DNA of 64,000 nt, taken from the NCBI GenBank assembly GCA_963674735.2, contig CAXXQS010000001.1, positions 928,001 through 992,000 of the forward strand, in the 5' to 3' direction. Both the position numbers and the translations under genes were made by a program. The notes under the pieces are model-generated. The model was given only the letters and a program-made list of their open reading frames with translations. It ran no database searches and had not been told where the DNA came from. Of this stretch, positions 1-64,000 are shown piece by piece (position 1 is the first letter of the stretch; every line of letters starts with the position of its first letter). The DNA is from Myxococcota bacterium. GTDB taxonomy: Bacteria; Myxococcota_A; SURF-8.

Positions 1-308
1 ATCTGGCGGATCAACTTTTCCCGTAGCTCGCCATACGGAACATCCATCAATTCACAATCCCGGTACCCTAAATCACAGATTTCCTGTACACCAAGCTCTT
101 GCATGGCATTTTGAAATTCATTTCGATTGATGGTAACCGTCTCATCGGCAGAATGGAGGAAGGAGTCTTTCTCATCTTGTGTCACACGCACGACGAGGAT
201 ATGACAACCTTGTTCTACCCATAAGGCAAGCGTCCCACCGGCAAACAGGGTAATATCATCCGCGTGGGGAGTGACCGCCAAGGCACGTTTTGGAAGAAAA
301 GCAGACAT
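1..308 (-). CDS. PIG-L/LmbE-family deacetylase (5' part only; the gene runs off the window start)
   Basis: Manual translation from ATG at 308 gives MSAFLPKRALAVTPHADDITLFAGGTLA..., containing the PHxDD motif of PIG-L deacetylases. Not in the ORF track. Confidence 0.8.
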   Translation of the reverse strand, partial: MSAFLPKRALAVTPHADDITLFAGGTLALWVEQGCHILVVRVTQDEKDSFLHSADETVTINRNEFQNAMQELGVQEICDLGYRDCELMDVPYGELREKLIRQ

Positions 309-317
309 GGTGTCCTT

Positions 318-2000
318 TCAATTAAGGTCGTCCCAGTTTATCGGAGTGTAAGGTGCACTCGCATTGTCCACTACGGCTTGCTTGAATGCTGGATGAGCGG
401 AGAAATTATCACTGTCGAGCGCCTGGAAGTCCGCTTTGATTTTATCGAAACCTGCATCCTTTACATCGATTCGATAGCCAGGGTTTTCGGAAGGATGATA
501 AAGTCCCCAGGTGCTGGTGTCGGTATAATATTTCCATGTCCAAAACCCCCAGTGAATACCTCTTTCGTTCAGTCTTTCCAGTACGAGATCCATCCCTTCC
601 GCCGATACATCCGTATGTCCGTCATTTCCATCAGCCGCATTGAATTCGCCCAGGTATATCGGACATTCAAAGCGCTCAAAGGCGCGTCCGAATTCCATCA
701 GATCACGATCAATGTTGTTCAGATATTCTTGAGCCGTATCCCCACCTGGATAAAGGTGAAGGGAAAACATTGCGTTCTGCCAGCCCATTTCTTTGGGCGA
801 ACGGAGACTGGAAAGCGATTTGTATCCCTCTTCGATCATGATGATATGATTGGAGTCAACTTCGCGAATGGCTTGATAAATTCCGTTATGCACACTGGCA
901 TACGTTTCGACATTCGGCGACGCCATCGGTTCGTTCATCAGATTGAGTATGGCGATGTGCGGTTCGTCTGCGAAGTAAGTGGCGATTGCTTTCCAGAGCC
1001 GGGTGGTTTTATCGATGCAGTCTTGATTGGTCCAGAGAAAACCACCGTTTTCCAAGCCCTGGTGCCATGAGGTGCTTTGGCCGCCCGGTGTGCCATGCAT
1101 ATCGAGCATTAAATACACCCGATGCTTACGCGCCCACCCTACCAAGCGATCCAGGCGTTCCCAACCATCCGGCTTGAATGCGTTCTCACCTTCTTCATCG
1201 GTTTCGAGCGCCTCGTACCATATTGGAACACGGATCAGATTCAAACCCAGTTCCGCAACCCGTTGCACATCCAGTTCGGTGATGTAGTTGTCCTGGAACG
1301 TCCGACGCAATTCCAGGTAGTCGGCTTTGCCGAAACGAGCATCCAGGTGTTTCCACAAGGAGCGTTCCTCGTAAATCCAAGGCTCGGATTCGAACCAGGC
1401 CCAGAACTGATCCAAGCCGGGAAGGTCCTGCTCAGTTGCAATTTCATAGGTGTACGGCTTCCACTCCTGCATTAAACCCCAATGGGATTGAGACTCGATC
1501 AACCAATCAAATGCCGTCTGGTCGCGGGCGTTTTGAACCAATTCCGCTACGCCGTACTCCTCGGCCTTGATTGGAATCAGCTTGAGAAAATCCCACTCAA
1601 ACAGTAAGCCAACACCAGAGAGCCATGTTTCCATCATCATCCAGCTTCCGAAATTCACACCGCGCAGCATGATATTATTATCATCCTCATCAACAATGTC
1701 TGTTCCATCCACATGCAAAAACGGAAGTGTCGCAACTTCAGTTGGTGCTGGACGCACCGGAAAAGCCTGCGTGTTCGGCTGGCAATCCGCCCACTTTGTA
1801 TGATCGAGCGTGGCCTCCTCAAGATCGCCTTCGCCCACATCGTCGGAATCCCCATTGTTCTCAGCATCCGTTTCAAGGTCGCCATCGGGAACGTCCATGT
1901 CACCATCTGCCACCTGATCCTGACTGGTTGTGTTACATGCCGGTAACAGGAGGATCGTAAAAATAAACAGCCATGTCCAAAATACCGGAATTGCTCTCAT
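318..2000 (-). CDS. Glycoside hydrolase family 5 lipoprotein
   Basis: Lipoprotein-like signal (LLLPAC) and acidic DGD linker; motifs LRGVNFG, DMHGTPG, NEP (acid/base) and IYLGEF (nucleophile). Confidence 0.85.
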   Translation of the reverse strand: MRAIPVFWTWLFIFTILLLPACNTTSQDQVADGDMDVPDGDLETDAENNGDSDDVGEGDLEEATLDHTKWADCQPNTQAFPVRPAPTEVATLPFLHVDGTDIVDEDDNNIMLRGVNFGSWMMMETWLSGVGLLFEWDFLKLIPIKAEEYGVAELVQNARDQTAFDWLIESQSHWGLMQEWKPYTYEIATEQDLPGLDQFWAWFESEPWIYEERSLWKHLDARFGKADYLELRRTFQDNYITELDVQRVAELGLNLIRVPIWYEALETDEEGENAFKPDGWERLDRLVGWARKHRVYLMLDMHGTPGGQSTSWHQGLENGGFLWTNQDCIDKTTRLWKAIATYFADEPHIAILNLMNEPMASPNVETYASVHNGIYQAIREVDSNHIIMIEEGYKSLSSLRSPKEMGWQNAMFSLHLYPGGDTAQEYLNNIDRDLMEFGRAFERFECPIYLGEFNAADGNDGHTDVSAEGMDLVLERLNERGIHWGFWTWKYYTDTSTWGLYHPSENPGYRIDVKDAGFDKIKADFQALDSDNFSAHPAFKQAVVDNASAPYTPINWDDLN

Positions 2001-2012
2001 GTCATCATTCCT

Positions 2013-4301
2013 TTATTCTTCATTCGTGCTATGGACGGATTCACAAACGAACTCTGAAATATCAAAACCCCAGGCAAGCGGAGATTCTTGCCGCATTCCT
2101 ACAAGAACAGTCCGGTAATGCCCGCTATGGCTCGGTTGCCATTCCACAATGCTGTCGCCTGCATCCGCATCGGCTAAGCCAAACACAAAGAATTCGACCT
2201 CATCTTCACTTGGCGACCAGGTCCACTTCTCGTGTGTTACGCAGGTCTGCTCGGGCTGTGAAAACGATAAGGTTGTCACGTTTTGATCCGCTACGCGTAA
2301 GGCTCTTACAGCATCAAGCAACTTGGCAACCTTACCACTGCTAAACACAAAGCGATTCTCTATGCTATGTTCGCGAGCGTCTTCAGCCTTCAGCAGAGAG
2401 TCGTTACCTGATTCACCGCCCTGTTTTTCTGCCAAGGCCCGAAGAGCCCACAATCCCATTTCTCCTTCGTATTGGATCTTGAAAAGCGGGAAAGCCAGTT
2501 CATCAACCATGTCAGGCGCCAAGGCACTATGGTGAACTTCAGATCGGATTGCTGCCATGCGCCCGAACAGTGGCAAGAGGTCGAAAACCTCATCAAGATC
2601 CTGATCCGAATCGCTTTTCAATTTCTGAATTAGAGAATCGATTGCCGCTTCCAGTTTACGATGCCCTGTGTCTTCCTGCGCGTGACCATCAAAGAGTTCC
2701 ATGATGAAGCGAAGGGTGTCGATGTCGTTTTCATTGGAGTCATTTGGTCTGATCCCGCTTTGTCCTTCCCAATCAGACGCCATGTCACGCCCTTTTGGTG
2801 GTTCGTATTGTCCCGGAGCCTGCATAAACGTTGCAAAGCTTCCGAGACTCAAACGCGATAGCCCACCCTGAATGGAAGTGTTGTGCATGATGCCGGATAC
2901 TGCGGGTATCAGCGTCTCGTCCCGCCCGGAGAACGCGCCAAGCAGGATGCGTCCGGTAAAACCATCCCCACCATCATTCGCCCAGAAGTTGTCCCAGATC
3001 ACGGGCTTGTGACCAGTGGTATCCACGAATTCATCGAGGTCGGAGCCTGTCATGGTCAGGTTCGAGGTGCCCGGTCCCGTCCACATGATGGAAATGCCTT
3101 CGTCAAGATCCTGCAATGCATTCAGATAGTCGATGCCGTCCTCAAACATTCCGATGCGTTCGTCGCTATAAACCGTAGGAACGAACATCATTGTGATCGT
3201 CGGATTTAATATTTGCAGGTGAGCGAACAAGCGATTAGCAACCGAAACATGAATCGCGGCCATCTCCGCATCCACGGGATGCTCTGTATCGAATTCGATA
3301 TCATCCGCCAACAAGGCGATTCCACCGGCTCCCAGTTGGGTGAATTCGGTAGCCTTGTTCTTCAGAGTTTCATAATCCTCATCTTGAGACGCATCGAAAT
3401 CGATAAAAGGACTGATGCCGAAAAGGAAGGTGATCCGGGATGCCTCACTGTATTCAAACAAGTTCTGGAACCGGCTCTTTTCCGTTTCGGTGTAGGGTTC
3501 GCGCCAATTCCTACGATGCTTGTCGTCCCATTTCGGACAATACAGGTAAGTCCCAAGGCCGGTTTCAGCCATCCGCTCAATCATGGCATAGCGTTCGCCC
3601 CACGACCACGGAACACCATAGAAACCTTCAATCACACCGGATTGGGGAAATAAGGGACCAACAGTGTCTATTGGAACGTCCGGTTCAGACGGAATTGAGA
3701 ACTCAGGCACCCATGCATTGAGTGTCAAACGGCTCAACGAAACCGGCCCCTGGGTTTGAAACTGAAGTTGTATACATCCCGCACTGAAACCTGTGAGATC
3801 GTGATTCTCCCGAGCGTCCTCCCAAATCAAACTCTGCTTAACCTGGCCCTGACAGGCTTCTAAGAGGCTCAACGTAAGTTTAACAATTTCCCCTTCTACG
3901 GACATTGAAACGATGTCGAGGTCAACCTGCTCGTGAAGCCACGGCTGTAAATCGACTGTAAGAGTCGTCTCGCTGTTCTCTGGAATCTTCCAGGAAGTCT
4001 CGGGATTGTCGTCGCGAATGGTCGCGATGGCGTCCTGGCTTTCAACCGGCCATGGAAAGAAGTCTCGTTTCGTATCACTCGCCTCAAGGCGGCTGAAAGG
4101 AATGATGTCGATCAGAAACCGACTAGATCCGTCTTTCTCTAGGTCTGATTCTTCGTTATCTCCCTCAATGTGGTCGAGGTCGGAATCGCCATCAAATATG
4201 GGTGAATTCTGGGATTCACCAGCGTTGCAAGCTACCAACACCAAGCTAACCAAAGCGTAAAAGATGATGGCTAACCAATGCTTGATTCCAGTGAAAACCA
4301 C
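2013..4301 (-). CDS. GH84 beta-N-acetylglucosaminidase (O-GlcNAcase/hyaluronidase-like) lipoprotein
   Basis: LVAC lipobox; GVIEGFYGVPWS, YLYCPKWD, the catalytic DD pair in LLADDI, and IWDNF. Confidence 0.85.
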   Translation of the reverse strand: MVFTGIKHWLAIIFYALVSLVLVACNAGESQNSPIFDGDSDLDHIEGDNEESDLEKDGSSRFLIDIIPFSRLEASDTKRDFFPWPVESQDAIATIRDDNPETSWKIPENSETTLTVDLQPWLHEQVDLDIVSMSVEGEIVKLTLSLLEACQGQVKQSLIWEDARENHDLTGFSAGCIQLQFQTQGPVSLSRLTLNAWVPEFSIPSEPDVPIDTVGPLFPQSGVIEGFYGVPWSWGERYAMIERMAETGLGTYLYCPKWDDKHRRNWREPYTETEKSRFQNLFEYSEASRITFLFGISPFIDFDASQDEDYETLKNKATEFTQLGAGGIALLADDIEFDTEHPVDAEMAAIHVSVANRLFAHLQILNPTITMMFVPTVYSDERIGMFEDGIDYLNALQDLDEGISIMWTGPGTSNLTMTGSDLDEFVDTTGHKPVIWDNFWANDGGDGFTGRILLGAFSGRDETLIPAVSGIMHNTSIQGGLSRLSLGSFATFMQAPGQYEPPKGRDMASDWEGQSGIRPNDSNENDIDTLRFIMELFDGHAQEDTGHRKLEAAIDSLIQKLKSDSDQDLDEVFDLLPLFGRMAAIRSEVHHSALAPDMVDELAFPLFKIQYEGEMGLWALRALAEKQGGESGNDSLLKAEDAREHSIENRFVFSSGKVAKLLDAVRALRVADQNVTTLSFSQPEQTCVTHEKWTWSPSEDEVEFFVFGLADADAGDSIVEWQPSHSGHYRTVLVGMRQESPLAWGFDISEFVCESVHSTNEE

Positions 4302-4318
4302 GATATGCTGACTCCTTC

Positions 4319-5335
4319 TTATAAAATCGATTTCAACTTGCCAAGTAAATCCTCGGCCCGACCGGCATCCATTCTTTCGTGATGATAAATACCGTAGGGT
4401 AGTTGCGTCTCTCGGCTCAAGTATTCAGGGAGCGCTACTAGCGTCTGGATGATTTCCTTTTCCGTAACGCCTATCTGTTCCGGTTTATACCTAACTTCGG
4501 CTTTATCCAGGAAGGACTTAATTGGAGTAACATCCTGCTCCTGGTATAGCGCCGTTATTAAAATCGCCAAGGCAATCAATTCGCCGTGAATGTACGAGCG
4601 GTGGGTGATCGATTCCAGGCAGTAGGCGAAGTAGTGCTCCGAACCTTCTTCCGGGCGACTGTTACCATGCTCCTCGCATAAAGCCACTTCACCGACATAT
4701 AATTCCGAAATCAGCTTCAATCCTTCGTCATCACATGCAAGGATGGCTTCGGGCCTGGCAAGCAGACAATCTAGAAGCTTTTGAGATGCTTGTGCTATTG
4801 ATTCATTATAGTTTTCTGCGACGGTATCGGCTGCCAGTTTCCAGTCATGCAGGGCCGTGAAGATGGAAAGAACATCGCCGACTCCTGCGCGATTCAAGCG
4901 CCTTGGTGAACGTTTCAGCAGGTGAAAATCGATCAGCAGTTTGGCAGGAAGAATCTGGCCGACATAACGGACGTGATGATCGACACGAACACCGACCGCG
5001 TTTGTGAAAGCGGCATCGACACTTATAATGGACGGCATCAGAATCAAAGAGAGTTCTTTCATCCATGCGGCCATTTTCGCCGCATCGCAGGCAGACCCTC
5101 CGCCAATGCCGAAAACCGTTGATACTTCCGGCATGGACTCGATTTGCGCCCTCAACGGACCCTCTTCCATGGAATCCGGGGAGCCTACAAATTCAGGAGA
5201 AAAAGGGAAATCGTTCTCCACCAAATCCCAGGCTTCGGGGGCACAATAGACCGCGCATTTATTGAAATAGCTCGGGTTCAGAGTTTTCAATAACCGTTCG
5301 CCGTATATCGGTAACGCCTGTCCTCTGTCTAACAT
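4319..5335 (-). CDS. Glycerol-1-phosphate dehydrogenase-like (iron-containing ADH/DHQS superfamily) oxidoreductase
   Basis: GIGGGSACDAAK, SVDAAFT, GSEH and HGE metal-binding motifs. Start placed at MLDRGQ, which follows a GAAGGA RBS. Confidence 0.75.
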   Translation of the reverse strand: MLDRGQALPIYGERLLKTLNPSYFNKCAVYCAPEAWDLVENDFPFSPEFVGSPDSMEEGPLRAQIESMPEVSTVFGIGGGSACDAAKMAAWMKELSLILMPSIISVDAAFTNAVGVRVDHHVRYVGQILPAKLLIDFHLLKRSPRRLNRAGVGDVLSIFTALHDWKLAADTVAENYNESIAQASQKLLDCLLARPEAILACDDEGLKLISELYVGEVALCEEHGNSRPEEGSEHYFAYCLESITHRSYIHGELIALAILITALYQEQDVTPIKSFLDKAEVRYKPEQIGVTEKEIIQTLVALPEYLSRETQLPYGIYHHERMDAGRAEDLLGKLKSIL

Positions 5336-5751
5336 ATTCTGTCCTTCACGTTGAACACATAACCTGCTATTATGTCGGCATCTGCCAATTGGCAGTTGCT
5401 GTCGTTTAATAGCATTATAATGACTTCTATTCAAATGTTATTTGAAAAAGCGACATGATTTGAAGGTAGGCAATGCGGATTGAATTGCATTGGAAACGGG
5501 GGACCTTCTTAGCCGCAGGCTACCGGAAGTACCAACACCAATGATCGCAATTGAAAAGGTCGGTTCACCAGGGTGGATGATGTCTAACTGACGGTGGAAT
5601 TTGATATTGATAGTCGTACGGTCCATGTCGTTTCTATCTATGGGGTTTCCTTTCATTGTTTATCGTTATGTTATTGCACAGTTATTGTTGTCGCCAGTAT
5701 TGCCTCGTGGTATCTTTGCCTTACAGAATTCCAGGATGCAGGAGAGCATTC

Positions 5752-7212
5752 ATGTCGAGATGGTTTGTCATTACTGCCTCAGTTTTGTTTTCATTGGCAC
5801 TGTTAGCCTGTGGGAATGACTCAACTATCGGCTCTGCAGGCGATGACGATATTGTTCCGATCTATGATGGTGATTGGTCTGAAGCCGATTCGATCGATGT
5901 AGATGTTTTTTCTGATGGAGACTCTGAAGCGGATCTGGATAGCGAGAATATCGCACCCGACGGTGACCAACTGGATGGAGACGACGATCTATCTGACGGA
6001 GATGGGATCGACAGCGAGCAGGCGACCGATGGAGACGAGGAAACCGACGGAGATGTAGAACCAGACGACGATGCTGATACCGACACCGAACTATGCCCTG
6101 ACATGTGGGAAGGCCCGGCTCCGCCGGATTGTCGACAATGGGATTGTGAACTGCAACCTTGGCCGACCTGTTGGATCTGTGATCTTGTGGCAGATTTCAA
6201 CCAGAATGGTCTGTCCTGCAACTATTGCGACGATCAGTGCGAGTGTATCGAACCGCCCTGTTTGTGCCTGGACGGTGCTTGCGTTCCGGAAGAAGGAAGT
6301 GACGGTGATGGAGATGGATCGGAATTGGAATCCGATGATCCGGTAGACGGTGATTTCGAAATCGATGTGGATTTGAATGAGGGAGAGGGAGAAGGTACCG
6401 TTCATGCGGTGGAACGTATTGTCATCGCAGGCGATAGTTGGTCTTGTGGAATCGTCACCCCAACGCGAAGCATACTTGACGAACGTGGCTTTTCCGATGT
6501 TGAGATCACATTCTCGACCACCGCCGTTGCCGGATCAACAGCAGACGAATGGGTGAACAACCACGATAACAAATTACTGAAGCTTACCGCCGCATTGGAC
6601 GAGGAACCTCAAGCCGAACTACTAATGCTGGTCATCGGCGGCAACGATGTTAACGCCTCCATCTACAACGATGGTTTTGACGATATGTCGAATGGGCAAC
6701 GAAACGTGGTACTGGACAGTATCCGAGATGAAATTAGATCCATTGTCGATTTTGCTCGTCTCAATCGTCCCCATCTCAAAGTCGTTCTTGTTGGGTACGA
6801 CTATTTCCACTATCTCTTTCTCCAAGAATTCTACGGACTAGGGGATATGTTCCTGGACGAATACAACCTGGCATTCGTGGGATTGGGACTTCGAAAACTG
6901 GAGATTTCAAACCAGGTGACCAGTTGCTACTATGCCCATAATTATGGGGTGTTGCAGTATACTTTCGGCGACCGACCCCATCCGCCTTTCAACCTGCCAC
7001 TTTTCGAATACTCACCGGGGTACGTTCCTGCCCCAGGTGTTGCACCTGATTACACTCCCTTCCCAGGAGGGTTGTACCAGATCCCTTCGCCGCTGGACCA
7101 GATTCCAGATGGCATCCACCCCAGTGAAGAGGGGTTCACCGCCATCATGAATCATGTGTTTGACCAGGGGATGGAGAACGTATTGCTTGGGAACGACTGG
7201 GTTGCCCCCTAG
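5752..7212 (+). CDS. SGNH/GDSL hydrolase lipoprotein with acidic and Cys-rich linker
   Basis: LLAC lipobox, GDSW, GGND and DGIHP motifs; GGAG RBS upstream of ATG 5752. Confidence 0.8.
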   Translation: MSRWFVITASVLFSLALLACGNDSTIGSAGDDDIVPIYDGDWSEADSIDVDVFSDGDSEADLDSENIAPDGDQLDGDDDLSDGDGIDSEQATDGDEETDGDVEPDDDADTDTELCPDMWEGPAPPDCRQWDCELQPWPTCWICDLVADFNQNGLSCNYCDDQCECIEPPCLCLDGACVPEEGSDGDGDGSELESDDPVDGDFEIDVDLNEGEGEGTVHAVERIVIAGDSWSCGIVTPTRSILDERGFSDVEITFSTTAVAGSTADEWVNNHDNKLLKLTAALDEEPQAELLMLVIGGNDVNASIYNDGFDDMSNGQRNVVLDSIRDEIRSIVDFARLNRPHLKVVLVGYDYFHYLFLQEFYGLGDMFLDEYNLAFVGLGLRKLEISNQVTSCYYAHNYGVLQYTFGDRPHPPFNLPLFEYSPGYVPAPGVAPDYTPFPGGLYQIPSPLDQIPDGIHPSEEGFTAIMNHVFDQGMENVLLGNDWVAP

Positions 7213-7253
7213 AGGGGCGGTGCGGATAGACTGGGGCAAGAGTTGCTGTTTCA

Positions 7254-8081
7254 TCAATATTCTCCTTCTTGAGTAAATTCTTCAGGTGCGAAATAACCGT
7301 ATTCACCCAGCACTTGCAGCATCGACCATGGATCCACCGCCCGGCCATCGCCACCTAGGACGCCGTCCAGGATGGCCCAGAACTCGTCCAGGTCTCCCTG
7401 CCAGTCTTCGACCGCGTCGAGCAGGTCTGCAGCCTGATTGGGACTCAGGCCGACCAGTTGTAACTCGTTGAAGATGTCGTCGTCGGGCGGCATGCTGTTA
7501 GTACGTTGGCTGAAATTACGATCCAGACCAAAACCGAGGCCTAATTCTTCATCCGGCCAGACCAAACCCCAAGGCGCGGCGGGCGTGTGGACTTTGTCAC
7601 TCAGTTCTTTCTCCAGCGTTTCGTCGCGCTCCACACTGGCCAGGAAGCCGACCTTGATCTGATCGACGGTGATGCGCCACGGCGAGTACAGGTCCAGCCG
7701 GGCGCGGAAATGACCCTGTTTGTTCGTCACGATGCTGACCAGCCAGTCTCCGTTGTCCATCTGCTCGATGGTGTCGGCGTCTTCCGAGGACCAGAAGCAG
7801 TTCAGGTCAGCATGACTGTGAGCCCAGCAGCGCAGGTCGGACACGTCGTGACCAACCTTGACCAACTCCGTCATTAACGCGCCCATGCTTTCGCGGTCGG
7901 GCGAGGTATGGCTGTCGGTGCAGGTCTGCTCCGGTAAGAAGAACTTTACGATGACGATGGCGCCGCTGTCCTCGTCCTTCTCAATTACTCCGAAGCAGGA
8001 GAATTCACCCTTGGCCGCCTGCGTCCAGACGCGCAACTGCTTCTCCGCCTCACCCGACAGCAACACCTTCGGCGTCCGCAT
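7254..8081 (-). CDS. JAB/MPN+ (JAMM) metalloprotease, putative Ubl-processing/deconjugating enzyme
   Basis: Probable start MRTPKVLL at 8081. An upstream Glu (GEFSCFG) and an exact JAMM motif H-S-H-x7-S-x2-D (HSHADLNCFWSSED) are present. The first ~168 aa of the track ORF overlap the upstream gene and are probably not translated. Confidence 0.85.
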   Translation of the reverse strand: MRTPKVLLSGEAEKQLRVWTQAAKGEFSCFGVIEKDEDSGAIVIVKFFLPEQTCTDSHTSPDRESMGALMTELVKVGHDVSDLRCWAHSHADLNCFWSSEDADTIEQMDNGDWLVSIVTNKQGHFRARLDLYSPWRITVDQIKVGFLASVERDETLEKELSDKVHTPAAPWGLVWPDEELGLGFGLDRNFSQRTNSMPPDDDIFNELQLVGLSPNQAADLLDAVEDWQGDLDEFWAILDGVLGGDGRAVDPWSMLQVLGEYGYFAPEEFTQEGEY

Positions 8082-9579
8082 CGTCAGTTTCCGCTTCGTC
8101 TCCGTCGGCTCCGTCGTCTTGATCTTCTTCGTCTTCTTCATCTTCAACGGCCCAAGCGCTGCACTCGGATCGGTGTTCGCAGTCCGGGCATTCGGGTTCG
8201 TTTCGTTCACGGCAATTCTCCTCGCTTTCAGGGTGTAAGGCGCACCATTCGCGGTGGCACTGTAAGCATTCGTAGGGCCCGCCGTCGTTCCGGCAGTCGT
8301 CGCGCACATCGTCCAGGAAGGGGCAGCGCGCATCCCCGCAATCCAGGCAATCTCGCGGAGAGCTGTTGTCGAAGCAGCGGCTGTAACGCTCGTCCCAATA
8401 TGGGCAATCCCTGTCGGAGCAATCCGTGCAGGTGGCTTCGCCGCCTTCATAGCATTCCTCGTATTCGTCGTGCTCGCTGTCGAACCATTGCGTGTACGGG
8501 TCGAGCGGGTTGTAGGACAGCAGGAATTCGTCGAGCAGTAGCAACAGCGTCCCCCATTCGCGCTGCGCCATGAGCTTGTTGACATCGTCGCCGATGTTGC
8601 CCAGGCACGGTGAGCCTTCCGTGCTGATGTGTGGGTGGAAGTAGTTGGATCGCCACTCGTTGTTGCCGGCGGCCTCGAAGCGGATCAGTTCTTTGCCGGT
8701 CAACTCGATCCGGCAGCGGATGTCGCCCAGTTCCGACTCCACGCCCGAATCCGGGTCTTCGATCCGCACATCGGTATGCACGGCCACCAGTTTGCTGTCA
8801 GAAATCGAGATGGACTGGAAGCGTTCGCCGACGAGGGATTGCAACTGCTGGCTGATCCGCTTGACTGCACTCATCGTGCGTCCGCATTTCTCGTTGACGG
8901 CCAGACGGAGCAGACGTTCTTCCTCCCGCTGGCGCGCCAGCTTGCCCACGAGCTGATGGTACTGCCGGTTCAGTTCGAGCAGATTGGCCTCGTTGTCGCG
9001 GATGTCCTGCTGGGTGCGTTCCAGGCTCTGGCGGGAAAGTGCGCTGTAGAAGCTGCCGAAGCGGCGAGTGGTCTCAAGCGGATTGGGCGTCTGCATGGCG
9101 TTCCGGCAGGCGCAGTCGAAGCCGTCGCGGAAGATGCTCGTCAGCAGGGTGCGCTTGGCCCCGAAAGTGACTTCCAGACCGTTCTGGAAACGGATGCTGT
9201 TGTCATCGATGCGGGCGGTGTAGAGTGTTGAGCCGCTCAGCGTCCAGGCCCCATGTACGTACGGCACTTGGAGATCGGGACCGTGCTCCATTGGAAGCCA
9301 GCGCTTCCGGTCCTCATTCAGTAACTTGCGCTTCTCACCAGTCACCGCCGCGTTGACCGGAGCCATGTAGAAGCGGTAGTCGCCATCAAGCACCGTGACC
9401 TCGTATTCACGCGAAACAACCACTGTCATCACCGGGCCAAGCGTATACGCTGCATCCGACCGATCATCTTCTTTCACTTGGACGATGGGATGCTGGTCGG
9501 CGGGGAAATCGAGCAACCACTCCTGCATGAGCGCCCGAAGGATTTCCGGGATACGAGTGGTATCGTTAAGATGTTCCAT
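8050..9579 (-). CDS. E2/UBC-like conjugating protein with N-terminal coiled coil and C-terminal Cys-repeat and acidic tail
   Basis: FHPHISTEGSPCLG resembles the E2 HPN...G.ICL signature, with Cys at 8605-8607. It is followed by helices ending LLSYNPLDPY. Heptad-rich middle region; GAGGAG RBS; located between the Ubl and JAB genes. Confidence 0.7.
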   Translation of the reverse strand: MEHLNDTTRIPEILRALMQEWLLDFPADQHPIVQVKEDDRSDAAYTLGPVMTVVVSREYEVTVLDGDYRFYMAPVNAAVTGEKRKLLNEDRKRWLPMEHGPDLQVPYVHGAWTLSGSTLYTARIDDNSIRFQNGLEVTFGAKRTLLTSIFRDGFDCACRNAMQTPNPLETTRRFGSFYSALSRQSLERTQQDIRDNEANLLELNRQYHQLVGKLARQREEERLLRLAVNEKCGRTMSAVKRISQQLQSLVGERFQSISISDSKLVAVHTDVRIEDPDSGVESELGDIRCRIELTGKELIRFEAAGNNEWRSNYFHPHISTEGSPCLGNIGDDVNKLMAQREWGTLLLLLDEFLLSYNPLDPYTQWFDSEHDEYEECYEGGEATCTDCSDRDCPYWDERYSRCFDNSSPRDCLDCGDARCPFLDDVRDDCRNDGGPYECLQCHREWCALHPESEENCRERNEPECPDCEHRSECSAWAVEDEEDEEDQDDGADGDEAETDDADAEGVAVG

Positions 9580-9600
9580 ATCGTCTCCTCTAAAAATGCG

Positions 9601-9628
9601 AACGGCGGAAGGATTTCCCTCCGCCGCT
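9601..9628 (-). terminator. GC-rich hairpin between the Ubl and E2-like genes
   Basis: CGGCGGA-AGG...CCT-CCGCCG inverted repeat, followed by a weak T-rich stretch on the minus strand. Confidence 0.45.
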
Positions 9629-9650
9629 CTGGTCCCGACCTCCTTTCCGG

Positions 9651-9914
9651 CTACTGGTGGGTCGCCACGCCGCCGTCGACTTTCGGCGTCAGCGCGAGGA
9701 TGTCGCCATCGTCGGGCCGTTCGTGCAGCTGCGTGTGGACGCCATTCAGCGTGAGCGCGTAGCCCTGGCTGTCAAAACCCGCCGAGGTGAGGGCGTCGGC
9801 GCAGGTGGAGCCTGCCGGGACGGTGACCTGGCGCTGGCGACCGATCGAGACGACGGTGATGCGTATGCCGGGATTACGGGACTGGGACTGGTGATCGTTC
9901 TGGTTCTGGTCCAT
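9651..9914 (-). CDS. Ubiquitin-like (beta-grasp, ThiS/MoaD-type) protein, 87 aa, with di-Gly plus a 5-aa extension
   Basis: GGAGG RBS and ATG at 9914. The sequence IRITVVSIG...VTVPAGSTCADAL...LTLNG...DGDILALTPKVDGG-VATHQ fits the ThiS/MoaD pattern. Confidence 0.8.
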   Translation of the reverse strand: MDQNQNDHQSQSRNPGIRITVVSIGRQRQVTVPAGSTCADALTSAGFDSQGYALTLNGVHTQLHERPDDGDILALTPKVDGGVATHQ

Positions 9915-9958
9915 GATTTCCTCCTGGGATTGGAATGATGGGCGGTATTGCCCGGACA

Positions 9959-9982
9959 CAAAAACGCCGCCTCAAGGGCGGC
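9959..9982 (-). terminator. Hairpin plus T-tract between the SSB-like gene and the Ubl gene
   Basis: GCCGCC-TCAAG-GGCGGC stem-loop. The A run at 9960-9964 gives a T-tract on the minus strand. Confidence 0.5.
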
Positions 9983-10018
9983 TGCGGTCGATTACGTTGC
10001 TGTCGTGGACGGAGGCCG

Positions 10019-10783
10019 TTACTCGGCGCTATCGCCGTTCTCCTCGTCCCCGTTGGGCTGGATGACGCCGCGCAGATTCTCGAAGATCGTCTTGAACTGC
10101 CGAATCTCCAGTTCGTTGCAGTCTTCCTCCTTCGTCAGCTCCAACACGGCGTAGGTGCCGGTTGGCATGGTGAGCGAGAGCCGAGTTTTGGCGGTGAACA
10201 GCGGCAGGTCAGCGCGTTGGCCATCAGGGAGCTGAAGCTTGCCGAGAAAGTAGCGCGCCAGGTAGCGCTGAACGGGTTTGCGGCTGGTAGCCTTGGCGCG
10301 GATGATGAACGGATTGTTATTATCCAGGTCGATACCGAGCAGCGCATACACGATGTCGCAACTGGGGGCTGTGGGCTGTCCATTGCCATGCCCCCAAAGT
10401 CGGTGTGGGCAGGTGGCGCAGTCCACGACCTCTCCATCGGCGCGGACGCCTTCCACGCCATCATCCGAACGGCAGTGCTCGGTCATGCCGGAGGTCTCGC
10501 TGTAGGTGGCCCACCGTCGGGACTTCTTGATATGGAGCAGGACGCACGAAATCTCGTCCTTGGCTTCGCCGGTCAAGCTGTTGATGAAGATGTCTTTGGG
10601 TGCCCAGGAACCGTCCTGGAGCTGACGTCGGGCGTTGAAAGCATAGGAAGGGAGTGGCCGATCCTCATTGTCCAGATGCTCCAGAGCGCGAAGATCGGCC
10701 AACTCGGTGGCGAGAGACATAGGGATGGGAAGTTGGTGGTGGGCCTCGTTTGTTGCACTGACTACAGACGTGTCCGTTGTCAT
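10019..10783 (-). CDS. Phage-type putative single-stranded DNA-binding protein
   Basis: Strong AAGGAGG RBS. CRSDDG...CATCP...SC is a Cys cluster typical of phage SSB-like proteins, and there is an acidic C-terminal tail. Confidence 0.55.
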   Translation of the reverse strand: MTTDTSVVSATNEAHHQLPIPMSLATELADLRALEHLDNEDRPLPSYAFNARRQLQDGSWAPKDIFINSLTGEAKDEISCVLLHIKKSRRWATYSETSGMTEHCRSDDGVEGVRADGEVVDCATCPHRLWGHGNGQPTAPSCDIVYALLGIDLDNNNPFIIRAKATSRKPVQRYLARYFLGKLQLPDGQRADLPLFTAKTRLSLTMPTGTYAVLELTKEEDCNELEIRQFKTIFENLRGVIQPNGDEENGDSAE

Positions 10784-11504
10784 GGGAAACCTCCTTGAAT
10801 TTTGTAAGTGGAGTTGTCTGGAAATTATGGGATTCAAGCTGAAGAGTGGGCAGGATTCAGGTATAAGGTTGGTGAGGAATATTCAGATTATCTGGGCCGA
10901 CAACGACCACCTGGCTCGTAGCTACGTTATTGGCCTGACTATTTGGCTTATATCGTGTTCGACTGGATATTTTCAGAGAATATCAGGATGAGATAAATAC
11001 ACCCAGTAGAGGTGTATGAATATAATCCACCGAGTGCGAGCAAGGGAAGCCACCTCAATTCCCACCACCTTGGGTGTCCACCTGGAGGAGGTGTATTCAA
11101 CGAAAAATTGGCCAAGTTGGTACCGGACATTGCCTTTCACTACGGGGCCCCATAGCGATTTTCGATAGCCCTTCAAACCGGCGAGAAGACTAACGAAAAT
11201 CAGAAATTCCGTGCCGTTGGGTTCTCTTAGGGGCAGTTAGATGTTTACCAAAATAGGCCCTAATATGTACCCGGCTGGAAGCCCTCATAGGTTCAAAACT
11301 GCACAAACGAGGGGCCGTTGCACAATGGTACGACTCCTGCAAACTTAGCGATGGACTGGTTGGCCGCAACCATCGTCCTGCCAGGTTATCTGACTTGGGA
11401 TCGAACACCACGCAGCATGATTGGCGAGTTCCCTGATAGCTGATCCTACTGCGCCGCTTTTCGCCACCCATTCGTACAATTCAGCTTCCCAGCAGATATC
11501 ATAT

Positions 11505-11987
11505 TTACCGATCGCCTACCGGAAGAATACGCACTCTTGCCAACTGCCCAGGACTGGACATTTTCTTCAGCAATCCGGCATTCTCCAATGCGGTGAGGGC
11601 ACGACTCTTCGCAGAGGAATCCACGCCCATCTGTTCAAGTTGTTTGTCAGGCACCAGGACAGTATCGCAATTATCCATCCCCGCCATCCACCAAATCACA
11701 ATCGCCACCTCCAACGTACGCCCCTTTAGTGCTGCAGCACGAATCAACCACTCCAACGGAATGGCACCCCAGAGGTACTTTTCGCCGCTATTGGAGCCGG
11801 TATCAGCGTACGGAGGTGGATTGCCCTGAGAATCAAGATCGACTTCATCAAGCTTACTGCGCCTACGGCGACCAGTCTTTCCAGATGATCCAGCTGAATA
11901 GTCACCACTGTGACCAAACTTATCTAGCCACTCACGCTCAGAAATCTCCAGAGAGGACAGACCAACATTCTTGCGCGACTTAGGCAT
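11505..11987 (-). CDS. Winged-helix DNA-binding protein of mobile elements
   Basis: Start MPKSRK follows a GAAGGGGG RBS. The segment GAIPLEWL..AAAL..., GVDSSAKSRALTALENAGLL has a wHTH-like pattern. Confidence 0.6.
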   Translation of the reverse strand: MPKSRKNVGLSSLEISEREWLDKFGHSGDYSAGSSGKTGRRRRSKLDEVDLDSQGNPPPYADTGSNSGEKYLWGAIPLEWLIRAAALKGRTLEVAIVIWWMAGMDNCDTVLVPDKQLEQMGVDSSAKSRALTALENAGLLKKMSSPGQLARVRILPVGDR

Positions 11988-12049
11988 CAACACCCCCTTC
12001 AAAAAAAAAAAAGAGCCGGCGCAACTACCCTTGCCATGTTTATAGATAA

Positions 12050-12151
12050 GGTCATGGACTTTCGCGCAAGGCTTTGCAGCCTTGCTCTCAGTCCATAACC
12101 AAGACTGACCGGGTTTGCATGGGTGCAAAGGATCTTTGCAAATATGCAAAG
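12050..12151. repeat. Stem-loop plus phased inverted TTTGCA/TGCAAA repeats (candidate element origin or operator)
   Basis: Nested inverted repeats at 12050-12100, and TTTGCA/TGCAAA hexamers at 12114, 12124, 12135 and 12145. Confidence 0.55.
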
Positions 12152-12166
12152 GTACCCCGTGCTCAG

Positions 12167-13795
12167 CTACAAGTATCTGCTTAGGATGGACCATGTAGTT
12201 GACTCCGTGTCAAGCTGAATTCGTTCAGGATACGTACACCGGGCTTCACAGGCCGCCTTTAGGCGGAATCCTCCCAGCACCTCTTCGCTGGCTGATTCCA
12301 TGGCCTCAGCGCATGTGGCGATGGAGGTCCCCAGCTCTTCCTGTCGACATTCCACCCACAGGCTATCGTGCAACGACGCACACACGCGCAGCCCTGCATC
12401 CATGGCCAGTTGAATGGCGCGTCGTAGAATATCACTGGCCGTGGCCTGCAGCGGGAAATTGCGAATCGACTCATCAGACATCTCTTTGGTCGGAATCAGT
12501 CGCCAACCCATGGGAGTTGTGAGGAGTTCTCCACGGTGTACACGGTTCAGCAGGTCTTCGCTCCATTTCCAGTACACCGAGTATGTCTGTCTGTATGTTT
12601 CTATCATGTGTTTGGCCTCCGACTCATCGACATCCAGTTTCCTGGCCAGATTTCTTGCCCCAATTCCATATCCGATGGCCAGTAGTGCCAGTTTGAACCG
12701 TTTCCTCTCGGCTGGATAATCGTCTTTGCAGGCATTCTCGGGGACTGCTCTATTCTTTGCTCCAAATGCAAGATAAACATCACCGGAGCGATAATCTCTT
12801 TTCATCGACTCATCACCGGATAAGGCGGCAGCAATGCCGAACTCCTCAGCAGAAAAGTCAACGGAAAACATGGATCGGCCGGGTGGAGGTTTGATCAGCG
12901 AACGCAAGGGTTTCGCCCTGCACAAAATGGATTCCCAGCTGGGCTGGTTGCGCCCCGTTTTGCTCCTGAACAGGCCGGGTGAGGTTCGGTTGCGTCCGTC
13001 GGCGCCAACCACCACCGTGGAAATCTTTCCCTGATTGCGGATTTGCTCCACGTCTTTCAGCAATTCCAGTTCAGGATGCACTTTCGCCATCTCTTTCAAA
13101 TCGTCATAGTGAACGTCCGTTTCCCGTTTCCAATGCCTGGGAAAGGAATTGCTCTGGCTTCGCAGGTAGCTCTTGAACTTGCGAAGGGAGAGTCTTCCAT
13201 CAATGTAAACATCATACTGCTCGTTGGCTTCCTCTGTCAGCTCGGCCAGGATATCGGGCATCACCATTTGTAGTTTTTTCAAAGCCGTCATGTCCATTGG
13301 CAGACCGGCCTCTTGCATTTTGCGCGCATAGGGAAGAAAATGAGAATATTGTAGCACAATCTGAACCTCCCTGTCATCGTCACCCAGGCATGTCAGCAAT
13401 CGCTCCATATCAGCCAGGTACGAAAGGCCAATCCTGTCTTCCGACTGAGAGAGCTGATCGAAAGCAGCCAGTGCTTCGGGAAGAGATGTTTCACCCTTGT
13501 CCACCAAACCATTGCTGATCATTCGAAACCATAGGTGCAGATCGAGAATGGTTTCAGGAGGCGCCAGGCCAATCTGCCGTAAGCACAGAAGTTCCGGAAC
13601 ACCGTCAAACAGAACGAGCAGACTATCCGATGTCCATGGCGGATTCGTGCCAAGCATATCCTCAAATTCAAGGATTTGTGGAGCTTCTCCCATGACTTTG
13701 TGAAATAGCCTTTTGGGGATCGGAATATCTCCTGGTCGGCGCTGTTGGTCAAACACCAGAAAATGGATAGACGGATAGGCATCAAGAAACGTCAT
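12167..13795 (-). CDS. Family A DNA polymerase (mobile-element type, no 5'-3' exonuclease)
   Basis: TGRNQPS; motif A DFSAEEFGIAA; motif B RKRFKLALLAIGYG; RNFPLQATAS; motif C HDSL. Confidence 0.9.
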   Translation of the reverse strand: MTFLDAYPSIHFLVFDQQRRPGDIPIPKRLFHKVMGEAPQILEFEDMLGTNPPWTSDSLLVLFDGVPELLCLRQIGLAPPETILDLHLWFRMISNGLVDKGETSLPEALAAFDQLSQSEDRIGLSYLADMERLLTCLGDDDREVQIVLQYSHFLPYARKMQEAGLPMDMTALKKLQMVMPDILAELTEEANEQYDVYIDGRLSLRKFKSYLRSQSNSFPRHWKRETDVHYDDLKEMAKVHPELELLKDVEQIRNQGKISTVVVGADGRNRTSPGLFRSKTGRNQPSWESILCRAKPLRSLIKPPPGRSMFSVDFSAEEFGIAAALSGDESMKRDYRSGDVYLAFGAKNRAVPENACKDDYPAERKRFKLALLAIGYGIGARNLARKLDVDESEAKHMIETYRQTYSVYWKWSEDLLNRVHRGELLTTPMGWRLIPTKEMSDESIRNFPLQATASDILRRAIQLAMDAGLRVCASLHDSLWVECRQEELGTSIATCAEAMESASEEVLGGFRLKAACEARCTYPERIQLDTESTTWSILSRYL

Positions 13796-14325
13796 GGCGA
13801 TTTTCCAAGATGGTTGACTATCGGGTCATCCATATCCATGATTATCCGGTTCTCAAAGGCATCCTCAAAAAGAGAATCTACATCAATCTCTTTCCAAGCT
13901 GGTTTGTCCTCTCCTTGCATGAATTCCACGTTATAGCGATTGTGACCTGTTGTGGGGTAGCTGACCCAGCCGGTTTTAGCCTGTTCGATCATCTCTTGAA
14001 GACTGTCATACCAGGGATCAGCCATACCGCGATTTTTTCCGCGAGCCGGAAAAAGAAACAATTCTTCCGGATAGCTCATAGCCACATAGATTCTGTACCA
14101 TCGCATGTGCGAAGATAATGAGGACCACAACGATTTTGCTACCAGGAAAAACGAATCTTGCCACTTTTTTTCCTGGATCGAAAGAAGGGGCATCCCTCTG
14201 GAATACTCCGGGTGGACAGTAAAGAACTCCCGCTTTTTCGGCTTACGGACCTCGGCCTCATGCTTGACGAATAAGCCGGGAAAGCGATCAAGGATCGTGG
14301 CGCTGTAAGGGGCTGCTACACGCAT
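13792..14325 (-). CDS. Conserved hypothetical protein coupled to the polymerase gene (possible SSB/accessory factor)
   Basis: ATGA overlap with the polymerase gene. The VRKP..EFF.VHP and AF..RII...D.P motifs resemble proteins I recall preceding such polymerases. Confidence 0.55.
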   Translation of the reverse strand: MRVAAPYSATILDRFPGLFVKHEAEVRKPKKREFFTVHPEYSRGMPLLSIQEKKWQDSFFLVAKSLWSSLSSHMRWYRIYVAMSYPEELFLFPARGKNRGMADPWYDSLQEMIEQAKTGWVSYPTTGHNRYNVEFMQGEDKPAWKEIDVDSLFEDAFENRIIMDMDDPIVNHLGKSP

Positions 14326-14345
14326 TAACCGTCTACGCCTTCCTC

Positions 14346-14711
14346 CTACTTCTTTCTGCGGGGTCGTATGGGTTTGATGGCTTGCTTGTATCGATCCTTG
14401 CTCTCGGTTTCCCTGATAAGGGTGAAAATCTCACCTCTATGAAGAGCATGGTCACCATCGGCAAGTCGAAGAGACTCAAACTCAGCAATCAGCTTGTCAT
14501 AATCGGCATCCGACTGGTCTGCTGGTCGTTCAGATTCGTTTTCAGTATCTGGTTTAGCCATCACCATCAAAACGTCGTTTTCTTCAGTTGCTTCCCGCTT
14601 TGAACCGATCGATATTGATTGATCCGATTCGCTATTGGGCTTGTGACCGAAATGGAAACTTTTGATGACAGCACTTTCTACTTGAGTGGATTTACCTTCA
14701 TGTTCCATCAT
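14346..14711 (-). CDS. Hypothetical protein, first gene of the polymerase operon
   Basis: GGGAGG RBS immediately upstream; co-oriented with the operon. Confidence 0.5.
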   Translation of the reverse strand: MMEHEGKSTQVESAVIKSFHFGHKPNSESDQSISIGSKREATEENDVLMVMAKPDTENESERPADQSDADYDKLIAEFESLRLADGDHALHRGEIFTLIRETESKDRYKQAIKPIRPRRKK

Positions 14712-14930
14712 TTCCTCCCTAGAGATGCTATTTTTGTGAGAAGATCGGTCGCTATCTCTTGTGACTTGTATTCGCCCATTGCCAACTAGATAGCACCGAA
14801 GCGATCTTCTGTTTCACTCACTGTTCTAAAATAGTAGCTAGAACTTGTAAGAGAATTTAGCGGGAAGAAACCAGGAAGGAAGAACTCACGAATTATCGGA
14901 CGGTTAGCAAACCTAGGAAATAGATCGCTT

Positions 14931-15360
14931 TCATGACTGCAAAGAACTTTGAATGAATTCTACAGCTCTTTTCCTGTGGACTTGTTTTTTCATCCGTGTG
15001 ATTGGCCGCAATCGCCGCTCGGTGACTTTCCGGAGGATGGCATTGTCATCACAGTTTTCCAGCCATTCGACGAAATCGGAAGGCAGTTCCAAGAGCCTTA
15101 TGTGATAGCAGACCTTGGCACGGCTCACTCCGAATTCTTCGGCCACATCCCTGTAGCTCTTGGAAGGTGAGCTTTGAAGAACCCTCTGGTATTGTCTCGC
15201 GATCAAGATTGGATTTCGAGCTGGCTCGATTGACTTTTTCTTGGGTGGATGCTTAAATGGTTCTTGCGAGAAGTTAGCAGCACCAGAGCGTCGCCTGAGA
15301 AACCACTGGAATTCCAATGGGATAGTTACACGGCCAACGGTGCTCTTTCTGTATGCTCCG
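14931..15360 (-). pseudogene. 5'-truncated HTH protein (recombinase-associated/ParB-like HTH remnant)
   Basis: NPILIARQYQ...SYRDVAEEFGVSRAKVCYHIRLLELP is an HTH. The upstream part of the track ORF is only antisense to the IS remnant. Confidence 0.5.
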
Positions 15361-15884
15361 GGGACACGCTGCATGGGCTTGTCCGCCACCACGTTCTGTT
15401 TGTTATCGATTTGGCGACTCGCCGGGTTCATATCGCTGGGATCACCAATCAGGCTCACTAGGAGTGGATGAAGCAGATGGTGCGGAATATGACTGACGCC
15501 TTCGATGGTTTTCTTCTGGACATGCGCTATCTCATTATGGACCGGGATCCTCTTTTTACCCCCGCTTTTCGCAAGATGTTGTCCGACAGTGGTGTCGATC
15601 CCGTGCGTCTTCCGGCCCACAGCCCGAATCTGAACGCCTACGCGGAAAGGTTTGTTTTATCAATAAAATCAGAGTGTTTAAACCGTATGATTCCGCTTGG
15701 TGAGGGCCATCTGCGCCGTGCGGTGTTCGAGTATGTCCGGTACTACAACGGAGAACGTTTCCATCAGGGCCTTGACGGCCAATTGATTGATCCGGATGCC
15801 ACCGCAGGGAAAAGCACGGGAGAGGTGGCGTGTCGCGAGCGTCTGGGCGGAATGCTGAAGTACTACTACCGGGAGGCGGCATGA
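15361..15884 (+). pseudogene. Integrase-core (rve, DDE) transposase remnant, 5'-truncated, with an internal stop
   Basis: VLFVIDLATRRVHIAGIT*...DRD...SPNLNAYAERFV...YN.ERFHQGL...RLGGMLKYY; in-frame TAG at 15459-15461. Confidence 0.8.
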
Positions 15885-15961
15885 GTGGAACCAGAACCTT
15901 TCAGCCGGTATAGCTGATCACTGTTACACTTCCGGCTGCACTACGGCGAGGAAGAATTGCG

Positions 15962-16342
15962 ATGAGGGCAATCAACCGGCAAGCGATATTGGTGAAAAAG
16001 AAACAGCCTTTCGTCGACTGGCTTACTTTTACAAGCAAGACTCACGATCCGCCTGAGCACCAAACGGAATTCACCTTGGCCTATGTAAATAGTGAGCACA
16101 ATATATACCTGATTGAAGACATTGAGGTGCTTGATATAGCCTACGAGTATATTGAAACTCTCAAGCCGAGCCTATTTGAAGCTGAATTGAGCGGTTGGTA
16201 CAATGCCAACGCTTCCCACTTATGGCCTCAAGACCGTTCGAATGACGTCTTCGATCAGTGGTTTGAAATTGAATTCCATTCGATGGTGATCGATATCGAG
16301 AAATACAGGTTGAAAAAGGATAAACATCAATTTGGATGGTAG
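15962..16342 (+). CDS. Conserved hypothetical protein
   Basis: 126-aa ORF with GAGG RBS and a natural-looking INR.AI.VK.KQPF.DW...LWPQDRS...FDQWFEIEFHS pattern. Confidence 0.7.
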   Translation: MRAINRQAILVKKKQPFVDWLTFTSKTHDPPEHQTEFTLAYVNSEHNIYLIEDIEVLDIAYEYIETLKPSLFEAELSGWYNANASHLWPQDRSNDVFDQWFEIEFHSMVIDIEKYRLKKDKHQFGW

Positions 16343-16478
16343 ATGGCTGTAGGTTCAGAACGAATCGTCCATCAATGTTATTGCCAGATGAGTTTTGGTA
16401 CAGGACGCGGATGCGAGGCATGAAGCGGTTCGTTTGCTGGATTTTGCGTGCGCGGGTTAGGCACTATTTGGGCACAAG

Positions 16479-16508
16479 AAAACGGCGAGTTTTGCAACCC
16501 GCCGTTTT
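16479..16508. terminator. Hairpin downstream of tRNA-Pro
   Basis: AAAACGGCG...CGCCGTTTT inverted repeat. Confidence 0.55.
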
Positions 16509-16521
16509 CACTAGCTAAAAA

Positions 16522-16598
16522 TGGTCGGCGTGAGAGGATTTGAACCTCCGACCTCTTGGTCCCGAACCAAGCGCGCTACCAAGCTGCGCTACACGCCG
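16522..16598 (-). tRNA. tRNA-Pro(CGG)
   Basis: Reverse complement reads CGGCGTGTAGCGCAGCTTGGTAGCGCG-CTTGG-TTCGGGA-CCAAG-AGGTCGGAGGTTCAAATCCTCTCACGCCGACCA: 77 nt, with TTC loop and encoded CCA. Confidence 0.97.
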
Positions 16599-16692
16599 AA
16601 AGAGGTATGATTGATTATCACTCTGTGTGGGCTTTGTCAAGGATTCCTTAGAAAAAAACACAGCTTGTAAGAGTCTGTTGCCTGGTCCGACC

Positions 16693-19257
16693 TCAGGAAA
16701 CGAGACGTGTTTTACGCCTGCGCAGAATCCCCCAAACAAGAAGAGGAAGCAGCCACGTGAAAGCGGCGTTTCCGCCGGAAGGGGAGGAAGAACAGCCGCT
16801 GTCGCCGGAGCCGGACCCGCCATCATCGCCTTCATCGGAATCGTCGTCGTCATTGAGAGAATCGCCATCGATGGACAGGTCGTCGTCGCCCGGTTCGTCA
16901 CCGTCGATTGAATCATCGCCATCGTCCACTGGAGTGTCCGCAGCCTCAAAGTCGCCGTCCGAGCATCCTTCACAGTGGCTTTCACAGCTCACGCCGCCCT
17001 CCAGCCGGTTGCAGTCGGCTTCCTCAAGCCAAGCGCTGTCGTAGTAACCCAGGCCACAAACGCCGTTGAGCGCGTAAGCTTGTTCCGAGGCGTCCCATTC
17101 CAGGGTGCAACCCATGTCGTCTTCGAAACGGTCATCGCCACTATGTGTGAAGACAAGGCTTGTGGGAGTGTCTTTGCAGATGCCGCAGACTTGCAGGATG
17201 GTTTCATTGCAGCTTACGATATCGAAGATGCCTTGGCTGATCGTTTCCCGGCATAGGTCGTCATGCAGGAGTGTCAAGCGATAACAGGAGAAGCGCGGAC
17301 CGCAGGCGTCGTTGTCGCCGTCTGGATACGTGTCCTCATCGCCATCGGGCGAGAGATCCAGGTCCGCTTCGGCGATGTCTTGCTCTGTCACATCGATATC
17401 GTTTTCAGTGCTTTCCTCAAGATCTCCATCGCTTTCAGTGAATTCGAGGTCGCCATCTTCCGTGTTTTCCTGCTCGCCTTCATCTTCGTCGTCCAAATCG
17501 CCATCCACATCGCCATCGGTCGCACTGGGCGGATGATACTCGACGGCGTCGAGGTCGAAGCCGGGGTAGCTGCCGCTTGAACTACTGCTGCGATCTTGGA
17601 TCTTGACGTAGCGGACGGTTTCAGTTCCGATTGCGGCGAGATCGAAAAAGGCGTCGCCGCTTGCATCGCCGAGATAGGTCCACGGCCCGGTGTAGTCGTT
17701 CGAGACGGAAACGCGATAGGGATCGCCGTTGTAAGGGGCGCCTTCGTAGACGGTCAATTCGTTGCCGACGCCGTTTTCCATGTCGACCCACATATCCAGC
17801 ACGGCGAAACCGTGTTGGGAGAGCGAAAATGCCGCTTCGTCGGGCGGGCCGAGCGCGGCCACGGACTCGGTGAGGTTGCTCATGTCCGCTTCGACGGCCG
17901 GAGTCTGGAGTGCGTAATAGCCGCCACCGGGGACCAATTGCACGTTGCGGGTGGCCTGTAGTCCGCGTTCGGGATCTTCGGATAGGGTGACACTGGTGAT
18001 GCGCTGAGCTTCGTAGCCCGGCGACCAGACGGTGAAATCGTAGCTTCCGGTGGGCAAGAGACGGTGATAATCACCAGCAATCGGGTCTGTGTAGACGGGC
18101 CAATGGGGCGAGTCGGCCAAAATCATGGCGTGCAGCGGGTCGCCGGTGTCGGCATCGGTGACAACGCCGTGGACGCCATCGCGGGCGCGGGCGAGCAGGG
18201 CCAGGATGGCCGCTTGGTTTTTGGCGTAGGTTCCCGAAATATTGATGTTTTCGGTTTCGATGGTCCAATCGAGATCACCGCGTGAGCCATAGGAAAAGTC
18301 GTTGGTGTCACCGTAGGTTTGGTACCAGTCGTAGCCGTTGATGGTTGTGTAACCGGTCGGCGCGGCAAAGAGGTCGGACAGCGTGATCAAGTACGCCTCG
18401 TCGGGACTGGCGCGGTAGGTGTAGTTCCACAGGTAGTTCACGTAATCGGCGGTGGTGTGAAAGCTGAGGGATAAGACGAAGTTGCGTTCCAGGTGGTGGT
18501 CGGCGAAGGCGCGGACTTCGGGCTGGGAAAACGCTCCGGAGTTGTCGTAGTCGCCCGACCAGTCGCCGCCGCGATATTGATAGCCATAGTTGCGATTGAG
18601 ATCGATATCGTTGGCGTTTTCGCGTTGACCATAGGCGCGGCCATCGGGATTGACCAGCGGAATGAAGGTGATTTCAAGCCCGTTGACCAGATCGGTGACG
18701 GTGCTGTTGGTGCCGTAATTGTCGGCGAGGTACTGGGCGAAAAGCAGTGGAATTTCAACCGACATATACTCGTTGCCGTGGTGACACCCCGCGATGCGGA
18801 CTTCCGGCTCGTTTTCGTTGCTGTTTACGTTGTCGCTCATCACGAGTCCGTGGATGCTGCGACCCTGGACGGAGGTTCCGAGGGTGAAACGACGCGCGAT
18901 GGCCGGATGGGCGGTGGCGATGGCGTCGAGGACGCTGCCGACGCCGCTGTTGTCGTGCCAGGTTTCGGCGCGTAGCGACTCATTGGAGGGCAGGGCGGGG
19001 TCGCGCGGGAGGTAGGTCGGCGCGAAGCCCAGCGATTCCAGTCGGATGCGCTGCTTTTCGTCGAGACGCAGCACGACGCCTTCTCGCAGGCGATGGCGGA
19101 TTTGCACCCCGGCGGCGGCCAGCAGGTCGACCTGGGCGCGCGAGTGGATCGGGACGCGGTAGAAGGCGGCATCGTTGTTATTCGGAGCGGCGAAGGAAGG
19201 CACGCTGAAGAGGCAGACAAACAGGATGACAAAGAGTGGATAAACGAAGCGCTGCAT
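16693..19257 (-). CDS. M14 zinc carboxypeptidase, secreted, with MYXO-CTERM-like sorting tail
   Basis: Signal peptide; HxxE (CHHGNE), DLNRNY and SFHT motifs; acidic linkers; C-terminal GCS...hydrophobic-RRRK. Confidence 0.88.
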   Translation of the reverse strand: MQRFVYPLFVILFVCLFSVPSFAAPNNNDAAFYRVPIHSRAQVDLLAAAGVQIRHRLREGVVLRLDEKQRIRLESLGFAPTYLPRDPALPSNESLRAETWHDNSGVGSVLDAIATAHPAIARRFTLGTSVQGRSIHGLVMSDNVNSNENEPEVRIAGCHHGNEYMSVEIPLLFAQYLADNYGTNSTVTDLVNGLEITFIPLVNPDGRAYGQRENANDIDLNRNYGYQYRGGDWSGDYDNSGAFSQPEVRAFADHHLERNFVLSLSFHTTADYVNYLWNYTYRASPDEAYLITLSDLFAAPTGYTTINGYDWYQTYGDTNDFSYGSRGDLDWTIETENINISGTYAKNQAAILALLARARDGVHGVVTDADTGDPLHAMILADSPHWPVYTDPIAGDYHRLLPTGSYDFTVWSPGYEAQRITSVTLSEDPERGLQATRNVQLVPGGGYYALQTPAVEADMSNLTESVAALGPPDEAAFSLSQHGFAVLDMWVDMENGVGNELTVYEGAPYNGDPYRVSVSNDYTGPWTYLGDASGDAFFDLAAIGTETVRYVKIQDRSSSSSGSYPGFDLDAVEYHPPSATDGDVDGDLDDEDEGEQENTEDGDLEFTESDGDLEESTENDIDVTEQDIAEADLDLSPDGDEDTYPDGDNDACGPRFSCYRLTLLHDDLCRETISQGIFDIVSCNETILQVCGICKDTPTSLVFTHSGDDRFEDDMGCTLEWDASEQAYALNGVCGLGYYDSAWLEEADCNRLEGGVSCESHCEGCSDGDFEAADTPVDDGDDSIDGDEPGDDDLSIDGDSLNDDDDSDEGDDGGSGSGDSGCSSSPSGGNAAFTWLLPLLVWGILRRRKTRLVS

Positions 19258-19283
19258 GAAAAACCTCGTGGAAAGACGACCGC

Positions 19284-19982
19284 TTAGGGCGCGGGGTTAA
19301 GCTTGGAAAGATAGAGTTTGGCCAGGGCGTTCTCGGGTTCGGCGGCGAGCACCTGTTCCCATTCTTTACGGGCGCGGTCGGGAACGTTGGTTAAGTAGTC
19401 GCACAGGCCCAGAAAAACGCGCGCCGGATGGTAATCGGGTTTCTGGTCGAGGATGCGGCGATACTCGGCGGCGGCGGCCTCGTAGCGTTCGAGCACGCGC
19501 AGACAGTTGCCGTAGAGCAGGCGAATATCGTGGTAATGGGGAGCCAGTTCGAGGGCTTTGGTGAATTCCTCGACGGCCGCCTCGCCCTGGTTGCATTGCA
19601 GGTAAAGTTGGGCGATTTCCCTGCGCAGGTTGGCCAGCCGTCCGCGCACGTTTTTGGGAAGACCATTCCAGCCGTCCGCGCCGGAGACGGCGGGTTTCCA
19701 GCGTTCGGCCAGCTCTTTCTCGCCCAACTCGTTGAGCAGGATGAAATAATTGATGCGGGCTTCTTCGAATTGCGGATTGATGGCCAGGGCGCGGTCGAAA
19801 GCGCCGCGTGCGGCCAGCAGATCGCCCATGGAGTGAAAGATCACGCCCATGAGGTGGAAGACATCGGCGTAGCCGTCGTTCTGCTCGATCACGGCGGTGA
19901 AGTGCTTCAGCGCCAGGCGATAATCGCCGTTGCGATAGGCATCCTTGCCGAGTTGAATCCGATCCGCCCGTTCACGCTCCAT
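19284..19982 (-). CDS. Tetratricopeptide repeat protein
   Basis: Several TPR units (A...F.RAL.INP.F..A). Start MERERA follows a GGGAG RBS. Confidence 0.85.
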   Translation of the reverse strand: MERERADRIQLGKDAYRNGDYRLALKHFTAVIEQNDGYADVFHLMGVIFHSMGDLLAARGAFDRALAINPQFEEARINYFILLNELGEKELAERWKPAVSGADGWNGLPKNVRGRLANLRREIAQLYLQCNQGEAAVEEFTKALELAPHYHDIRLLYGNCLRVLERYEAAAAEYRRILDQKPDYHPARVFLGLCDYLTNVPDRARKEWEQVLAAEPENALAKLYLSKLNPAP

Positions 19983-20063
19983 GTTTGGCTCCCTGCAAAA
20001 AGTCCATCTATTGCGGAGTTTACCCCAGCCGCCCATTGGGTGCAAGCGAAAGGGATAGCGGAA

Positions 20064-23000
20064 TCAGGCACTTTCTTCCGGGGCTTCAATGGCTCCGATC
20101 TCGATCAGCTTTTGTATGATAGGGCCGATCAACTCGACATCGGGCTGGCGGTGGATGGCGTTGCAGAGTTTTAAATAGCGGTTTAGTGGGTCCACAATCC
20201 AATTTGAATAGGCCTGGGGCAAGGCAAGAAAGTAGGGAGAAATGATTTGAAGGGATTCTTTGCAGGCGTCATGCGCCTCTTCAGGACGATTGAACTGTTC
20301 GAAGTCAATGGATATATTAAACAATGAGGTGGCCAGATCAGGGTTGAAGGCATCGGGATATTTTTGAGCGAGTTCGCGCCGGATATCGATGGCTTCCAGG
20401 CTGGCGTCCATGGCTTCCTGGTGGCGATCAACATCGGTCAAGCGAGCAGACAGGTTATTGAGGGAGCTTGCGAGGTCAGGTTTGAACGCGTCGGGCCTGT
20501 TTTCTGCGAGTTCTTTGCGGATTTCGACGGCTTCTAATATGGCATCGAGCGCTTTTTCTCTTTTTCCGAGCTCGCTGTAGCGAGCAGACAGGTTATTGAG
20601 GGAGCTTGCGAGGTCAGGTTTGAACGCATCGGGTCTTTTTTGGGCGAGTTCTCTGCGGATTTCGACGGCTTCTAAGCTTGCTTCGAGCGCTTTTTCTCTT
20701 TTTCCGAGTTCGCTGTAGCAGTTTGACAGGTTATTGAGGGAGCTTGCGAGGTTTGGTTTGAACGCGTCGGGTCTTTTTTGGGCGAGTTCTTTGTAGATTT
20801 CGACGGCTTCTAATATGGCTTCGAGCGCTTTTTCTCTTTGTCCGAGCTCGCTGTAGCGGTTTGACAGGTTATTGAGGGAGCTTGCGAGGTCAGGTTTGAA
20901 CGCGTCGGGCCTGTTTTCTGCGAGTTCTTTGCGGATTTCGACGGCTTCTAATATGGCATCGAGCGCTTTTTCTCTTTTTCCGAGCTCGCTGTAGCAACCG
21001 GACAGGTTATTGAGGGAGCTTGCGAGGTTTGGTTTGAACGCGTCGGGTCTTTTTTGGGCGAGTTCTTTGTAGATTTCGACGGCTTCTAATATGGCTTCGA
21101 GCGCTTTTTCTCTTTGTCCGAGTTCGCTGTAGAAAACAGACAAGTTATTGAGGGAGCTTGCGAGGTCAGGTTTGAACGCGTCGGGTCTTTTTTGGGCGAG
21201 TTCTTTGTAGATTTCGACGGCTTCTAAACTGGCATCGAGCGCTTTTTCTCTTTGTCCGAGTTCGCTGTAGCGGTTTGACAGGTTATTGAGGGACATAGCG
21301 AGGTCAGGTTTGAACGCGTCGGGTCTTTTTTGGGCGAGTTCTTTGTAGATTTCGACGGCTTCTAAACTGGCATCGAGCGCTTTTTCTGGTTCTCCAAGAG
21401 CGCCGAGACGCACGGCAAGGTTGTTGGCATAGAGAGCAGCTTCTTCAAGATTATTCGTGCGTTTTGCATGGTTTAGTAGAATTTGCCTTGTTGCCGTCGC
21501 CGCTTCACGCAGGCAAACGGTTTCAAGTGGAAATGCACTGTGTAAAGCCTTCGCCGCCTCGACATTCTGCGTGCTTTCGAAAGCTTGCGCCAGGGCCAGG
21601 CCCAGTGGATCGCTGAGGGACGGATCGTTTTCAGGGAGGGCCTCTTGCAGTGCAACCTCGATACCAATGCGGCCCAAGCGCGTGAGATCCTGAGCGAAAG
21701 CCAAGGCCAGCCATGCGCTGGCTGCCGGGTTTCGGCGCACGATGCGTGCCAAAACGGTGATGCCTTGTTTCACACCGCGCTCGGATGCCTGGGGTGAAAA
21801 GGCCGCTTCGAGCACGCGTTGGCCTTCATCGGTGGCGAGCACCTGCTCGATCCAGAACTCACCGATCAGGTCCGGTTCCAGGCCGCGCAGGCGACTGAAG
21901 CGCTTCTGTTCCCGTTCGCCGTAAAGATCGACCAACACCTCGATGGCGGATTCCAAATGGTTGGGAATATCGGTGTGTTCACCCAGTATTATCATGGACT
22001 GCTTTAAGAATTCGTAGTCGTCGATCTCGCCATGCAAGGTGGCCAACGCCACGGCGCGTTCGAGGCAGGCCAGGCGGCTGGCGTGTGTTTCGACATCCAA
22101 ACCCCGGCTGTTGGCCTTGCGCTGGATGACATCTCGTTCGCGCTGTTGTACGAATTGCAGCAGGTCGCCATCGTTCTCCAAAATCTGGCCATCCATCCAG
22201 GCCAGGGCGGCGATGTGGATAAACAGCATGCGCTCGAAGTGCTTCTTCTCAAGCTTGGGTTGGGCGAGATCGGTTTGTTTGATGGGTAGATTTTTTTTCT
22301 TGAAGGCCTCGATGGCTTGCTCGAAAGCGGAATAGCGCTCGTTTTCGGGTAAAGCCAGGGCGCTGTGTGACTTGATCGGGGCCAGGTCGAAAATCTGGCC
22401 CATCTGTTCGGGAACTGCGGCTTTGAGATGCTGCCACCAATCACTTACACGGCGGCAGATCAACACCACGCGAAGGCGGCGACCGGCGGCGTTGTCGTGC
22501 AGCACCTCCACCAACTGCCGAACTTCGTCAGGGCGGGTTTCGGCATAATCGACGACGATCAGGAAATGATGGCCAAGCTGCAGGATTTCGCGAAATTCAC
22601 GCGCAAAGCCCGGCCTTTTCGTCGCATGATCCCGCAGAAACGCCGCCTGCCAATTGCCTTTCAAGCGGAGTTTCCCGGTGTTGATCAGGTCCATCACTTC
22701 AAGGTAAAGCCGCGTTTTACCCACACCACCTTCGCCCTGCACCACCCACAACGACAACGCCTCGTCACGCAGGCACCAAGCCTCAACATCGGCGATTTTG
22801 TCGTCGCGTCCGAAACGGGGAACGATGGCGTGGCGCGCCACCAAGAGCTTGCGGCTTAGTGAATGCTTCTTCGGATCGAAGGGCAGGTTCGCATTCCAGG
22901 TTTTAAAGCGTTTATCGAGGATGTCTTCGGTGTTATCAGAGACTTTTTTACCTTCTTGGAACGCGGCGACAAATGAACTGCCCGCAATACCGATCACCAT

Positions 23001-23129
23001 TCCGGCAAACGCAGCCACTGCGTAATAGAGCAGTTGGTCGGAGGAAAGCCCCAAAACCCAAACGGAAATGCCCAAAAAGGTCAAACCCGATAAAGCGCTG
23101 AATAAAAATGTCCGTTTCAATCCCGACAT
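20064..23129 (-). CDS. Membrane-anchored P-loop NTPase (STAND-like) with TPR array
   Basis: Two N-terminal hydrophobic helices, Walker A GEGGVGKT, Walker B LIVVDYAE, and C-terminal 46-aa TPR-like repeats. Confidence 0.8.
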   Translation of the reverse strand: MSGLKRTFLFSALSGLTFLGISVWVLGLSSDQLLYYAVAAFAGMVIGIAGSSFVAAFQEGKKVSDNTEDILDKRFKTWNANLPFDPKKHSLSRKLLVARHAIVPRFGRDDKIADVEAWCLRDEALSLWVVQGEGGVGKTRLYLEVMDLINTGKLRLKGNWQAAFLRDHATKRPGFAREFREILQLGHHFLIVVDYAETRPDEVRQLVEVLHDNAAGRRLRVVLICRRVSDWWQHLKAAVPEQMGQIFDLAPIKSHSALALPENERYSAFEQAIEAFKKKNLPIKQTDLAQPKLEKKHFERMLFIHIAALAWMDGQILENDGDLLQFVQQRERDVIQRKANSRGLDVETHASRLACLERAVALATLHGEIDDYEFLKQSMIILGEHTDIPNHLESAIEVLVDLYGEREQKRFSRLRGLEPDLIGEFWIEQVLATDEGQRVLEAAFSPQASERGVKQGITVLARIVRRNPAASAWLALAFAQDLTRLGRIGIEVALQEALPENDPSLSDPLGLALAQAFESTQNVEAAKALHSAFPLETVCLREAATATRQILLNHAKRTNNLEEAALYANNLAVRLGALGEPEKALDASLEAVEIYKELAQKRPDAFKPDLAMSLNNLSNRYSELGQREKALDASLEAVEIYKELAQKRPDAFKPDLASSLNNLSVFYSELGQREKALEAILEAVEIYKELAQKRPDAFKPNLASSLNNLSGCYSELGKREKALDAILEAVEIRKELAENRPDAFKPDLASSLNNLSNRYSELGQREKALEAILEAVEIYKELAQKRPDAFKPNLASSLNNLSNCYSELGKREKALEASLEAVEIRRELAQKRPDAFKPDLASSLNNLSARYSELGKREKALDAILEAVEIRKELAENRPDAFKPDLASSLNNLSARLTDVDRHQEAMDASLEAIDIRRELAQKYPDAFNPDLATSLFNISIDFEQFNRPEEAHDACKESLQIISPYFLALPQAYSNWIVDPLNRYLKLCNAIHRQPDVELIGPIIQKLIEIGAIEAPEESA
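20442..21386 (-). repeat. About 7 near-identical 138-nt tandem repeats encoding 46-aa TPR units
   Basis: ATTTCGACGGCTTCT recurs at 20521, 20659 and onward at 138-nt spacing. Confidence 0.95.
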
Positions 23130-23381
23130 TCGACCGCCTCTCTCAAACGATCCATCGCCAGCCCCGCTGTGATTGGCTTGTGTCACATCTTGCTGCGCTG
23201 TCCGGTTGTGGGGTAAGTGGCACCTACATGTATACGACATGATTGGTCGGGAATCAAGAAGTTCTTGTAACTATACGATATTGCGGATGTAATACGGAAC
23301 TCTCCACCCGCACGCAAAACGGCCGCCGGGGCGACCGTGGGGGAAATATGGGGTGGTTACGGGATCGCTAAGGGGCTGGAA

Positions 23382-23573
23382 TCAGGAGCACCAGCAGTCC
23401 TTGTCGCTGTCGCAGCAGGGCAGGGCGATGTTGTCGGGGCTTTTCACCACCTTTTCGCCGCAAAGCTGGCAGTGGGTGGTCTCCTTGCCCGACTCGTCGA
23501 TGCATTCCGAGCCGCAGACCCAGCAGTGACTTTGGGTGATGAGTTCCTTCGGGCTTTTTTTGACTGATACCAT
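23382..23573 (-). CDS. Small Cys-rich (9 Cys) zinc-ribbon/metallothionein-like protein
   Basis: 63 aa with HCWVCG and HCQLCG knuckles plus a CC...CWC tail; purine-rich GAAAGGG upstream of the ATG. Confidence 0.55.
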   Translation of the reverse strand: MVSVKKSPKELITQSHCWVCGSECIDESGKETTHCQLCGEKVVKSPDNIALPCCDSDKDCWCS

Positions 23574-23780
23574 GGTGTGACCCTTTCATGTTGAACGTGT
23601 TGAGTGTAGAGCCTTCATAACTTTAGACACGCAGGCGCGGTCGTCTATTCCCAACCCGGCTAAACCGACCAGCCGCTCCGAAGGCCACCTATCGAGACGC
23701 GCGGCTTGCGTTCGTCCGGATTGGGCAGCGGCACTCGAATGCCGAAATACAACCTCGTTTCGTGCGTAACGCCGAATCCT

Positions 23781-23921
23781 TGTTGACAAATTGTTGATAA
23801 GCTGTTGATAACCATCGGGAAGATTGTGGATAAACGCGAGTGGTAACGTGGATAACGTGTGATGAGATCGCCTGATCTACGCGGAAATAGTGTGAATAAG
23901 TAGCCGAAAAGGTGTGGATAA
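23781..23921. promoter_or_regulatory. Cluster of co-oriented DnaA boxes (oriC or DnaA-titration candidate)
   Basis: TGTGGATAA at 23825 and 23913; TGTGAATAA at 23891; CGTGGATAA at 23847; TGTTGATAA at 23792 and 23803; TGTTGACAA at 23781. All lie in an intergenic region. Confidence 0.7.
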
Positions 23922-24032
23922 ACAGTTTATAACGTGTTCCTATGGATTTCTATGTGTCTGAAATAAAACGAGTAATTTGATTCATCGGTTGTCGGCTAGG
24001 ATCCGCGAAGCACGTCCACCAAACCCGTCCAC

Positions 24033-24056
24033 AAAAAAGCCGCCCCGAAGGGCGGC
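24033..24056 (-). terminator. Rho-independent terminator after the metallopeptidase gene
   Basis: GCCGCCC-CGAA-GGGCGGC stem, with T6 on the minus strand. Confidence 0.8.
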
Positions 24057-24081
24057 CAAGATGCGCAGATGAAAGGAAGGA

Positions 24082-26885
24082 TCAGGCGCGCAGGCGACGG
24101 CGGACGGCCAGTCCCAGCATGAGCAGAAGCAAGGCCATAGCCGGTGTGGAGCCGCTTTGACGGCAGCCGCTCGAACTCGACGAACCCGAGCCGCCTTCGT
24201 CGTCGTCATCATCGTCCGAATCGTCGCCATCGGGCTCGTTGCCGTCGGGGGCTTCCTGACAAAAACCGCCACAGTCGGTTTCAGCACAGATTTCGCCTTC
24301 TTCGCAGTCGTCGTCCGCTTCGCATTCGGGGGCGATATCCACGCACAAGCCGTTGGCGCAAAGTTTACAGGGCCCGCAATCGACGCTGGTGGTGCATTCC
24401 CGGCTCATCGCCGTCCGGGTTGTCGCCGTCGGGGTCGTCCCCATCGGGATCATCGCCGTCGGGATCGTCGCCGTCCACCGGAAGCGCCTCGCAGAAGCCG
24501 CCGCAATCGCCGATGTCGCAGAATTCGTCGTCTTCGCAGTCGGCATCGGTGTCGCATTCCGGCACGATGACTTCACAGGCGTGGGTGTCGTTGCAGATAT
24601 TGCAAGCCGGGCAATCCGCGTCGGTGTGACAGGGCGCTTCGCCTTCGCCGAAGGTGAATACATGCCCCATCATGTAGGAACCGCCGCCCATGAAGCTGCC
24701 GCCGCCCGAGCTGGTGTTGGCGATGGCGATGTAGTAATCACCCGCGACGAAAGATCCGCCGCCCTCCGGCATGATGAGAGCCACGTATTTGTCGAGCTGC
24801 GGATTGGTCGACTCCCACTCGGCGGCCTCGGCTTCGAGATCGTAGGTAGCCGAGACGGTGTCGTCGGTGTAGGCGAAGAGCACCGGACCGTCTTTTTTGA
24901 CCAGGTACTTGATGTCCATCGATCCGCCGACCAGTCCGCCCTGGGCGATGCTGTTGAAATCGGCCCGGATGTAGTCGACATCCGCGGGAACCGTCAGTTT
25001 GAATTGGAAAAATCCCGGTGTGAAGGGAGAAAGGCCGCTGCTGCCATTATCGTACAAAGTAATCATTTCGAAGAATTCGTTTTCTTCCGTGGGGACGGCG
25101 CGGTTGCAGTGAGCAGGCCAGATGCCGCGAGCCTGGAAAATATTCTCGGCAGCGGCTTTGGCATCCGTTCCATACCAATCTTCGACATGAGAGGCGATCG
25201 TCACGGCTCCCTGCGTGAAGGTCGGCGACTGGCTCAGTTCCAGTAAGCCTTCGAAAATCACCGCAGCCACTTCATCCGCATCCGCTCCATCGGTGATCAG
25301 CCATTCACGGATTTCCCACAAAGCACCCGACCACCATTCGGAGTCGTCGTGCACTTCGCCTTTTACATCGTCGGGGCAGACTTTGTCGTTTTCAAGGTCG
25401 CGCAAAGCCACGTTGTCGCCGAAAGCGTTGCCCACATATTCCGCCAGACTGGGGTCGCCCACGTAAGCGGCCGAGAAAAAGTCGGCGAAGCCTTCATTCA
25501 TGGCCCCCGGATCGGTTGCCAGGCCGTACTGATCGGCGATGATGCTGGTCAGCTTGATCGTGGAATCGATAACGGCATGGGTGAATTCGTGGAAGACGAC
25601 CTCGCCATCGTAGGAGAAGTCGATGTCCGTACCCTGGCCGAAAACGATCGAGTCTTCCTGGGGATAGAGCTGGGGGACGATCCCGCCGGTCGGCGAATAA
25701 AAAGCGTTATCGAAAGGAATCAGGTCGGTGGGAATGCCCCCACCTAAAAGAGCTTCGTAATCAAGCATTTTGAAGTTGGCGATGCAGCGAAGCTTTTGCT
25801 GTTCAAGCGAGGTAAACGGAGGAGTGGTGCTATCGATTTCCATGGCAAGATCGAGGAAGTATTGATAGATGATTCCGACCTGATAGAACAGGTGCAACTC
25901 CGAGAATTCATCACCGGAAACGCCCGCATCCTCCCAGTTGCCGAAAGCCGGGGTAAGCAGAAAATCGCCGTTGGCGTCAGCCTCGGCAACATGGCGTTCG
26001 GTGCAGACCGGGACGCTACCCAGGAAAGGAACGGTCATCGTGCCGCCTTCGTCGGGGCAGTTCAAAGCATAATGTTTTTCGCCTTCGGTTTGGATCGGGT
26101 CGCCTGCTGTTGCCGGCAGACTTAGGAAGGGCATGTCGCGCGTGACCAGGGTGCCTTGCTCGTCGGCACCCGGATTGTACTCGAACACATCCGCCTGTTT
26201 CATGAACACAACCTGGTTCAGGCTCATCAGGAATTCACCGCTATGGGCGTCTACAAAAGCGATCCGTCGTTCCGTGGGGAACGGCAAAGGCATCGCGACC
26301 GCATAAGCCAGCCGCATTTTTCCGGCCGTTTGCCAGATGTAAAGCTTGGTTTGCTTCGTATCCATTTCGGTTGTACGTAATGAATCGGTGGGAAAACCGT
26401 ATACCGATGCCCAGGCTTCGGCGATGGCTTCATAAGGGGAAATAGTCGGGACAGGGTTCAAATTCCTGATTGAGAGGGCTTGATTGTGTACGCGAACGAC
26501 TTCGTCTTTATCGTTTAGCACAACATTTACCTGACCCAGATAGACCGGGATCCCTTGCCATTCTTGCGTGAAGCGCAAGGCGCGCACTTTACCGAGGTTG
26601 TAACGTCGGTCAAAGCGCAATTCGGAAACGTCGCTGAGACCGATCAGCTTGGTATTGCGCCGCAGAAAATCGCGTGCTTTCAGTTCATCGGAACCCGTTT
26701 TTACAGTTGCGGCTGCAAAATCATAAAGCAGGCGTGGAGCATCCTGGTTTTCAGTGAAAAGCGCTTTGGCTCCGGGGTGTTGCGATTGGAAGGATGTCAA
26801 AGCGTTGGGAGCGGCCCAAGCGTTGAAGGTGGCCAGTAATAAAACAAATACGGCCAACCCGGTTAGGGGGGCGACGATAGGTCAT
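24082..26885 (-). CDS. M36/M4-type (fungalysin/thermolysin-like) metallopeptidase with propeptide, Cys-rich repeats and MYXO-CTERM-like tail; two apparent frameshifts
   Basis: FTP-like propeptide, DNAFY, HEFTH, NEGFADF and GEVH motifs. Removing one base near 24400 and one in the G6 run at 26866-26871 joins the ATG at 26885, ORF 24365..26857 and the C-terminus of ORF 24082..24663 (GCRQSG...LLLLMLGLAVRRR). Confidence 0.8.
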
Positions 26886-27160
26886 GGACTTCTCTCCTTA
26901 TTCCGACGTTCGAAGATATTCCTAGCGGGTAACATTCATGTAAAGCGTGCTCACACGTTTTGGAAGGATTTTGCTTGTTACTCTCCATAATCGCGATTTA
27001 GCCTACTTTAGCGTCAATCGCCTGTCAAGTGGAATAGACGGTTCTCTCTTCGTAATAGATGGCAAGGTATTATCAACCTGGAACGGCGTGCAGGATTGCC
27101 TTTACAGCCGCTCTGTTCTCGGCTAGAAACAGAAGAACGGATTATGAGTGAGGAAGTGGC

Positions 27161-28546
27161 ATGGTGGCGGATTTGTTCGATCGGAATCTGGAAGATGACA
27201 AAGGGCGCGATGCGCCGTTGGCGGCACGCATGCGACCTCGACGGCTCGAAGATTTCATGGGGCAACAACATCTGGTGGGGGGAAGGGCGTTTTCTACGGC
27301 AGCTCATCGCGCGTGACCATGTGCCATCCATGATTCTATGGGGACCGCCAGGGACGGGTAAAACCACTCTTGCCGCCATCATTGCCAAATCCACACGCTC
27401 GCGTTTCGTTTTTTACAGTGCCGTACTTGGTTCGGTGAAAGAAATTCGGGTTATTATCGAGCGGGCGCGCGAGGAAAAAAAATTCTATCGACGTCGCAGC
27501 ATCCTGTTTGTCGATGAAATCCACCGCTTCAACAAGGGCGCAGCAGGACGCCTTTCTGCCACATGTTGAGAAAGGGTTGATAACTCTGATCGGAGCGACC
27601 ACCGAAAACCCCAGTTTCGAGGTTAATGCTGCGTTGTTGTCCCGCTGCAAGGTCTTGACTCTCAAAGCTTTATCGCCTGATGACATCCGAGAGATCGTCA
27701 AACGAGCGCTTACCGATGAGACCAACGGACTCGGAGCGCGTGGAGTTGCAATATCTGAGAATGCTTTGACAATTCTGGCGGAAAGCAGCTACGGAGACGC
27801 GCGACGATCACTGAGCACGCTGGAGGCGGCGGTTGATCTGGCCGAGGAAGCCGGGTTGAGAGAAATAACGGCTGAGATCGTCTCCGAGGCGCAGCAGAAG
27901 AAACAATTGCTCTACGACAAAGCCGGGGAAGAACACTACAACGTCATTTCCCGCTTTTATCAAGAGTTTACGAGGGGTCCGACCCCGACGCGGCCGTTTA
28001 TTGGATGGCGCGCATGCTGGAGTCGGGAGAAGATCCGATGTTTATCTTACGGCGAATGGTGATCTTTGCTTCGGAAGACATCGGGTCAGCCGACTCAGGG
28101 GGCCCTTGCGAGTGGCGTTGAATGCCATGGAATCATTTCGGTTTATCGGTCTTCCGGAAGGTGTTGTTGCCGATGACACAGGCCGCGACTTATTTGGCCT
28201 GTGCTCCGAAGTCGAACAGTGCCTTGAAAGCTTATTTTGCCGCATTGAAAGACGTCAAACACGCACGGTCCACTGGGTGTTCCTTTGCATTTGCGTAACG
28301 CCCCGACATCGCTTATGAAACAGCTCGGTTATGGGGCATCATACAAATACCCCGCACAGCTATAACGACCACCATGTGAAAGAATGCTATCTGCCGGATG
28401 AATTGGCTAATCGGCGATACTATGAACCGTCGGGTCAGGGGGAAGAAGCCGCCATTTCCCAGCGCCTTGCCCGTTGGCGCAAGAAAACAGAAGAAAATGT
28501 GGCTGAATTGGAAGAAACGAAATCAAAAAAAGTTGGAAAATCATGA
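27161..28546 (+). CDS. rarA: Replication-associated recombination protein A (multiple apparent frameshifts)
   Basis: [61 protein letters not shown] and HLRNAPT are spread across different frames. Confidence 0.88.
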
Positions 28547-28664
28547 AATTCCACTCAACTGCGTTGTGCCTATTACCGATTATGTAAAGAATGGAGCACT
28601 TTATCCGAGGCGTTGTTATCCATCATCAGTTTTAAGATTTAGAAAAGATCAATGAGGTTGGCTT

Positions 28665-29000
28665 ATGGGGTTGGTTCGGTCGAAACTTTTCCACGCATAT
28701 CATCTGAGTTTACAGACGACAATGGATGTCGACAAGATCATTCGAAAAGTCCGAGACGCAATGAAGCCTCGGGATGCCATCGAGACTCGTCGTCTGTTGC
28801 TGGCGCTTTCCGCGCATCTTTCGATTGCTCTCAAAAACCTCGACCAAAGTGAAGGTGAGTTGACGAGTCATAAAGATGCTTTGGAAACCGTCGAAAAACT
28901 GAGCAAGCGCTTGGAAAAAATGATCAATCTTCCGAATGCCGACCAAGCACGTTTGCGTGTTGTGGTCGATCGCCTTGGTGAGATTAAAAAGGCACTATAA
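28665..29000 (+). CDS. Hypothetical helical protein
   Basis: 111-aa ORF with GAGG RBS and amphipathic helices. Confidence 0.5.
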   Translation: MGLVRSKLFHAYHLSLQTTMDVDKIIRKVRDAMKPRDAIETRRLLLALSAHLSIALKNLDQSEGELTSHKDALETVEKLSKRLEKMINLPNADQARLRVVVDRLGEIKKAL

Positions 29001-29296
29001 TTACACGTGTTCTCCCGTTTTTTTTTGTGATCGGTTTGAGAGAGCTATCCGACTGACAAATTGTCACGAATATCGGCAAAATCCGCTAAAAATGACATTC
29101 TGTCCGTGAATGTAGAGGGGGCCACGCGAATGAATCGGCATTATTCGAGACCGTCCGATTTTGTGCAGAGATATATGCTGTAAATACATATACATAGCTG
29201 AACATCGATTTTTATTGAATCCTGGCATTTCTCTTGCTAGCTTCTCCTGCGACGACGTTTGCTCTTCGACCTGTGCGGCTCCCATGGAGGTGTTGG

Positions 29297-30820
29297 ATGA
29301 TATGCGGATCTGAAACGCTTGGACGCTTGATTTGGCTGATTTCGGCTTTCATGTTGTTGGCTCCGATATCGGCTTTCGGCGGCGTAAGTTTGACTGTCAC
29401 TGAGGTGCAGGTCGATAGCGATGACGTTTCCGACCTGGACAAAATCTATGCCGCTGAAGATGCCTTGATTAAAATCACGATGTCTGTTACCGCTGACAGC
29501 GATAGCGATGTTACGGGCTGGTCGATGCGTATCGGTGATGCAAGTACCGGTTTTTTGTATGATCAGGGAGACTTTTCCGGATCGACCGCGACTTTGTCCT
29601 TTACAACAGCCAACCTTATTTCGGCGAGTTCCACTGCAGCAAATGGTCTTTCGGGTGGCGATCCAGTGTATTCCTACGAGGTCTCTTTGAAGGCGGATTA
29701 TTCCACCGGGACCACGACGACGGATGAAGATGGCGATAGCGACACGGATACCGCAACCACCTCGGATGGCGATATCGAGGTCAATGATTCCCCCGACTAC
29801 TCGCTGACCATTCATATTGACGAAGATCCTCCGGGGAAGGTCGAGTTGACGGATGCTGAACCTGGAGAGGAGAGTTTGACGGTTTCCTGGAAGACGACGT
29901 TAACCTCTGAGGCAGGCAATACCGAGCCCGGTTTTTCCGTCAAATTCTGTGTGCGAGCGATCGGCGAAACTGATGATACGGAAGATGGCGACGTCGGCGA
30001 TGTCGATGGCGATGTCGATGCGGTAGCGGCGACGGCGATTGAAAGTGAACCTGAACGGAACGTGGATTTGGGTTCGTTTTCGTTGTCTTTGTCCAATGGG
30101 GACGACGATTTCGCCTTTTCCGAGGACGAAACCGATACGGATGGCGATTTAGATTCAGATCCGGTTGATGGTGATGATCCGGTCGATGGCGACGATCCGA
30201 TTGAGCCGGTCGATGGAGATCTAGCCGTGGTCGACGGAGACAAGTTGGAAGGGGCCGGAGATCCGGAAGGTTGTATCAGTCCCTATCCCACTAGTAGCGA
30301 TGGTTCGGGCGGATCTTACAGAATTTCCGGCTTGTCCAATGGGGTGACTTATGAAATCCTTGGATTGGCGGTTGATTTGGCCGGAAACGAAAGCAATTAT
30401 TGGTCGGATGCGATTGTCGGTTCTCCCCAGGAAGTAGACGATTTCTGGGAACTTTACAAGAAGGCGGGGGGCAACGAGGACGGAGGATTCTGCTTCATTG
30501 CCACAGCCGCCTACGGTTCCTATGATGCCCCGGAAGTTCGGACTTTCAGACTCTTTCGTGATCGTGTTCTGGCTCAAAGCGACTTGGGGCGCAGTTTGAT
30601 TGATTTGTACTATCAGGTTAGTCCTCCGGCAGCGCGTGTGGTGCAATCTCATCCAACTTTGGGTCGCATGACTCGCTCGGCGCTGTTTCCGTTGTGGTTG
30701 ATGTTGCATCTCATTCTGGAGTGGTCGCTTATGGCCCAGATCATCTTGCTTCTTACGGCCAGTATGGTCATGTGGGGACTACACCGATTTGTTTTGACCG
30801 GAAAGGGGGTACGGGTATGA
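29297..30820 (+). CDS. Secreted FN3-like protein with C-terminal CFI-box-CTERM domain (MXAN_2561-like)
   Basis: GGAGG RBS and signal peptide; ISGLSNGVTYEI..AVDLAGNES; DFWELYKKAGG.E.GG; CFIATAAYGS...R.FRD. Confidence 0.7.
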   Translation: MICGSETLGRLIWLISAFMLLAPISAFGGVSLTVTEVQVDSDDVSDLDKIYAAEDALIKITMSVTADSDSDVTGWSMRIGDASTGFLYDQGDFSGSTATLSFTTANLISASSTAANGLSGGDPVYSYEVSLKADYSTGTTTTDEDGDSDTDTATTSDGDIEVNDSPDYSLTIHIDEDPPGKVELTDAEPGEESLTVSWKTTLTSEAGNTEPGFSVKFCVRAIGETDDTEDGDVGDVDGDVDAVAATAIESEPERNVDLGSFSLSLSNGDDDFAFSEDETDTDGDLDSDPVDGDDPVDGDDPIEPVDGDLAVVDGDKLEGAGDPEGCISPYPTSSDGSGGSYRISGLSNGVTYEILGLAVDLAGNESNYWSDAIVGSPQEVDDFWELYKKAGGNEDGGFCFIATAAYGSYDAPEVRTFRLFRDRVLAQSDLGRSLIDLYYQVSPPAARVVQSHPTLGRMTRSALFPLWLMLHLILEWSLMAQIILLLTASMVMWGLHRFVLTGKGVRV

Positions 30821-31827
30821 AATGCCTCGTACTGAAACCCGCTGTCGCTTTGATGGCGTTTATCGCCCTGTTGTTGACTCCACTTTTTGCGGGATTGGCC
30901 AATTTACAAGCCCAGGAAGAAAATCCGACAGAAGTGGAATCCCTTGATGATCCCCCGTTGGCCGAGACTTCCGTGGCGGATGAGTCCGATCTCGTTGAAA
31001 ACGAATCCGATCGAGATTGGGCTGAAGAAGAGACGGATGGCGACGATGCCGCCGCAGCCGCGGCTGGGTATGTTTCGCCGGTGCGGACAACAAATCCGCG
31101 TGACGAAGTCACGGAGGAACGACCGATTGAAGAGATTGTCCATGGGGAAGGCGGGTACGAACATGATATGGCGCTGAGCCCCAAGAACTGGACGTTTCAT
31201 GCCGGGTTTGGCGCGTACAAACTTCGCTATATCGATGATGAATTTGATACCTCTTCGCCGAGCAAGGATATCTTCGGTGACAAACTGAATTTTACCTTCC
31301 AGCTTGGTCTTGAGCGCTTTCTTTGGCAAGGTTTCGGTACGGTTGGTATCGAGGCTGCATTCGGCTATTTTCAGGCCAAAGGAAAGGGCCTGTTCCCCGA
31401 TGGAACAAAATCGTCCGACACCACCAAGTTCAATATGATGCCATTCAAGCTTTCGGGAGTTTACCGTTTCTCGAATGTTTGGGAAGATTACGGCGTTCCG
31501 TTGGTTCCTTACGCGAAGCTTGGACTGGACTATCACATCTGGTGGATCACCGACCAGGGTGGCAGTGTTTCGAGCTACGAAAAAGCGGGAGGCGGTGAGG
31601 CTAAAGGATACGGAGGAACCTTCGGCTTCCATGTCAGTTACGGACTGCAGTTTTGCCTTGATATCATCGATCGAAGATTGGCCAACGAATTCGATCATGA
31701 TGTCGGTGTGAATAATACGTATCTGTATGCCGAGGGAACTTTCGCGAAAATCAACGATTTCTGGATCGGCGATTCGTTCGATCTTTCCGACCATCATTTT
31801 TTGGTTGGTCTGCTGTTTGAATTCTAA
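30817..31827 (+). CDS. Outer-membrane beta-barrel protein (MXAN_2562-like)
   Basis: ATGA overlap with the upstream gene; alternating beta-strand pattern, PLVPYAKLGL, GVNNTYLYAE and a terminal Phe (LLFEF). Confidence 0.7.
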   Translation: MKCLVLKPAVALMAFIALLLTPLFAGLANLQAQEENPTEVESLDDPPLAETSVADESDLVENESDRDWAEEETDGDDAAAAAAGYVSPVRTTNPRDEVTEERPIEEIVHGEGGYEHDMALSPKNWTFHAGFGAYKLRYIDDEFDTSSPSKDIFGDKLNFTFQLGLERFLWQGFGTVGIEAAFGYFQAKGKGLFPDGTKSSDTTKFNMMPFKLSGVYRFSNVWEDYGVPLVPYAKLGLDYHIWWITDQGGSVSSYEKAGGGEAKGYGGTFGFHVSYGLQFCLDIIDRRLANEFDHDVGVNNTYLYAEGTFAKINDFWIGDSFDLSDHHFLVGLLFEF

Positions 31828-32181
31828 GAATCATCGTTTTCTCATACGGTAAGCAAGAATCCGTCCGGGGACTCTCTTCCGGACGCCTTTGGCCTCATCG
31901 TATCGCCTGAAGGCAACTTGCCGACGGATTGGTCGCTGATTCTGCACGTATCACTCGAAGACAAACCCCGACATCCCCAAACGCAATGGCTTGAACCTAG
32001 CATGCGGAGCGGCTTCTCTGCTCTTTATTGGCTAATGTAAAACTTTAAGGATAGGTGTCTTTTTGCAGCAACAGAAAGTGCCTGGAGATCTGTTTGAACC
32101 ACTCCAACGGCTAGACTGTGTTTTCGTGAAACTCATTCAAACAGCAAAGGCGTGAGTGCGCCTAATGCTTTCGGAAACTCG

Positions 32182-33048
32182 TCACTTGGTTTTTTCGGAG
32201 GATTTGGTTGTCTTTTTCAGTTTGGTTGTTTTCTTGGGTGTAGCTTTTACCGTGCTTTTAGCTTTCACGCTTTTTGCGGGTGTCGCCTTTTGGGTGGCTT
32301 TAGTCTTTGATGTTTTGGCTGGCTTAGCGGCCGCTTTGGTTGGTTTGGCGGCCGCTTTGGTTGGTTTGGCGGCCGCTTTGGTTGGTTTGGCCGCCGCTTT
32401 GGTTGGCTTGGCTGCCGCTTTGGTTGGCTTGGCTGCCGCTTTGGTTGGTTTAGCCGCCGCTTTGGTTGGTTTAGCCGCCGCTTTAGTTGATTTAGCTGCC
32501 GTTTTGGTTGTTTTACGGCCTGCAGGAACGGTCCCGCCGGATTCTTCGAGTTTTTTAAGTTTCTTTACAAATTCCAAGACGGCTTTTGCATGACCGGCAA
32601 TTTTCATTCTCTCAAAAATCTTCTTTATTTTCCCATCCTTGCCGATAACGAAGGTGGTACGGCGCACGCTTGTAAAGGTTTGTCCAAGCAGCGTTTTTTC
32701 ACGCCAGACTCCATACTTGGTGGCCACTTTGGAACCGGTGTCGACCAAAAGTGGGAAGGTCAATTTATTCTTCTTACAGAATGCTCGATGACTTTCCATG
32801 CTGTCGGGGCTGATGCCTAAAACGATTGTGCCGTTTCGATTGAATTGCGTCTTATAGTTTTGAAATTCCAGGCCTTCCTGCTTGCATCCCGGTGTGTTAT
32901 CCTTGGGATAGAAATACAGGATAACGATATTGGCGTTTTTGAAATCTTCCAGACGAACTTTGACTCCGGTTGTAGCCGCCAGAAAGAATTTGGGTGCATC
33001 CATTCCTTCAGACAAATGCGTACCTTTTGCTTTTTTCGCTTCAGCCAT
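32182..33048 (-). CDS. bcp: Bcp/PrxQ peroxiredoxin with Lys/Ala-rich histone-H1-like tail
   Basis: YFYPKDNTPGC peroxidatic motif, GISPDS and RTTFVIGKDG; C-terminal (AAAKPTK)n. Confidence 0.85.
   Translation of the reverse strand: MAEAKKAKGTHLSEGMDAPKFFLAATTGVKVRLEDFKNANIVILYFYPKDNTPGCKQEGLEFQNYKTQFNRNGTIVLGISPDSMESHRAFCKKNKLTFPLLVDTGSKVATKYGVWREKTLLGQTFTSVRRTTFVIGKDGKIKKIFERMKIAGHAKAVLEFVKKLKKLEESGGTVPAGRKTTKTAAKSTKAAAKPTKAAAKPTKAAAKPTKAAAKPTKAAAKPTKAAAKPTKAAAKPTKAAAKPAKTSKTKATQKATPAKSVKAKSTVKATPKKTTKLKKTTKSSEKTK
32314..32500 (-). repeat. 21-nt tandem repeat encoding AAAKPTK (7 exact peptide copies plus 2 variants)
   Basis: TTTGGTTGG recurs at 32335, 32356, 32377, 32398, 32419, 32440 and 32461. 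Confidence 0.95.
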
Positions 33049-33160
33049 AAAAACACCTTTCGAAACGCGCCGGACTTTCGGCAAGAGAATCAGAAACTTA
33101 GACCTATATATGTTACACCATTGCAGGGCTGAGAGCAAACGAAAATACCGGAAACGGCGA

Positions 33161-35023
33161 TTAGTCGACCCATGTTTCGTGAATATGTTGGTGTTTGTCG
33201 AGTGGGAAAATCAGACGCACGATGGTTCGATTGTCCTCTCGGCGTAATTCGAGACGGCCTCCATATTGTGAAACGACATGATTGACAAAAGCCAACCCCA
33301 GTCCCACGTGATGGTCCGGATCGGTTGTGTAAAATGGATCTGCCAGGCGAGGGGTTGATTCCGGGTCGAAACCGGGTCCCTTATCTTCGATTTGGATCTC
33401 CAGCCGTCGTCGTCCACTTGATAACGTTCGGTATTGGGAGCGGATATTTACCTGTGGGGGATCGGGTGAGAGGGTTGCCCAGTGGGTCGCGTTGTCAAGC
33501 AAGTGTAGGAAAAGTTGGATAAATGAACGGCGCGACCCGCTCAGCGTGGCGGCCGGCGAGCCGTAATCCGTGTGGATGGTGATGTTTGCCTGTGAAATTC
33601 GATCGCTGAGAATGTTGAGCGCGGGCTTGATCAAATCTTCGACAGGTATACGCTCGTGTTCTTCGTCTTTATCTCCCACTTCCAGACCGGTGAGTGCATC
33701 GCCCAGAGACGAGAGTAAATCTCTGAGTCTTTGAAACTCCGATTGCAACGAGTCTCGGTCGGCTTCGGACAAGGGTTCGTTCGACAATTGATGCAGAACC
33801 GTGTTCAAACGATCGAGAGGGTCCAATGTCTTGGACGCGATCTGAGCCTGTAGATCGGAAATCGCGGCCAATTGTGTTGCCCGCTGCAATCGATACTCCA
33901 TGCCGTACAGATGCGAAGTGTCTGATATCACAATTAAAACACCCGTCGGTCGGGCTTCGGTTCTAATGAGGCGAATCAGAAACTCCGCTTCAAATGTCGA
34001 TCCGTTGGAGCGAACCGCGCGGATCTGGTAGTGCTCGGGAACATCGCCGCCTTCTAGACGGACGCTGTTATCCGCGACAATCAGCGGACGATTGTCGGCA
34101 TGAATCAGAGACGTGTAATGCAGCTTCTGTGAGTCGGCCGGGGCGATACCGAACATCTCGAAAAAAGCCGCATTGGTTTCCACCAGGAAGCCCTTCTCAT
34201 CCAACAGGAGGACCGTCGAGGGGAGAAGGGAAAGCAACGCTTCATGTTTGGTTTTAGTGACGTGCAACGACCGGCTCAGTTCGTCCACCGAACGGAAGAT
34301 ATCGAAAGTATTTCGGGTTTCGTCGCGGATACCACTTTCTCGTTGGATGTAAAAAGAGAGGGGTGGGGCAATCAAGGCGGCCATCACCCACTTTCCAATG
34401 CCTTGTGTGAGTAAGTCGACCCAGTAACTGGTTTCGCCGATCGTTGTTCCCGTAACGAAAATCAGAGAATCGAGTGTGAGAGCGACGGCTAACGCGAGGA
34501 AGAGCTTCAGAGTCGGAGAACGGTGGGGTAGGCGATTTTGCAGAAACTGGTAGACTAAAATCAGTACGACCATATCCGCCACCAAGGCTACGCTCGACCA
34601 GACAAGCTCCTGCCAATGCAAGGCGAGAAAGCTTTGGGGCAGAGGATACGGCAAAGGAGGTGATGCTTTGATGAGCCCCTGAGTGAAGACTTCAAGCAGC
34701 AGAAAGAGGGCCTGAAGAGCGACAACGGACACAATCAGGCGGCGCGCCATACGAGCCCCATCGGAAACATACACCAGCAGTAAGGCAGCGAAAATCGAGG
34801 AAAAATAGGCCACAGAAGCAACCGGAATATCCAATTCGCCGAACTGCAGAGTGTCGATGCCGAGACGAGTCATCCACCACATGTAAATCAGTAACCCACC
34901 GACCAAGATGAAGTAGAGGTCCAGTCCGTAACGACGGCGCAGACGATGAGCTCCGATCAGGGCGAACAGGATGGCGTAGGCCTGCAACAACACTAGTCCG
35001 AGACGCAGGAAATTATCAAGCAT
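33161..35023 (-). CDS. Membrane PAS-domain sensor histidine kinase-like protein lacking the H-box His
   Basis: About 7 TM helices, a PAS domain and HATPase boxes (LLDNA, EDKGPG, DPFYTT, GLGL). The H-box region reads IASKTLDPL. Confidence 0.8.
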   Translation of the reverse strand: MLDNFLRLGLVLLQAYAILFALIGAHRLRRRYGLDLYFILVGGLLIYMWWMTRLGIDTLQFGELDIPVASVAYFSSIFAALLLVYVSDGARMARRLIVSVVALQALFLLLEVFTQGLIKASPPLPYPLPQSFLALHWQELVWSSVALVADMVVLILVYQFLQNRLPHRSPTLKLFLALAVALTLDSLIFVTGTTIGETSYWVDLLTQGIGKWVMAALIAPPLSFYIQRESGIRDETRNTFDIFRSVDELSRSLHVTKTKHEALLSLLPSTVLLLDEKGFLVETNAAFFEMFGIAPADSQKLHYTSLIHADNRPLIVADNSVRLEGGDVPEHYQIRAVRSNGSTFEAEFLIRLIRTEARPTGVLIVISDTSHLYGMEYRLQRATQLAAISDLQAQIASKTLDPLDRLNTVLHQLSNEPLSEADRDSLQSEFQRLRDLLSSLGDALTGLEVGDKDEEHERIPVEDLIKPALNILSDRISQANITIHTDYGSPAATLSGSRRSFIQLFLHLLDNATHWATLSPDPPQVNIRSQYRTLSSGRRRLEIQIEDKGPGFDPESTPRLADPFYTTDPDHHVGLGLAFVNHVVSQYGGRLELRREDNRTIVRLIFPLDKHQHIHETWVD

Positions 35024-35068
35024 GGACTTTCTCCGGATTCATCGAACGCTCCGATCGGGCCGTTTGGT

Positions 35069-37420
35069 TTAGGGTTGCCAGCTTTTACAGCATCGAAAAC
35101 CGACCACCCAGCTTGATTCCGAAATAGCCAAATCGTCACTGCAGGTCGAGTCGATGTTCGCGGAAAATCCTCTTGGTGACATCGCAATATGTCCGGGGGC
35201 ATCGTCGAATTCAACATATTCTCCGACATTGCCGCTTAAATCGAAATGGCCGTTGGATGAGCTACAAAGATAAAGAGAGCCGGACGGGGTGAAGGTGTCG
35301 TACGGGTCCGGTGCGTTGTAGTTACGGTCGTTACACCATGATATGTGGTAATCGTCACCATATGGGTAAATTGTCTGGTCTTCACCCTGGCAGGCGCTTA
35401 ACCACTCCGATTGCTTGCACAGTCGTTTTCCAACGAGTGAACAGGCTAATTGGGCTTCGCCGGGTGTGATCTCGGTCCAGGGTTGACGACCGGGGCGACT
35501 AAAGGCCGAGTCGCCGGAATTGCAAGGTGAGTTGGTGTAGGTGGCGGCATCGCAGGACGCTTCATATCGGTCCATGCAGACTTCCAAACCGGGTAAGGGG
35601 GCCATTCCGGCCGGGCAGGGACTGATATCACAGTAGCCCTGTTCCACGAAAACGGAAAAACCACCCAAATTATCATCCGTGTAGCCATCGTTGATGCCGA
35701 GATACAGCGAGCCGAATTCACCGGCGACAAGCAAATGGCGATCGCCGGCGTAAAAAGGGGTTCCATTGATGTTGATTTTGGCGATCAAACTATAGGGCAG
35801 GGCGCTTTCGTCCGGGCAGTCCGGGCAATCGTGCTCGGCAAGCCCGCTGCTTGTGATACAACCGGTGATTTCCGAGGGAGAGGCGCAGCCGCCCGGGTCG
35901 ACGAACAAACTTTCGCCGCTTTGCAGCACCACCGTCGTCCCCGACCAAGCTTGATGGGCCGGAACCTGGATGATTTGGCGCTTGCAAAGCCGACTGCAGT
36001 CCGGTGCGGGATCCGGGGTGAATTCGATGCAGGGTTGGGTGCTTGCGGCGAAATATGCGGTTTCTTCGGCGGAAACAGCACGTTCCGACAGGTATAGATT
36101 GTCCAGGCTGCCTTTGAAGAAGCGCTCGGGGCTGTCATCTGTATTCAAGGCTGCGCCAATGGTCAGTGGAGCCGCGCTACTGTCGATCAACTGTTGGGTG
36201 GGCAACTCGGCCGGGATCGCAGAAGGTTCTCCATTCTGATACAAATTAAGTGTGGTCCCGTCGAAGGTGGCCGCGATATGATGCCAAAGGCCGCTTGACA
36301 GAGTTTCGCCTTCGATAATCCGGTCTCGGTTGGAGGTTCGGATGCGAAAAACCGGTTTCCCGTTTTCGATGGCCAGCTCGAAGACGGGTGGACTGCCTTT
36401 CGCGATCAAGGTTTGGTTGCCAGACGGCTCACCGTCGAGAAGAACGTGAGCCATCAAGGTGATACCTTCGGTGTAAGGGGCGGCCGATTCAGGCAGAACG
36501 GTGCGGCTGCTGTAGCCATTGAAGCGCAATGCACCGTCCCGTTCGTCGTAATGCTGAAACGCAGCTGAGCCTGAACTCAGCGATTGACGGCATAGGTAGT
36601 CGGGTGTGGCGACGGAGGAATGGGTGTCGAAACTGTAAAGCTGCATTTGACCCGTTGCGGTGCAGGCGATGTTCAGACAGTACCCATCCAGGCATTGTTC
36701 AGCTCCCGAGCATTCAGTGGTGGTGTATCCCAAACCATCTTCGTCGCAAAGACGGGCGATTTGACCCTCGCAATCGCGTGAGTAGGGTGTACAGAGTGGG
36801 TCTTCGCAAACTCCTGTGGCGGGGTTACAGAGCTGTTTTCCTTGGCAAATTTCTTGTTCGAATCCCGAACCGTCGCTTCGGCAACGGCGGGAGGCGACGT
36901 TGGAGACACATTCCGTGCAGTCGGGGAAGCAGGCCATGCCATCCGGCGCGGGTGGACATTCGGCCACCGGTTCCTCATCGTCTGCGTCGTTTTCGGAATC
37001 CGAATCGGAATCGCCATCGGTGTCAGGTTCATCATTTGCGACGCAGCGATCCTCTACGCAGATTTGATCGGATTGACATTCTTCGCAACCGATCCGGCAA
37101 ACGCGGTAGAGCGAATCGCAATACGACTGCGGATCCCAGTTTTCGCAATGGGCATCGGCGAGGCACTCAACGCAGCGACCTGATTCTAGATGGCAATATC
37201 CTTCGATGCAATCGGTATTGACGCGGCAGGATTTGATGCAGCGTTTTGCGGCGGAGCAAAATTTGCCTGCCTCGCAATCGAGATCGGTGGCGCATTCCGC
37301 CAAGGCTTCGCCATCCCCGTCGGCAGGCGAGATGTCGGCTTCTTCGTTGCCCCCGCAACCGACTACGAACAAACCGAAGAGGCACAGGCACAGGAGGAAC
37401 CGGATGACATATCGTGACAT
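35069..37420 (-). CDS. Multidomain lipoprotein: Cys-rich repeats, LamG, LecA/PA-IL-like and SUMF1/FGE-like domains
   Basis: VVGC lipobox; WHHIAATFDG...LYQNG (LamG); LYLGIND..TDDN.G.F; MDRYEAS...GKRLC..SEW...DLSGNVGE...GFRCC. Confidence 0.75.
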   Translation of the reverse strand: MSRYVIRFLLCLCLFGLFVVGCGGNEEADISPADGDGEALAECATDLDCEAGKFCSAAKRCIKSCRVNTDCIEGYCHLESGRCVECLADAHCENWDPQSYCDSLYRVCRIGCEECQSDQICVEDRCVANDEPDTDGDSDSDSENDADDEEPVAECPPAPDGMACFPDCTECVSNVASRRCRSDGSGFEQEICQGKQLCNPATGVCEDPLCTPYSRDCEGQIARLCDEDGLGYTTTECSGAEQCLDGYCLNIACTATGQMQLYSFDTHSSVATPDYLCRQSLSSGSAAFQHYDERDGALRFNGYSSRTVLPESAAPYTEGITLMAHVLLDGEPSGNQTLIAKGSPPVFELAIENGKPVFRIRTSNRDRIIEGETLSSGLWHHIAATFDGTTLNLYQNGEPSAIPAELPTQQLIDSSAAPLTIGAALNTDDSPERFFKGSLDNLYLSERAVSAEETAYFAASTQPCIEFTPDPAPDCSRLCKRQIIQVPAHQAWSGTTVVLQSGESLFVDPGGCASPSEITGCITSSGLAEHDCPDCPDESALPYSLIAKININGTPFYAGDRHLLVAGEFGSLYLGINDGYTDDNLGGFSVFVEQGYCDISPCPAGMAPLPGLEVCMDRYEASCDAATYTNSPCNSGDSAFSRPGRQPWTEITPGEAQLACSLVGKRLCKQSEWLSACQGEDQTIYPYGDDYHISWCNDRNYNAPDPYDTFTPSGSLYLCSSSNGHFDLSGNVGEYVEFDDAPGHIAMSPRGFSANIDSTCSDDLAISESSWVVGFRCCKSWQP

Positions 37421-37546
37421 TCGCGTCGTCCTAACTTGGTCGGAATCAATCGGTACGAAAAGCGTACCGGGAAAATTTCCTAATCATTTAGTCGATCATA
37501 ATTTAGACGCAGATGAAAGTAAAGCGAGTCCTTGGTGCAAACAACA

Positions 37547-37574
37547 CAAAACCCCGCCGCAAGTCGCGACGGGG
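37547..37574 (-). terminator. Probable terminator downstream of the 920-aa lipoprotein gene
   Basis: CCCCG...CGGGG stem, with a T-tract on the minus strand. Confidence 0.5.
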
Positions 37575-37598
37575 CTGAAAAATAGAGTTGGAATCGTT

Positions 37599-40361
37599 TT
37601 AAAAAGCCGCCTTTTCGAAGGTAAATTCGAAGGCTGCCGGTAAACGTTCAGGTAGCGCTTGATCGGTTTCGATTCCATAGATGCCTTTGATCAGGTTTGC
37701 CGATCCTTCCTGATCGATCCCTCCCACTGTCATCACAATATCAATTAACTCCTGAGCGACGATTTCTCCGTCGATGGTGCCCAGAGAAATGGCCGATACC
37801 TGTTCGTCCGACAAAGCGAGGTCCAGGTGGTAAGTCGGTTCGAAGAGCGATAAGTCTCCGATTTCATTGCCAGATGCATCGTGAACCGTAATTGAGAAAA
37901 GCAGGCTGGTTGCATCCCAGTTCGTTCCGTCAAGCGTGCCGCTGATAGTCTGTTCCGATTCCGGGTCGGGGGTGAGATTCTGGTTGTAATCCTGAGCGAC
38001 AATCAGGTCCATGGTTCCTGATTGAACCGAGACATTCCGAATGCCGAAGAGCATTTGCGGCATGAAACCCGATATGACGCTACCGGCCAGGATGTCGTCC
38101 GGTTGTGTGACGCGCGTATGGTCCTTATCGGTGATAAAAAGGGCGTCAGGGACATTCTCCCAATCTTCGACCAGGGTATCGAATACCTGACCGATCAGGC
38201 TTTCGAGTTGATCGTCACGGCGGGTCCAGAAATGGCCGGTACTGGTTTGCCAGATGTAACCGAATTGATAGGAGGTCAAGCTATCTTTTTCGCGACAGAG
38301 GTACTCGGCCGGATAACGGTAGCAGTTCTCCATGTCATTGAAATAGCTAAGCATTTCTTCGGTAATGGCTTTGGCTTTGGCTAACTCTGCTTCGGCTGAT
38401 TGCTGGGCCTGGGTTTTGATTGCGGCGTCCGGCTCTTCCTCGGCTGCGATGGCGCGTTTTTTCTCTTTATCCCAGTCGCGGGCGGCGATCACACCGGCGT
38501 AAATCGCCAATACATGTTCGATTCGATGAGCATAGACATCCAGGCCTACGCTCAGTTCGCTCAGACGGCAGTCCGCTTCGGATTCGGCGGAGACCGATGC
38601 TTCAAGTCCCTCGAAGGCGGCTTGGTACTCGGTGAGCATCGTTTCGAGATAGTCGTAATCAGTCGATTTCCACGTTGAGAATTCCGAGTCTTCGAGAGCG
38701 AGGATCTTTTTCAACGCAGGTTTGGGACGTCGTGCCAGGATTCCGGCCTGTTCGCCGATTTCGTCCTGCTGCAATTCTCCGGCGATGTAGAAATAAATCA
38801 GGGGATTTTCTTCGTAGAAATGTTTGACTTGCAGATCTCCCATCGCTTTCAACATCCCGATGAGCGACTCGCCGCGCTCGCCATAAAGCGGCTTGAGCCA
38901 GTCGAGATAACGTTCCCAGGTGATAGAGGCGTCGAAGGTGGATTGAGTGAGGAAATGGTCGTACATCCAGTAGGTCCACTCGCGTCCGGATGTGAAGGTG
39001 ACGTGCCCGGAAATGTCGTAGTTTGGCAGGATCTCCGTCATGTCATAATCGCGAGAATAGCCGTAGATCGGCAGTACGAGCGGGGCGTTATTATCGAAGC
39101 CCAGCCACCATGCGGTTTCAGGAAAGTAGACAAGTTCTCGTTTTCCATCGGCTTCTTCGATAAAATCGCGTTGCTGGTGGAAGGTTTCGCAGCTATAAAC
39201 CGGCGCGTCATGCTCCATGTCGTAAAACATCGTGGTGTGGACGAAAGCCCCCAGATTGGTGTCGGCTTGCAGCGGCAGGTGGTAGTAGTACCCGCCCGTT
39301 TCGGATTCGAGGTCGCAGGTGGTGTGAATCCAGGCGAACGCATCGATGTTCGGGTAACTTTCCGCTAAATAGCCGACTGCAATATCAAGCCACTCAAGCA
39401 TGTCGCTATCGGCGGGTTTGGTGAATTCGCTGGAGCCGATCTGGAGACCCAGAAAGTCGAAATCGGCACGGGCGAACTGATCGAGTGTTTCGCGGATCTG
39501 AACCTCGTCGGCTACGGTCTCGCCGCTATCGGGATCGACGTAGTCTTCGCGGATGATCTTGAAGCCGTTTTGCTGCTGGTCGACGAAGCTGACCACGCAA
39601 CCAACCTCAATGTCATATTTGTGGGCTTCTGCGATGACGCTGCTGATATAGGACCACCAGTTCTCCAGGTCAACGGTCTTCAGCATGTGGAAGCTCATCA
39701 TGTTTTGGCGATTGCGTGCCATCCAGCGGATGTAATTGGAGAGATACTCGCGCAGTTCGCCTTGTTCGCCTTTGAGATACCAGTCACTGGCGATAATCGG
39801 GTGTTGGGTGTGTTCGTGGAAGCCGCGCTTATCGAAACGGGGCGTGATGATCGCGTTGCCGTAATCCCAAGGTAAAGTGGCAGCGGAATCGGAGGGAAAG
39901 AAGCTTTCTTCCGGGTGATAATAGCGTGCGCCCAGATCGTGCGCTATTTGGTACAAACCATACATCGCCCCGGTTTGACCGGCGGCCGTGACGGTCAACC
40001 CCGCCTCCTTGTCCCCGTTCGCGAAGGGGGCGATGCTGAAACCTTGCGGGCCATACTCGGAAGAATCGATCCATTCGACCCGGATGAAGCGTCGGATAAT
40101 CGGGGTTCCAGAGTCACTGGGCGGTTCCAAGGCGGCCCCGGTGATTGCCTGCATGGCGGACCGGAGATCCTGCGCAGCATCCATGAGACCGTCTTCGGCA
40201 TCTTCCGGCAACTGGATCTCGATGGCCAGAATGCCGTTGACCGCTAAAAGCGGGGGCGTTTCGACCGGTCCATCGTCGACGTTGTCGGAGGAAGAGGAAC
40301 ACCCCCACAATGAGAGCAAAAATACGATTGCGAGGATGCTTTGGAAACAAATCTTCGGCAT
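37599..40361 (-). CDS. Large hypothetical lipoprotein, possibly glycoside-hydrolase-like
   Basis: LWGC lipobox. G..GF.I...G.MYGLY...PRF..RG resembles the N-terminal domain of GH20/67/115-type enzymes. Confidence 0.65.
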   Translation of the reverse strand: MPKICFQSILAIVFLLSLWGCSSSSDNVDDGPVETPPLLAVNGILAIEIQLPEDAEDGLMDAAQDLRSAMQAITGAALEPPSDSGTPIIRRFIRVEWIDSSEYGPQGFSIAPFANGDKEAGLTVTAAGQTGAMYGLYQIAHDLGARYYHPEESFFPSDSAATLPWDYGNAIITPRFDKRGFHEHTQHPIIASDWYLKGEQGELREYLSNYIRWMARNRQNMMSFHMLKTVDLENWWSYISSVIAEAHKYDIEVGCVVSFVDQQQNGFKIIREDYVDPDSGETVADEVQIRETLDQFARADFDFLGLQIGSSEFTKPADSDMLEWLDIAVGYLAESYPNIDAFAWIHTTCDLESETGGYYYHLPLQADTNLGAFVHTTMFYDMEHDAPVYSCETFHQQRDFIEEADGKRELVYFPETAWWLGFDNNAPLVLPIYGYSRDYDMTEILPNYDISGHVTFTSGREWTYWMYDHFLTQSTFDASITWERYLDWLKPLYGERGESLIGMLKAMGDLQVKHFYEENPLIYFYIAGELQQDEIGEQAGILARRPKPALKKILALEDSEFSTWKSTDYDYLETMLTEYQAAFEGLEASVSAESEADCRLSELSVGLDVYAHRIEHVLAIYAGVIAARDWDKEKKRAIAAEEEPDAAIKTQAQQSAEAELAKAKAITEEMLSYFNDMENCYRYPAEYLCREKDSLTSYQFGYIWQTSTGHFWTRRDDQLESLIGQVFDTLVEDWENVPDALFITDKDHTRVTQPDDILAGSVISGFMPQMLFGIRNVSVQSGTMDLIVAQDYNQNLTPDPESEQTISGTLDGTNWDATSLLFSITVHDASGNEIGDLSLFEPTYHLDLALSDEQVSAISLGTIDGEIVAQELIDIVMTVGGIDQEGSANLIKGIYGIETDQALPERLPAAFEFTFEKAAF

Positions 40362-40577
40362 ACTAATTCTCCGAATGACGGGTGGTTCAGGAAAGGTTCA
40401 ATCAATGGAAGCCTGGATCATTGTATCCGTATTGGGGATGACGTCAAACATGAATGGTTCGGAAACCGTTGGTTTGTAAAATTCCGGTTTGCCGATGAAT
40501 GCTTGACAGGGTTCCTTTTTGGGGGGATGAATTGAGAAAGGGTTGAATCGACTCCTTAATCTAATGGGAAGGTTGTG

Positions 40578-42665
40578 ATGTATCGTTGCGTTAGCCTGTG
40601 CTGGAAGCTGATTTTCGTCCTTGCTCTGATGGGTGGGATGGCTTGTTCCTCTTCGGAGGACGACGATTCCATCGGCGATGGTGATCAGGATCGTGATTTA
40701 TCGGTGGATGGCGATAGGGATTCCGAGGAAGACGGCACGGATGATCGACCAGAGGTCGAACCGGCGATCAACTTGGTAGGGGCGGAATTCGCTGAAAACG
40801 CTTTCCGACTTTACGAATATGCCGAACGGGCGTCCTGGCTGGCGCGTCCTTCCGTCTGGGTGGATGGCGTGAGGTTGGAGGCCGGGCAAGCGGGTGCGTG
40901 CGCACAGGAGGGCGGCTTGCCTTACTGGCGATTGGTTTGTCCGTTGGGAGAGGCGGGAACACTGACCTTCGAAGCGGAACGCATCTATGGAAGCAGCGTC
41001 AGTGAGCATATTTGCCCGGATTGTCAAGCGATCAAGGCGAACCGCTTCATGCTCAAAGCCACCTTCGAGGCTTCCAAGTCCGTGACGGTGAGTCGACTGG
41101 AATTTGGCGGTCCCCTTACGATGGCGGATGCGACTTCCTGGCTGTCGCATGGCTTTCAGTCTTGGTCGTCCAGCGGTATGCTGCAACTAGGGCCGAAGCC
41201 GAGCGATGAAGATCTGCAGATCGCGCTCGAAAAGCGCGGCAATGATGAAACCCGGCGACGAGGAACCGAATTGTCGTGGTTTTACACTCTGGTGGGTGGC
41301 GGCAAGATGTCCACGTTTTTGGGAGCTTTAACGGCATCCGTTTGGAAGCCTTGGTTGCAGGTTTACGAGGAGGAAGACGAACTTAAGCTGTTCGCGCATA
41401 GCGGTGCGACGGCCCAAGTGGCGCTGTCTGCCGGAGAATCGATCCAAAGTGAAATCTGGATGATCGCGATGTCTCAATACGAACAGGAATCGTTATCGCG
41501 ATACGGCGAAAGTCTGGATGCGCGTCGCTTGCAACGAGGCGCAGATGCCGCCGTTGCCGAAGCCGGCTGGAACAGTTGGTATGAACTTTGGGACGATGTG
41601 ACCGAGCAGGATGTGCGTGACAATGCCCCGTTGGCAAAAACCATTCTCGGTCCACATCTCCCGTCAAGCGTTCCCTTGCGTATTGCCATTGATGATGGTT
41701 GGCAGAAAGCCTGGGGTGATTGGACACCCAACGAGAAATTCCCCTCGGGTCTCAACGGTTTGGCGGACGACTTGATCGCCGACGGGTACAAAATGGGCGT
41801 TTGGATGGCGCCGCTTCTCGTCGATGAAGATCTCCCACTGGTTACGGAGCATCCCGATTGGTTTGTCGAAGGTGCGGTTTTCGGACATCCCGACCATGGA
41901 CCGATGCGCGTTCTTGACGTCACCCATCCCGATGCGGCAGCCCACCTCAAGTCGTTTATCAGTCGAGTTGTCGGCTGGGGTTACGATTTCCTCAAACTCG
42001 ACTTTTTGTTTGCCGGAACCTATGAAGGCGGACGGCATGAGACTGTTACCGGTATGCAGGCTTTTACACGGGCTTTGCAATTGCTACGTGAAGGCGCGGG
42101 GGATGACACCATTCTGCTTGGGGTCGGGGTGCCGCCGATTCCGACAATCCGTTACTTCGATGCCTGGCGGGTGGGAACGGATATTGCGTTTGAACTGACC
42201 ACCCCGGCTTGGGCCTTCTCAGTTGACCAGGCCCGCTCCATTGCTGCGCGTTGGCCGATTTGTCAGGCCATGCTATGCGATCCCGATCCCCCTATTTTAC
42301 GTGTGATGCCCCAGAATGAGGTTGAGGGTGGTGTGTGGGTGGTCGCGTTGGCGGGCGGGGCTTTATTTTTGTCGGATTATCTGCCGGATCTCGATCCGCA
42401 ACGATACGCATGGGGGCTCGATGAGTCGACGGTTGAAATGTCGTTAACGGGGACATCGGCTACTCCCGAGGACATCTTCCCGACCGAGCCGCCCGAGTAT
42501 CTCAGCACCTCGGTGGAGGACGGCATTCTTGGGTATAATACGCATGTGATTCCAACGTTTTGGACGCTTCAGGATGGTCGAGATCTTTATTTGAATCCGG
42601 GGGAAGAACCGCTAGACATCAACGGAACGACCGTTCCACCGCATTCGGTGGTCGTCAAACCCTAG
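40578..42665 (+). CDS. GH36 alpha-galactosidase lipoprotein
   Basis: GWNSWY, IDDGWQ, KFPSG, GVWMAP, FLKLDF and RVGTD motifs. Confidence 0.85.
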   Translation: MYRCVSLCWKLIFVLALMGGMACSSSEDDDSIGDGDQDRDLSVDGDRDSEEDGTDDRPEVEPAINLVGAEFAENAFRLYEYAERASWLARPSVWVDGVRLEAGQAGACAQEGGLPYWRLVCPLGEAGTLTFEAERIYGSSVSEHICPDCQAIKANRFMLKATFEASKSVTVSRLEFGGPLTMADATSWLSHGFQSWSSSGMLQLGPKPSDEDLQIALEKRGNDETRRRGTELSWFYTLVGGGKMSTFLGALTASVWKPWLQVYEEEDELKLFAHSGATAQVALSAGESIQSEIWMIAMSQYEQESLSRYGESLDARRLQRGADAAVAEAGWNSWYELWDDVTEQDVRDNAPLAKTILGPHLPSSVPLRIAIDDGWQKAWGDWTPNEKFPSGLNGLADDLIADGYKMGVWMAPLLVDEDLPLVTEHPDWFVEGAVFGHPDHGPMRVLDVTHPDAAAHLKSFISRVVGWGYDFLKLDFLFAGTYEGGRHETVTGMQAFTRALQLLREGAGDDTILLGVGVPPIPTIRYFDAWRVGTDIAFELTTPAWAFSVDQARSIAARWPICQAMLCDPDPPILRVMPQNEVEGGVWVVALAGGALFLSDYLPDLDPQRYAWGLDESTVEMSLTGTSATPEDIFPTEPPEYLSTSVEDGILGYNTHVIPTFWTLQDGRDLYLNPGEEPLDINGTTVPPHSVVVKP

Positions 42666-42734
42666 CGTGGTCGTGTTTCGTGCTCCAGCTATTTCAAGGG
42701 GACGTGTTGGCTCAGTACGAACGGTGTTTCTGTC

Positions 42735-43730
42735 TCAAACGCTACGGCGGCTCTTCGCCGTATGCAGATCCAGCAATGATTCTTCCTTGTCGGAAGCATA
42801 TTTGGCGGAAATTGCGTCTGGCACCGAGTCGGGGAAAAGTCGGCAGTAGATGGCGGGTCCGGCAAAGAAAATTCCGATAACGGCAAGGGCGAGACCGGCT
42901 AAGCCGTCGACGGCATAATGGAAATGTCCGTAAACTGTTGCGATACAGAGGCTAACCCACAGAGGCAGCGTATACCAAAATGCTTTGCGAAACAGTTGCC
43001 AGGTCAGAAAGAGAATAGCCAAGGTGCCTGCGACATGACCAGATGGCATGGCGGAGCCGGGAACATCCGCCCCGGAGAGGAAATTGGCGGCCGCTGCTGA
43101 AATGGGCCCGGCCACGATGTGATGAGCAATTTCAGGGTCGTTGTAAAGAGGACCTTCCACGGGAAGTACGGATTGAATCAGGAAGCATGTAAACATAACC
43201 AGACAGCAGACGAACGCGCTGTAGTTGAATTCTTTCTTTTTCTTTGCGAAGTAGAAATACAACACCAGCCAAGGGGTGAGGTAGTAGCTTAAGTAAGAGA
43301 AGTTCATAAACTCCGATAGCCAGTAGTTGTTACCCAATATGTGAACCAGTTCTTTTCCGGGATTGAAGCCGAATAGAAAGAGGTCCGCTTTAAGCATGAA
43401 AGGATCGAAGGGTTCGGAGAAAAACATGTGGGACACCGGTTGTGTCCAATTGAAGAAAGCGCCAAGCAACAAGGCCGGGTAAAGATAACGGACAAACCGC
43501 AGCAGCGGGTTCTGAATGAGAATATGTGAGCTGCGATCGATCAGCGGAACGGCAATCAGGCTGAAAGCCAGAACCAACAGGTAATTCCCGGCATACTGAA
43601 GCGTTGTTGCGGTTCCCAGTACTTCGAAGCGCGAAAGGATCAACAAGGCCGATATCGCACAGAACAGGACCGTAATTTTATCGACCGGCAACAGCGTTTT
43701 CCAGAAACTACCTAGTTTTGCAGACATCAT
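42735..43730 (-). CDS. PAP2-family membrane phosphatase/phosphotransferase
   Basis: Multiple TM helices; AMPSGH and HYAVDGLAG motifs. Confidence 0.85.
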   Translation of the reverse strand: MMSAKLGSFWKTLLPVDKITVLFCAISALLILSRFEVLGTATTLQYAGNYLLVLAFSLIAVPLIDRSSHILIQNPLLRFVRYLYPALLLGAFFNWTQPVSHMFFSEPFDPFMLKADLFLFGFNPGKELVHILGNNYWLSEFMNFSYLSYYLTPWLVLYFYFAKKKKEFNYSAFVCCLVMFTCFLIQSVLPVEGPLYNDPEIAHHIVAGPISAAAANFLSGADVPGSAMPSGHVAGTLAILFLTWQLFRKAFWYTLPLWVSLCIATVYGHFHYAVDGLAGLALAVIGIFFAGPAIYCRLFPDSVPDAISAKYASDKEESLLDLHTAKSRRSV

Positions 43731-46283
43731 TCACATCTCTTTGATTGTTTCAGTATGGACTACCGGAGCTTTCACTCGTTCCCGATTTCCGCTTTCAGTG
43801 TATTTCAGCAGAAAGGGCATCAGAAGGATAACGGCCAGCCAGCTTGCCGCGATTCCGATCGTGCCGAATTGGCCAATTGTCTGTAATCCCTTGTGATCCA
43901 CAAATAACAAGCCCATAAAGCCTGCCATGGTCGTGATACTGCTGGCGGAGACCGTTAGACCCGTACTCGCAATGATTCCGGATATGGGAAGTGAACCGCT
44001 TTGTCTATGGCTTAAGTATAGGTGGATTGCGCCATCGATACCAACTCCCAAAATCACCGGAATGACGATGATGTTGTAAAGGCTCAGGCGAATATCCAGC
44101 AATCCCATAATCCCGGCGGTCCATAGCCCGCCCAGTGCCAATACGGCAAACAAAACGATTGTGGGTTTGATCTTTCTCAAGAACAAAAGAAGAATAACGA
44201 CCAGAACAATCGAGACGATGACCAGAAGCCTTAGACCGTCCGACTTGACCATCCGCATGACGTCGGAAAGAATAAAGCGGCTGCTGGCAATGGGCAACCA
44301 CAAACCGCCGAATGTCAGATGTCCGTAACGGTCCTGAAACTCTTGGCCGGAGTATACGTTCCATTCATCGATGTCGGCGTATATGAGTCCGATGTTCCCG
44401 ATTTCTCCGTTGGCTTCGGTTACCATCCGGCGCGCCCATTTCGGCAATTGACTGTGATCGAAGGGCTCGGCTTGGGTCATACCCGCCAGTTCATCGATCA
44501 GCCGTCCCTTGTCTCCATCGATATCCTGAAGCGCTTTTTTCTCAAGAAGCGTTCCGATGCTTTTGATTACTTTGCGACGCTTGACTTGGTCGGCCATCGT
44601 TGGAACAAAGGTGTGGTAGGTGATAAAGCTCTTTATTGTCTCATCTTTCTCCACAACCAGTTTGTTTAGGAGGTAATCGTGAACCTCTTTCATGGTCGCA
44701 CGATCTTTGGCCAGCACGATAGCCGGTGCGGTGCCCGAATCCGTTCCAATGGCGCGCATGTAATCGATGGGAGTCTCGGTGCCGGGAGCCATGATGTTGC
44801 GGATGTCGTATTCGAATTGCGTGTCAGGCGTGTAGGCCGCCAGCCCGGCTATGATGGCTAGGGTGAAGAAAAAGGCATAGGTGGCCGCTCGGTCGAAGTC
44901 CATGCCGAAGTTCAGTCGACCGGCAAAGCCTCCGAATATCGATGTTTTGGGGAGTGTCCGGATTGGACGGATAAGCTGGATGAAGAAAATCAGGGGCGGA
45001 ATCATCAGGATGGATATCGCGGCGCACAACACCAATCCGATCGAGGCCACGACTCCGAACTCGCGAAAACCTTCGAAATGTCCCGTCAGGAGAACCAGCA
45101 ATGCTGCGATGGTCGTCGCGGCGGCGGCAAACAGAACTTGTCCGGTTTCGTACAGACTGGTGTTTAAGGCTTCGGCCAGGGCCTGACCTTTTTGAATTTC
45201 GAGTTGTGCTCGGCGAAAGAGATGAATCCCATAATCGATACCGATACCAACCAGCAAGGCCAGGATAAAAATCGTCAGAACCGTCAAGCGACCATAGGTC
45301 AGTGAAACGATCCCCATCGTGATGCAGGCGGCAGCGATAAGGGGGATAAAGATCACCAAAACGGTACGGAAAGAGCGGAAAAACGCGATGACAATGAGTA
45401 AGACAAGACAAACACTGATCAAGGTCGCCGTTTGCCCATCGCTGGCCAACGCCTTGATTTCGTTGAATTTCCGATAAGCCCCCACGACCTCGGCCCGCAT
45501 GCTGGCGGAGAGACCAGATGGGTCGATGTCTCGAATCAATGCTTCTCCGCGTAAAAGCGCGAATTTGCAGTAATCGACATCGGTCGAGGCCCGATTCAGT
45601 TTGACCAGAATCACGCCGACGTCACCTTCGGGCGCAATCAGGCGGTCGGAATAGACGTCTGGGAGCGTCGGTGTTTTTTTCGTCGTTGAGTCGGAATCAC
45701 AGTTATTGAAAAAAGCGTTGAAGCTGCGGCAAACCTGCGAAGGCAAGCCCATCCTCCAAGGAATGTCTTCGCTGTACCAGTCATCGAGGCCTTCGTCGTA
45801 TTCGCCGTCGAGCAAATCGACCAACCCGGGCATCTTTTTTGCCGACGCCGACGATATCTCTTCTTCAAGCAGAAAATGTAGATTTACGAGTTCTTTTTTC
45901 TCAAGGTAATAGAGGGCATGTTTGCGGAAAAACTCGGTGTTTCTACCTATTTGTACCCAATCCGCGTCTTCCCATTCGGCTTCGATACGCGATTTGAGGA
46001 TGTCCTGCATCTTAGCGATGGCAGCGACATCTCCCGATTTAGACTCGATGGCGATGGTAAAGAAATCAATTGCACCGATGCGGTCTTCGCTGATTTCCAA
46101 CGCGCGCACGGAGTCGGTTCCTTCGGGGAGTAGCGCAGCTAGGTCAGTTTCAATGCTGAGCTTTTGAGTGGCCAGAACCAATCCGATCACGGCGATGATA
46201 AGATAAACGACCAGCAGCATCGCGGGACGTTTTTCTGCTAAACTGATGTACGACTGTACGAATCGCTTGTAGTAATGAGTCAT
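43731..46283 (-). CDS. MMPL/RND-family transporter
   Basis: Two TM clusters with GIGIDYGIH and GVGIDGAIH motifs, and large periplasmic loops. Confidence 0.88.
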   Translation of the reverse strand: MTHYYKRFVQSYISLAEKRPAMLLVVYLIIAVIGLVLATQKLSIETDLAALLPEGTDSVRALEISEDRIGAIDFFTIAIESKSGDVAAIAKMQDILKSRIEAEWEDADWVQIGRNTEFFRKHALYYLEKKELVNLHFLLEEEISSASAKKMPGLVDLLDGEYDEGLDDWYSEDIPWRMGLPSQVCRSFNAFFNNCDSDSTTKKTPTLPDVYSDRLIAPEGDVGVILVKLNRASTDVDYCKFALLRGEALIRDIDPSGLSASMRAEVVGAYRKFNEIKALASDGQTATLISVCLVLLIVIAFFRSFRTVLVIFIPLIAAACITMGIVSLTYGRLTVLTIFILALLVGIGIDYGIHLFRRAQLEIQKGQALAEALNTSLYETGQVLFAAAATTIAALLVLLTGHFEGFREFGVVASIGLVLCAAISILMIPPLIFFIQLIRPIRTLPKTSIFGGFAGRLNFGMDFDRAATYAFFFTLAIIAGLAAYTPDTQFEYDIRNIMAPGTETPIDYMRAIGTDSGTAPAIVLAKDRATMKEVHDYLLNKLVVEKDETIKSFITYHTFVPTMADQVKRRKVIKSIGTLLEKKALQDIDGDKGRLIDELAGMTQAEPFDHSQLPKWARRMVTEANGEIGNIGLIYADIDEWNVYSGQEFQDRYGHLTFGGLWLPIASSRFILSDVMRMVKSDGLRLLVIVSIVLVVILLLFLRKIKPTIVLFAVLALGGLWTAGIMGLLDIRLSLYNIIVIPVILGVGIDGAIHLYLSHRQSGSLPISGIIASTGLTVSASSITTMAGFMGLLFVDHKGLQTIGQFGTIGIAASWLAVILLMPFLLKYTESGNRERVKAPVVHTETIKEM

Positions 46284-46631
46284 TGTCTACTTCAGGCTAT
46301 CCGGCAAACACCACTCGCGAGCAGTCTCCGATGGTAGGTGCTTGACTTGAATCATGATTTAATTTTTCGAAACGTATCGACATCATCGGGAATAAGGGAG
46401 GTCAGACCCGAAGGTGTGAGCATCATACAGGCAATCCAGGAAAAGTCAAACACTAGTAATGGAAGGTTAAAGACCTTACACTTCAAGCTTTGAAGACCGA
46501 CTCGCCCGAAATGGGGGAGGAGGATACGGAAAAGCGGGCATGAGAACCCGCAGATCGTCATTTGTTATCGCCGATTCCGTGTGTTCGAAAATAGAGGATG
46601 CATCTCCAAATAGAAAAGGAGTGCGGATTTC

Positions 46632-48200
46632 CTATTTCGACGGCACGCAAACGTCGGCGGGGCTGCCGGAACAACAGAGTGGCTCGGAACGTTGGCAGAC
46701 CGAGTTACCCATCGGTTCGCCGTTTAAGCGAGCTTGCGCCCAGGCCAGTTGTTCCGGTAGCGACCAGACCGCGCCCTCGCTATGACCGGCGTCGGCGCAT
46801 TCCAAATAGTCGAGTTGATAGCCGATCGCGCAAAGTTCGTCGAATTCATCCCGTTGTGGAGCCGTGATCACCAAGTCGTCGAGCTCCGATAAGACCACCA
46901 GGGTAGGAGTGTAGCGCAAAACCGGGACGCTGCTGAGGCGAAGTTTGCTTTCCTTGAGGTAGCAATCGAAAGGATCGATCGCATCCCAGTCGCCTGCGCC
47001 GACGGCATCGACGAATTCCGATGCATAAAGATCGGAAATCTGGTCGCCTTCGATATCCTCGCCTACCTTGCATTCTTCTCCATCGATGAAAATGATTTCC
47101 TCGGCATTGTCTGCAAAGAAATAAGGCTCCGAATTACTGAACACGCTTTCCAGATTCGTTGGAGCCCCGTACCAGGCGCGCATGGTTGTTAGGACCGCAG
47201 CCAACGAAACCGTGGGAGGCGAAAAGGACGCAAGTCCGTATTCCACCAAGGCGAGGGTGTCGATAGGCGGCACAGCCGCCACGACACCTCGAACGGAAAA
47301 TTCCGGAGCATAATAAGGGGCATACAACTCGGCAAAGACCGCCGCATGTCCACCCTGGGATCCACCCCATATGATGGTGTCGAGTGATGGCTCAACGCCG
47401 TCTTCCAACTCATCGATCAGGAAAGTACGAGCCGCTCGCAACGCATCCCAAGATCCGAGGGCGACCTGTTCGCCGATGAGGTAACCATGCGTGGTGGTGG
47501 ATGCTGCGCCGAAACCGTTCATCCCGATATAATCGGGTAATACGGTCACGAAGCCCAGCGAACCCAGAAGCGCCGCTTGTGCCTGAGCATCGCCGTGTCG
47601 GCTGGGGGCGCAAGGATCGGAAAAGCCCGAAGTGCCATGCAGGAAGACGGCCTGCGGTTTCGGACCGTCGGGCAAATCGGCGTTGGCTGGAATGGCCAAA
47701 ACAGCAGTGGCTTCGACGGCTTGCCCGCGATCCTGAGTCGTGTAGCGGAAGCGGAAGACGCGACAGCCATAGGGGACGGGAGAGAGTGCGTCGTAGCCCG
47801 CCTGAGACAAAATGCCGTCCACCGCACCCGGGGTCAGGTTGAAGAAGGGATCCTCTTCCCAATCGATCAAACTGCCCAACTGATCGGAGGGTAACAAGGT
47901 ATATTCCGGCATATCGCATAGGGCTACCGGCGGAACCGGAACCGGGACTTCTTCGCCATCGTCATCCGTATCGCCATCGGAACCATCACCGTCTGAGCTG
48001 TCGCCGTCGGGATCGTCGCCGTCAGGATCGTCGCCGTCGGGATCATCGCCATCGGGATCGTCGCCATCAGCGTCGCCGTCCGATTCCACCGTATCCGACT
48101 GGTCTGTGTCGCCGTCGGGATTGCTTGAATCGTCGCCGCAGCCTTGCAGCCATAAGGTGGAAAGAAACAGGATAAAGAATGAATACAAAATCTTGCGCAT
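46632..48200 (-). CDS. Secretory-lipase-type alpha/beta hydrolase lipoprotein
   Basis: LQGC lipobox; HGTSG..D.CAPS, PDYIG, GGSQGG nucleophile elbow, DDLV and AGH. Confidence 0.8.
   Translation of the reverse strand: MRKILYSFFILFLSTLWLQGCGDDSSNPDGDTDQSDTVESDGDADGDDPDGDDPDGDDPDGDDPDGDSSDGDGSDGDTDDDGEEVPVPVPPVALCDMPEYTLLPSDQLGSLIDWEEDPFFNLTPGAVDGILSQAGYDALSPVPYGCRVFRFRYTTQDRGQAVEATAVLAIPANADLPDGPKPQAVFLHGTSGFSDPCAPSRHGDAQAQAALLGSLGFVTVLPDYIGMNGFGAASTTTHGYLIGEQVALGSWDALRAARTFLIDELEDGVEPSLDTIIWGGSQGGHAAVFAELYAPYYAPEFSVRGVVAAVPPIDTLALVEYGLASFSPPTVSLAAVLTTMRAWYGAPTNLESVFSNSEPYFFADNAEEIIFIDGEECKVGEDIEGDQISDLYASEFVDAVGAGDWDAIDPFDCYLKESKLRLSSVPVLRYTPTLVVLSELDDLVITAPQRDEFDELCAIGYQLDYLECADAGHSEGAVWSLPEQLAWAQARLNGEPMGNSVCQRSEPLCCSGSPADVCVPSK
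48000..48078 (-). repeat. 15-nt coding repeat (DGDDP)n in a lipoprotein linker
   Basis: GGATCGTCGCCGTC-like units. Similar arrays occur near 24405-24475, 30140-30200 and 48610-48660. Confidence 0.8.
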
Positions 48201-48477
48201 AATCCACTCCTCGATTTATCGGTCACGGTTTCCTGGAATGCTTGTGTCAAGTATCCAGATTTCAATCGAAGTGCGATCATACGGTATTCTGTCCCAGTCG
48301 CCAAATATAAAACTAATACTGAATCAGACTATTCTCCAGAACCCTGAAAAGGAAAATCGGTAGATGTATTGAAAGTCGTTGAAATGATCGGAGAAAATGT
48401 GCTAGAAAAACAGCGCATTGGATGGATTCAGAAGTAAAACAGGACGCCGCGCAGCGGACCTGTCACAGGAGGTGCTC

Positions 48478-50250
48478 ATGTTTGCGCAGAGATTCGGATG
48501 GCTGATCGTACTGTTTTTGAGCGGATGGCTCGTTGTCGGGTGTGGAGGCGATGAGGATACGTCTACTAATCCCGACGGTGATCAGGATGTAGATTTGGAA
48601 GATGCCTTGGATGGCGATGATCCCGATGGTGATGAGCCCGATGGTGATTTGGACGGTGATACGGATGCGGTCGAAGGACCGATGCCCGATGAAAGCTTGA
48701 CACCACCTCCGCTGCCATCCGATGAATTGGGCTTTGTTCTGCCCGAACGGGAAGCTTTGGGTGAGAATCCGACACAACAGGAGATTACCGATTTCACTAA
48801 AAAAGTGACGGCTTTCTTTAAAGATACCAACTATTTCGATTGGGTTTGGCGCACCAGTCACGGTTTGGATAAAAGCTACGATGCGGACATGATGGACTAC
48901 AAAATGTGGTGGCAGGATTGCGGCATGCGAAAAGAAGGCGACACGATCGTGTTCACGCATACCGGACGTGCCGAGAATATTCTCAAGCGTACTGTCAAGG
49001 TGATGATCAGCGCGGCTTCGGGCTATCAGCTCACCGGCGATGAACGTATGGCGGAAGTGGCCACGCAATTGATGAAGGGTATCGTGGCGTTGTCGTTGGG
49101 AATGGAGTTCGAGAGTGAAGATCCCATCGTGAAGTATTTGCAGGCACGAGCCATTTTCAATCACAATCACAGCTACACCGTGGATGATCGTTCGGTGTCC
49201 GTCGATTACACCCCCATGTATTGGGACGAAACCCACGAACGCTGGTACAAATGGAACGTGCACGTGTTTGAAATTCCGGATAACCCGACCTATGGCCAGA
49301 TCTGGATTTCGAATATGCGTTCCAAAGACGACGTTCCCTACGTTTTCATGAGCCTGCCGACCGTCACCCGTGTTTTTCATGAAACCGATAATGCAGAACT
49401 ACGTGCCGCCGCTGAGTTGTATCTCGAATACATGCGAGGATTTTCGCAGAGCATCGTCGATAGCGACTGGTATATCCTGACCAAATACAATGACGGAAGG
49501 ACGGATATCGCGCTCGATTACACCATCGGGGATACGCTCGAAGAGCATACACCCGCCGATCTGGGAAGCTTCGTCCATTGGGAAATCGTTTACGGTCCGG
49601 AGGCCGAGTGCAATGCCCAATTGGGGGCGGCGATGACCGGTTATGGGTTCCCGGCGGGAAAAGGCGATTGCGGGGGCGGCTCTTTGGGCACACCTGGCTG
49701 GTCCTTAGAGAAAAGCGCTTTTGCCGGAAATTGGTTTAACTACAATATTTACAACTACTTCCACATCGGTGCGTTGGCGTCATCGCATACCTGGGGCTAT
49801 ACGGACATCACATCGTCGCTGATGGACGGTCTGGTGGCTCGTTTCGAGGAAATTCGCACCAATCCGAACATGCCCAACAACGATCACCACGAGTTTGCTT
49901 CGGATAAAGCGGGATGGTTGATTTCGGCGGCGACGCACGGTTATCCGCTCACGGCGCAAGAAGCGCGGCATATCATGCAGTGGTATGGGGAAAGTTCCGA
50001 TTGGTATCGGCCATGGCCGCACTGGGATCCCTGGGCCAGCATGGCCGATGGAGAAGAATTTTCAGATTACAAAGCCCCACGTGACGAGTGGGTGGATGAT
50101 GGTCAGGGCGGCACCATGGAAAAAACCTACGTGCGTCTGGTCGAGATGCCGTACATCTTCGAGTATTGCAATTCGCCTTTACGCGACACCGGGGTTCAAT
50201 TCATCGATTGCGATATCGTGGCCGATCCAACCCAGTGGGGCGAAGAGTAA
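48478..50250 (+). CDS. Hypothetical lipoprotein
   Basis: AGGAGG RBS, VVGC lipobox, DGD linker, and an aromatic-rich ~500-aa domain with no motif I recognise. Confidence 0.75.
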   Translation: MFAQRFGWLIVLFLSGWLVVGCGGDEDTSTNPDGDQDVDLEDALDGDDPDGDEPDGDLDGDTDAVEGPMPDESLTPPPLPSDELGFVLPEREALGENPTQQEITDFTKKVTAFFKDTNYFDWVWRTSHGLDKSYDADMMDYKMWWQDCGMRKEGDTIVFTHTGRAENILKRTVKVMISAASGYQLTGDERMAEVATQLMKGIVALSLGMEFESEDPIVKYLQARAIFNHNHSYTVDDRSVSVDYTPMYWDETHERWYKWNVHVFEIPDNPTYGQIWISNMRSKDDVPYVFMSLPTVTRVFHETDNAELRAAAELYLEYMRGFSQSIVDSDWYILTKYNDGRTDIALDYTIGDTLEEHTPADLGSFVHWEIVYGPEAECNAQLGAAMTGYGFPAGKGDCGGGSLGTPGWSLEKSAFAGNWFNYNIYNYFHIGALASSHTWGYTDITSSLMDGLVARFEEIRTNPNMPNNDHHEFASDKAGWLISAATHGYPLTAQEARHIMQWYGESSDWYRPWPHWDPWASMADGEEFSDYKAPRDEWVDDGQGGTMEKTYVRLVEMPYIFEYCNSPLRDTGVQFIDCDIVADPTQWGEE

Positions 50251-50276
50251 CGTTCTCGTCCAAATTGGTTCGTTAC

Positions 50277-50301
50277 AACGCCGCCCCAAAAGGGCGGCGT
50301 T
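50277..50301 (+). terminator. Rho-independent terminator
   Basis: AACGCCGCCC-CAAAA-GGGCGGCGTT perfect stem. Confidence 0.7.
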
Positions 50302-50512
50302 GTTGCGTTCTGCGTTTCGGGGGAGTTCTTTGTGACCTTGCATCCTTGCACGCCATCCGGTATAAAGGCGTCATCATCCAAGAGAGAGACATCAGCGTTA
50401 TGGCGTGACGCTTTATCGCCATTTTAGAGATATTTTCCGACGTTTTGTCCAGCGGATCGGACCTAAAAGGCGGAATCGGCCTTTTCGCACGAGCGAAGAA
50501 GGGAACCAATCA

Positions 50513-51745
50513 ATGAGCAAAATCGATAAAATCGAGTTATTTCATGTCTGTGTTCCACTTGACAAGCCGTTTTATCCGTCCTGGATTCCCGGCTACCCTC
50601 AGACGCAGGTGCACTATACTTTGGTGCGGCTGACCACCGATGACGGTCTCGTGGGACAGGCGGCCGGTAACGCGTTTACCAAAGAGCGTCAAGGTTTGGG
50701 GGATTTGTTAGGTGGTTTCCTGATGGGGATACAGGCCGACGACCTCGCCGTCGTCCGTGCGCGTTTACGTGAAGCCTCTTACCTGGGGTGGCGCAATGGA
50801 TGGCTTGAGAATGCCTTTTGGGATCTCAAAGGCAAGATTGCGGGCAAACCGGTCTACAAACTGCTTCAGGAGAAGGAAGAAACCGTCGAGAAAGCGACCG
50901 TTTATGCCTCAACCGGCAGCTTGAAAAGCATGGAAGAACGCAAACCCTATCTCGACGACATCCGGGCGAAGGGGGTGAGGGCGGTCAAGATCCGCGTGCA
51001 CGACCCCGAACAGAAGCAGGATATCTCTATCCTGGAGGCGGTGCGCAAGGAATTGGGGGATGATTTCGTGATTGCAGTGGATGCCAACCAGGGGTGGCCG
51101 GTCTCGCTGATCGAGCCGACCACCATCTGGGATTTGGAATATGCCACGAAGTTCGGCAAGGCTTGCGACGAATTGGGGATCGGCTGGATCGAAGAGCCGC
51201 TGGATATGCATGATTGGGACGGCATGGCTGAGTTGCGGAAGCGGGTCCAGACGCCCATTGCGGGCGCGGAGCTACTGGGTGACTGGCATGAGGTGCGGGC
51301 GTTGTTCGAGCGGGACTGTCTGGATATGTACCAACCCGACAGCACCTTCTGCGGCGGTTTGACCGTGGCCAAAAAGGTTATGGATGAATGTCGCAAGCGT
51401 GGATTGCAGTATTCGCCCCATACCTGGACAAACGGAATCGGTTTCATGATCAACTTGCATGCTTATGCTGCCTGGGAAAATCGTAAATATTTGGAATTTC
51501 CTTATGAACCGCCGGGTTGGGTGCCGGAAACGCGCGAAGGTATCATTCCTCCCGTTACGATCAATGGCGATGGAAGCGTCGATGTGTCTCAGGAACCCGG
51601 ATTGGGGCTCCATATCGACGATAAATTGTTGGCGCGTTACGGCAAGTGCTTCTTCAGATTGACTCCTTTCCGGCTGGCGTTGAAAACGATTCGCGAAAAA
51701 GGATTTAAAACCGCTATGGAGATCAAGAAAAAAAAACAAGGATAA
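50513..51745 (+). CDS. Mandelate racemase/muconate lactonizing enzyme (enolase superfamily) protein
   Basis: WDLKGK, VYAS, KIR, VDANQG, WIEEP, AGAE, QPD and PHTW motifs. Confidence 0.85.
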   Translation: MSKIDKIELFHVCVPLDKPFYPSWIPGYPQTQVHYTLVRLTTDDGLVGQAAGNAFTKERQGLGDLLGGFLMGIQADDLAVVRARLREASYLGWRNGWLENAFWDLKGKIAGKPVYKLLQEKEETVEKATVYASTGSLKSMEERKPYLDDIRAKGVRAVKIRVHDPEQKQDISILEAVRKELGDDFVIAVDANQGWPVSLIEPTTIWDLEYATKFGKACDELGIGWIEEPLDMHDWDGMAELRKRVQTPIAGAELLGDWHEVRALFERDCLDMYQPDSTFCGGLTVAKKVMDECRKRGLQYSPHTWTNGIGFMINLHAYAAWENRKYLEFPYEPPGWVPETREGIIPPVTINGDGSVDVSQEPGLGLHIDDKLLARYGKCFFRLTPFRLALKTIREKGFKTAMEIKKKKQG

Positions 51746-51770
51746 TTGTGCGCATCAAACGCATTCAACG

Positions 51771-51802
51771 AAAAACGCCCCTCCGACAATGGAAGGGCGT
51801 TT
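51771..51802. terminator. Bidirectional terminator between convergent genes
   Basis: AAACGCCC...GGGCGTTT inverted repeat. Confidence 0.7.
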
Positions 51803-51827
51803 GTGTTTTAGGGCAGGTGTTTAAATT

Positions 51828-53918
51828 CTAGTTGGGTCGTGCATTGATTTTAGTGAGCCGTTGACTGTCGGGCGTGTAGCACAGTGTGCCGCAGCGCAGG
51901 CAACGGGCTGCTTCATGTTTGAGATCCTCTTCCGTGATGGTCTGGTCTACTTCTTCATAGGAGAGGATGCGTTCGGCTGGGTCGAGTTCGTCGAAGCTGA
52001 CGCGCGGAATCGGTTGAACGCCATTGAGTCCTGCTAAAATGGAAACGGTTAACGGCTTTTTCTGTACGTTTTCGGGGACGGACGGCTTTTCACCCATCAG
52101 GTACTGATGGATGGCACGAGCCGCCTTGCGTCCGCCTCCAATTGCCGAAACCGCCAGGTCGGGACCAGTGAAACCATCGCCTGCTACGAAAATGCTGGGC
52201 AGGCCGGTCTGCAGGGTGTCCTCGTCGGCGGCCAGCGTTCCCCAGCGCGTGATTTCGAGTCCGCGTTCTTTGAGATCCTCTTCGACGAAGGAAGGATCGA
52301 CTTTTTGACCGATCGCCGCGATGACCGCATCGAGTTCGAGAACTTTCTCAGATCCTTCTTTGGGTACCGGACGACGACGTCCCGAGGCGTCGGGCTCACC
52401 GAGTTCCATTTCGATGACTTCAAGCCCTTTCAGACGGTTGTTTTCGTCCCCAATGCAGCGGGTGGGGGCGGTAAGAAACATGAACTGGATGCCCTCGTGC
52501 TTGGCCGCTTCGATTTCCACCGGGTTGGCGGGCATTTCTTTCAAGGTGCGGCGATAAATAAGGAAAACTTCCTTCGCGCCCTCGCGCAAGGCGGAGCGGG
52601 CGGCGTCGATGGCCGTGTTGCCTCCACCGATGATCGCAACTCGTTCACCCAGTTCGACTTTTTCACCTTGTTCGCGTTTAGCCAGGAAGTGGATACCGCC
52701 CCAGACACCCTCCATGTCTTCGCCTTCGACGCGCATGGTGGAGTTGATCCAGGCTCCGACGGCGACTAAAACGGCGTCATAGTCGGCTTCCAACTTGCCC
52801 AGGGTGATGTCTTTGCCCAAAGCGACTCCGGTTTTGGCTTCGACACCCATATCGAGAATGCCCTGGATATCCCAATCGAGGATGCGTTTGGGCAGGCGAT
52901 ATTCGGGAATACCGTAACGTAACATGCCACCCAGGTGGTCTTGAGCTTCGAAAAGCGTGGGGTGGTGGCCGACGCGGCGCAGGAAGTAGGCCGCCGATAA
53001 CCCAGCCGGGCCGCCGCCGACTACGGCGATGCGTTTGCCGGTATCGGGCAGACGCGGCAGTTCGATATGCTTGTTGTCTTCTCGCTCCCAATCGGCCACG
53101 AAACGTTTGATTGTGTTGTGGAATACCGGTTCGTCTTCGATGGAGGTTCGGCGGCAGCTGGATTCACAGGGAGCCGGGCAAACGCGTCCACACACGGAAG
53201 GGAGGGGGTTGCGGTCTTTGATAATGCCAAGGGCCCGCTCGTAATCGCCTTCTCCAGCCGCTTTGACATAGGATGGAATGTCGATCTGAGCCGGGCAGAG
53301 CTGGCGACAAGGGGCCAGGCATTCGTCCGTGGTGTTCAGATGGAAAAGCCCGGTAGAGAGCGTTTGCAGTTGAATGACTCCATGGGGGCAGACACGTACG
53401 CAGGCACCGCAGCCACGGCAGGCATCTGCATTGAAATGCGGCCGACCGTCGTCGCCCATGCGGATAGCGTCGAAGGCACAGGCTTCCACGCAGGAACCGT
53501 ACCCCAGACAGCCCAGAGTGCAATTGGAATCGCCATCGTACAGATCGGCCACAGCTTGGCAATCCAGCGCTCCATCGTAGCGGAAAAGTCGTCCGGCGCG
53601 CTCGTTGCTGTTGCAATAGCGGCGTGCGAGGCTGGGTTCTTTGATTTCCACCTTCACGCCCATCACCGCGCCGACTTTCACGGCGGTGTCCGCACCGCCT
53701 GCGACACAGCCGTCGACCGGGGCATCGCCGCGTACAATGGCTTCGGCCATGGCTGCGCAACCGGGATAGCCGCAACCGCCGCAGTTCGCACCGGGCAGGG
53801 CATCGGCTACCGCGTCTATGCGCGGGTCTTGTTCGACGTAAAAGACCTTAGAGGCGAAGGCCAGCCCGGTAGCTGCCAGCAGTCCCAGGCTCAGCATCAG
53901 TAACGAAGCTTCGATCAT
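51828..53918 (-). CDS. rnfB: RnfB fused to a GltD/NfnB-like FAD/NAD(P) oxidoreductase
   Basis: LPGANCGGCGYPGC and two ferredoxin motifs, followed by APC...CP, GRVCPAPCE, GGGPAGL, GGGNTAID and RCLRC. Confidence 0.88.
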   Translation of the reverse strand: MIEASLLMLSLGLLAATGLAFASKVFYVEQDPRIDAVADALPGANCGGCGYPGCAAMAEAIVRGDAPVDGCVAGGADTAVKVGAVMGVKVEIKEPSLARRYCNSNERAGRLFRYDGALDCQAVADLYDGDSNCTLGCLGYGSCVEACAFDAIRMGDDGRPHFNADACRGCGACVRVCPHGVIQLQTLSTGLFHLNTTDECLAPCRQLCPAQIDIPSYVKAAGEGDYERALGIIKDRNPLPSVCGRVCPAPCESSCRRTSIEDEPVFHNTIKRFVADWEREDNKHIELPRLPDTGKRIAVVGGGPAGLSAAYFLRRVGHHPTLFEAQDHLGGMLRYGIPEYRLPKRILDWDIQGILDMGVEAKTGVALGKDITLGKLEADYDAVLVAVGAWINSTMRVEGEDMEGVWGGIHFLAKREQGEKVELGERVAIIGGGNTAIDAARSALREGAKEVFLIYRRTLKEMPANPVEIEAAKHEGIQFMFLTAPTRCIGDENNRLKGLEVIEMELGEPDASGRRRPVPKEGSEKVLELDAVIAAIGQKVDPSFVEEDLKERGLEITRWGTLAADEDTLQTGLPSIFVAGDGFTGPDLAVSAIGGGRKAARAIHQYLMGEKPSVPENVQKKPLTVSILAGLNGVQPIPRVSFDELDPAERILSYEEVDQTITEEDLKHEAARCLRCGTLCYTPDSQRLTKINARPN

Positions 53919-53978
53919 GATGTCCTCTCAGCCGTTTTCGTTATGCATGCCCAGGGAAATCGTCGGGCACGCGTATCT

Positions 53979-54551
53979 TCAGATCATTCCCTTGAAAGCG
54001 AAAAAGGTCAATGACATGAGTCCGGCCGTGACCAGACCCAAGGCTGTTCCCCGCAAGGGTCGTGGCACCGGAGCGAACTCGAATCGCTCGCGAATTCCCG
54101 CAAAGAGAATAAGAGCCAAACCGAAACCCGCAGCCGCAGCAAAGGAGTAAACCAGGCATTCCAAGAAGTTGTGCTCATTCTTGATGTTGATTAGAGCGGC
54201 ACCGAGTACCGCGCAGTTGGTAGTGATCAGCGGTAAAAAGATACCCAGGGCCTGGTAAAGGGTGGGCATCGATTTCCGCAGGAACATTTCCACAAACTGT
54301 ACCAATGCGGCGATGACCAGAATGAAGGCCAGCGTACGCAGATATTGCAGATCGAAGGGAATGAGCAGGAAATATTCAACCATCCAAGCGATGACCGCCG
54401 CCAAAACCAGAATGAACTGAACGGCCAAGGCCATGCCAATGGCGGTTTCCATCTTTTTGGAAACACCCATGAAGGGGCAGTTTCCCAAAAACTGCGCCAG
54501 AAGAATGTTGTTGACGAAAATCGCACTGATGACCAACAGGAAATAATCCAT
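53979..54551 (-). CDS. rnfA: Rnf subunit A
   Basis: [14 protein letters not shown] and [12 protein letters not shown]. Confidence 0.93.
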
Positions 54552-54569
54552 GATCGTCCTCCCTCAGCG

Positions 54570-55175
54570 TCAGCCGGCTTTGGCCACGCGGGGCCGTCCC
54601 AAAACATTCATGATCCCCAGCATCAGTCCCAGGCACACGAAAGCGCCGGGAGCCTGCTGCATGAAGGCGAAGGGCTCGAATTGCGGTCCGAAAAGAGAAT
54701 GCCCGAAAAACTCGCCCTTTCCGAATACTTCACGCAGTGAAGCCAGGGCGACCAGCGAAAGCGTGAAGCCGAGTCCGATGCCCAAGCCGTCTGCCGCCGA
54801 CAGCAAAACGCCGTTTTTACTGGCAAAAGCTTCCGCGCGCCCCAGAATGATGCAGTTGACGACAATCAGGGGGATGAAGATACCCAGACTTTCGGAAATC
54901 GAAAAGAAATAGGCTTTCATCAGGATTTCTACCGCCACCACGAAGCTTGCAATGATGACGATGTAAGCCGCGATACGCACTTCTTTGGGGATGATGTTGC
55001 GGACCGCTGAAATAATCATGTTGGAACAGGCCAACACGAAGATGACCGATACTCCCATGCCGATGGCATTCTCAACGGTGGTTGTGACCGCCAGGGTCGG
55101 GCAGAGGCCCAGGACCAGTCGAAACGGCGGGATTTCTTTCCACAAACCTTTCGTGAATTCCTTTTTGAAGCTCAC
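54570..55175 (-). CDS. rnfE: Rnf subunit E
   Basis: LGLCPTLAVT and PLIVVNCIILGRAE. Confidence 0.93.
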   Translation of the reverse strand: MSFKKEFTKGLWKEIPPFRLVLGLCPTLAVTTTVENAIGMGVSVIFVLACSNMIISAVRNIIPKEVRIAAYIVIIASFVVAVEILMKAYFFSISESLGIFIPLIVVNCIILGRAEAFASKNGVLLSAADGLGIGLGFTLSLVALASLREVFGKGEFFGHSLFGPQFEPFAFMQQAPGAFVCLGLMLGIMNVLGRPRVAKAG

Positions 55176-55209
55176 GTTATTCTCTCCCACTTGCCGGGGT
55201 TTCGAATCT

Positions 55210-55782
55210 CTATGGAACCAGTTTGTCTTTGTGTTCTTTGAATATTGTCAGGCCGTCCTGCAAGGCCGAACAAACGGCCCGCGAGGTGACGGTTGCGCCG
55301 GTTACGGCATCTACTGTGCCCCCATCCGATTTGACCTTGAAAACGGCTTTTGCCAGATCCATGTTTTTAAACTGTTTGGTGAAGCTGTCTTCTTTGGCGC
55401 GGGTGCCGACGCCGGGGGTTTCGCTCATGGTCGTAATTCCGACACCGGCCAGTTTGTCGGCGGTCAGATCGAAGCCGATCATCACCCCCACATCACCGCC
55501 GAAACCTTTGCCCGATGTTTCAAGGGCGATGGCATAGGGCTTATCACCCTTTTTCGCCGTGAAAACGAGAACGTCACGGTCGCCGATTGTTACGCTACGC
55601 CGGTCCTTGAGTAGATCGTTTTCGGCTTCGCCGAGGATCGCGCGTACGGCGGGCATTTGTTTGTTTTCCAAAACCTGCAGCTCGATGCGCTCTTTGGTCA
55701 TGGCGTTGAGCCAGGAGAGCGACAGGCCGCTGATCAAGCAGACAATCGACAAGGACAGCACGATATGCACACTCTTAGGCAT
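55210..55782 (-). CDS. rnfG: Rnf subunit G
   Basis: N-terminal TM helix, ETPGVG, and the FMN-attachment motif VDAVTGATVTS. Confidence 0.92.
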   Translation of the reverse strand: MPKSVHIVLSLSIVCLISGLSLSWLNAMTKERIELQVLENKQMPAVRAILGEAENDLLKDRRSVTIGDRDVLVFTAKKGDKPYAIALETSGKGFGGDVGVMIGFDLTADKLAGVGITTMSETPGVGTRAKEDSFTKQFKNMDLAKAVFKVKSDGGTVDAVTGATVTSRAVCSALQDGLTIFKEHKDKLVP

Positions 55783-56623
55783 GGACTTTCTCCATCGGCT
55801 GCGTTTTGGGTCGGATCAGATCGAGCAGCGGTGAGACCATGTTGCCAAGCAGGATCGCGAAGGGAACCACTTCCATCCAGATCCCGTAAACGCGAATCAG
55901 CATCAGCAACACACCCACCAACACGCCGTAAAGCACTTTGGCCACACAGTTGGCCGGGGAACTGGTTTCGTCGGTGATGAGGAAAAAGGCTGCCAGCCAA
56001 GCGCTGCCGTGGCTCAGTTCCCGCCACATATCCGGAACGGAGGCGGGATAAAGAGCGTGAAACAAAGCCGAGCTTGCAATGAGTCCCGCTAGAAAGGCTA
56101 ATGGTGTTAGGCGGTTGACGAAGCCTAGAACCCAGATCACAATGCCGCCCGCCATAATCGCCCACACGCAAGCCGTACCGAGCTGAACGCCGCCGACCGG
56201 GGCGATGTGGTGCGGCCAGGAAAGCAGGAGGATCAAATAGCCGATCAACGCCGGGTGGAAGGGGTAGCAGCCCAGTCCGCCGAAGATTTGCTTGGCCACC
56301 AAAGATGCCAGCGCCGCACCGATTACCACCACCCACCAGGGCACGGTTGGAGGAAGCAGCAGAGCGAGAATCAGGCCGGTCAGAATTCCGTGACCATCCA
56401 AAGCGTAGAGTGGCTGACGCATGAAATATTGTGCCAGCGCTTCCGACGCGACGGCCGTTGAAACGGCCAGCAGCAAGATGATCAATGCTTTCAAACCGTG
56501 CAGATAGACGGCTGCCGCGGCTCCGGGAAGGAGTGCTACCGCCATCGCGTAATGGTTGCGAACCGTATTGGCGCCGCTTTTCAGGTGCGGCGCCGGTCCA
56601 ACCGTCAGAATCCGATCCGCCAT
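55775..56623 (-). CDS. rnfD: Rnf subunit D (short form)
   Basis: APHL, KQIFGGLG..PFHPAL and AFFLITD..SSP; start MADRIL follows a GGAG RBS. Confidence 0.88.
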   Translation of the reverse strand: MADRILTVGPAPHLKSGANTVRNHYAMAVALLPGAAAAVYLHGLKALIILLLAVSTAVASEALAQYFMRQPLYALDGHGILTGLILALLLPPTVPWWVVVIGAALASLVAKQIFGGLGCYPFHPALIGYLILLLSWPHHIAPVGGVQLGTACVWAIMAGGIVIWVLGFVNRLTPLAFLAGLIASSALFHALYPASVPDMWRELSHGSAWLAAFFLITDETSSPANCVAKVLYGVLVGVLLMLIRVYGIWMEVVPFAILLGNMVSPLLDLIRPKTQPMEKVHA

Positions 56624-56633
56624 GAATCTCTCC

Positions 56634-57872
56634 TTATCGGGCCAGGTTCTGCTTGGCCAGGGTGAACCACTGGCGCAGAGGCCGTAAACTCGGACACACC
56701 ACGCTGCACAGGCCACAGTCGATGCAGGACTCCAGGTTCGGGGCTTCGGCGTAACGCAAGTATTCGCAATAGCGTCCCATCGCATTGGGTTGCAGATGGG
56801 CCGGACAAACCTTGATACAAGCCCCGCAGTTGACGCAGGGTCGGGTTTGATACTCGTCGGCCGCGGTTGCCGCGATGATCGTCAGTCCTTCGACGCCTGG
56901 GACAATCGGGGTGTCGAGCGAGAAAATCGCTTGCCCGGTGAGCGCGCCGCCGAAAAGGATGCGGTCGAAGGTATTTACCGTGACACGGTTCCGTTGCAGG
57001 ATGTCGCGGACCGTCATCCCGACCGGTGCCCGTAAATTCTTCGTCGCGCCACCTGCGTCTACCAAGGTTAGGTGCAGATGGGTCGGGAGAATACCACGCA
57101 ACAGTACATCGGTGGCGGCCAACGCGAAGCTGACCGGGACGGCGCGCACGCTACCCGACGGTACCCCTTTCGCCACGAGCCCGGACGCAATGACGCGGTC
57201 GAAGCTTTGCGGGTATTGCGGAGAGATTGGCAGAATCTCCAACCCGTCGTGGAAGGACTCGCTGAAAAACCCGGATCCGGATTCAGGAACCGCCAGCACA
57301 ACCCGTGTCGTGTTGAACAGGCGTTTCATCAAAATGGCTGCGTCGGCCAAGGCATCCACACGATCACGTGCCAATTGTTGCCGGGCCTTCAAATGCAGAT
57401 CTTGGTCCGCCGCATTGATTACCAGCACCTGGACGTCGTCTTCCGTCTTCGGCTGGAGCCGTTCGAGCGGCATACCTAACACGAAAGAGGGGAAACCCCA
57501 GTTTTTAAGTTGCTGCCATAGTTGATCCGAAGTGGCTTTGAAGGCGTCGGGAACGGGAGAAACGCCAGGAACATTCGGTTGGAGGTTGGGTTTGACGCGT
57601 ACGGCCGGGGCCGCTCGAAAGTGAACGGGGAAGGGGGCGGTCGTCACTTCCTCGACTTTGCCTGCAAAAGGAGCGAGCCGTTGCGCGTTTTCATTTTCAG
57701 ACAATAGCGTGCCGGGTTCGAGGATATCCCCGTTTTTCAAGGGGGTTGTGCACGGAACATCCTCGTCCGTGACAAGGGGCCAGACCACCTCACTTGCTTC
57801 TAACCCGGTAAAAGGCTGAAGCTCGGAGACAATCAAAAAACGCGCCGCCTTCAATCCGTTAGACCATCCCAT
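56634..57872 (-). CDS. rnfC: Divergent Rnf subunit C
   Basis: First gene of the operon. AP..GKV, YPQ, the SLBB-like GG..TG segment and CVNCGAC..VCP / CIDCGLC..VCPS are present. Confidence 0.75.
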   Translation of the reverse strand: MGWSNGLKAARFLIVSELQPFTGLEASEVVWPLVTDEDVPCTTPLKNGDILEPGTLLSENENAQRLAPFAGKVEEVTTAPFPVHFRAAPAVRVKPNLQPNVPGVSPVPDAFKATSDQLWQQLKNWGFPSFVLGMPLERLQPKTEDDVQVLVINAADQDLHLKARQQLARDRVDALADAAILMKRLFNTTRVVLAVPESGSGFFSESFHDGLEILPISPQYPQSFDRVIASGLVAKGVPSGSVRAVPVSFALAATDVLLRGILPTHLHLTLVDAGGATKNLRAPVGMTVRDILQRNRVTVNTFDRILFGGALTGQAIFSLDTPIVPGVEGLTIIAATAADEYQTRPCVNCGACIKVCPAHLQPNAMGRYCEYLRYAEAPNLESCIDCGLCSVVCPSLRPLRQWFTLAKQNLAR

Positions 57873-58346
57873 GAATGCATTCCTTCGGTCTAGGTTGCCG
57901 GTTTTTGATCTCATCGATCCCCCGATTCAAGCGGGGAATCTCTTCCTTGCAGTCGCAGGGAAGTCATCTTTACAAACGTTTCGTGGCACGAAAGCAAAAT
58001 CGGTTTCGACGCGCCGGAGCGTGGATTCACCTTGGAAAGGCGCTCGACCGGCGGTCGGTACTCAGCATCCAGATCCTTTTAGGACATACGCCAGAACCCG
58101 GCTTCAGTCAACAAAAACCCGCGGAAATTATAGATATTATGTCTGTTATAAAAAATTTTAATTAAAAGATGTACGGACTTTTTCTTGAGCTTCCACCATA
58201 AAAGTGACATCATGCGGCTGTCACGTTGTATTTCACTTCCGGTTTCAGCCGGAAGCCGAGCTTACTTGGTTTGCGATTACATTCAAATTCGCGCTTGCGT
58301 CGTTACTCTATTTATTGCGCGTAACAACCATCACGAGGTCAGGCAC

Positions 58347-60104
58347 GTGAAACCGTTGAAGACCACTTACTTGGGGTTGCTAGTCGGGGCGTGGCTTGTT
58401 GTTGTGGTTCTGGCTGGTGTTGTTCTCAGCATCGAGCCGGGACGGGATACGATGGCAAACCGGTTCGGAGAAGTTGCCTGGGATCACGAACTGCATGCCC
58501 GTGATGCGGTGAAGAACTGTCAGAGCTGCCACCACACCTCCCATCCGGGTGAATCCGATCCGCAGGCATGCCGTAATTGTCACAAAAATCCCAGCCTGTC
58601 AGATTCCGTTTACGCTTTGGCTATGACGGCGAAAAAAGGTCCGGCGGGAAAAGTCGAGAAAGAAGTTCCATCCCGCCGCAAAGCCTTCCACAAAAGTTGC
58701 ATCGGCTGTCATACCGCCGTAGCGAAAGGTCCGGTTGCTTGCCGCGAATGCCACATGCAGGTTTTCCCCACTGAGCAGGGCTCGACGGGTTTCGATCACA
58801 TCGGGTATGCCATCGAGAACGAACAGCGCTGCGAGTCCTGCCACGAGAAAGGGAAACCAGCCAACCTTAAAGGTGCAGAATGGGATAATTGCGCCTCTTG
58901 CCACGCCGAGGGACACATTCACGCTGAATGGGACAAGGAAACGCCGTTTAACCACTACCCGTTGTTCGCCGGAACGGGGGGCGAGGTGGTTTGGGACCAT
59001 CGGGGACATATTCTCGAACACATGGATTTCGAGGGACGTTCGCAGGATTGTCAGAGTTGCCATCACATGGATGCCGAGTTGTCGCCCCAGGCCTATCGCC
59101 GTTGCGATCAGTGCCACAAAGCCGCCGACAGCGAGCCGATGGCCAACGGTAAGGTGATACCCTCACGTAAGCGTGCTTTGCACGGAGTGTGTCTCGATTG
59201 CCATGATGCGCGCGACCGTGCACTTCCGGAAGAGATGCCGAAAAGCTGCAACGACTGCCACCGCAAAGCTCTTCATTACGAGGAAAGCCGCTTCGGACTG
59301 ATCACCTGGTCTCACGATGCCCATGGCAACAATGCCGGAGTCGGATGCACCTACTGCCATCACACGGATCCGGAAGAGGGGCCCATGCAGGCTTGTTCCG
59401 AATGCCATTTCGAGGGTCAGGTTGGTAATTTCAAAACGTTGAAGAATTTGACTCACACGAACTGCGTCAACTGTCATTCGCTGGAACGGGCTGATGTACA
59501 GGACATGCTGAAGTGGAAAAACATTCGTACCTGCGATGCCTGTCACGTTGCCGGACCGAAGGCGAATCTCAATACGGCGCGGGCCACTTACCTGGCGAAA
59601 CATGGGAACCTGACGCTGCAGAGCGTCACGCATTCGCTTTGTTGGAAATGCCACAAGCAAAGCGGGGCGGGACCAGGTGCCGATAATTGCCGTGGCTGCC
59701 ATGCATATCCGCGTGCTCGCCAAACAGCCTATGATGCTATGAAGCAAGCCGAGACAGAGCCGGAAGAATTGACGTTGCCTGAGGTTGAGTCCATTTCGCC
59801 GATGGCTTATCAAACCCATCGGATGCATGTCGATGTGGCGGGGATTCCCTGCTTCGATTGCCATCACAACATGCGTCCCAGCGAAAACGCCAAGCGAATA
59901 CTGAAAGACTTCAACGGCCCGACGGAAGGCTGCAAAATCGGAGGCGTGCTCGACGATTGTCGACCGCAGGCCGAAGATCCGCAACATTGCGCCAACTGTC
60001 ATGGCCAGGCGGCTTATCCGATTTCCGGAGAAAGACAAGCCCTGAGCGGCCTGTGCAACGGCTGTCACCAGGAATTCGGTCTCGAATTGCCGATGGGCGA
60101 TTGA
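58347..60104 (+). CDS. Multiheme cytochrome c (c3/Hmc-type), 19 CxxCH motifs
   Basis: N-terminal hydrophobic segment, repeated V.WDH..H...CxxCHH c3-type units, and 19 CxxCH motifs counted by hand. Confidence 0.9.
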   Translation: MKPLKTTYLGLLVGAWLVVVVLAGVVLSIEPGRDTMANRFGEVAWDHELHARDAVKNCQSCHHTSHPGESDPQACRNCHKNPSLSDSVYALAMTAKKGPAGKVEKEVPSRRKAFHKSCIGCHTAVAKGPVACRECHMQVFPTEQGSTGFDHIGYAIENEQRCESCHEKGKPANLKGAEWDNCASCHAEGHIHAEWDKETPFNHYPLFAGTGGEVVWDHRGHILEHMDFEGRSQDCQSCHHMDAELSPQAYRRCDQCHKAADSEPMANGKVIPSRKRALHGVCLDCHDARDRALPEEMPKSCNDCHRKALHYEESRFGLITWSHDAHGNNAGVGCTYCHHTDPEEGPMQACSECHFEGQVGNFKTLKNLTHTNCVNCHSLERADVQDMLKWKNIRTCDACHVAGPKANLNTARATYLAKHGNLTLQSVTHSLCWKCHKQSGAGPGADNCRGCHAYPRARQTAYDAMKQAETEPEELTLPEVESISPMAYQTHRMHVDVAGIPCFDCHHNMRPSENAKRILKDFNGPTEGCKIGGVLDDCRPQAEDPQHCANCHGQAAYPISGERQALSGLCNGCHQEFGLELPMGD

Positions 60105-60215
60105 CCGACTCGAAGATTGATGTCCGGCTTCTAGCCGTGTTTCGGAGATGATTGAAATAATCCTCGCCTGATGGCGGGGATATTTTGTGTATGCATCCCA
60201 GGTTTAGCAAGCAAG

Positions 60216-61574
60216 TCAGTTAGTCGAGAATGGACCGGATCTGTGTTTACGGGGCTCGATCAGGATCAGAGTCATATCCATGACGTTGGTCAAGGTCGGA
60301 CCGGTGATCGAAAGCGAATCGATTGCTTTGAAGAAGTGATACGAGTCGTTATCTTGCAGATACGAGATTGCGGACAAGCCTACTGTGTTTCCGTGTTGCA
60401 CTGTTTTACCGCATGCAAATGCACCTGCGGCATCGGTTGGTCCATCGGAACCATCTGTTCCGGCGCACAAAACATAGATACCCTCCGTGCCGCTGAGTTC
60501 TATCGCCATGGCCAAGGCCAATTCCTGGTTGCGACCACCCTTGCCCTTGCCGTTGATATGGACGGTTGTTTCTCCTCCGGCGACAAGCAGCAAGGGTTTC
60601 AAAAGGGAATCAAGACGTTTCGCCTTTGCCTGATCAGCCAGAATTTTTGCGACATCTCGGGCTTCTCCCTCGATAGCGGAACTCAATATTTCAACATCGA
60701 AATCCAGTTCAGCCGCCGCTAAACACGTGGCCTCTATCGCTAGTTTATTGGTTGCGATCAAGTGGTTGCTGACATGCGAAAGAGACTGCGCGCTTTTCGG
60801 CGTTTCGGATCGCCGTCCCAGGCTTCCTTCTGCAAGATGCTGCATGACGTCATCCGGGAGTTGCTTGGCTATGTCGTATGACTCAATGATTCTTAAACAG
60901 TCGGAAAACGTGGATGAATCCAAAACGGTCGGCCCCGATCCGATAACGGACAGATCATCTCCAATCACATCGGAAACAATCAAAGATATAACGGTCGAAG
61001 GAAGTGCGATTTCCGCCAAACGTCCACCTTTTACGGCGGAGGTGTGCTTGCGGATGGTATTGATTTCGTGGATGGTTGCGCCGCAGCCGAGAAGAGTTTC
61101 GGAAATCTTTTGTTTGTGAGAGAGATCGAGCGGGGCTACCGGAGCGATCATCAAGGCGCTGCTGCCGCCGGTGATACAACAGATCACCAAGTCTTTTTGC
61201 GTGCAATTTTCAAGACGGCGGATGATGGCATGGGTTGCTTCAACGCCATGCATATCCGGAACCGGATGAGAGGCTTCCCAGCAACGAACATACGAAAGCT
61301 CTTGCGCATGACCCGTTTTGACAACGATGTCGCCACCGGAAATGCGGTCTCCCAGCATGTTTTCCAGGGCAATCGCCATGGGTGCAGCGCCTTTGCCTCC
61401 ACCGACGATATGTATGCGTTCGAAAAGACCAAGATCGATGTGGCTGTCTCCTATGTGGAGATAATCGTCTTCCAGGTTTAAATTTCGATAGACGGCCTGA
61501 TCGGTTTTTACCGCCGCAACACCTTTATCGAAAAGCATTTGCAGGATGGAATCGTGTTTAATGGAATGGAGCAT
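60216..61574 (-). CDS. Glycerate kinase type 2 (MOFRL family)
   Basis: GGGKGA, HPVPD, GGSSAL, GGETTV, GGRNQE, GTDGSDG and TNVMD motifs. Confidence 0.88.
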   Translation of the reverse strand: MLHSIKHDSILQMLFDKGVAAVKTDQAVYRNLNLEDDYLHIGDSHIDLGLFERIHIVGGGKGAAPMAIALENMLGDRISGGDIVVKTGHAQELSYVRCWEASHPVPDMHGVEATHAIIRRLENCTQKDLVICCITGGSSALMIAPVAPLDLSHKQKISETLLGCGATIHEINTIRKHTSAVKGGRLAEIALPSTVISLIVSDVIGDDLSVIGSGPTVLDSSTFSDCLRIIESYDIAKQLPDDVMQHLAEGSLGRRSETPKSAQSLSHVSNHLIATNKLAIEATCLAAAELDFDVEILSSAIEGEARDVAKILADQAKAKRLDSLLKPLLLVAGGETTVHINGKGKGGRNQELALAMAIELSGTEGIYVLCAGTDGSDGPTDAAGAFACGKTVQHGNTVGLSAISYLQDNDSYHFFKAIDSLSITGPTLTNVMDMTLILIEPRKHRSGPFSTN

Positions 61575-61588
61575 ATTCGATGAGACTC

Positions 61589-62872
61589 TCAGACGTTTGG
61601 GTTCAGAGGAATGACATAGGGCCCTTCTGGAATAACGGCTATTCGTCGATCCTCGGATCTTTGCACCCAATCCAGAACTGAACGTTCGAGTTCCGAAACA
61701 TTCAATACGCCGGTAAGGGTGCGTTCTTCTTTATCAAGACCTTCGGTGTAAAGCGCGTAGGATCCTTTCAGCATTACCTCGGCCAGTAACTGCGTTTGCC
61801 ACTCGTCGATGTCGGCGGTCGGTTTGCGTTCAAGTTCTTTCAAGAAACCGGAGGGGCCCAGATTGACCAAACGCTTCTGTGCTTCTCTGAATTTTATCGA
61901 GCCAAATCCTTTTGCGCAGCGAGAGACAACGAACATTTTTCCCTCGGGCGCGAGTGCTCCGGCCGCCCCAACCATTCCTTTGATCGTCTGATAATACGTG
62001 TTATCCAAAGGATGCCCAGCCGAGGTTGTGATAACGGTTGTATAGGGATCATCGATCTGAATTTCACCGTATCTTTTGAAATAGTTCACGGCTTGCAAGT
62101 GGCTTTCGACCAGTTCTCCGAAATTCAGATAACAGATCTTTCTGTTTTCATCCAGGACGACATTTACCGCATAAGTCGGTCCGACTTGTTTGGCGATACG
62201 CAATTGCTCTTCGTGTAAGGGATTGCCGGATAATATGCAGTTCGAAGCTGCAGGCTGACTGAGAACGGAATAGGCATGTAGATGCGAGATCGTTTCAGTC
62301 GAAGCGACGCCCGGTGCAATCAGTTTGCGTCCACCCGAATATCCGGCCATAAAATGCGGTTCAACCAAACCGACAACGATCCTCACGTCTGCCTCGACAA
62401 ACCGCCTGTCCAAGTGAATGGGAGTGCCATTGGGTGTGCTGCCGAGTGATAGATGCCGGCTGCGTTCGGTCGCATCGTGACTGACGACGCGGGTTCGATC
62501 GAAGAGACGGTCGTCCCCAACCGTTTCACGCAAGGTGTCTTGCGAAAGAGGTTCGTGAAGACCCGTTGCGACAAGAATCGTCACGTTGCTTGTGTCGACA
62601 CCGGCCAATTCAAGTTGTTTGACTATTTCAGGAAGAATCAACCCGTTGGGAACGGGGCGGGTATCGTCGCAAATAAGGATACAGACCGATTTATTTCCAC
62701 GGACCGCCTGCACCAACGGCTCCGCTTGCATCGGGGATTCGAGAGACGCAACAAGATGTTTCCGTGGATCATCAAGTGGCTTCATCGGATGCTTGCGAAT
62801 GATCGTTACGTCCAGATCATCGGGAAGCACAAGATTGTATCCGGTCTCACCGTAATAAAGCTTGTAAATCAT
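61589..62872 (-). CDS. Nickel-pincer-dependent lactate racemase (LarA) family protein
   Basis: DDTRP, ATGLH, PHFMAGYSGGRK and YQTIKG motifs. Confidence 0.88.
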   Translation of the reverse strand: MIYKLYYGETGYNLVLPDDLDVTIIRKHPMKPLDDPRKHLVASLESPMQAEPLVQAVRGNKSVCILICDDTRPVPNGLILPEIVKQLELAGVDTSNVTILVATGLHEPLSQDTLRETVGDDRLFDRTRVVSHDATERSRHLSLGSTPNGTPIHLDRRFVEADVRIVVGLVEPHFMAGYSGGRKLIAPGVASTETISHLHAYSVLSQPAASNCILSGNPLHEEQLRIAKQVGPTYAVNVVLDENRKICYLNFGELVESHLQAVNYFKRYGEIQIDDPYTTVITTSAGHPLDNTYYQTIKGMVGAAGALAPEGKMFVVSRCAKGFGSIKFREAQKRLVNLGPSGFLKELERKPTADIDEWQTQLLAEVMLKGSYALYTEGLDKEERTLTGVLNVSELERSVLDWVQRSEDRRIAVIPEGPYVIPLNPNV

Positions 62873-62873
62873 C

Positions 62874-63911
62874 TTACCACTTGGCGTAATGTTCTTCGCA
62901 GAATCCGAACAATTCGATTTCGAAAGATTTCCCATGGTGAACCAAGGTGCCCTTGAATGTCCCGAAAGGCTGGTGCAGACTACTGGCAACCAATCCTAAA
63001 TTGATCTTTTCATACCGTTCGGTGCCGGGTTGAAAGGTTAAATCGAGCAATCCGTCTTCGGTTCTTATTTTCCATGGCTTACCAAGAACATCCTGGGAAT
63101 CGTATTCGAACCCGACACTGGACAGGACACAAGGATCGCCGTCTAGCCATATCGTGTTCTGGCTGTACTGGCCATCCACCAATCCTCTCGAACAGTTAAT
63201 GCCGACCGGGCGACCATCCGAATCTCTTCCAACCGCACAGGCCCAATTCCAGGTCGTTGCGCGCGGGGGAGTAGAAGCCGTCCAATCATAGAGCGCGAGT
63301 GCTGAATCCGACAACCGATACTCCTGGCCATTAACCTTGATGATTCCTTTCGCCAGTTGACCTGCGGATTTGTATGTGTAATGAAAGCCATGCGTATCTT
63401 GCGGACAGAGGGCGGAAACGCCGGTTCCCGGTTCGTTCAGGGTGATATCGGCGCTGAATTCGGGACCGAAGTCAAGTTTGAGATGGCGTTCGCCGTTGTT
63501 GTCGGTGTTATCGGTACGGATATATGTTGTGCCCTTTCTGATTTCACTGATGCCGCTATCGGCGGAGGCAGAAAAGGAAGTTCCTTTTGCCAGCGGCTTT
63601 TTGATGTTGAATTCGATGAGGGACTGCTTTTTGCGGTCGAACAGATAGGCAAAGCCGGTCGCCAAGTATTGAATGTGGGCAATGGCCGCGCCGAGGACAA
63701 AATTTTCGTCGATAACCCCGTAAAATTGCCAGCGTTTAAAACGTTTTTGTTTGCCGCCGATGCCGATGGGGAAGGGAAGGGCTTTGAGCTTTCCGTAATC
63801 GAATTCCTGAGCATTGATTTCCGAGACAGGCCCGGCGAATGTCCCGAATGGGACCGATTTATCAGGCAAAACCAGTTTTTCAGGTGCGGGCTTGAGTGTG
63901 TTCGGACACAT
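62874..63911 (-). CDS. DUF2804-like protein
   Basis: KRW.FY, TTWNWA, QNTIWLDG, LDLTF.P, QPFGTF.G and GFCEEHYAKW pattern. Confidence 0.7.
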   Translation of the reverse strand: MCPNTLKPAPEKLVLPDKSVPFGTFAGPVSEINAQEFDYGKLKALPFPIGIGGKQKRFKRWQFYGVIDENFVLGAAIAHIQYLATGFAYLFDRKKQSLIEFNIKKPLAKGTSFSASADSGISEIRKGTTYIRTDNTDNNGERHLKLDFGPEFSADITLNEPGTGVSALCPQDTHGFHYTYKSAGQLAKGIIKVNGQEYRLSDSALALYDWTASTPPRATTWNWACAVGRDSDGRPVGINCSRGLVDGQYSQNTIWLDGDPCVLSSVGFEYDSQDVLGKPWKIRTEDGLLDLTFQPGTERYEKINLGLVASSLHQPFGTFKGTLVHHGKSFEIELFGFCEEHYAKW

Positions 63912-63926
63912 CTTTCCAAACTCCTG

Positions 63927-64000
63927 TCATTTCAAGGTTTTAGTGAACCAGTCCACAATGGCCGGTAAGACGAGCGGGATGGCATCGTGGAAGATCATGT
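63927..64000 (-). CDS. 3' end of a probable alpha/beta hydrolase (partial)
   Basis: Translates as ...MIFHDAIPLVLPAIVDWFTKTLK*, with the stop just upstream of the next gene's RBS. Confidence 0.35.
   Translation of the reverse strand, partial: MIFHDAIPLVLPAIVDWFTKTLK

Follow-up and report, generated by a model that had tools for sequence, protein, structure and literature searches.

The three genes described here form what we take, with a probability of about 0.7, to be the core of a thioester-type ubiquitin-like conjugation cassette, carried on a PolA-encoding integrative element beside a tRNA-Pro gene, that would operate by the mechanism proposed below. The cassette looks like a new variant of the bacterial ubiquitin-like systems, and it is incomplete in the window, where only a stub of its E1 gene is present. 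By the window we mean the whole 64,000-nt stretch of DNA, and all coordinates are counted from its first letter. The genes are co-oriented, as the preliminary description of this DNA had stated, and all lie on the minus strand at the positions given there. Its overall reading stands in part: the assignment to protein-modification machinery, the setting on an element and the unmatched E2 are supported, while its label of single-stranded DNA-binding protein (SSB) for a neighboring gene is not, and the E1 stub had been overlooked.

The first gene (9651..9914, minus strand) encodes an 87-aa ubiquitin-like (Ubl) precursor. Its maximal ORF spans 9651–9959, and the ATG at 9914 is preceded by AGGAGG. 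The product had been described as an 87-aa beta-grasp protein ending in PKVDGG followed by VATHQ, and this is borne out: the C-terminus reads ...LTPKVDGGVATHQ, with the Gly-Gly codons at 9669–9674 and the five-residue tail VATHQ at 9654–9668. Pfam ThiS matched the protein below its cut-off (E=5.8e-4), and a profile built from eight copies found PF1061 (E=1.4e-5) and SAMP2 (E=2.4e-5) among PDB sequences. The Gly-Gly pair is invariant in all eight copies; the tail that follows varies from 1 to 10 residues, at least one residue being kept in every copy. The fold was modeled only as a co-folding partner, with a pLDDT of 86–88. Judged by its sequence, the protein is a candidate beta-grasp modifier with a C-terminal Gly-Gly behind a removable tail.

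The second gene (8050..9579, minus strand) encodes a 509-aa E2-like protein with an HPH...C motif in a UBC-like core. A lineage-specific N-terminal domain (aa 1–135, 9175–9579, minus strand) is followed by long helices (aa 139–227, 8899–9165, minus strand), the UBC-like core (aa 228–371, 8467–8898, minus strand), four Cys4 repeats (aa 376–473, 8161–8454, minus strand; repeats at 376–392, 402–419, 429–446 and 456–473) and an acidic tail. The long helices and the full secondary structure come from a whole-protein model of low confidence (pLDDT 63). The segment FHPHISTEGSPCLG (aa 314–327) contains the motif, which starts at residue 315, with HPH at residues 315–317 (8629–8637); coordinate arithmetic identifies the cysteine that had been placed at 8605–8607 in this 509-aa protein as Cys325. 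H315, P316, C325 and G327 are invariant in an alignment of 134 sequences, and HP[HNQ]...C.G occurs in 141 of 148 representatives, the third residue being H in 140 of the 141. The spacing from H to C is 10 in 112 of these 141 family members, the same as in canonical E2s.

Whether the HPH...C region has a UBC fold had been posed as a check, and AF2 and Foldseek predict a UBC-like fold for the core at moderate significance. The AF2 model of aa 228–480, derived from the 134-sequence alignment, has a pLDDT of 91.2, and runs from helix H6-22 through four strands to further helices. In a Foldseek search of this model against the PDB, 45 of 47 among the matches listed were E2-containing entries (probability 0.80–1.00); the best E-value was 3.5e-3 (probability 0.99), none reached 1e-3 or below, and target-normalized TM scores were 0.37–0.51. 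A profile of the E2-like protein against PDB sequences reached UBE2L3 (E=0.0023) with HPH..C aligned onto HPN..C, and a single-sequence search gave an E2 match at E=2. No Pfam UQ_con or Prok-E2 (Prok-E2_A–E) model matches the protein; Pfam returned nothing at E≤0.1 for the whole protein, nothing at E≤10 for the core alone, and nothing at E≤1e-3 for 58 of 58 relatives.

The E2-like family comprises 1182 representatives, most with four C-x7-8-C-x2-C-x4 repeats after the UBC core, and had no match in Pfam, NCBIfam, PADLOC or PHROGs. By these library searches it is a large and unannotated family, the window protein being unusually big for an E2-type enzyme, and the earlier remark that the architecture is unlike known E2s agrees with the fact that no library family matched. 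The Atlas clusters nearest the protein are 73% and 67% viral, and the three BFVD matches at E≤1e-3 are all unnamed viral proteins of 474–522 aa. Co-folding weakly favors a pairing between the E2 core and mature Ubl: the score was 0.49 against 0.03 for the best of three controls, with contact agreement between runs of at least 96% and partner pLDDT of at least 86. Of 80 solved complexes used for calibration 58 passed the mark, only 7 of them with scores of 0.60 or less, and of 110 mismatched pairs 2 passed, both in that lower range; because E2–Ub complexes are among solved structures, the pass may reflect likeness rather than binding.

The third gene (7254..8081, minus strand) encodes a 275-aa predicted JAMM/MPN+ metalloprotease, with HSH-x7-S-x2-D at 7779–7820. 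Its maximal ORF spans 7254–8585; an in-frame ATG at 8081 gives the 275-aa product, and an alternative ATG lies at 8141. An exact JAMM motif and an overlap of about 30 nt with the E2-like gene had been reported, and both are confirmed: the motif WAHSHADLNCFWSSED fits H-x-H-x7-S-x2-D, and the overlap is 32 nt (8050–8081). E26, H88, S89, H90, S98 and D101 are invariant in nine of nine copies, so that the pattern E...H-x-H-x7-S-x2-D of an MPN+ zinc site is complete in what would be its predicted ligands. A JAMM profile against PDB sequences gave 20 matches, 19 of them of the Rpn11/CSN5 MPN+ type, the best being the Rpn11-like 6fjv (E=0.0011). The orthologue in one related locus (L008) matches PADLOC JAB at E=4.5e-12, and the C-terminal ~110 aa have no Pfam match.

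Linkage of the genes was examined in eight related loci (L001–L008) from five assemblies. The E2-like and JAMM genes are adjacent in all eight, and a Ubl with Gly-Gly plus tail is present in seven, which answers the question of co-occurrence raised in the preliminary description; the exception, L007, has the E2-like and JAMM genes but no Ubl detectable by tblastn. One Myxococcota genome carries three diverged copies of the cassette. In L001–L003 and L006 the cassette lies at the element edge, adjoining host genes, and in L005 genes for proteins with caspase and FGE-sulfatase domains are placed between the Ubl and E2-like genes. By dN/dS all three window genes are under purifying selection, with values against close copies (L001–L004, plus L007 for JAMM) of 0.12–0.16 for the E2-like and JAMM genes and 0.19–0.31 for Ubl; these values average past selection and are no proof that the window copy works.

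The E1 gene has decayed in the window. A 72-codon ORF (5438..5656, minus strand) is a remnant of a ThiF-type E1, its codons 1–41 (5519–5641, including GxGxxG) matching the E1 of L004 with 61% identity over 41 aa (tblastn, E=1.3e-11); beyond these 41 codons the remainder of the gene is missing, and a lipoprotein gene on the opposite strand separates the stub from the JAMM gene. An E1 HMM run over six-frame ORFs of the window and the loci found only L004, L008 and window positions 5441–5659 (E=1.8e-10). In L004 and L008 a ThiF-type E1 of 220–235 aa directly follows the JAMM gene; these two proteins match ThiF only, score best against ThiF and MoeB models, and have no rhodanese domain. Six of the eight related loci have no E1 within 10 kb. 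With E1 reduced to a 41-codon remnant, conjugation from the window copy either needs E1 in trans or does not happen, and the copy may be supplied in this way; given the six loci as well, the proposed relay is incomplete in most copies.

The cassette is carried by a phage-like, PolA-encoding integrative element adjoining tRNA-Pro. The earlier placement on a DNA-polymerase-encoding island holds: a 542-aa family A DNA polymerase (12167..13795, minus strand) on the same island was identified by Pfam (DNA_pol_A, E=2.1e-27) and by PHROG (phrog_17, E=1.6e-39), and the tRNA-Pro (CGG) gene found by ARAGORN (16522..16598, minus strand) flanks the island on its far side. The island is degraded. A domain scan of the window ORFs found no integrase, only an rve_3 fragment, which is encoded on the same island as a ParB-like HTH protein, and no exact repeat of at least 12 nt from the tRNA-Pro region, and thus nothing att-like, occurs elsewhere in the window. 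GC content is 0.61 between positions 8 and 10 kb and 0.48–0.54 in the flanks. The window ORFs scanned include no thiamine or molybdopterin (Moco) genes, no CD-NTase or effector family and no DUF6527.

Directly upstream lies p272 (10019..10837, minus strand; maximal 272 aa, or 254 aa from the ATG at 10783), a conserved phage-associated neighbor present in six of the eight loci by tblastn. It had been called a phage-type SSB, a label that found no support in Pfam, NCBIfam or PADLOC, where p272 has no match, or in a profile search of PDB sequences, which returned no relative; the sole PHROG match is PHROG 23155, to which no function is assigned. Its 16 close homologues carry only the source label ‘hypothetical protein’ and none is functionally named, the nearest Atlas clusters are 92–97% viral, and there is a weak match to Tunturiibacter phage gp63, annotated ‘primase’. 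As a separate observation, a similar gene order occurs by the primase of crAss-like and Flavobacterium phages, with weak statistical support; the crAss001 candidates, gp79–gp76, are a Ubl-like protein, an HSH...C.G protein, a JAB and a ThiF, next to the primase. In a scan for terminator-like sites, the Ubl and E2-like genes proved to be separated by a 13-bp G+C-rich hairpin that a U-tract follows (9600..9629, minus strand), and another hairpin, this one with a T-run, lies upstream of Ubl (9966–9982); such sites are not enriched (5 in the scan against a shuffle mean of 5.6). The first stem and its U-tract are kept in six of six aligned loci, and covariation says little because the stem is mostly invariant.

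The following model is inferred throughout, from each biochemical step to the function of the Cys repeats and the biological role of the cassette. The 87-aa Ubl would be made as a precursor whose variable tail is trimmed by JAMM, exposing Gly-Gly; JAMM could later reverse the conjugates. A small single-domain ThiF-type E1, of the kind present in L004 and L008, would adenylate the Ubl C-terminus, and Cys325 in the E2-like protein would then take over the Ubl as a thioester. Target choice would fall to this protein's variable N-terminal domain, long helices and four presumably metal-binding Cys4 repeats, which would make it a combined E2/E3.

It is possible, though we think it doubtful, that the cassette is a decaying relic, once functional in an ancestral element; with its E1 destroyed and the island eroding, it would be inert in this genome, and the ORFs would be intact only because the loss is recent. 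The 41 matching codons left of E1, the unrelated opposite-strand gene between that stub and JAMM, and an island with an rve_3 fragment in place of an integrase and no att-like repeat of the tRNA region in the window would all fit such a history; against it, the three ORFs are intact with every catalytic residue kept, and dN/dS against close copies is 0.12–0.31. Moreover, in the six of eight loci that have no E1 nearby the E2-like and JAMM genes are still intact, and five of the six keep Ubl as well, which argues that loss of a cis-encoded E1 is tolerated rather than fatal. The same loci bear on an E1-independent route, which we regard as distinctly unlikely, whereby the E2-like Cys would attack the bond between Gly-Gly and tail directly, in a sortase-like or E2-CBASS-like reaction without ATP or E1. 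Thioester formation of this kind would explain why at least one post-Gly-Gly residue is kept in every Ubl copy and why E1 is dispensable while Ubl, E2-like and JAMM genes remain under purifying selection, and it has a precedent in an E2-only CBASS enzyme, reported to trim its substrate's C-terminus, couple it to a Cys and ligate it to Lys (10.1101/2022.05.25.493364; PMC12948482). However, the two most complete loci carry E1 right after JAMM, JAMM is already present for tail removal, and the search for E1 covered the window and the loci, so that those genomes may encode E1s elsewhere.

An unlikely reading in our estimate makes the cassette anti-phage defense cargo of the Bil type, tagging proteins of competing phages and thereby protecting the host. 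The element edge is a common place for cargo, and the edge position by host genes in L001–L003 and L006 would suit this role, as would the caspase-domain and FGE-sulfatase-domain genes inside the L005 cassette and the reported occurrence of the same four gene types (Ubl, E2, JAB and E1) in Bil operons (PMC11601596). Yet Ubl, E2-like and JAMM have no PADLOC match; the His of HPx is kept here, and the class 6d E2 is described without it (PMC1779556); the relatives' E1 is a single 220–235-aa ThiF domain rather than Bil's tandem IAD-AAD-CYS; the conserved neighbors are of replication type (p272, primase, PolA); and a possibly related gene set lies in phage replication modules, with no integrase in the stretches viewed. 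We give very little credence to a sulfur carrier, in which Ubl and E1 would form a ThiS/MoaD/TtuB-like thiocarboxylate relay for cofactor or nucleic-acid thio-modification and JAMM would only mature the carrier. In its favor, ThiS/MoaD-type beta-grasps are the nearest matches of the Ubl, ThiF and MoeB models give the highest scores for the relatives' E1s, and the genes are set among those of nucleic-acid metabolism; but JAMM always has beside it an E2-like protein whose catalytic Cys is invariant, with Ubl in seven of eight loci, the relatives' E1s (220–235 aa) have no rhodanese domain, and neither the window nor the loci examined contain thiazole, molybdopterin, cysteine or tRNA-thiolation genes. 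A neighborhood of thiamine, molybdopterin or cysteine genes had been named beforehand as evidence against conjugation, and the earlier preference for protein modification over a cofactor sulfur relay is upheld by the predicted UBC-fold E2 with its invariant Cys, the JAMM, the Ubl with Gly-Gly and tail, and the absence of cofactor genes from the window and these loci. None of the three outcomes named beforehand as refuting that reading was observed.

Read as a conjugation cassette, the genes were compared with Bil, Bub, CBASS Cap2/Cap3 and PRTRC, and they match none of these. The Ubl-JAB-E1-E2 operon type named class 6d by Iyer et al. in 2006 is, we assume, today's Bil (BilABCD, bacterial ISG15-like). 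Bil likewise combines an E2, a JAB/JAMM and an E1 with a Ubl whose last residue is Gly; it is reported to have no separate E3, target choice being a proposed task of the E2, and its E1 is a tandem IAD-AAD-CYS protein (PMC11601596). In contrast, the E2 here is 400–500 aa long and adds an N-terminal domain, long helices and four Cys4 repeats; the relatives' E1s have 220 and 235 aa and a single ThiF domain, with only a stub in the window; and Ubl, E2-like and JAMM match no PADLOC model and are set in the element's replication module. The classical HPH His is invariant here; the comparison with BilB runs through the class 6d description, according to which such E2s are devoid of this His and carry a conserved one behind the Cys (PMC1779556). 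Protection of the host from phage by tagging of a phage structural protein is a feature of Bil. Bub (6E/DUF6527) is also a bacterial operon with Ubl, E2 and E1, and in Type I a JAB; Bub is reported to use oxyester intermediates, E1 and E2 without catalytic Cys and a DUF6527 serine protease, whereas Cys325 is invariant here and the window proteins scanned gave no DUF6527 match.

The best structural and profile matches are eukaryotic UBC/E2 proteins (UBE2L3, UBE2D), which have an HPx motif too, with the Cys ten residues downstream of the His and Leu-Gly/Asp behind it; their structure likewise runs from alpha1 through a four-strand meander and the Cys loop to alpha2. Unlike these, the present family reads HPH, not HPN, in 140 of 141 members, does not reach Pfam UQ_con, and embeds the core in a far bigger protein whose genes occur in bacteria, mobile elements and phages. 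Type II CBASS Cap2/Cap3 and E2-only CBASS also pair E2-fold and JAB proteins in bacteria, and the latter is reported to show that a bacterial E2 can work without E1 (10.1101/2022.05.25.493364). Against PADLOC E1-E2 models the relatives' E1s align with the E1 portion alone, the L008 JAB matches partially, and the three window proteins have no PADLOC match; in contrast to CBASS, the scan of window ORFs gave no CD-NTase or effector, E2 and E1 are unfused, and the modifier is a free Ubl rather than a cyclase C-terminus. PRTRC is a ParB-related, ThiF-related cassette of mobile elements. The cassette resembles it in being borne by a mobile element, in its ThiF-family protein and in the ParB-like protein on the same island, but the relatives' E1s score 39–43 bits against a PRTRC_ThiF cut-off of 144.75, and no window protein matched the NCBIfam PRTRC models. 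Archaeal sampylation (SAMP/UbaA/HvJAMM1) has, to our knowledge, no E2, whereas the E2-like protein is the most conserved component here. The two are alike in a ThiS/MoaD-like Ubl with Gly-Gly, SAMP2 being among the best Ubl matches, and in a JAMM, which is reported to reverse conjugates in the archaeal system (PMC4443979). ThiS/MoaD sulfur-relay operons, with Ubl and E1 by thiazole or molybdopterin genes and no E2, differ in that the cassette has an adjacent E2-like gene and no such biosynthetic genes in the window or the loci examined.

A role of the cassette in defense or counter-defense is conjecture; we consider it likelier that the cassette works for the element carrying it, through modification of host or element proteins around replication, than that it is defense cargo for the host. 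Speculatively, and at well under even odds, the window would be one member of a large, unannotated and mainly phage-borne ubiquitination-like system consisting of a Ubl precursor, a giant HPH...C E2/E3 hybrid with four Cys4 metal sites, a JAMM and a mini-E1. Such a system would be housed in replication modules, both of tailed phages and of phage-like elements, and would be used on host or phage proteins in infection; it may reach crAss-like gut phages and may work without E1 by Gly-Gly-tail transpeptidation.

The three genes of the cassette are real, and ORF reading places all of them on the minus strand where the preliminary description had put them. The gene for the ubiquitin-like protein (Ubl; 9651-9914), preceded by an AGGAGG ribosome-binding site, encodes 87 aa with the C-terminus ...LTPKVDGG-VATHQ. 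The E2-like gene (8050-9579) encodes a 509-aa protein that holds FHPHISTEGSPCLG, the codon for Cys325 lying at 8605-8607, and the JAMM gene (7254-8081) begins with the ATG at 8081, which gives 275 aa (the ATG at 8141 could also serve as the start), and holds WAHSHADLNCFWSSED, in which the motif H-x-H-x7-S-x2-D is exact. The C-terminal PKVDGG-VATHQ, the Cys codon, the JAMM motif and the overlap of the JAMM and E2-like genes, all of them noted earlier, were borne out, the overlap measuring 32 nt.

A single scan of GTDB genomes yielded eight related loci (L001-L008) from five assemblies, and linkage was assessed on this set. L001-L003 are three diverged copies on one Myxococcota chromosome, L005 and L006 come from one Myxococcales MAG, and L004, L007 and the distant L008 make up the remainder. 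The E2-like and JAMM genes are adjacent in 8/8 loci, the Ubl gene is present in 7/8 (absent from L007), a 272-aa gene (p272) lies upstream in 6/8, and a ThiF-type activating enzyme (E1) follows JAMM in 2/8 (L004 and L008). At the nucleotide level the window resembles L001-L003 (79-82%) only over 7290-10732, from p272 through JAMM. Gene order in L002 is that of the window (p177-PolA-p229...p272-cassette, where p177 and p229 are other island proteins); L007 reads integrase, two ORFs, primase, E2-like, JAMM; and L008 reads Ubl, two tandem E2-like paralogues, JAMM and a 220-aa ThiF-family protein. The L008 paralogues (664-3407) are 41% identical to one another. These two proteins are also named in a Parcubacteria-group MAG, while the L008 contig is labelled Gammaproteobacteria; it may belong to a mobile element or to a wrongly binned phage. 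In L005 (1256-9765), 8.7 kb encoding caspase-domain (Peptidase_C14), FGE-sulfatase/Lcl_C and DUF4384 proteins parts the Ubl from the E2-like gene, and a SIR2-TPR protein is encoded after JAMM.

The only library match for any of the three cassette proteins in Pfam, PADLOC, PHROGs or NCBIfam was a sub-threshold one of Ubl to Pfam ThiS (E=5.8e-4). A profile of eight Ubl copies matched two GG-ended beta-grasp proteins among PDB sequences, PF1061 (E=1.4e-5) and SAMP2, a modifier of archaea (E=2.4e-5). Across the Ubl of the window and of seven loci the Gly-Gly is invariant, and the residues after it differ in sequence and length (VATHQ, AVAHQ, VVVNQ, VAFHQ, VMLHR, C, C and VVTGIEISRE). A fixed GG with a variable tail is the pattern of a precursor that would be trimmed until GG is exposed. 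Terminator-like hairpins with a T-run flank the Ubl gene on both sides (window 9600-9629 and 9966-9982, minus strand), and a stem of 13 bp with a U-tract stands between the Ubl and E2-like genes in 6/6 aligned loci (the window, L001-L004 and L006). A high ratio of Ubl to enzyme may be set by these hairpins.

The E2-like protein, whole or in parts, matched nothing in Pfam, NCBIfam, PADLOC or PHROGs; four sub-domains searched singly in Pfam likewise gave nothing meaningful, and the single E2-like sequence matched an E2 in the PDB at E=2 only. The family is large: a profile search of 1.84 billion representatives returned 1182 members at E<=1e-3 (counted at 50% identity), of which 143 pass E<=1e-10 and 30 pass E<=1e-30. 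What its members share runs from about residue 170 to 365, often reaching 490. In a 134-sequence alignment H315, P316, C325 and G327 are invariant, and HP[HNQ]...C.G occurs in 141 of 148 representatives, with His as the third residue in 140 of these 141 and a His-to-Cys spacing of 10 in 112. A spacing of 10 is that of canonical E2s. The family profile had UBE2L3 as its top match among PDB sequences (E=0.0023), in an alignment that spans alpha1 and the meander and sets HPHV..G.PCL on HPNI..GQVCL.

A first full-length model of the E2-like protein, built on 11 sequences, was dropped (pLDDT 63, active-site loop below 50); in Foldseek it had given E2 matches mixed with coiled-coil matches at E of about 0.1-0.7. 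It was superseded by a model of residues 228-480 built on the 134-sequence alignment (pLDDT 91.2, pTM 0.70). With this model E2-containing entries, for example UBE2L3, UBE2D, E2-25K and UBE2L6, made up 45 of the 47 PDB matches listed, at probabilities of 0.80-1.00 and target-normalised TM-scores of 0.37-0.51, the other two being CorA. In the Foldseek check proposed for the UBC fold, E2s thus dominate the matches listed, at a best E-value of 3.5e-3, and none reached 1e-3. Taken together, the model, the Foldseek search and the profile search support, with moderate statistical strength, a predicted UBC fold and E2 active site. The best structural and profile matches in the PDB are eukaryotic E2s, and a bacterial E2 is absent among those listed. 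The claim that the E2 architecture is unlike known ones holds in that the family falls outside every curated E2 model searched.

Around the predicted UBC core the protein carries additional parts. An N-terminal domain (residues 1-135) is present in the Myxococcota group only, and residues 139-227 are long helices in the low-confidence full-length model. After the core come four C-x7-8-C-x2-C-x4-C repeats (376-392, 402-419, 429-446 and 456-473) and then an acidic tail. Downstream of the motif, 15-19 Cys are found in 66 of the 141 representatives that bear it, and 0-2 in 42; the Cys-rich module is therefore common yet optional. It has no meaningful sequence match in Pfam or, by phmmer, among PDB sequences. 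It may bind Zn or Fe-S, and we infer that it helps to select targets.

The E2 core (aa 228-377) was co-folded with mature Ubl (aa 14-82). The pair scored 0.49, as against 0.03 for the best of three controls, a result that the calibration of the tool grades as 'weak support': of 80 solved complexes 58 pass its mark, as do 2 of 110 mismatched pairs, and passing scores of 0.60 or less come from only 7 of the 80 solved complexes and from both of the passing mismatches. Runs agreed in at least 96% of contacts and partner pLDDT was at least 86. Many E2-ubiquitin complexes have been solved, so the pass may show likeness only.

All nine copies of the JAMM protein keep the catalytic Glu, both His, Ser and Asp unchanged. 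MPN+ isopeptidases account for 19 of 20 matches of the JAMM profile in the PDB, the best being the Rpn11-like 6fjv (E=0.0011), and the distant L008 orthologue matches PADLOC JAB models (E=4.5e-12). The C-terminal ~110 residues of the JAMM protein have no Pfam match.

An E1 is kept in two relatives. In L004 a 235-aa ThiF-family protein is encoded directly 3' of JAMM, and an LPCT[AR]RA segment is common to the C-terminal halves of the L004 and L008 E1s. In the window, only residues 1-41 of the L004 E1 find a match, at 5519-5641 on the minus strand (61% identity, E=1.3e-11); it takes in the GxGxxG loop and sits in a 72-codon ORF (5438-5656, minus strand). A six-frame HMM search of the window and loci found E1-like sequence confined to L004, L008 and this stub. 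Because the E1 is reduced here to a 41-residue stub, the cassette is incomplete in the window. The earlier reading is corrected accordingly on this point: an E1 is kept in relatives, and in the window it is a stub. The stub is parted from the JAMM gene by a plus-strand gene (5656-7212) whose product is a 518-aa lipoprotein-like, Asp/Cys-rich protein with a GDS(W) motif and no counterpart in related loci. No nearby E1 is present in 6/8 loci. With close copies (L001-L004, and L007 for JAMM) as the reference, the window copy nevertheless has dN/dS values of 0.12-0.16 for the E2-like protein and for JAMM, and of 0.19-0.31 for Ubl; when it is compared with the distant L005 and L006 the values are 0.28-0.44. 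Loss of the E1 in cis means either that an E1 acts in trans, or that the trio can function without one, or that the losses are recent.

The preliminary description had assigned the cassette to a polymerase-encoding element as a protein-modification module, and this is supported by the E2-like protein, Ubl and JAMM together with the family A DNA polymerase upstream. On the same strand, moving upstream, are p272, a 229-aa protein that weakly matches a MarR-type HTH, the 542-aa polymerase and two small proteins; farther upstream are a ParB-like HTH protein and an rve_3 integrase-core fragment, and a tRNA-Pro(CGG) (16522-16598, minus strand) marks the far side of the island. GC content is 0.61 over 8-10 kb and 0.48-0.54 in the flanks. 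A search within the window for an att site found no exact repeat of at least 12 nt of the tRNA-Pro region. We take these to be related phage-like integrative elements, of which the one in the window is eroded. The identification of p272 as a phage-type SSB was not upheld: its nearest clusters in the Atlas, a set of protein clusters with viral share, are 92-97% viral, its profile has no PDB relative, and its sole annotated relative is a weak match to a phage protein labelled 'primase' that adjoins an exonuclease. For want of a PDB relative, and with only this weak 'primase' match, p272 is left unnamed.

Several further features of the region were recorded. The polymerase (12167-13795, minus strand) matched in its polymerase domain only, an exonuclease-domain match being absent; it also matches PADLOC 'RTasPolA' (DRT; E=3.8e-23), more weakly than the phrog_17 DNA polymerase (E=1.6e-39). 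The rve_3 fragment (15468-15884, plus strand) and the ParB-like HTH ORF (14931-15620, minus strand) overlap in the 5' part of the latter, near the tRNA-Pro(CGG), which suggests an IS remnant at the far end of the island. A few kb from the island, 20064-23240 (minus strand) encodes a 1058-aa STAND NTPase (nSTAND_NTPase5) with TPR repeats, and its neighbours code for an M14 carboxypeptidase and a further TPR protein. At 27096-28318 (plus strand) an AAA domain, AAA_assoc_2 and an unassigned part are spread in this order over three ORFs that overlap in different frames. They resemble a RarA/MgsA-type ATPase gene interrupted by frameshifts; sequencing errors are the alternative.

Among known bacterial systems, the Bil operon consists of Ubl, E2, JAB and E1 genes without an E3 (PMC11601596), gene types equal to those of the cassette, and class 6d of Iyer et al. 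2006 has the same gene set (PMC1779556). By the published descriptions, the cassette differs from both in an E2 that keeps the classical His and is three times larger, with extra domains, and in the relatives' E1, which is a single small ThiF domain; in addition, PADLOC has no model that fits its Ubl, its E2-like protein or its JAMM. Bub is ruled out by the invariant Cys and the absence of a DUF6527 protein among the window ORFs scanned, CBASS by the absence of a CD-NTase among them, PRTRC by NCBIfam cut-offs, and a ThiS/MoaD sulfur relay by the E2 and the gene context. Searches of mostly open-access literature found no description of the family or of a Ubl system in crAss-like phages, and an earlier description is possible.

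A viral association emerged from several searches. The nearest Atlas clusters of the E2-like protein are unnamed 472- and 541-aa proteins, 73% and 67% viral, and Foldseek against the viral structure set BFVD gave three matches at E<=1e-3, all unnamed viral proteins of 474-522 aa; weaker matches were a 'CrAss-like virus' protein (E=7.8e-3), 'uncultured phage cr128_1' (probability 1.00, E=0.082) and the ASFV E2. By tblastn, four E2-like family members found no match in 50,697 phage records, two E2-like proteins none in plasmids, and the L008 JAMM none in the phage collection. The L008 E1 has relatives in 85 records of the phage collection, among them 29 from Flavobacterium phages, 29 from Bacteroides phages and 13 from uncultured ones. 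Gene order was read in three phages, namely cr111_1 (Crassvirales) and Flavobacterium phage FpV4, which are 2 of the 85, and Bacteroides phage crAss001, taken by accession. In 3/3 the ThiF gene is preceded by a gene for a 414-423-aa protein with an exact H-x-H-x7-S-x2-D (JAB), and this JAB gene in turn has an overlap of 56-125 nt with the gene in front of it. The product of the latter (420-444 aa) has [LM]HSH and then a downstream Cys, with Cys-x-Gly in cr111_1 and crAss001, and next upstream is a protein of 211-289 aa, in which the initial ~90 residues close with K-[IV]-[KR]-S-G-[AG]. The resulting sets of Ubl-like, HSH...C, JAB and ThiF genes (phage loci L010, 3782-7657; L011, 3595-7606; and L013, 1495-5905, crAss001 gp79-gp76) adjoin primase and uracil-DNA glycosylase genes in all three phages.

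Aligned profile to profile (hhalign), the E2-like family and the HSH...C proteins of all three phages gave P=2.7e-4 at a probability of 41% (P=1.9e-3 with two sequences), the alignment covering the meander, the HxH...C.G loop and the following helix. The E2-like HMM did not match the HSH...C proteins of L010 and L011, and identification of the Ubl-like phage N-termini as Ubls of the cassette type was unsupported by sequence (Ubl profile E=0.5 and 0.13). The gene set of these crAss-like and Flavobacterium phages resembles the cassette; possible kinship between the two is a lead, not a result.

To our knowledge, bacterial ubiquitin-like conjugation is known from a few operon families (CBASS Cap2/Cap3, Bil and Bub), all treated as host defence; we know of no phage-side ubiquitin-like system, and none was found in the literature. 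The cassette would add a different kind, in which a eukaryote-type HPx...Cys E2 lies inside a large protein with possible target-binding and metal-binding domains, has an E1 of the smallest kind as its partner, and is carried by mobile elements and, apparently, by phages. The E2-like family being large and wholly unnamed, the function of one member would annotate many genes. If phages use the cassette in their own replication or in counter-defence, it would be a phage-side ubiquitin-like system, and if the crAss-like link is true, cultured model phages are at hand. The reading of highest value, if true, is of a widespread, directly testable ubiquitination-like system on the phage side.
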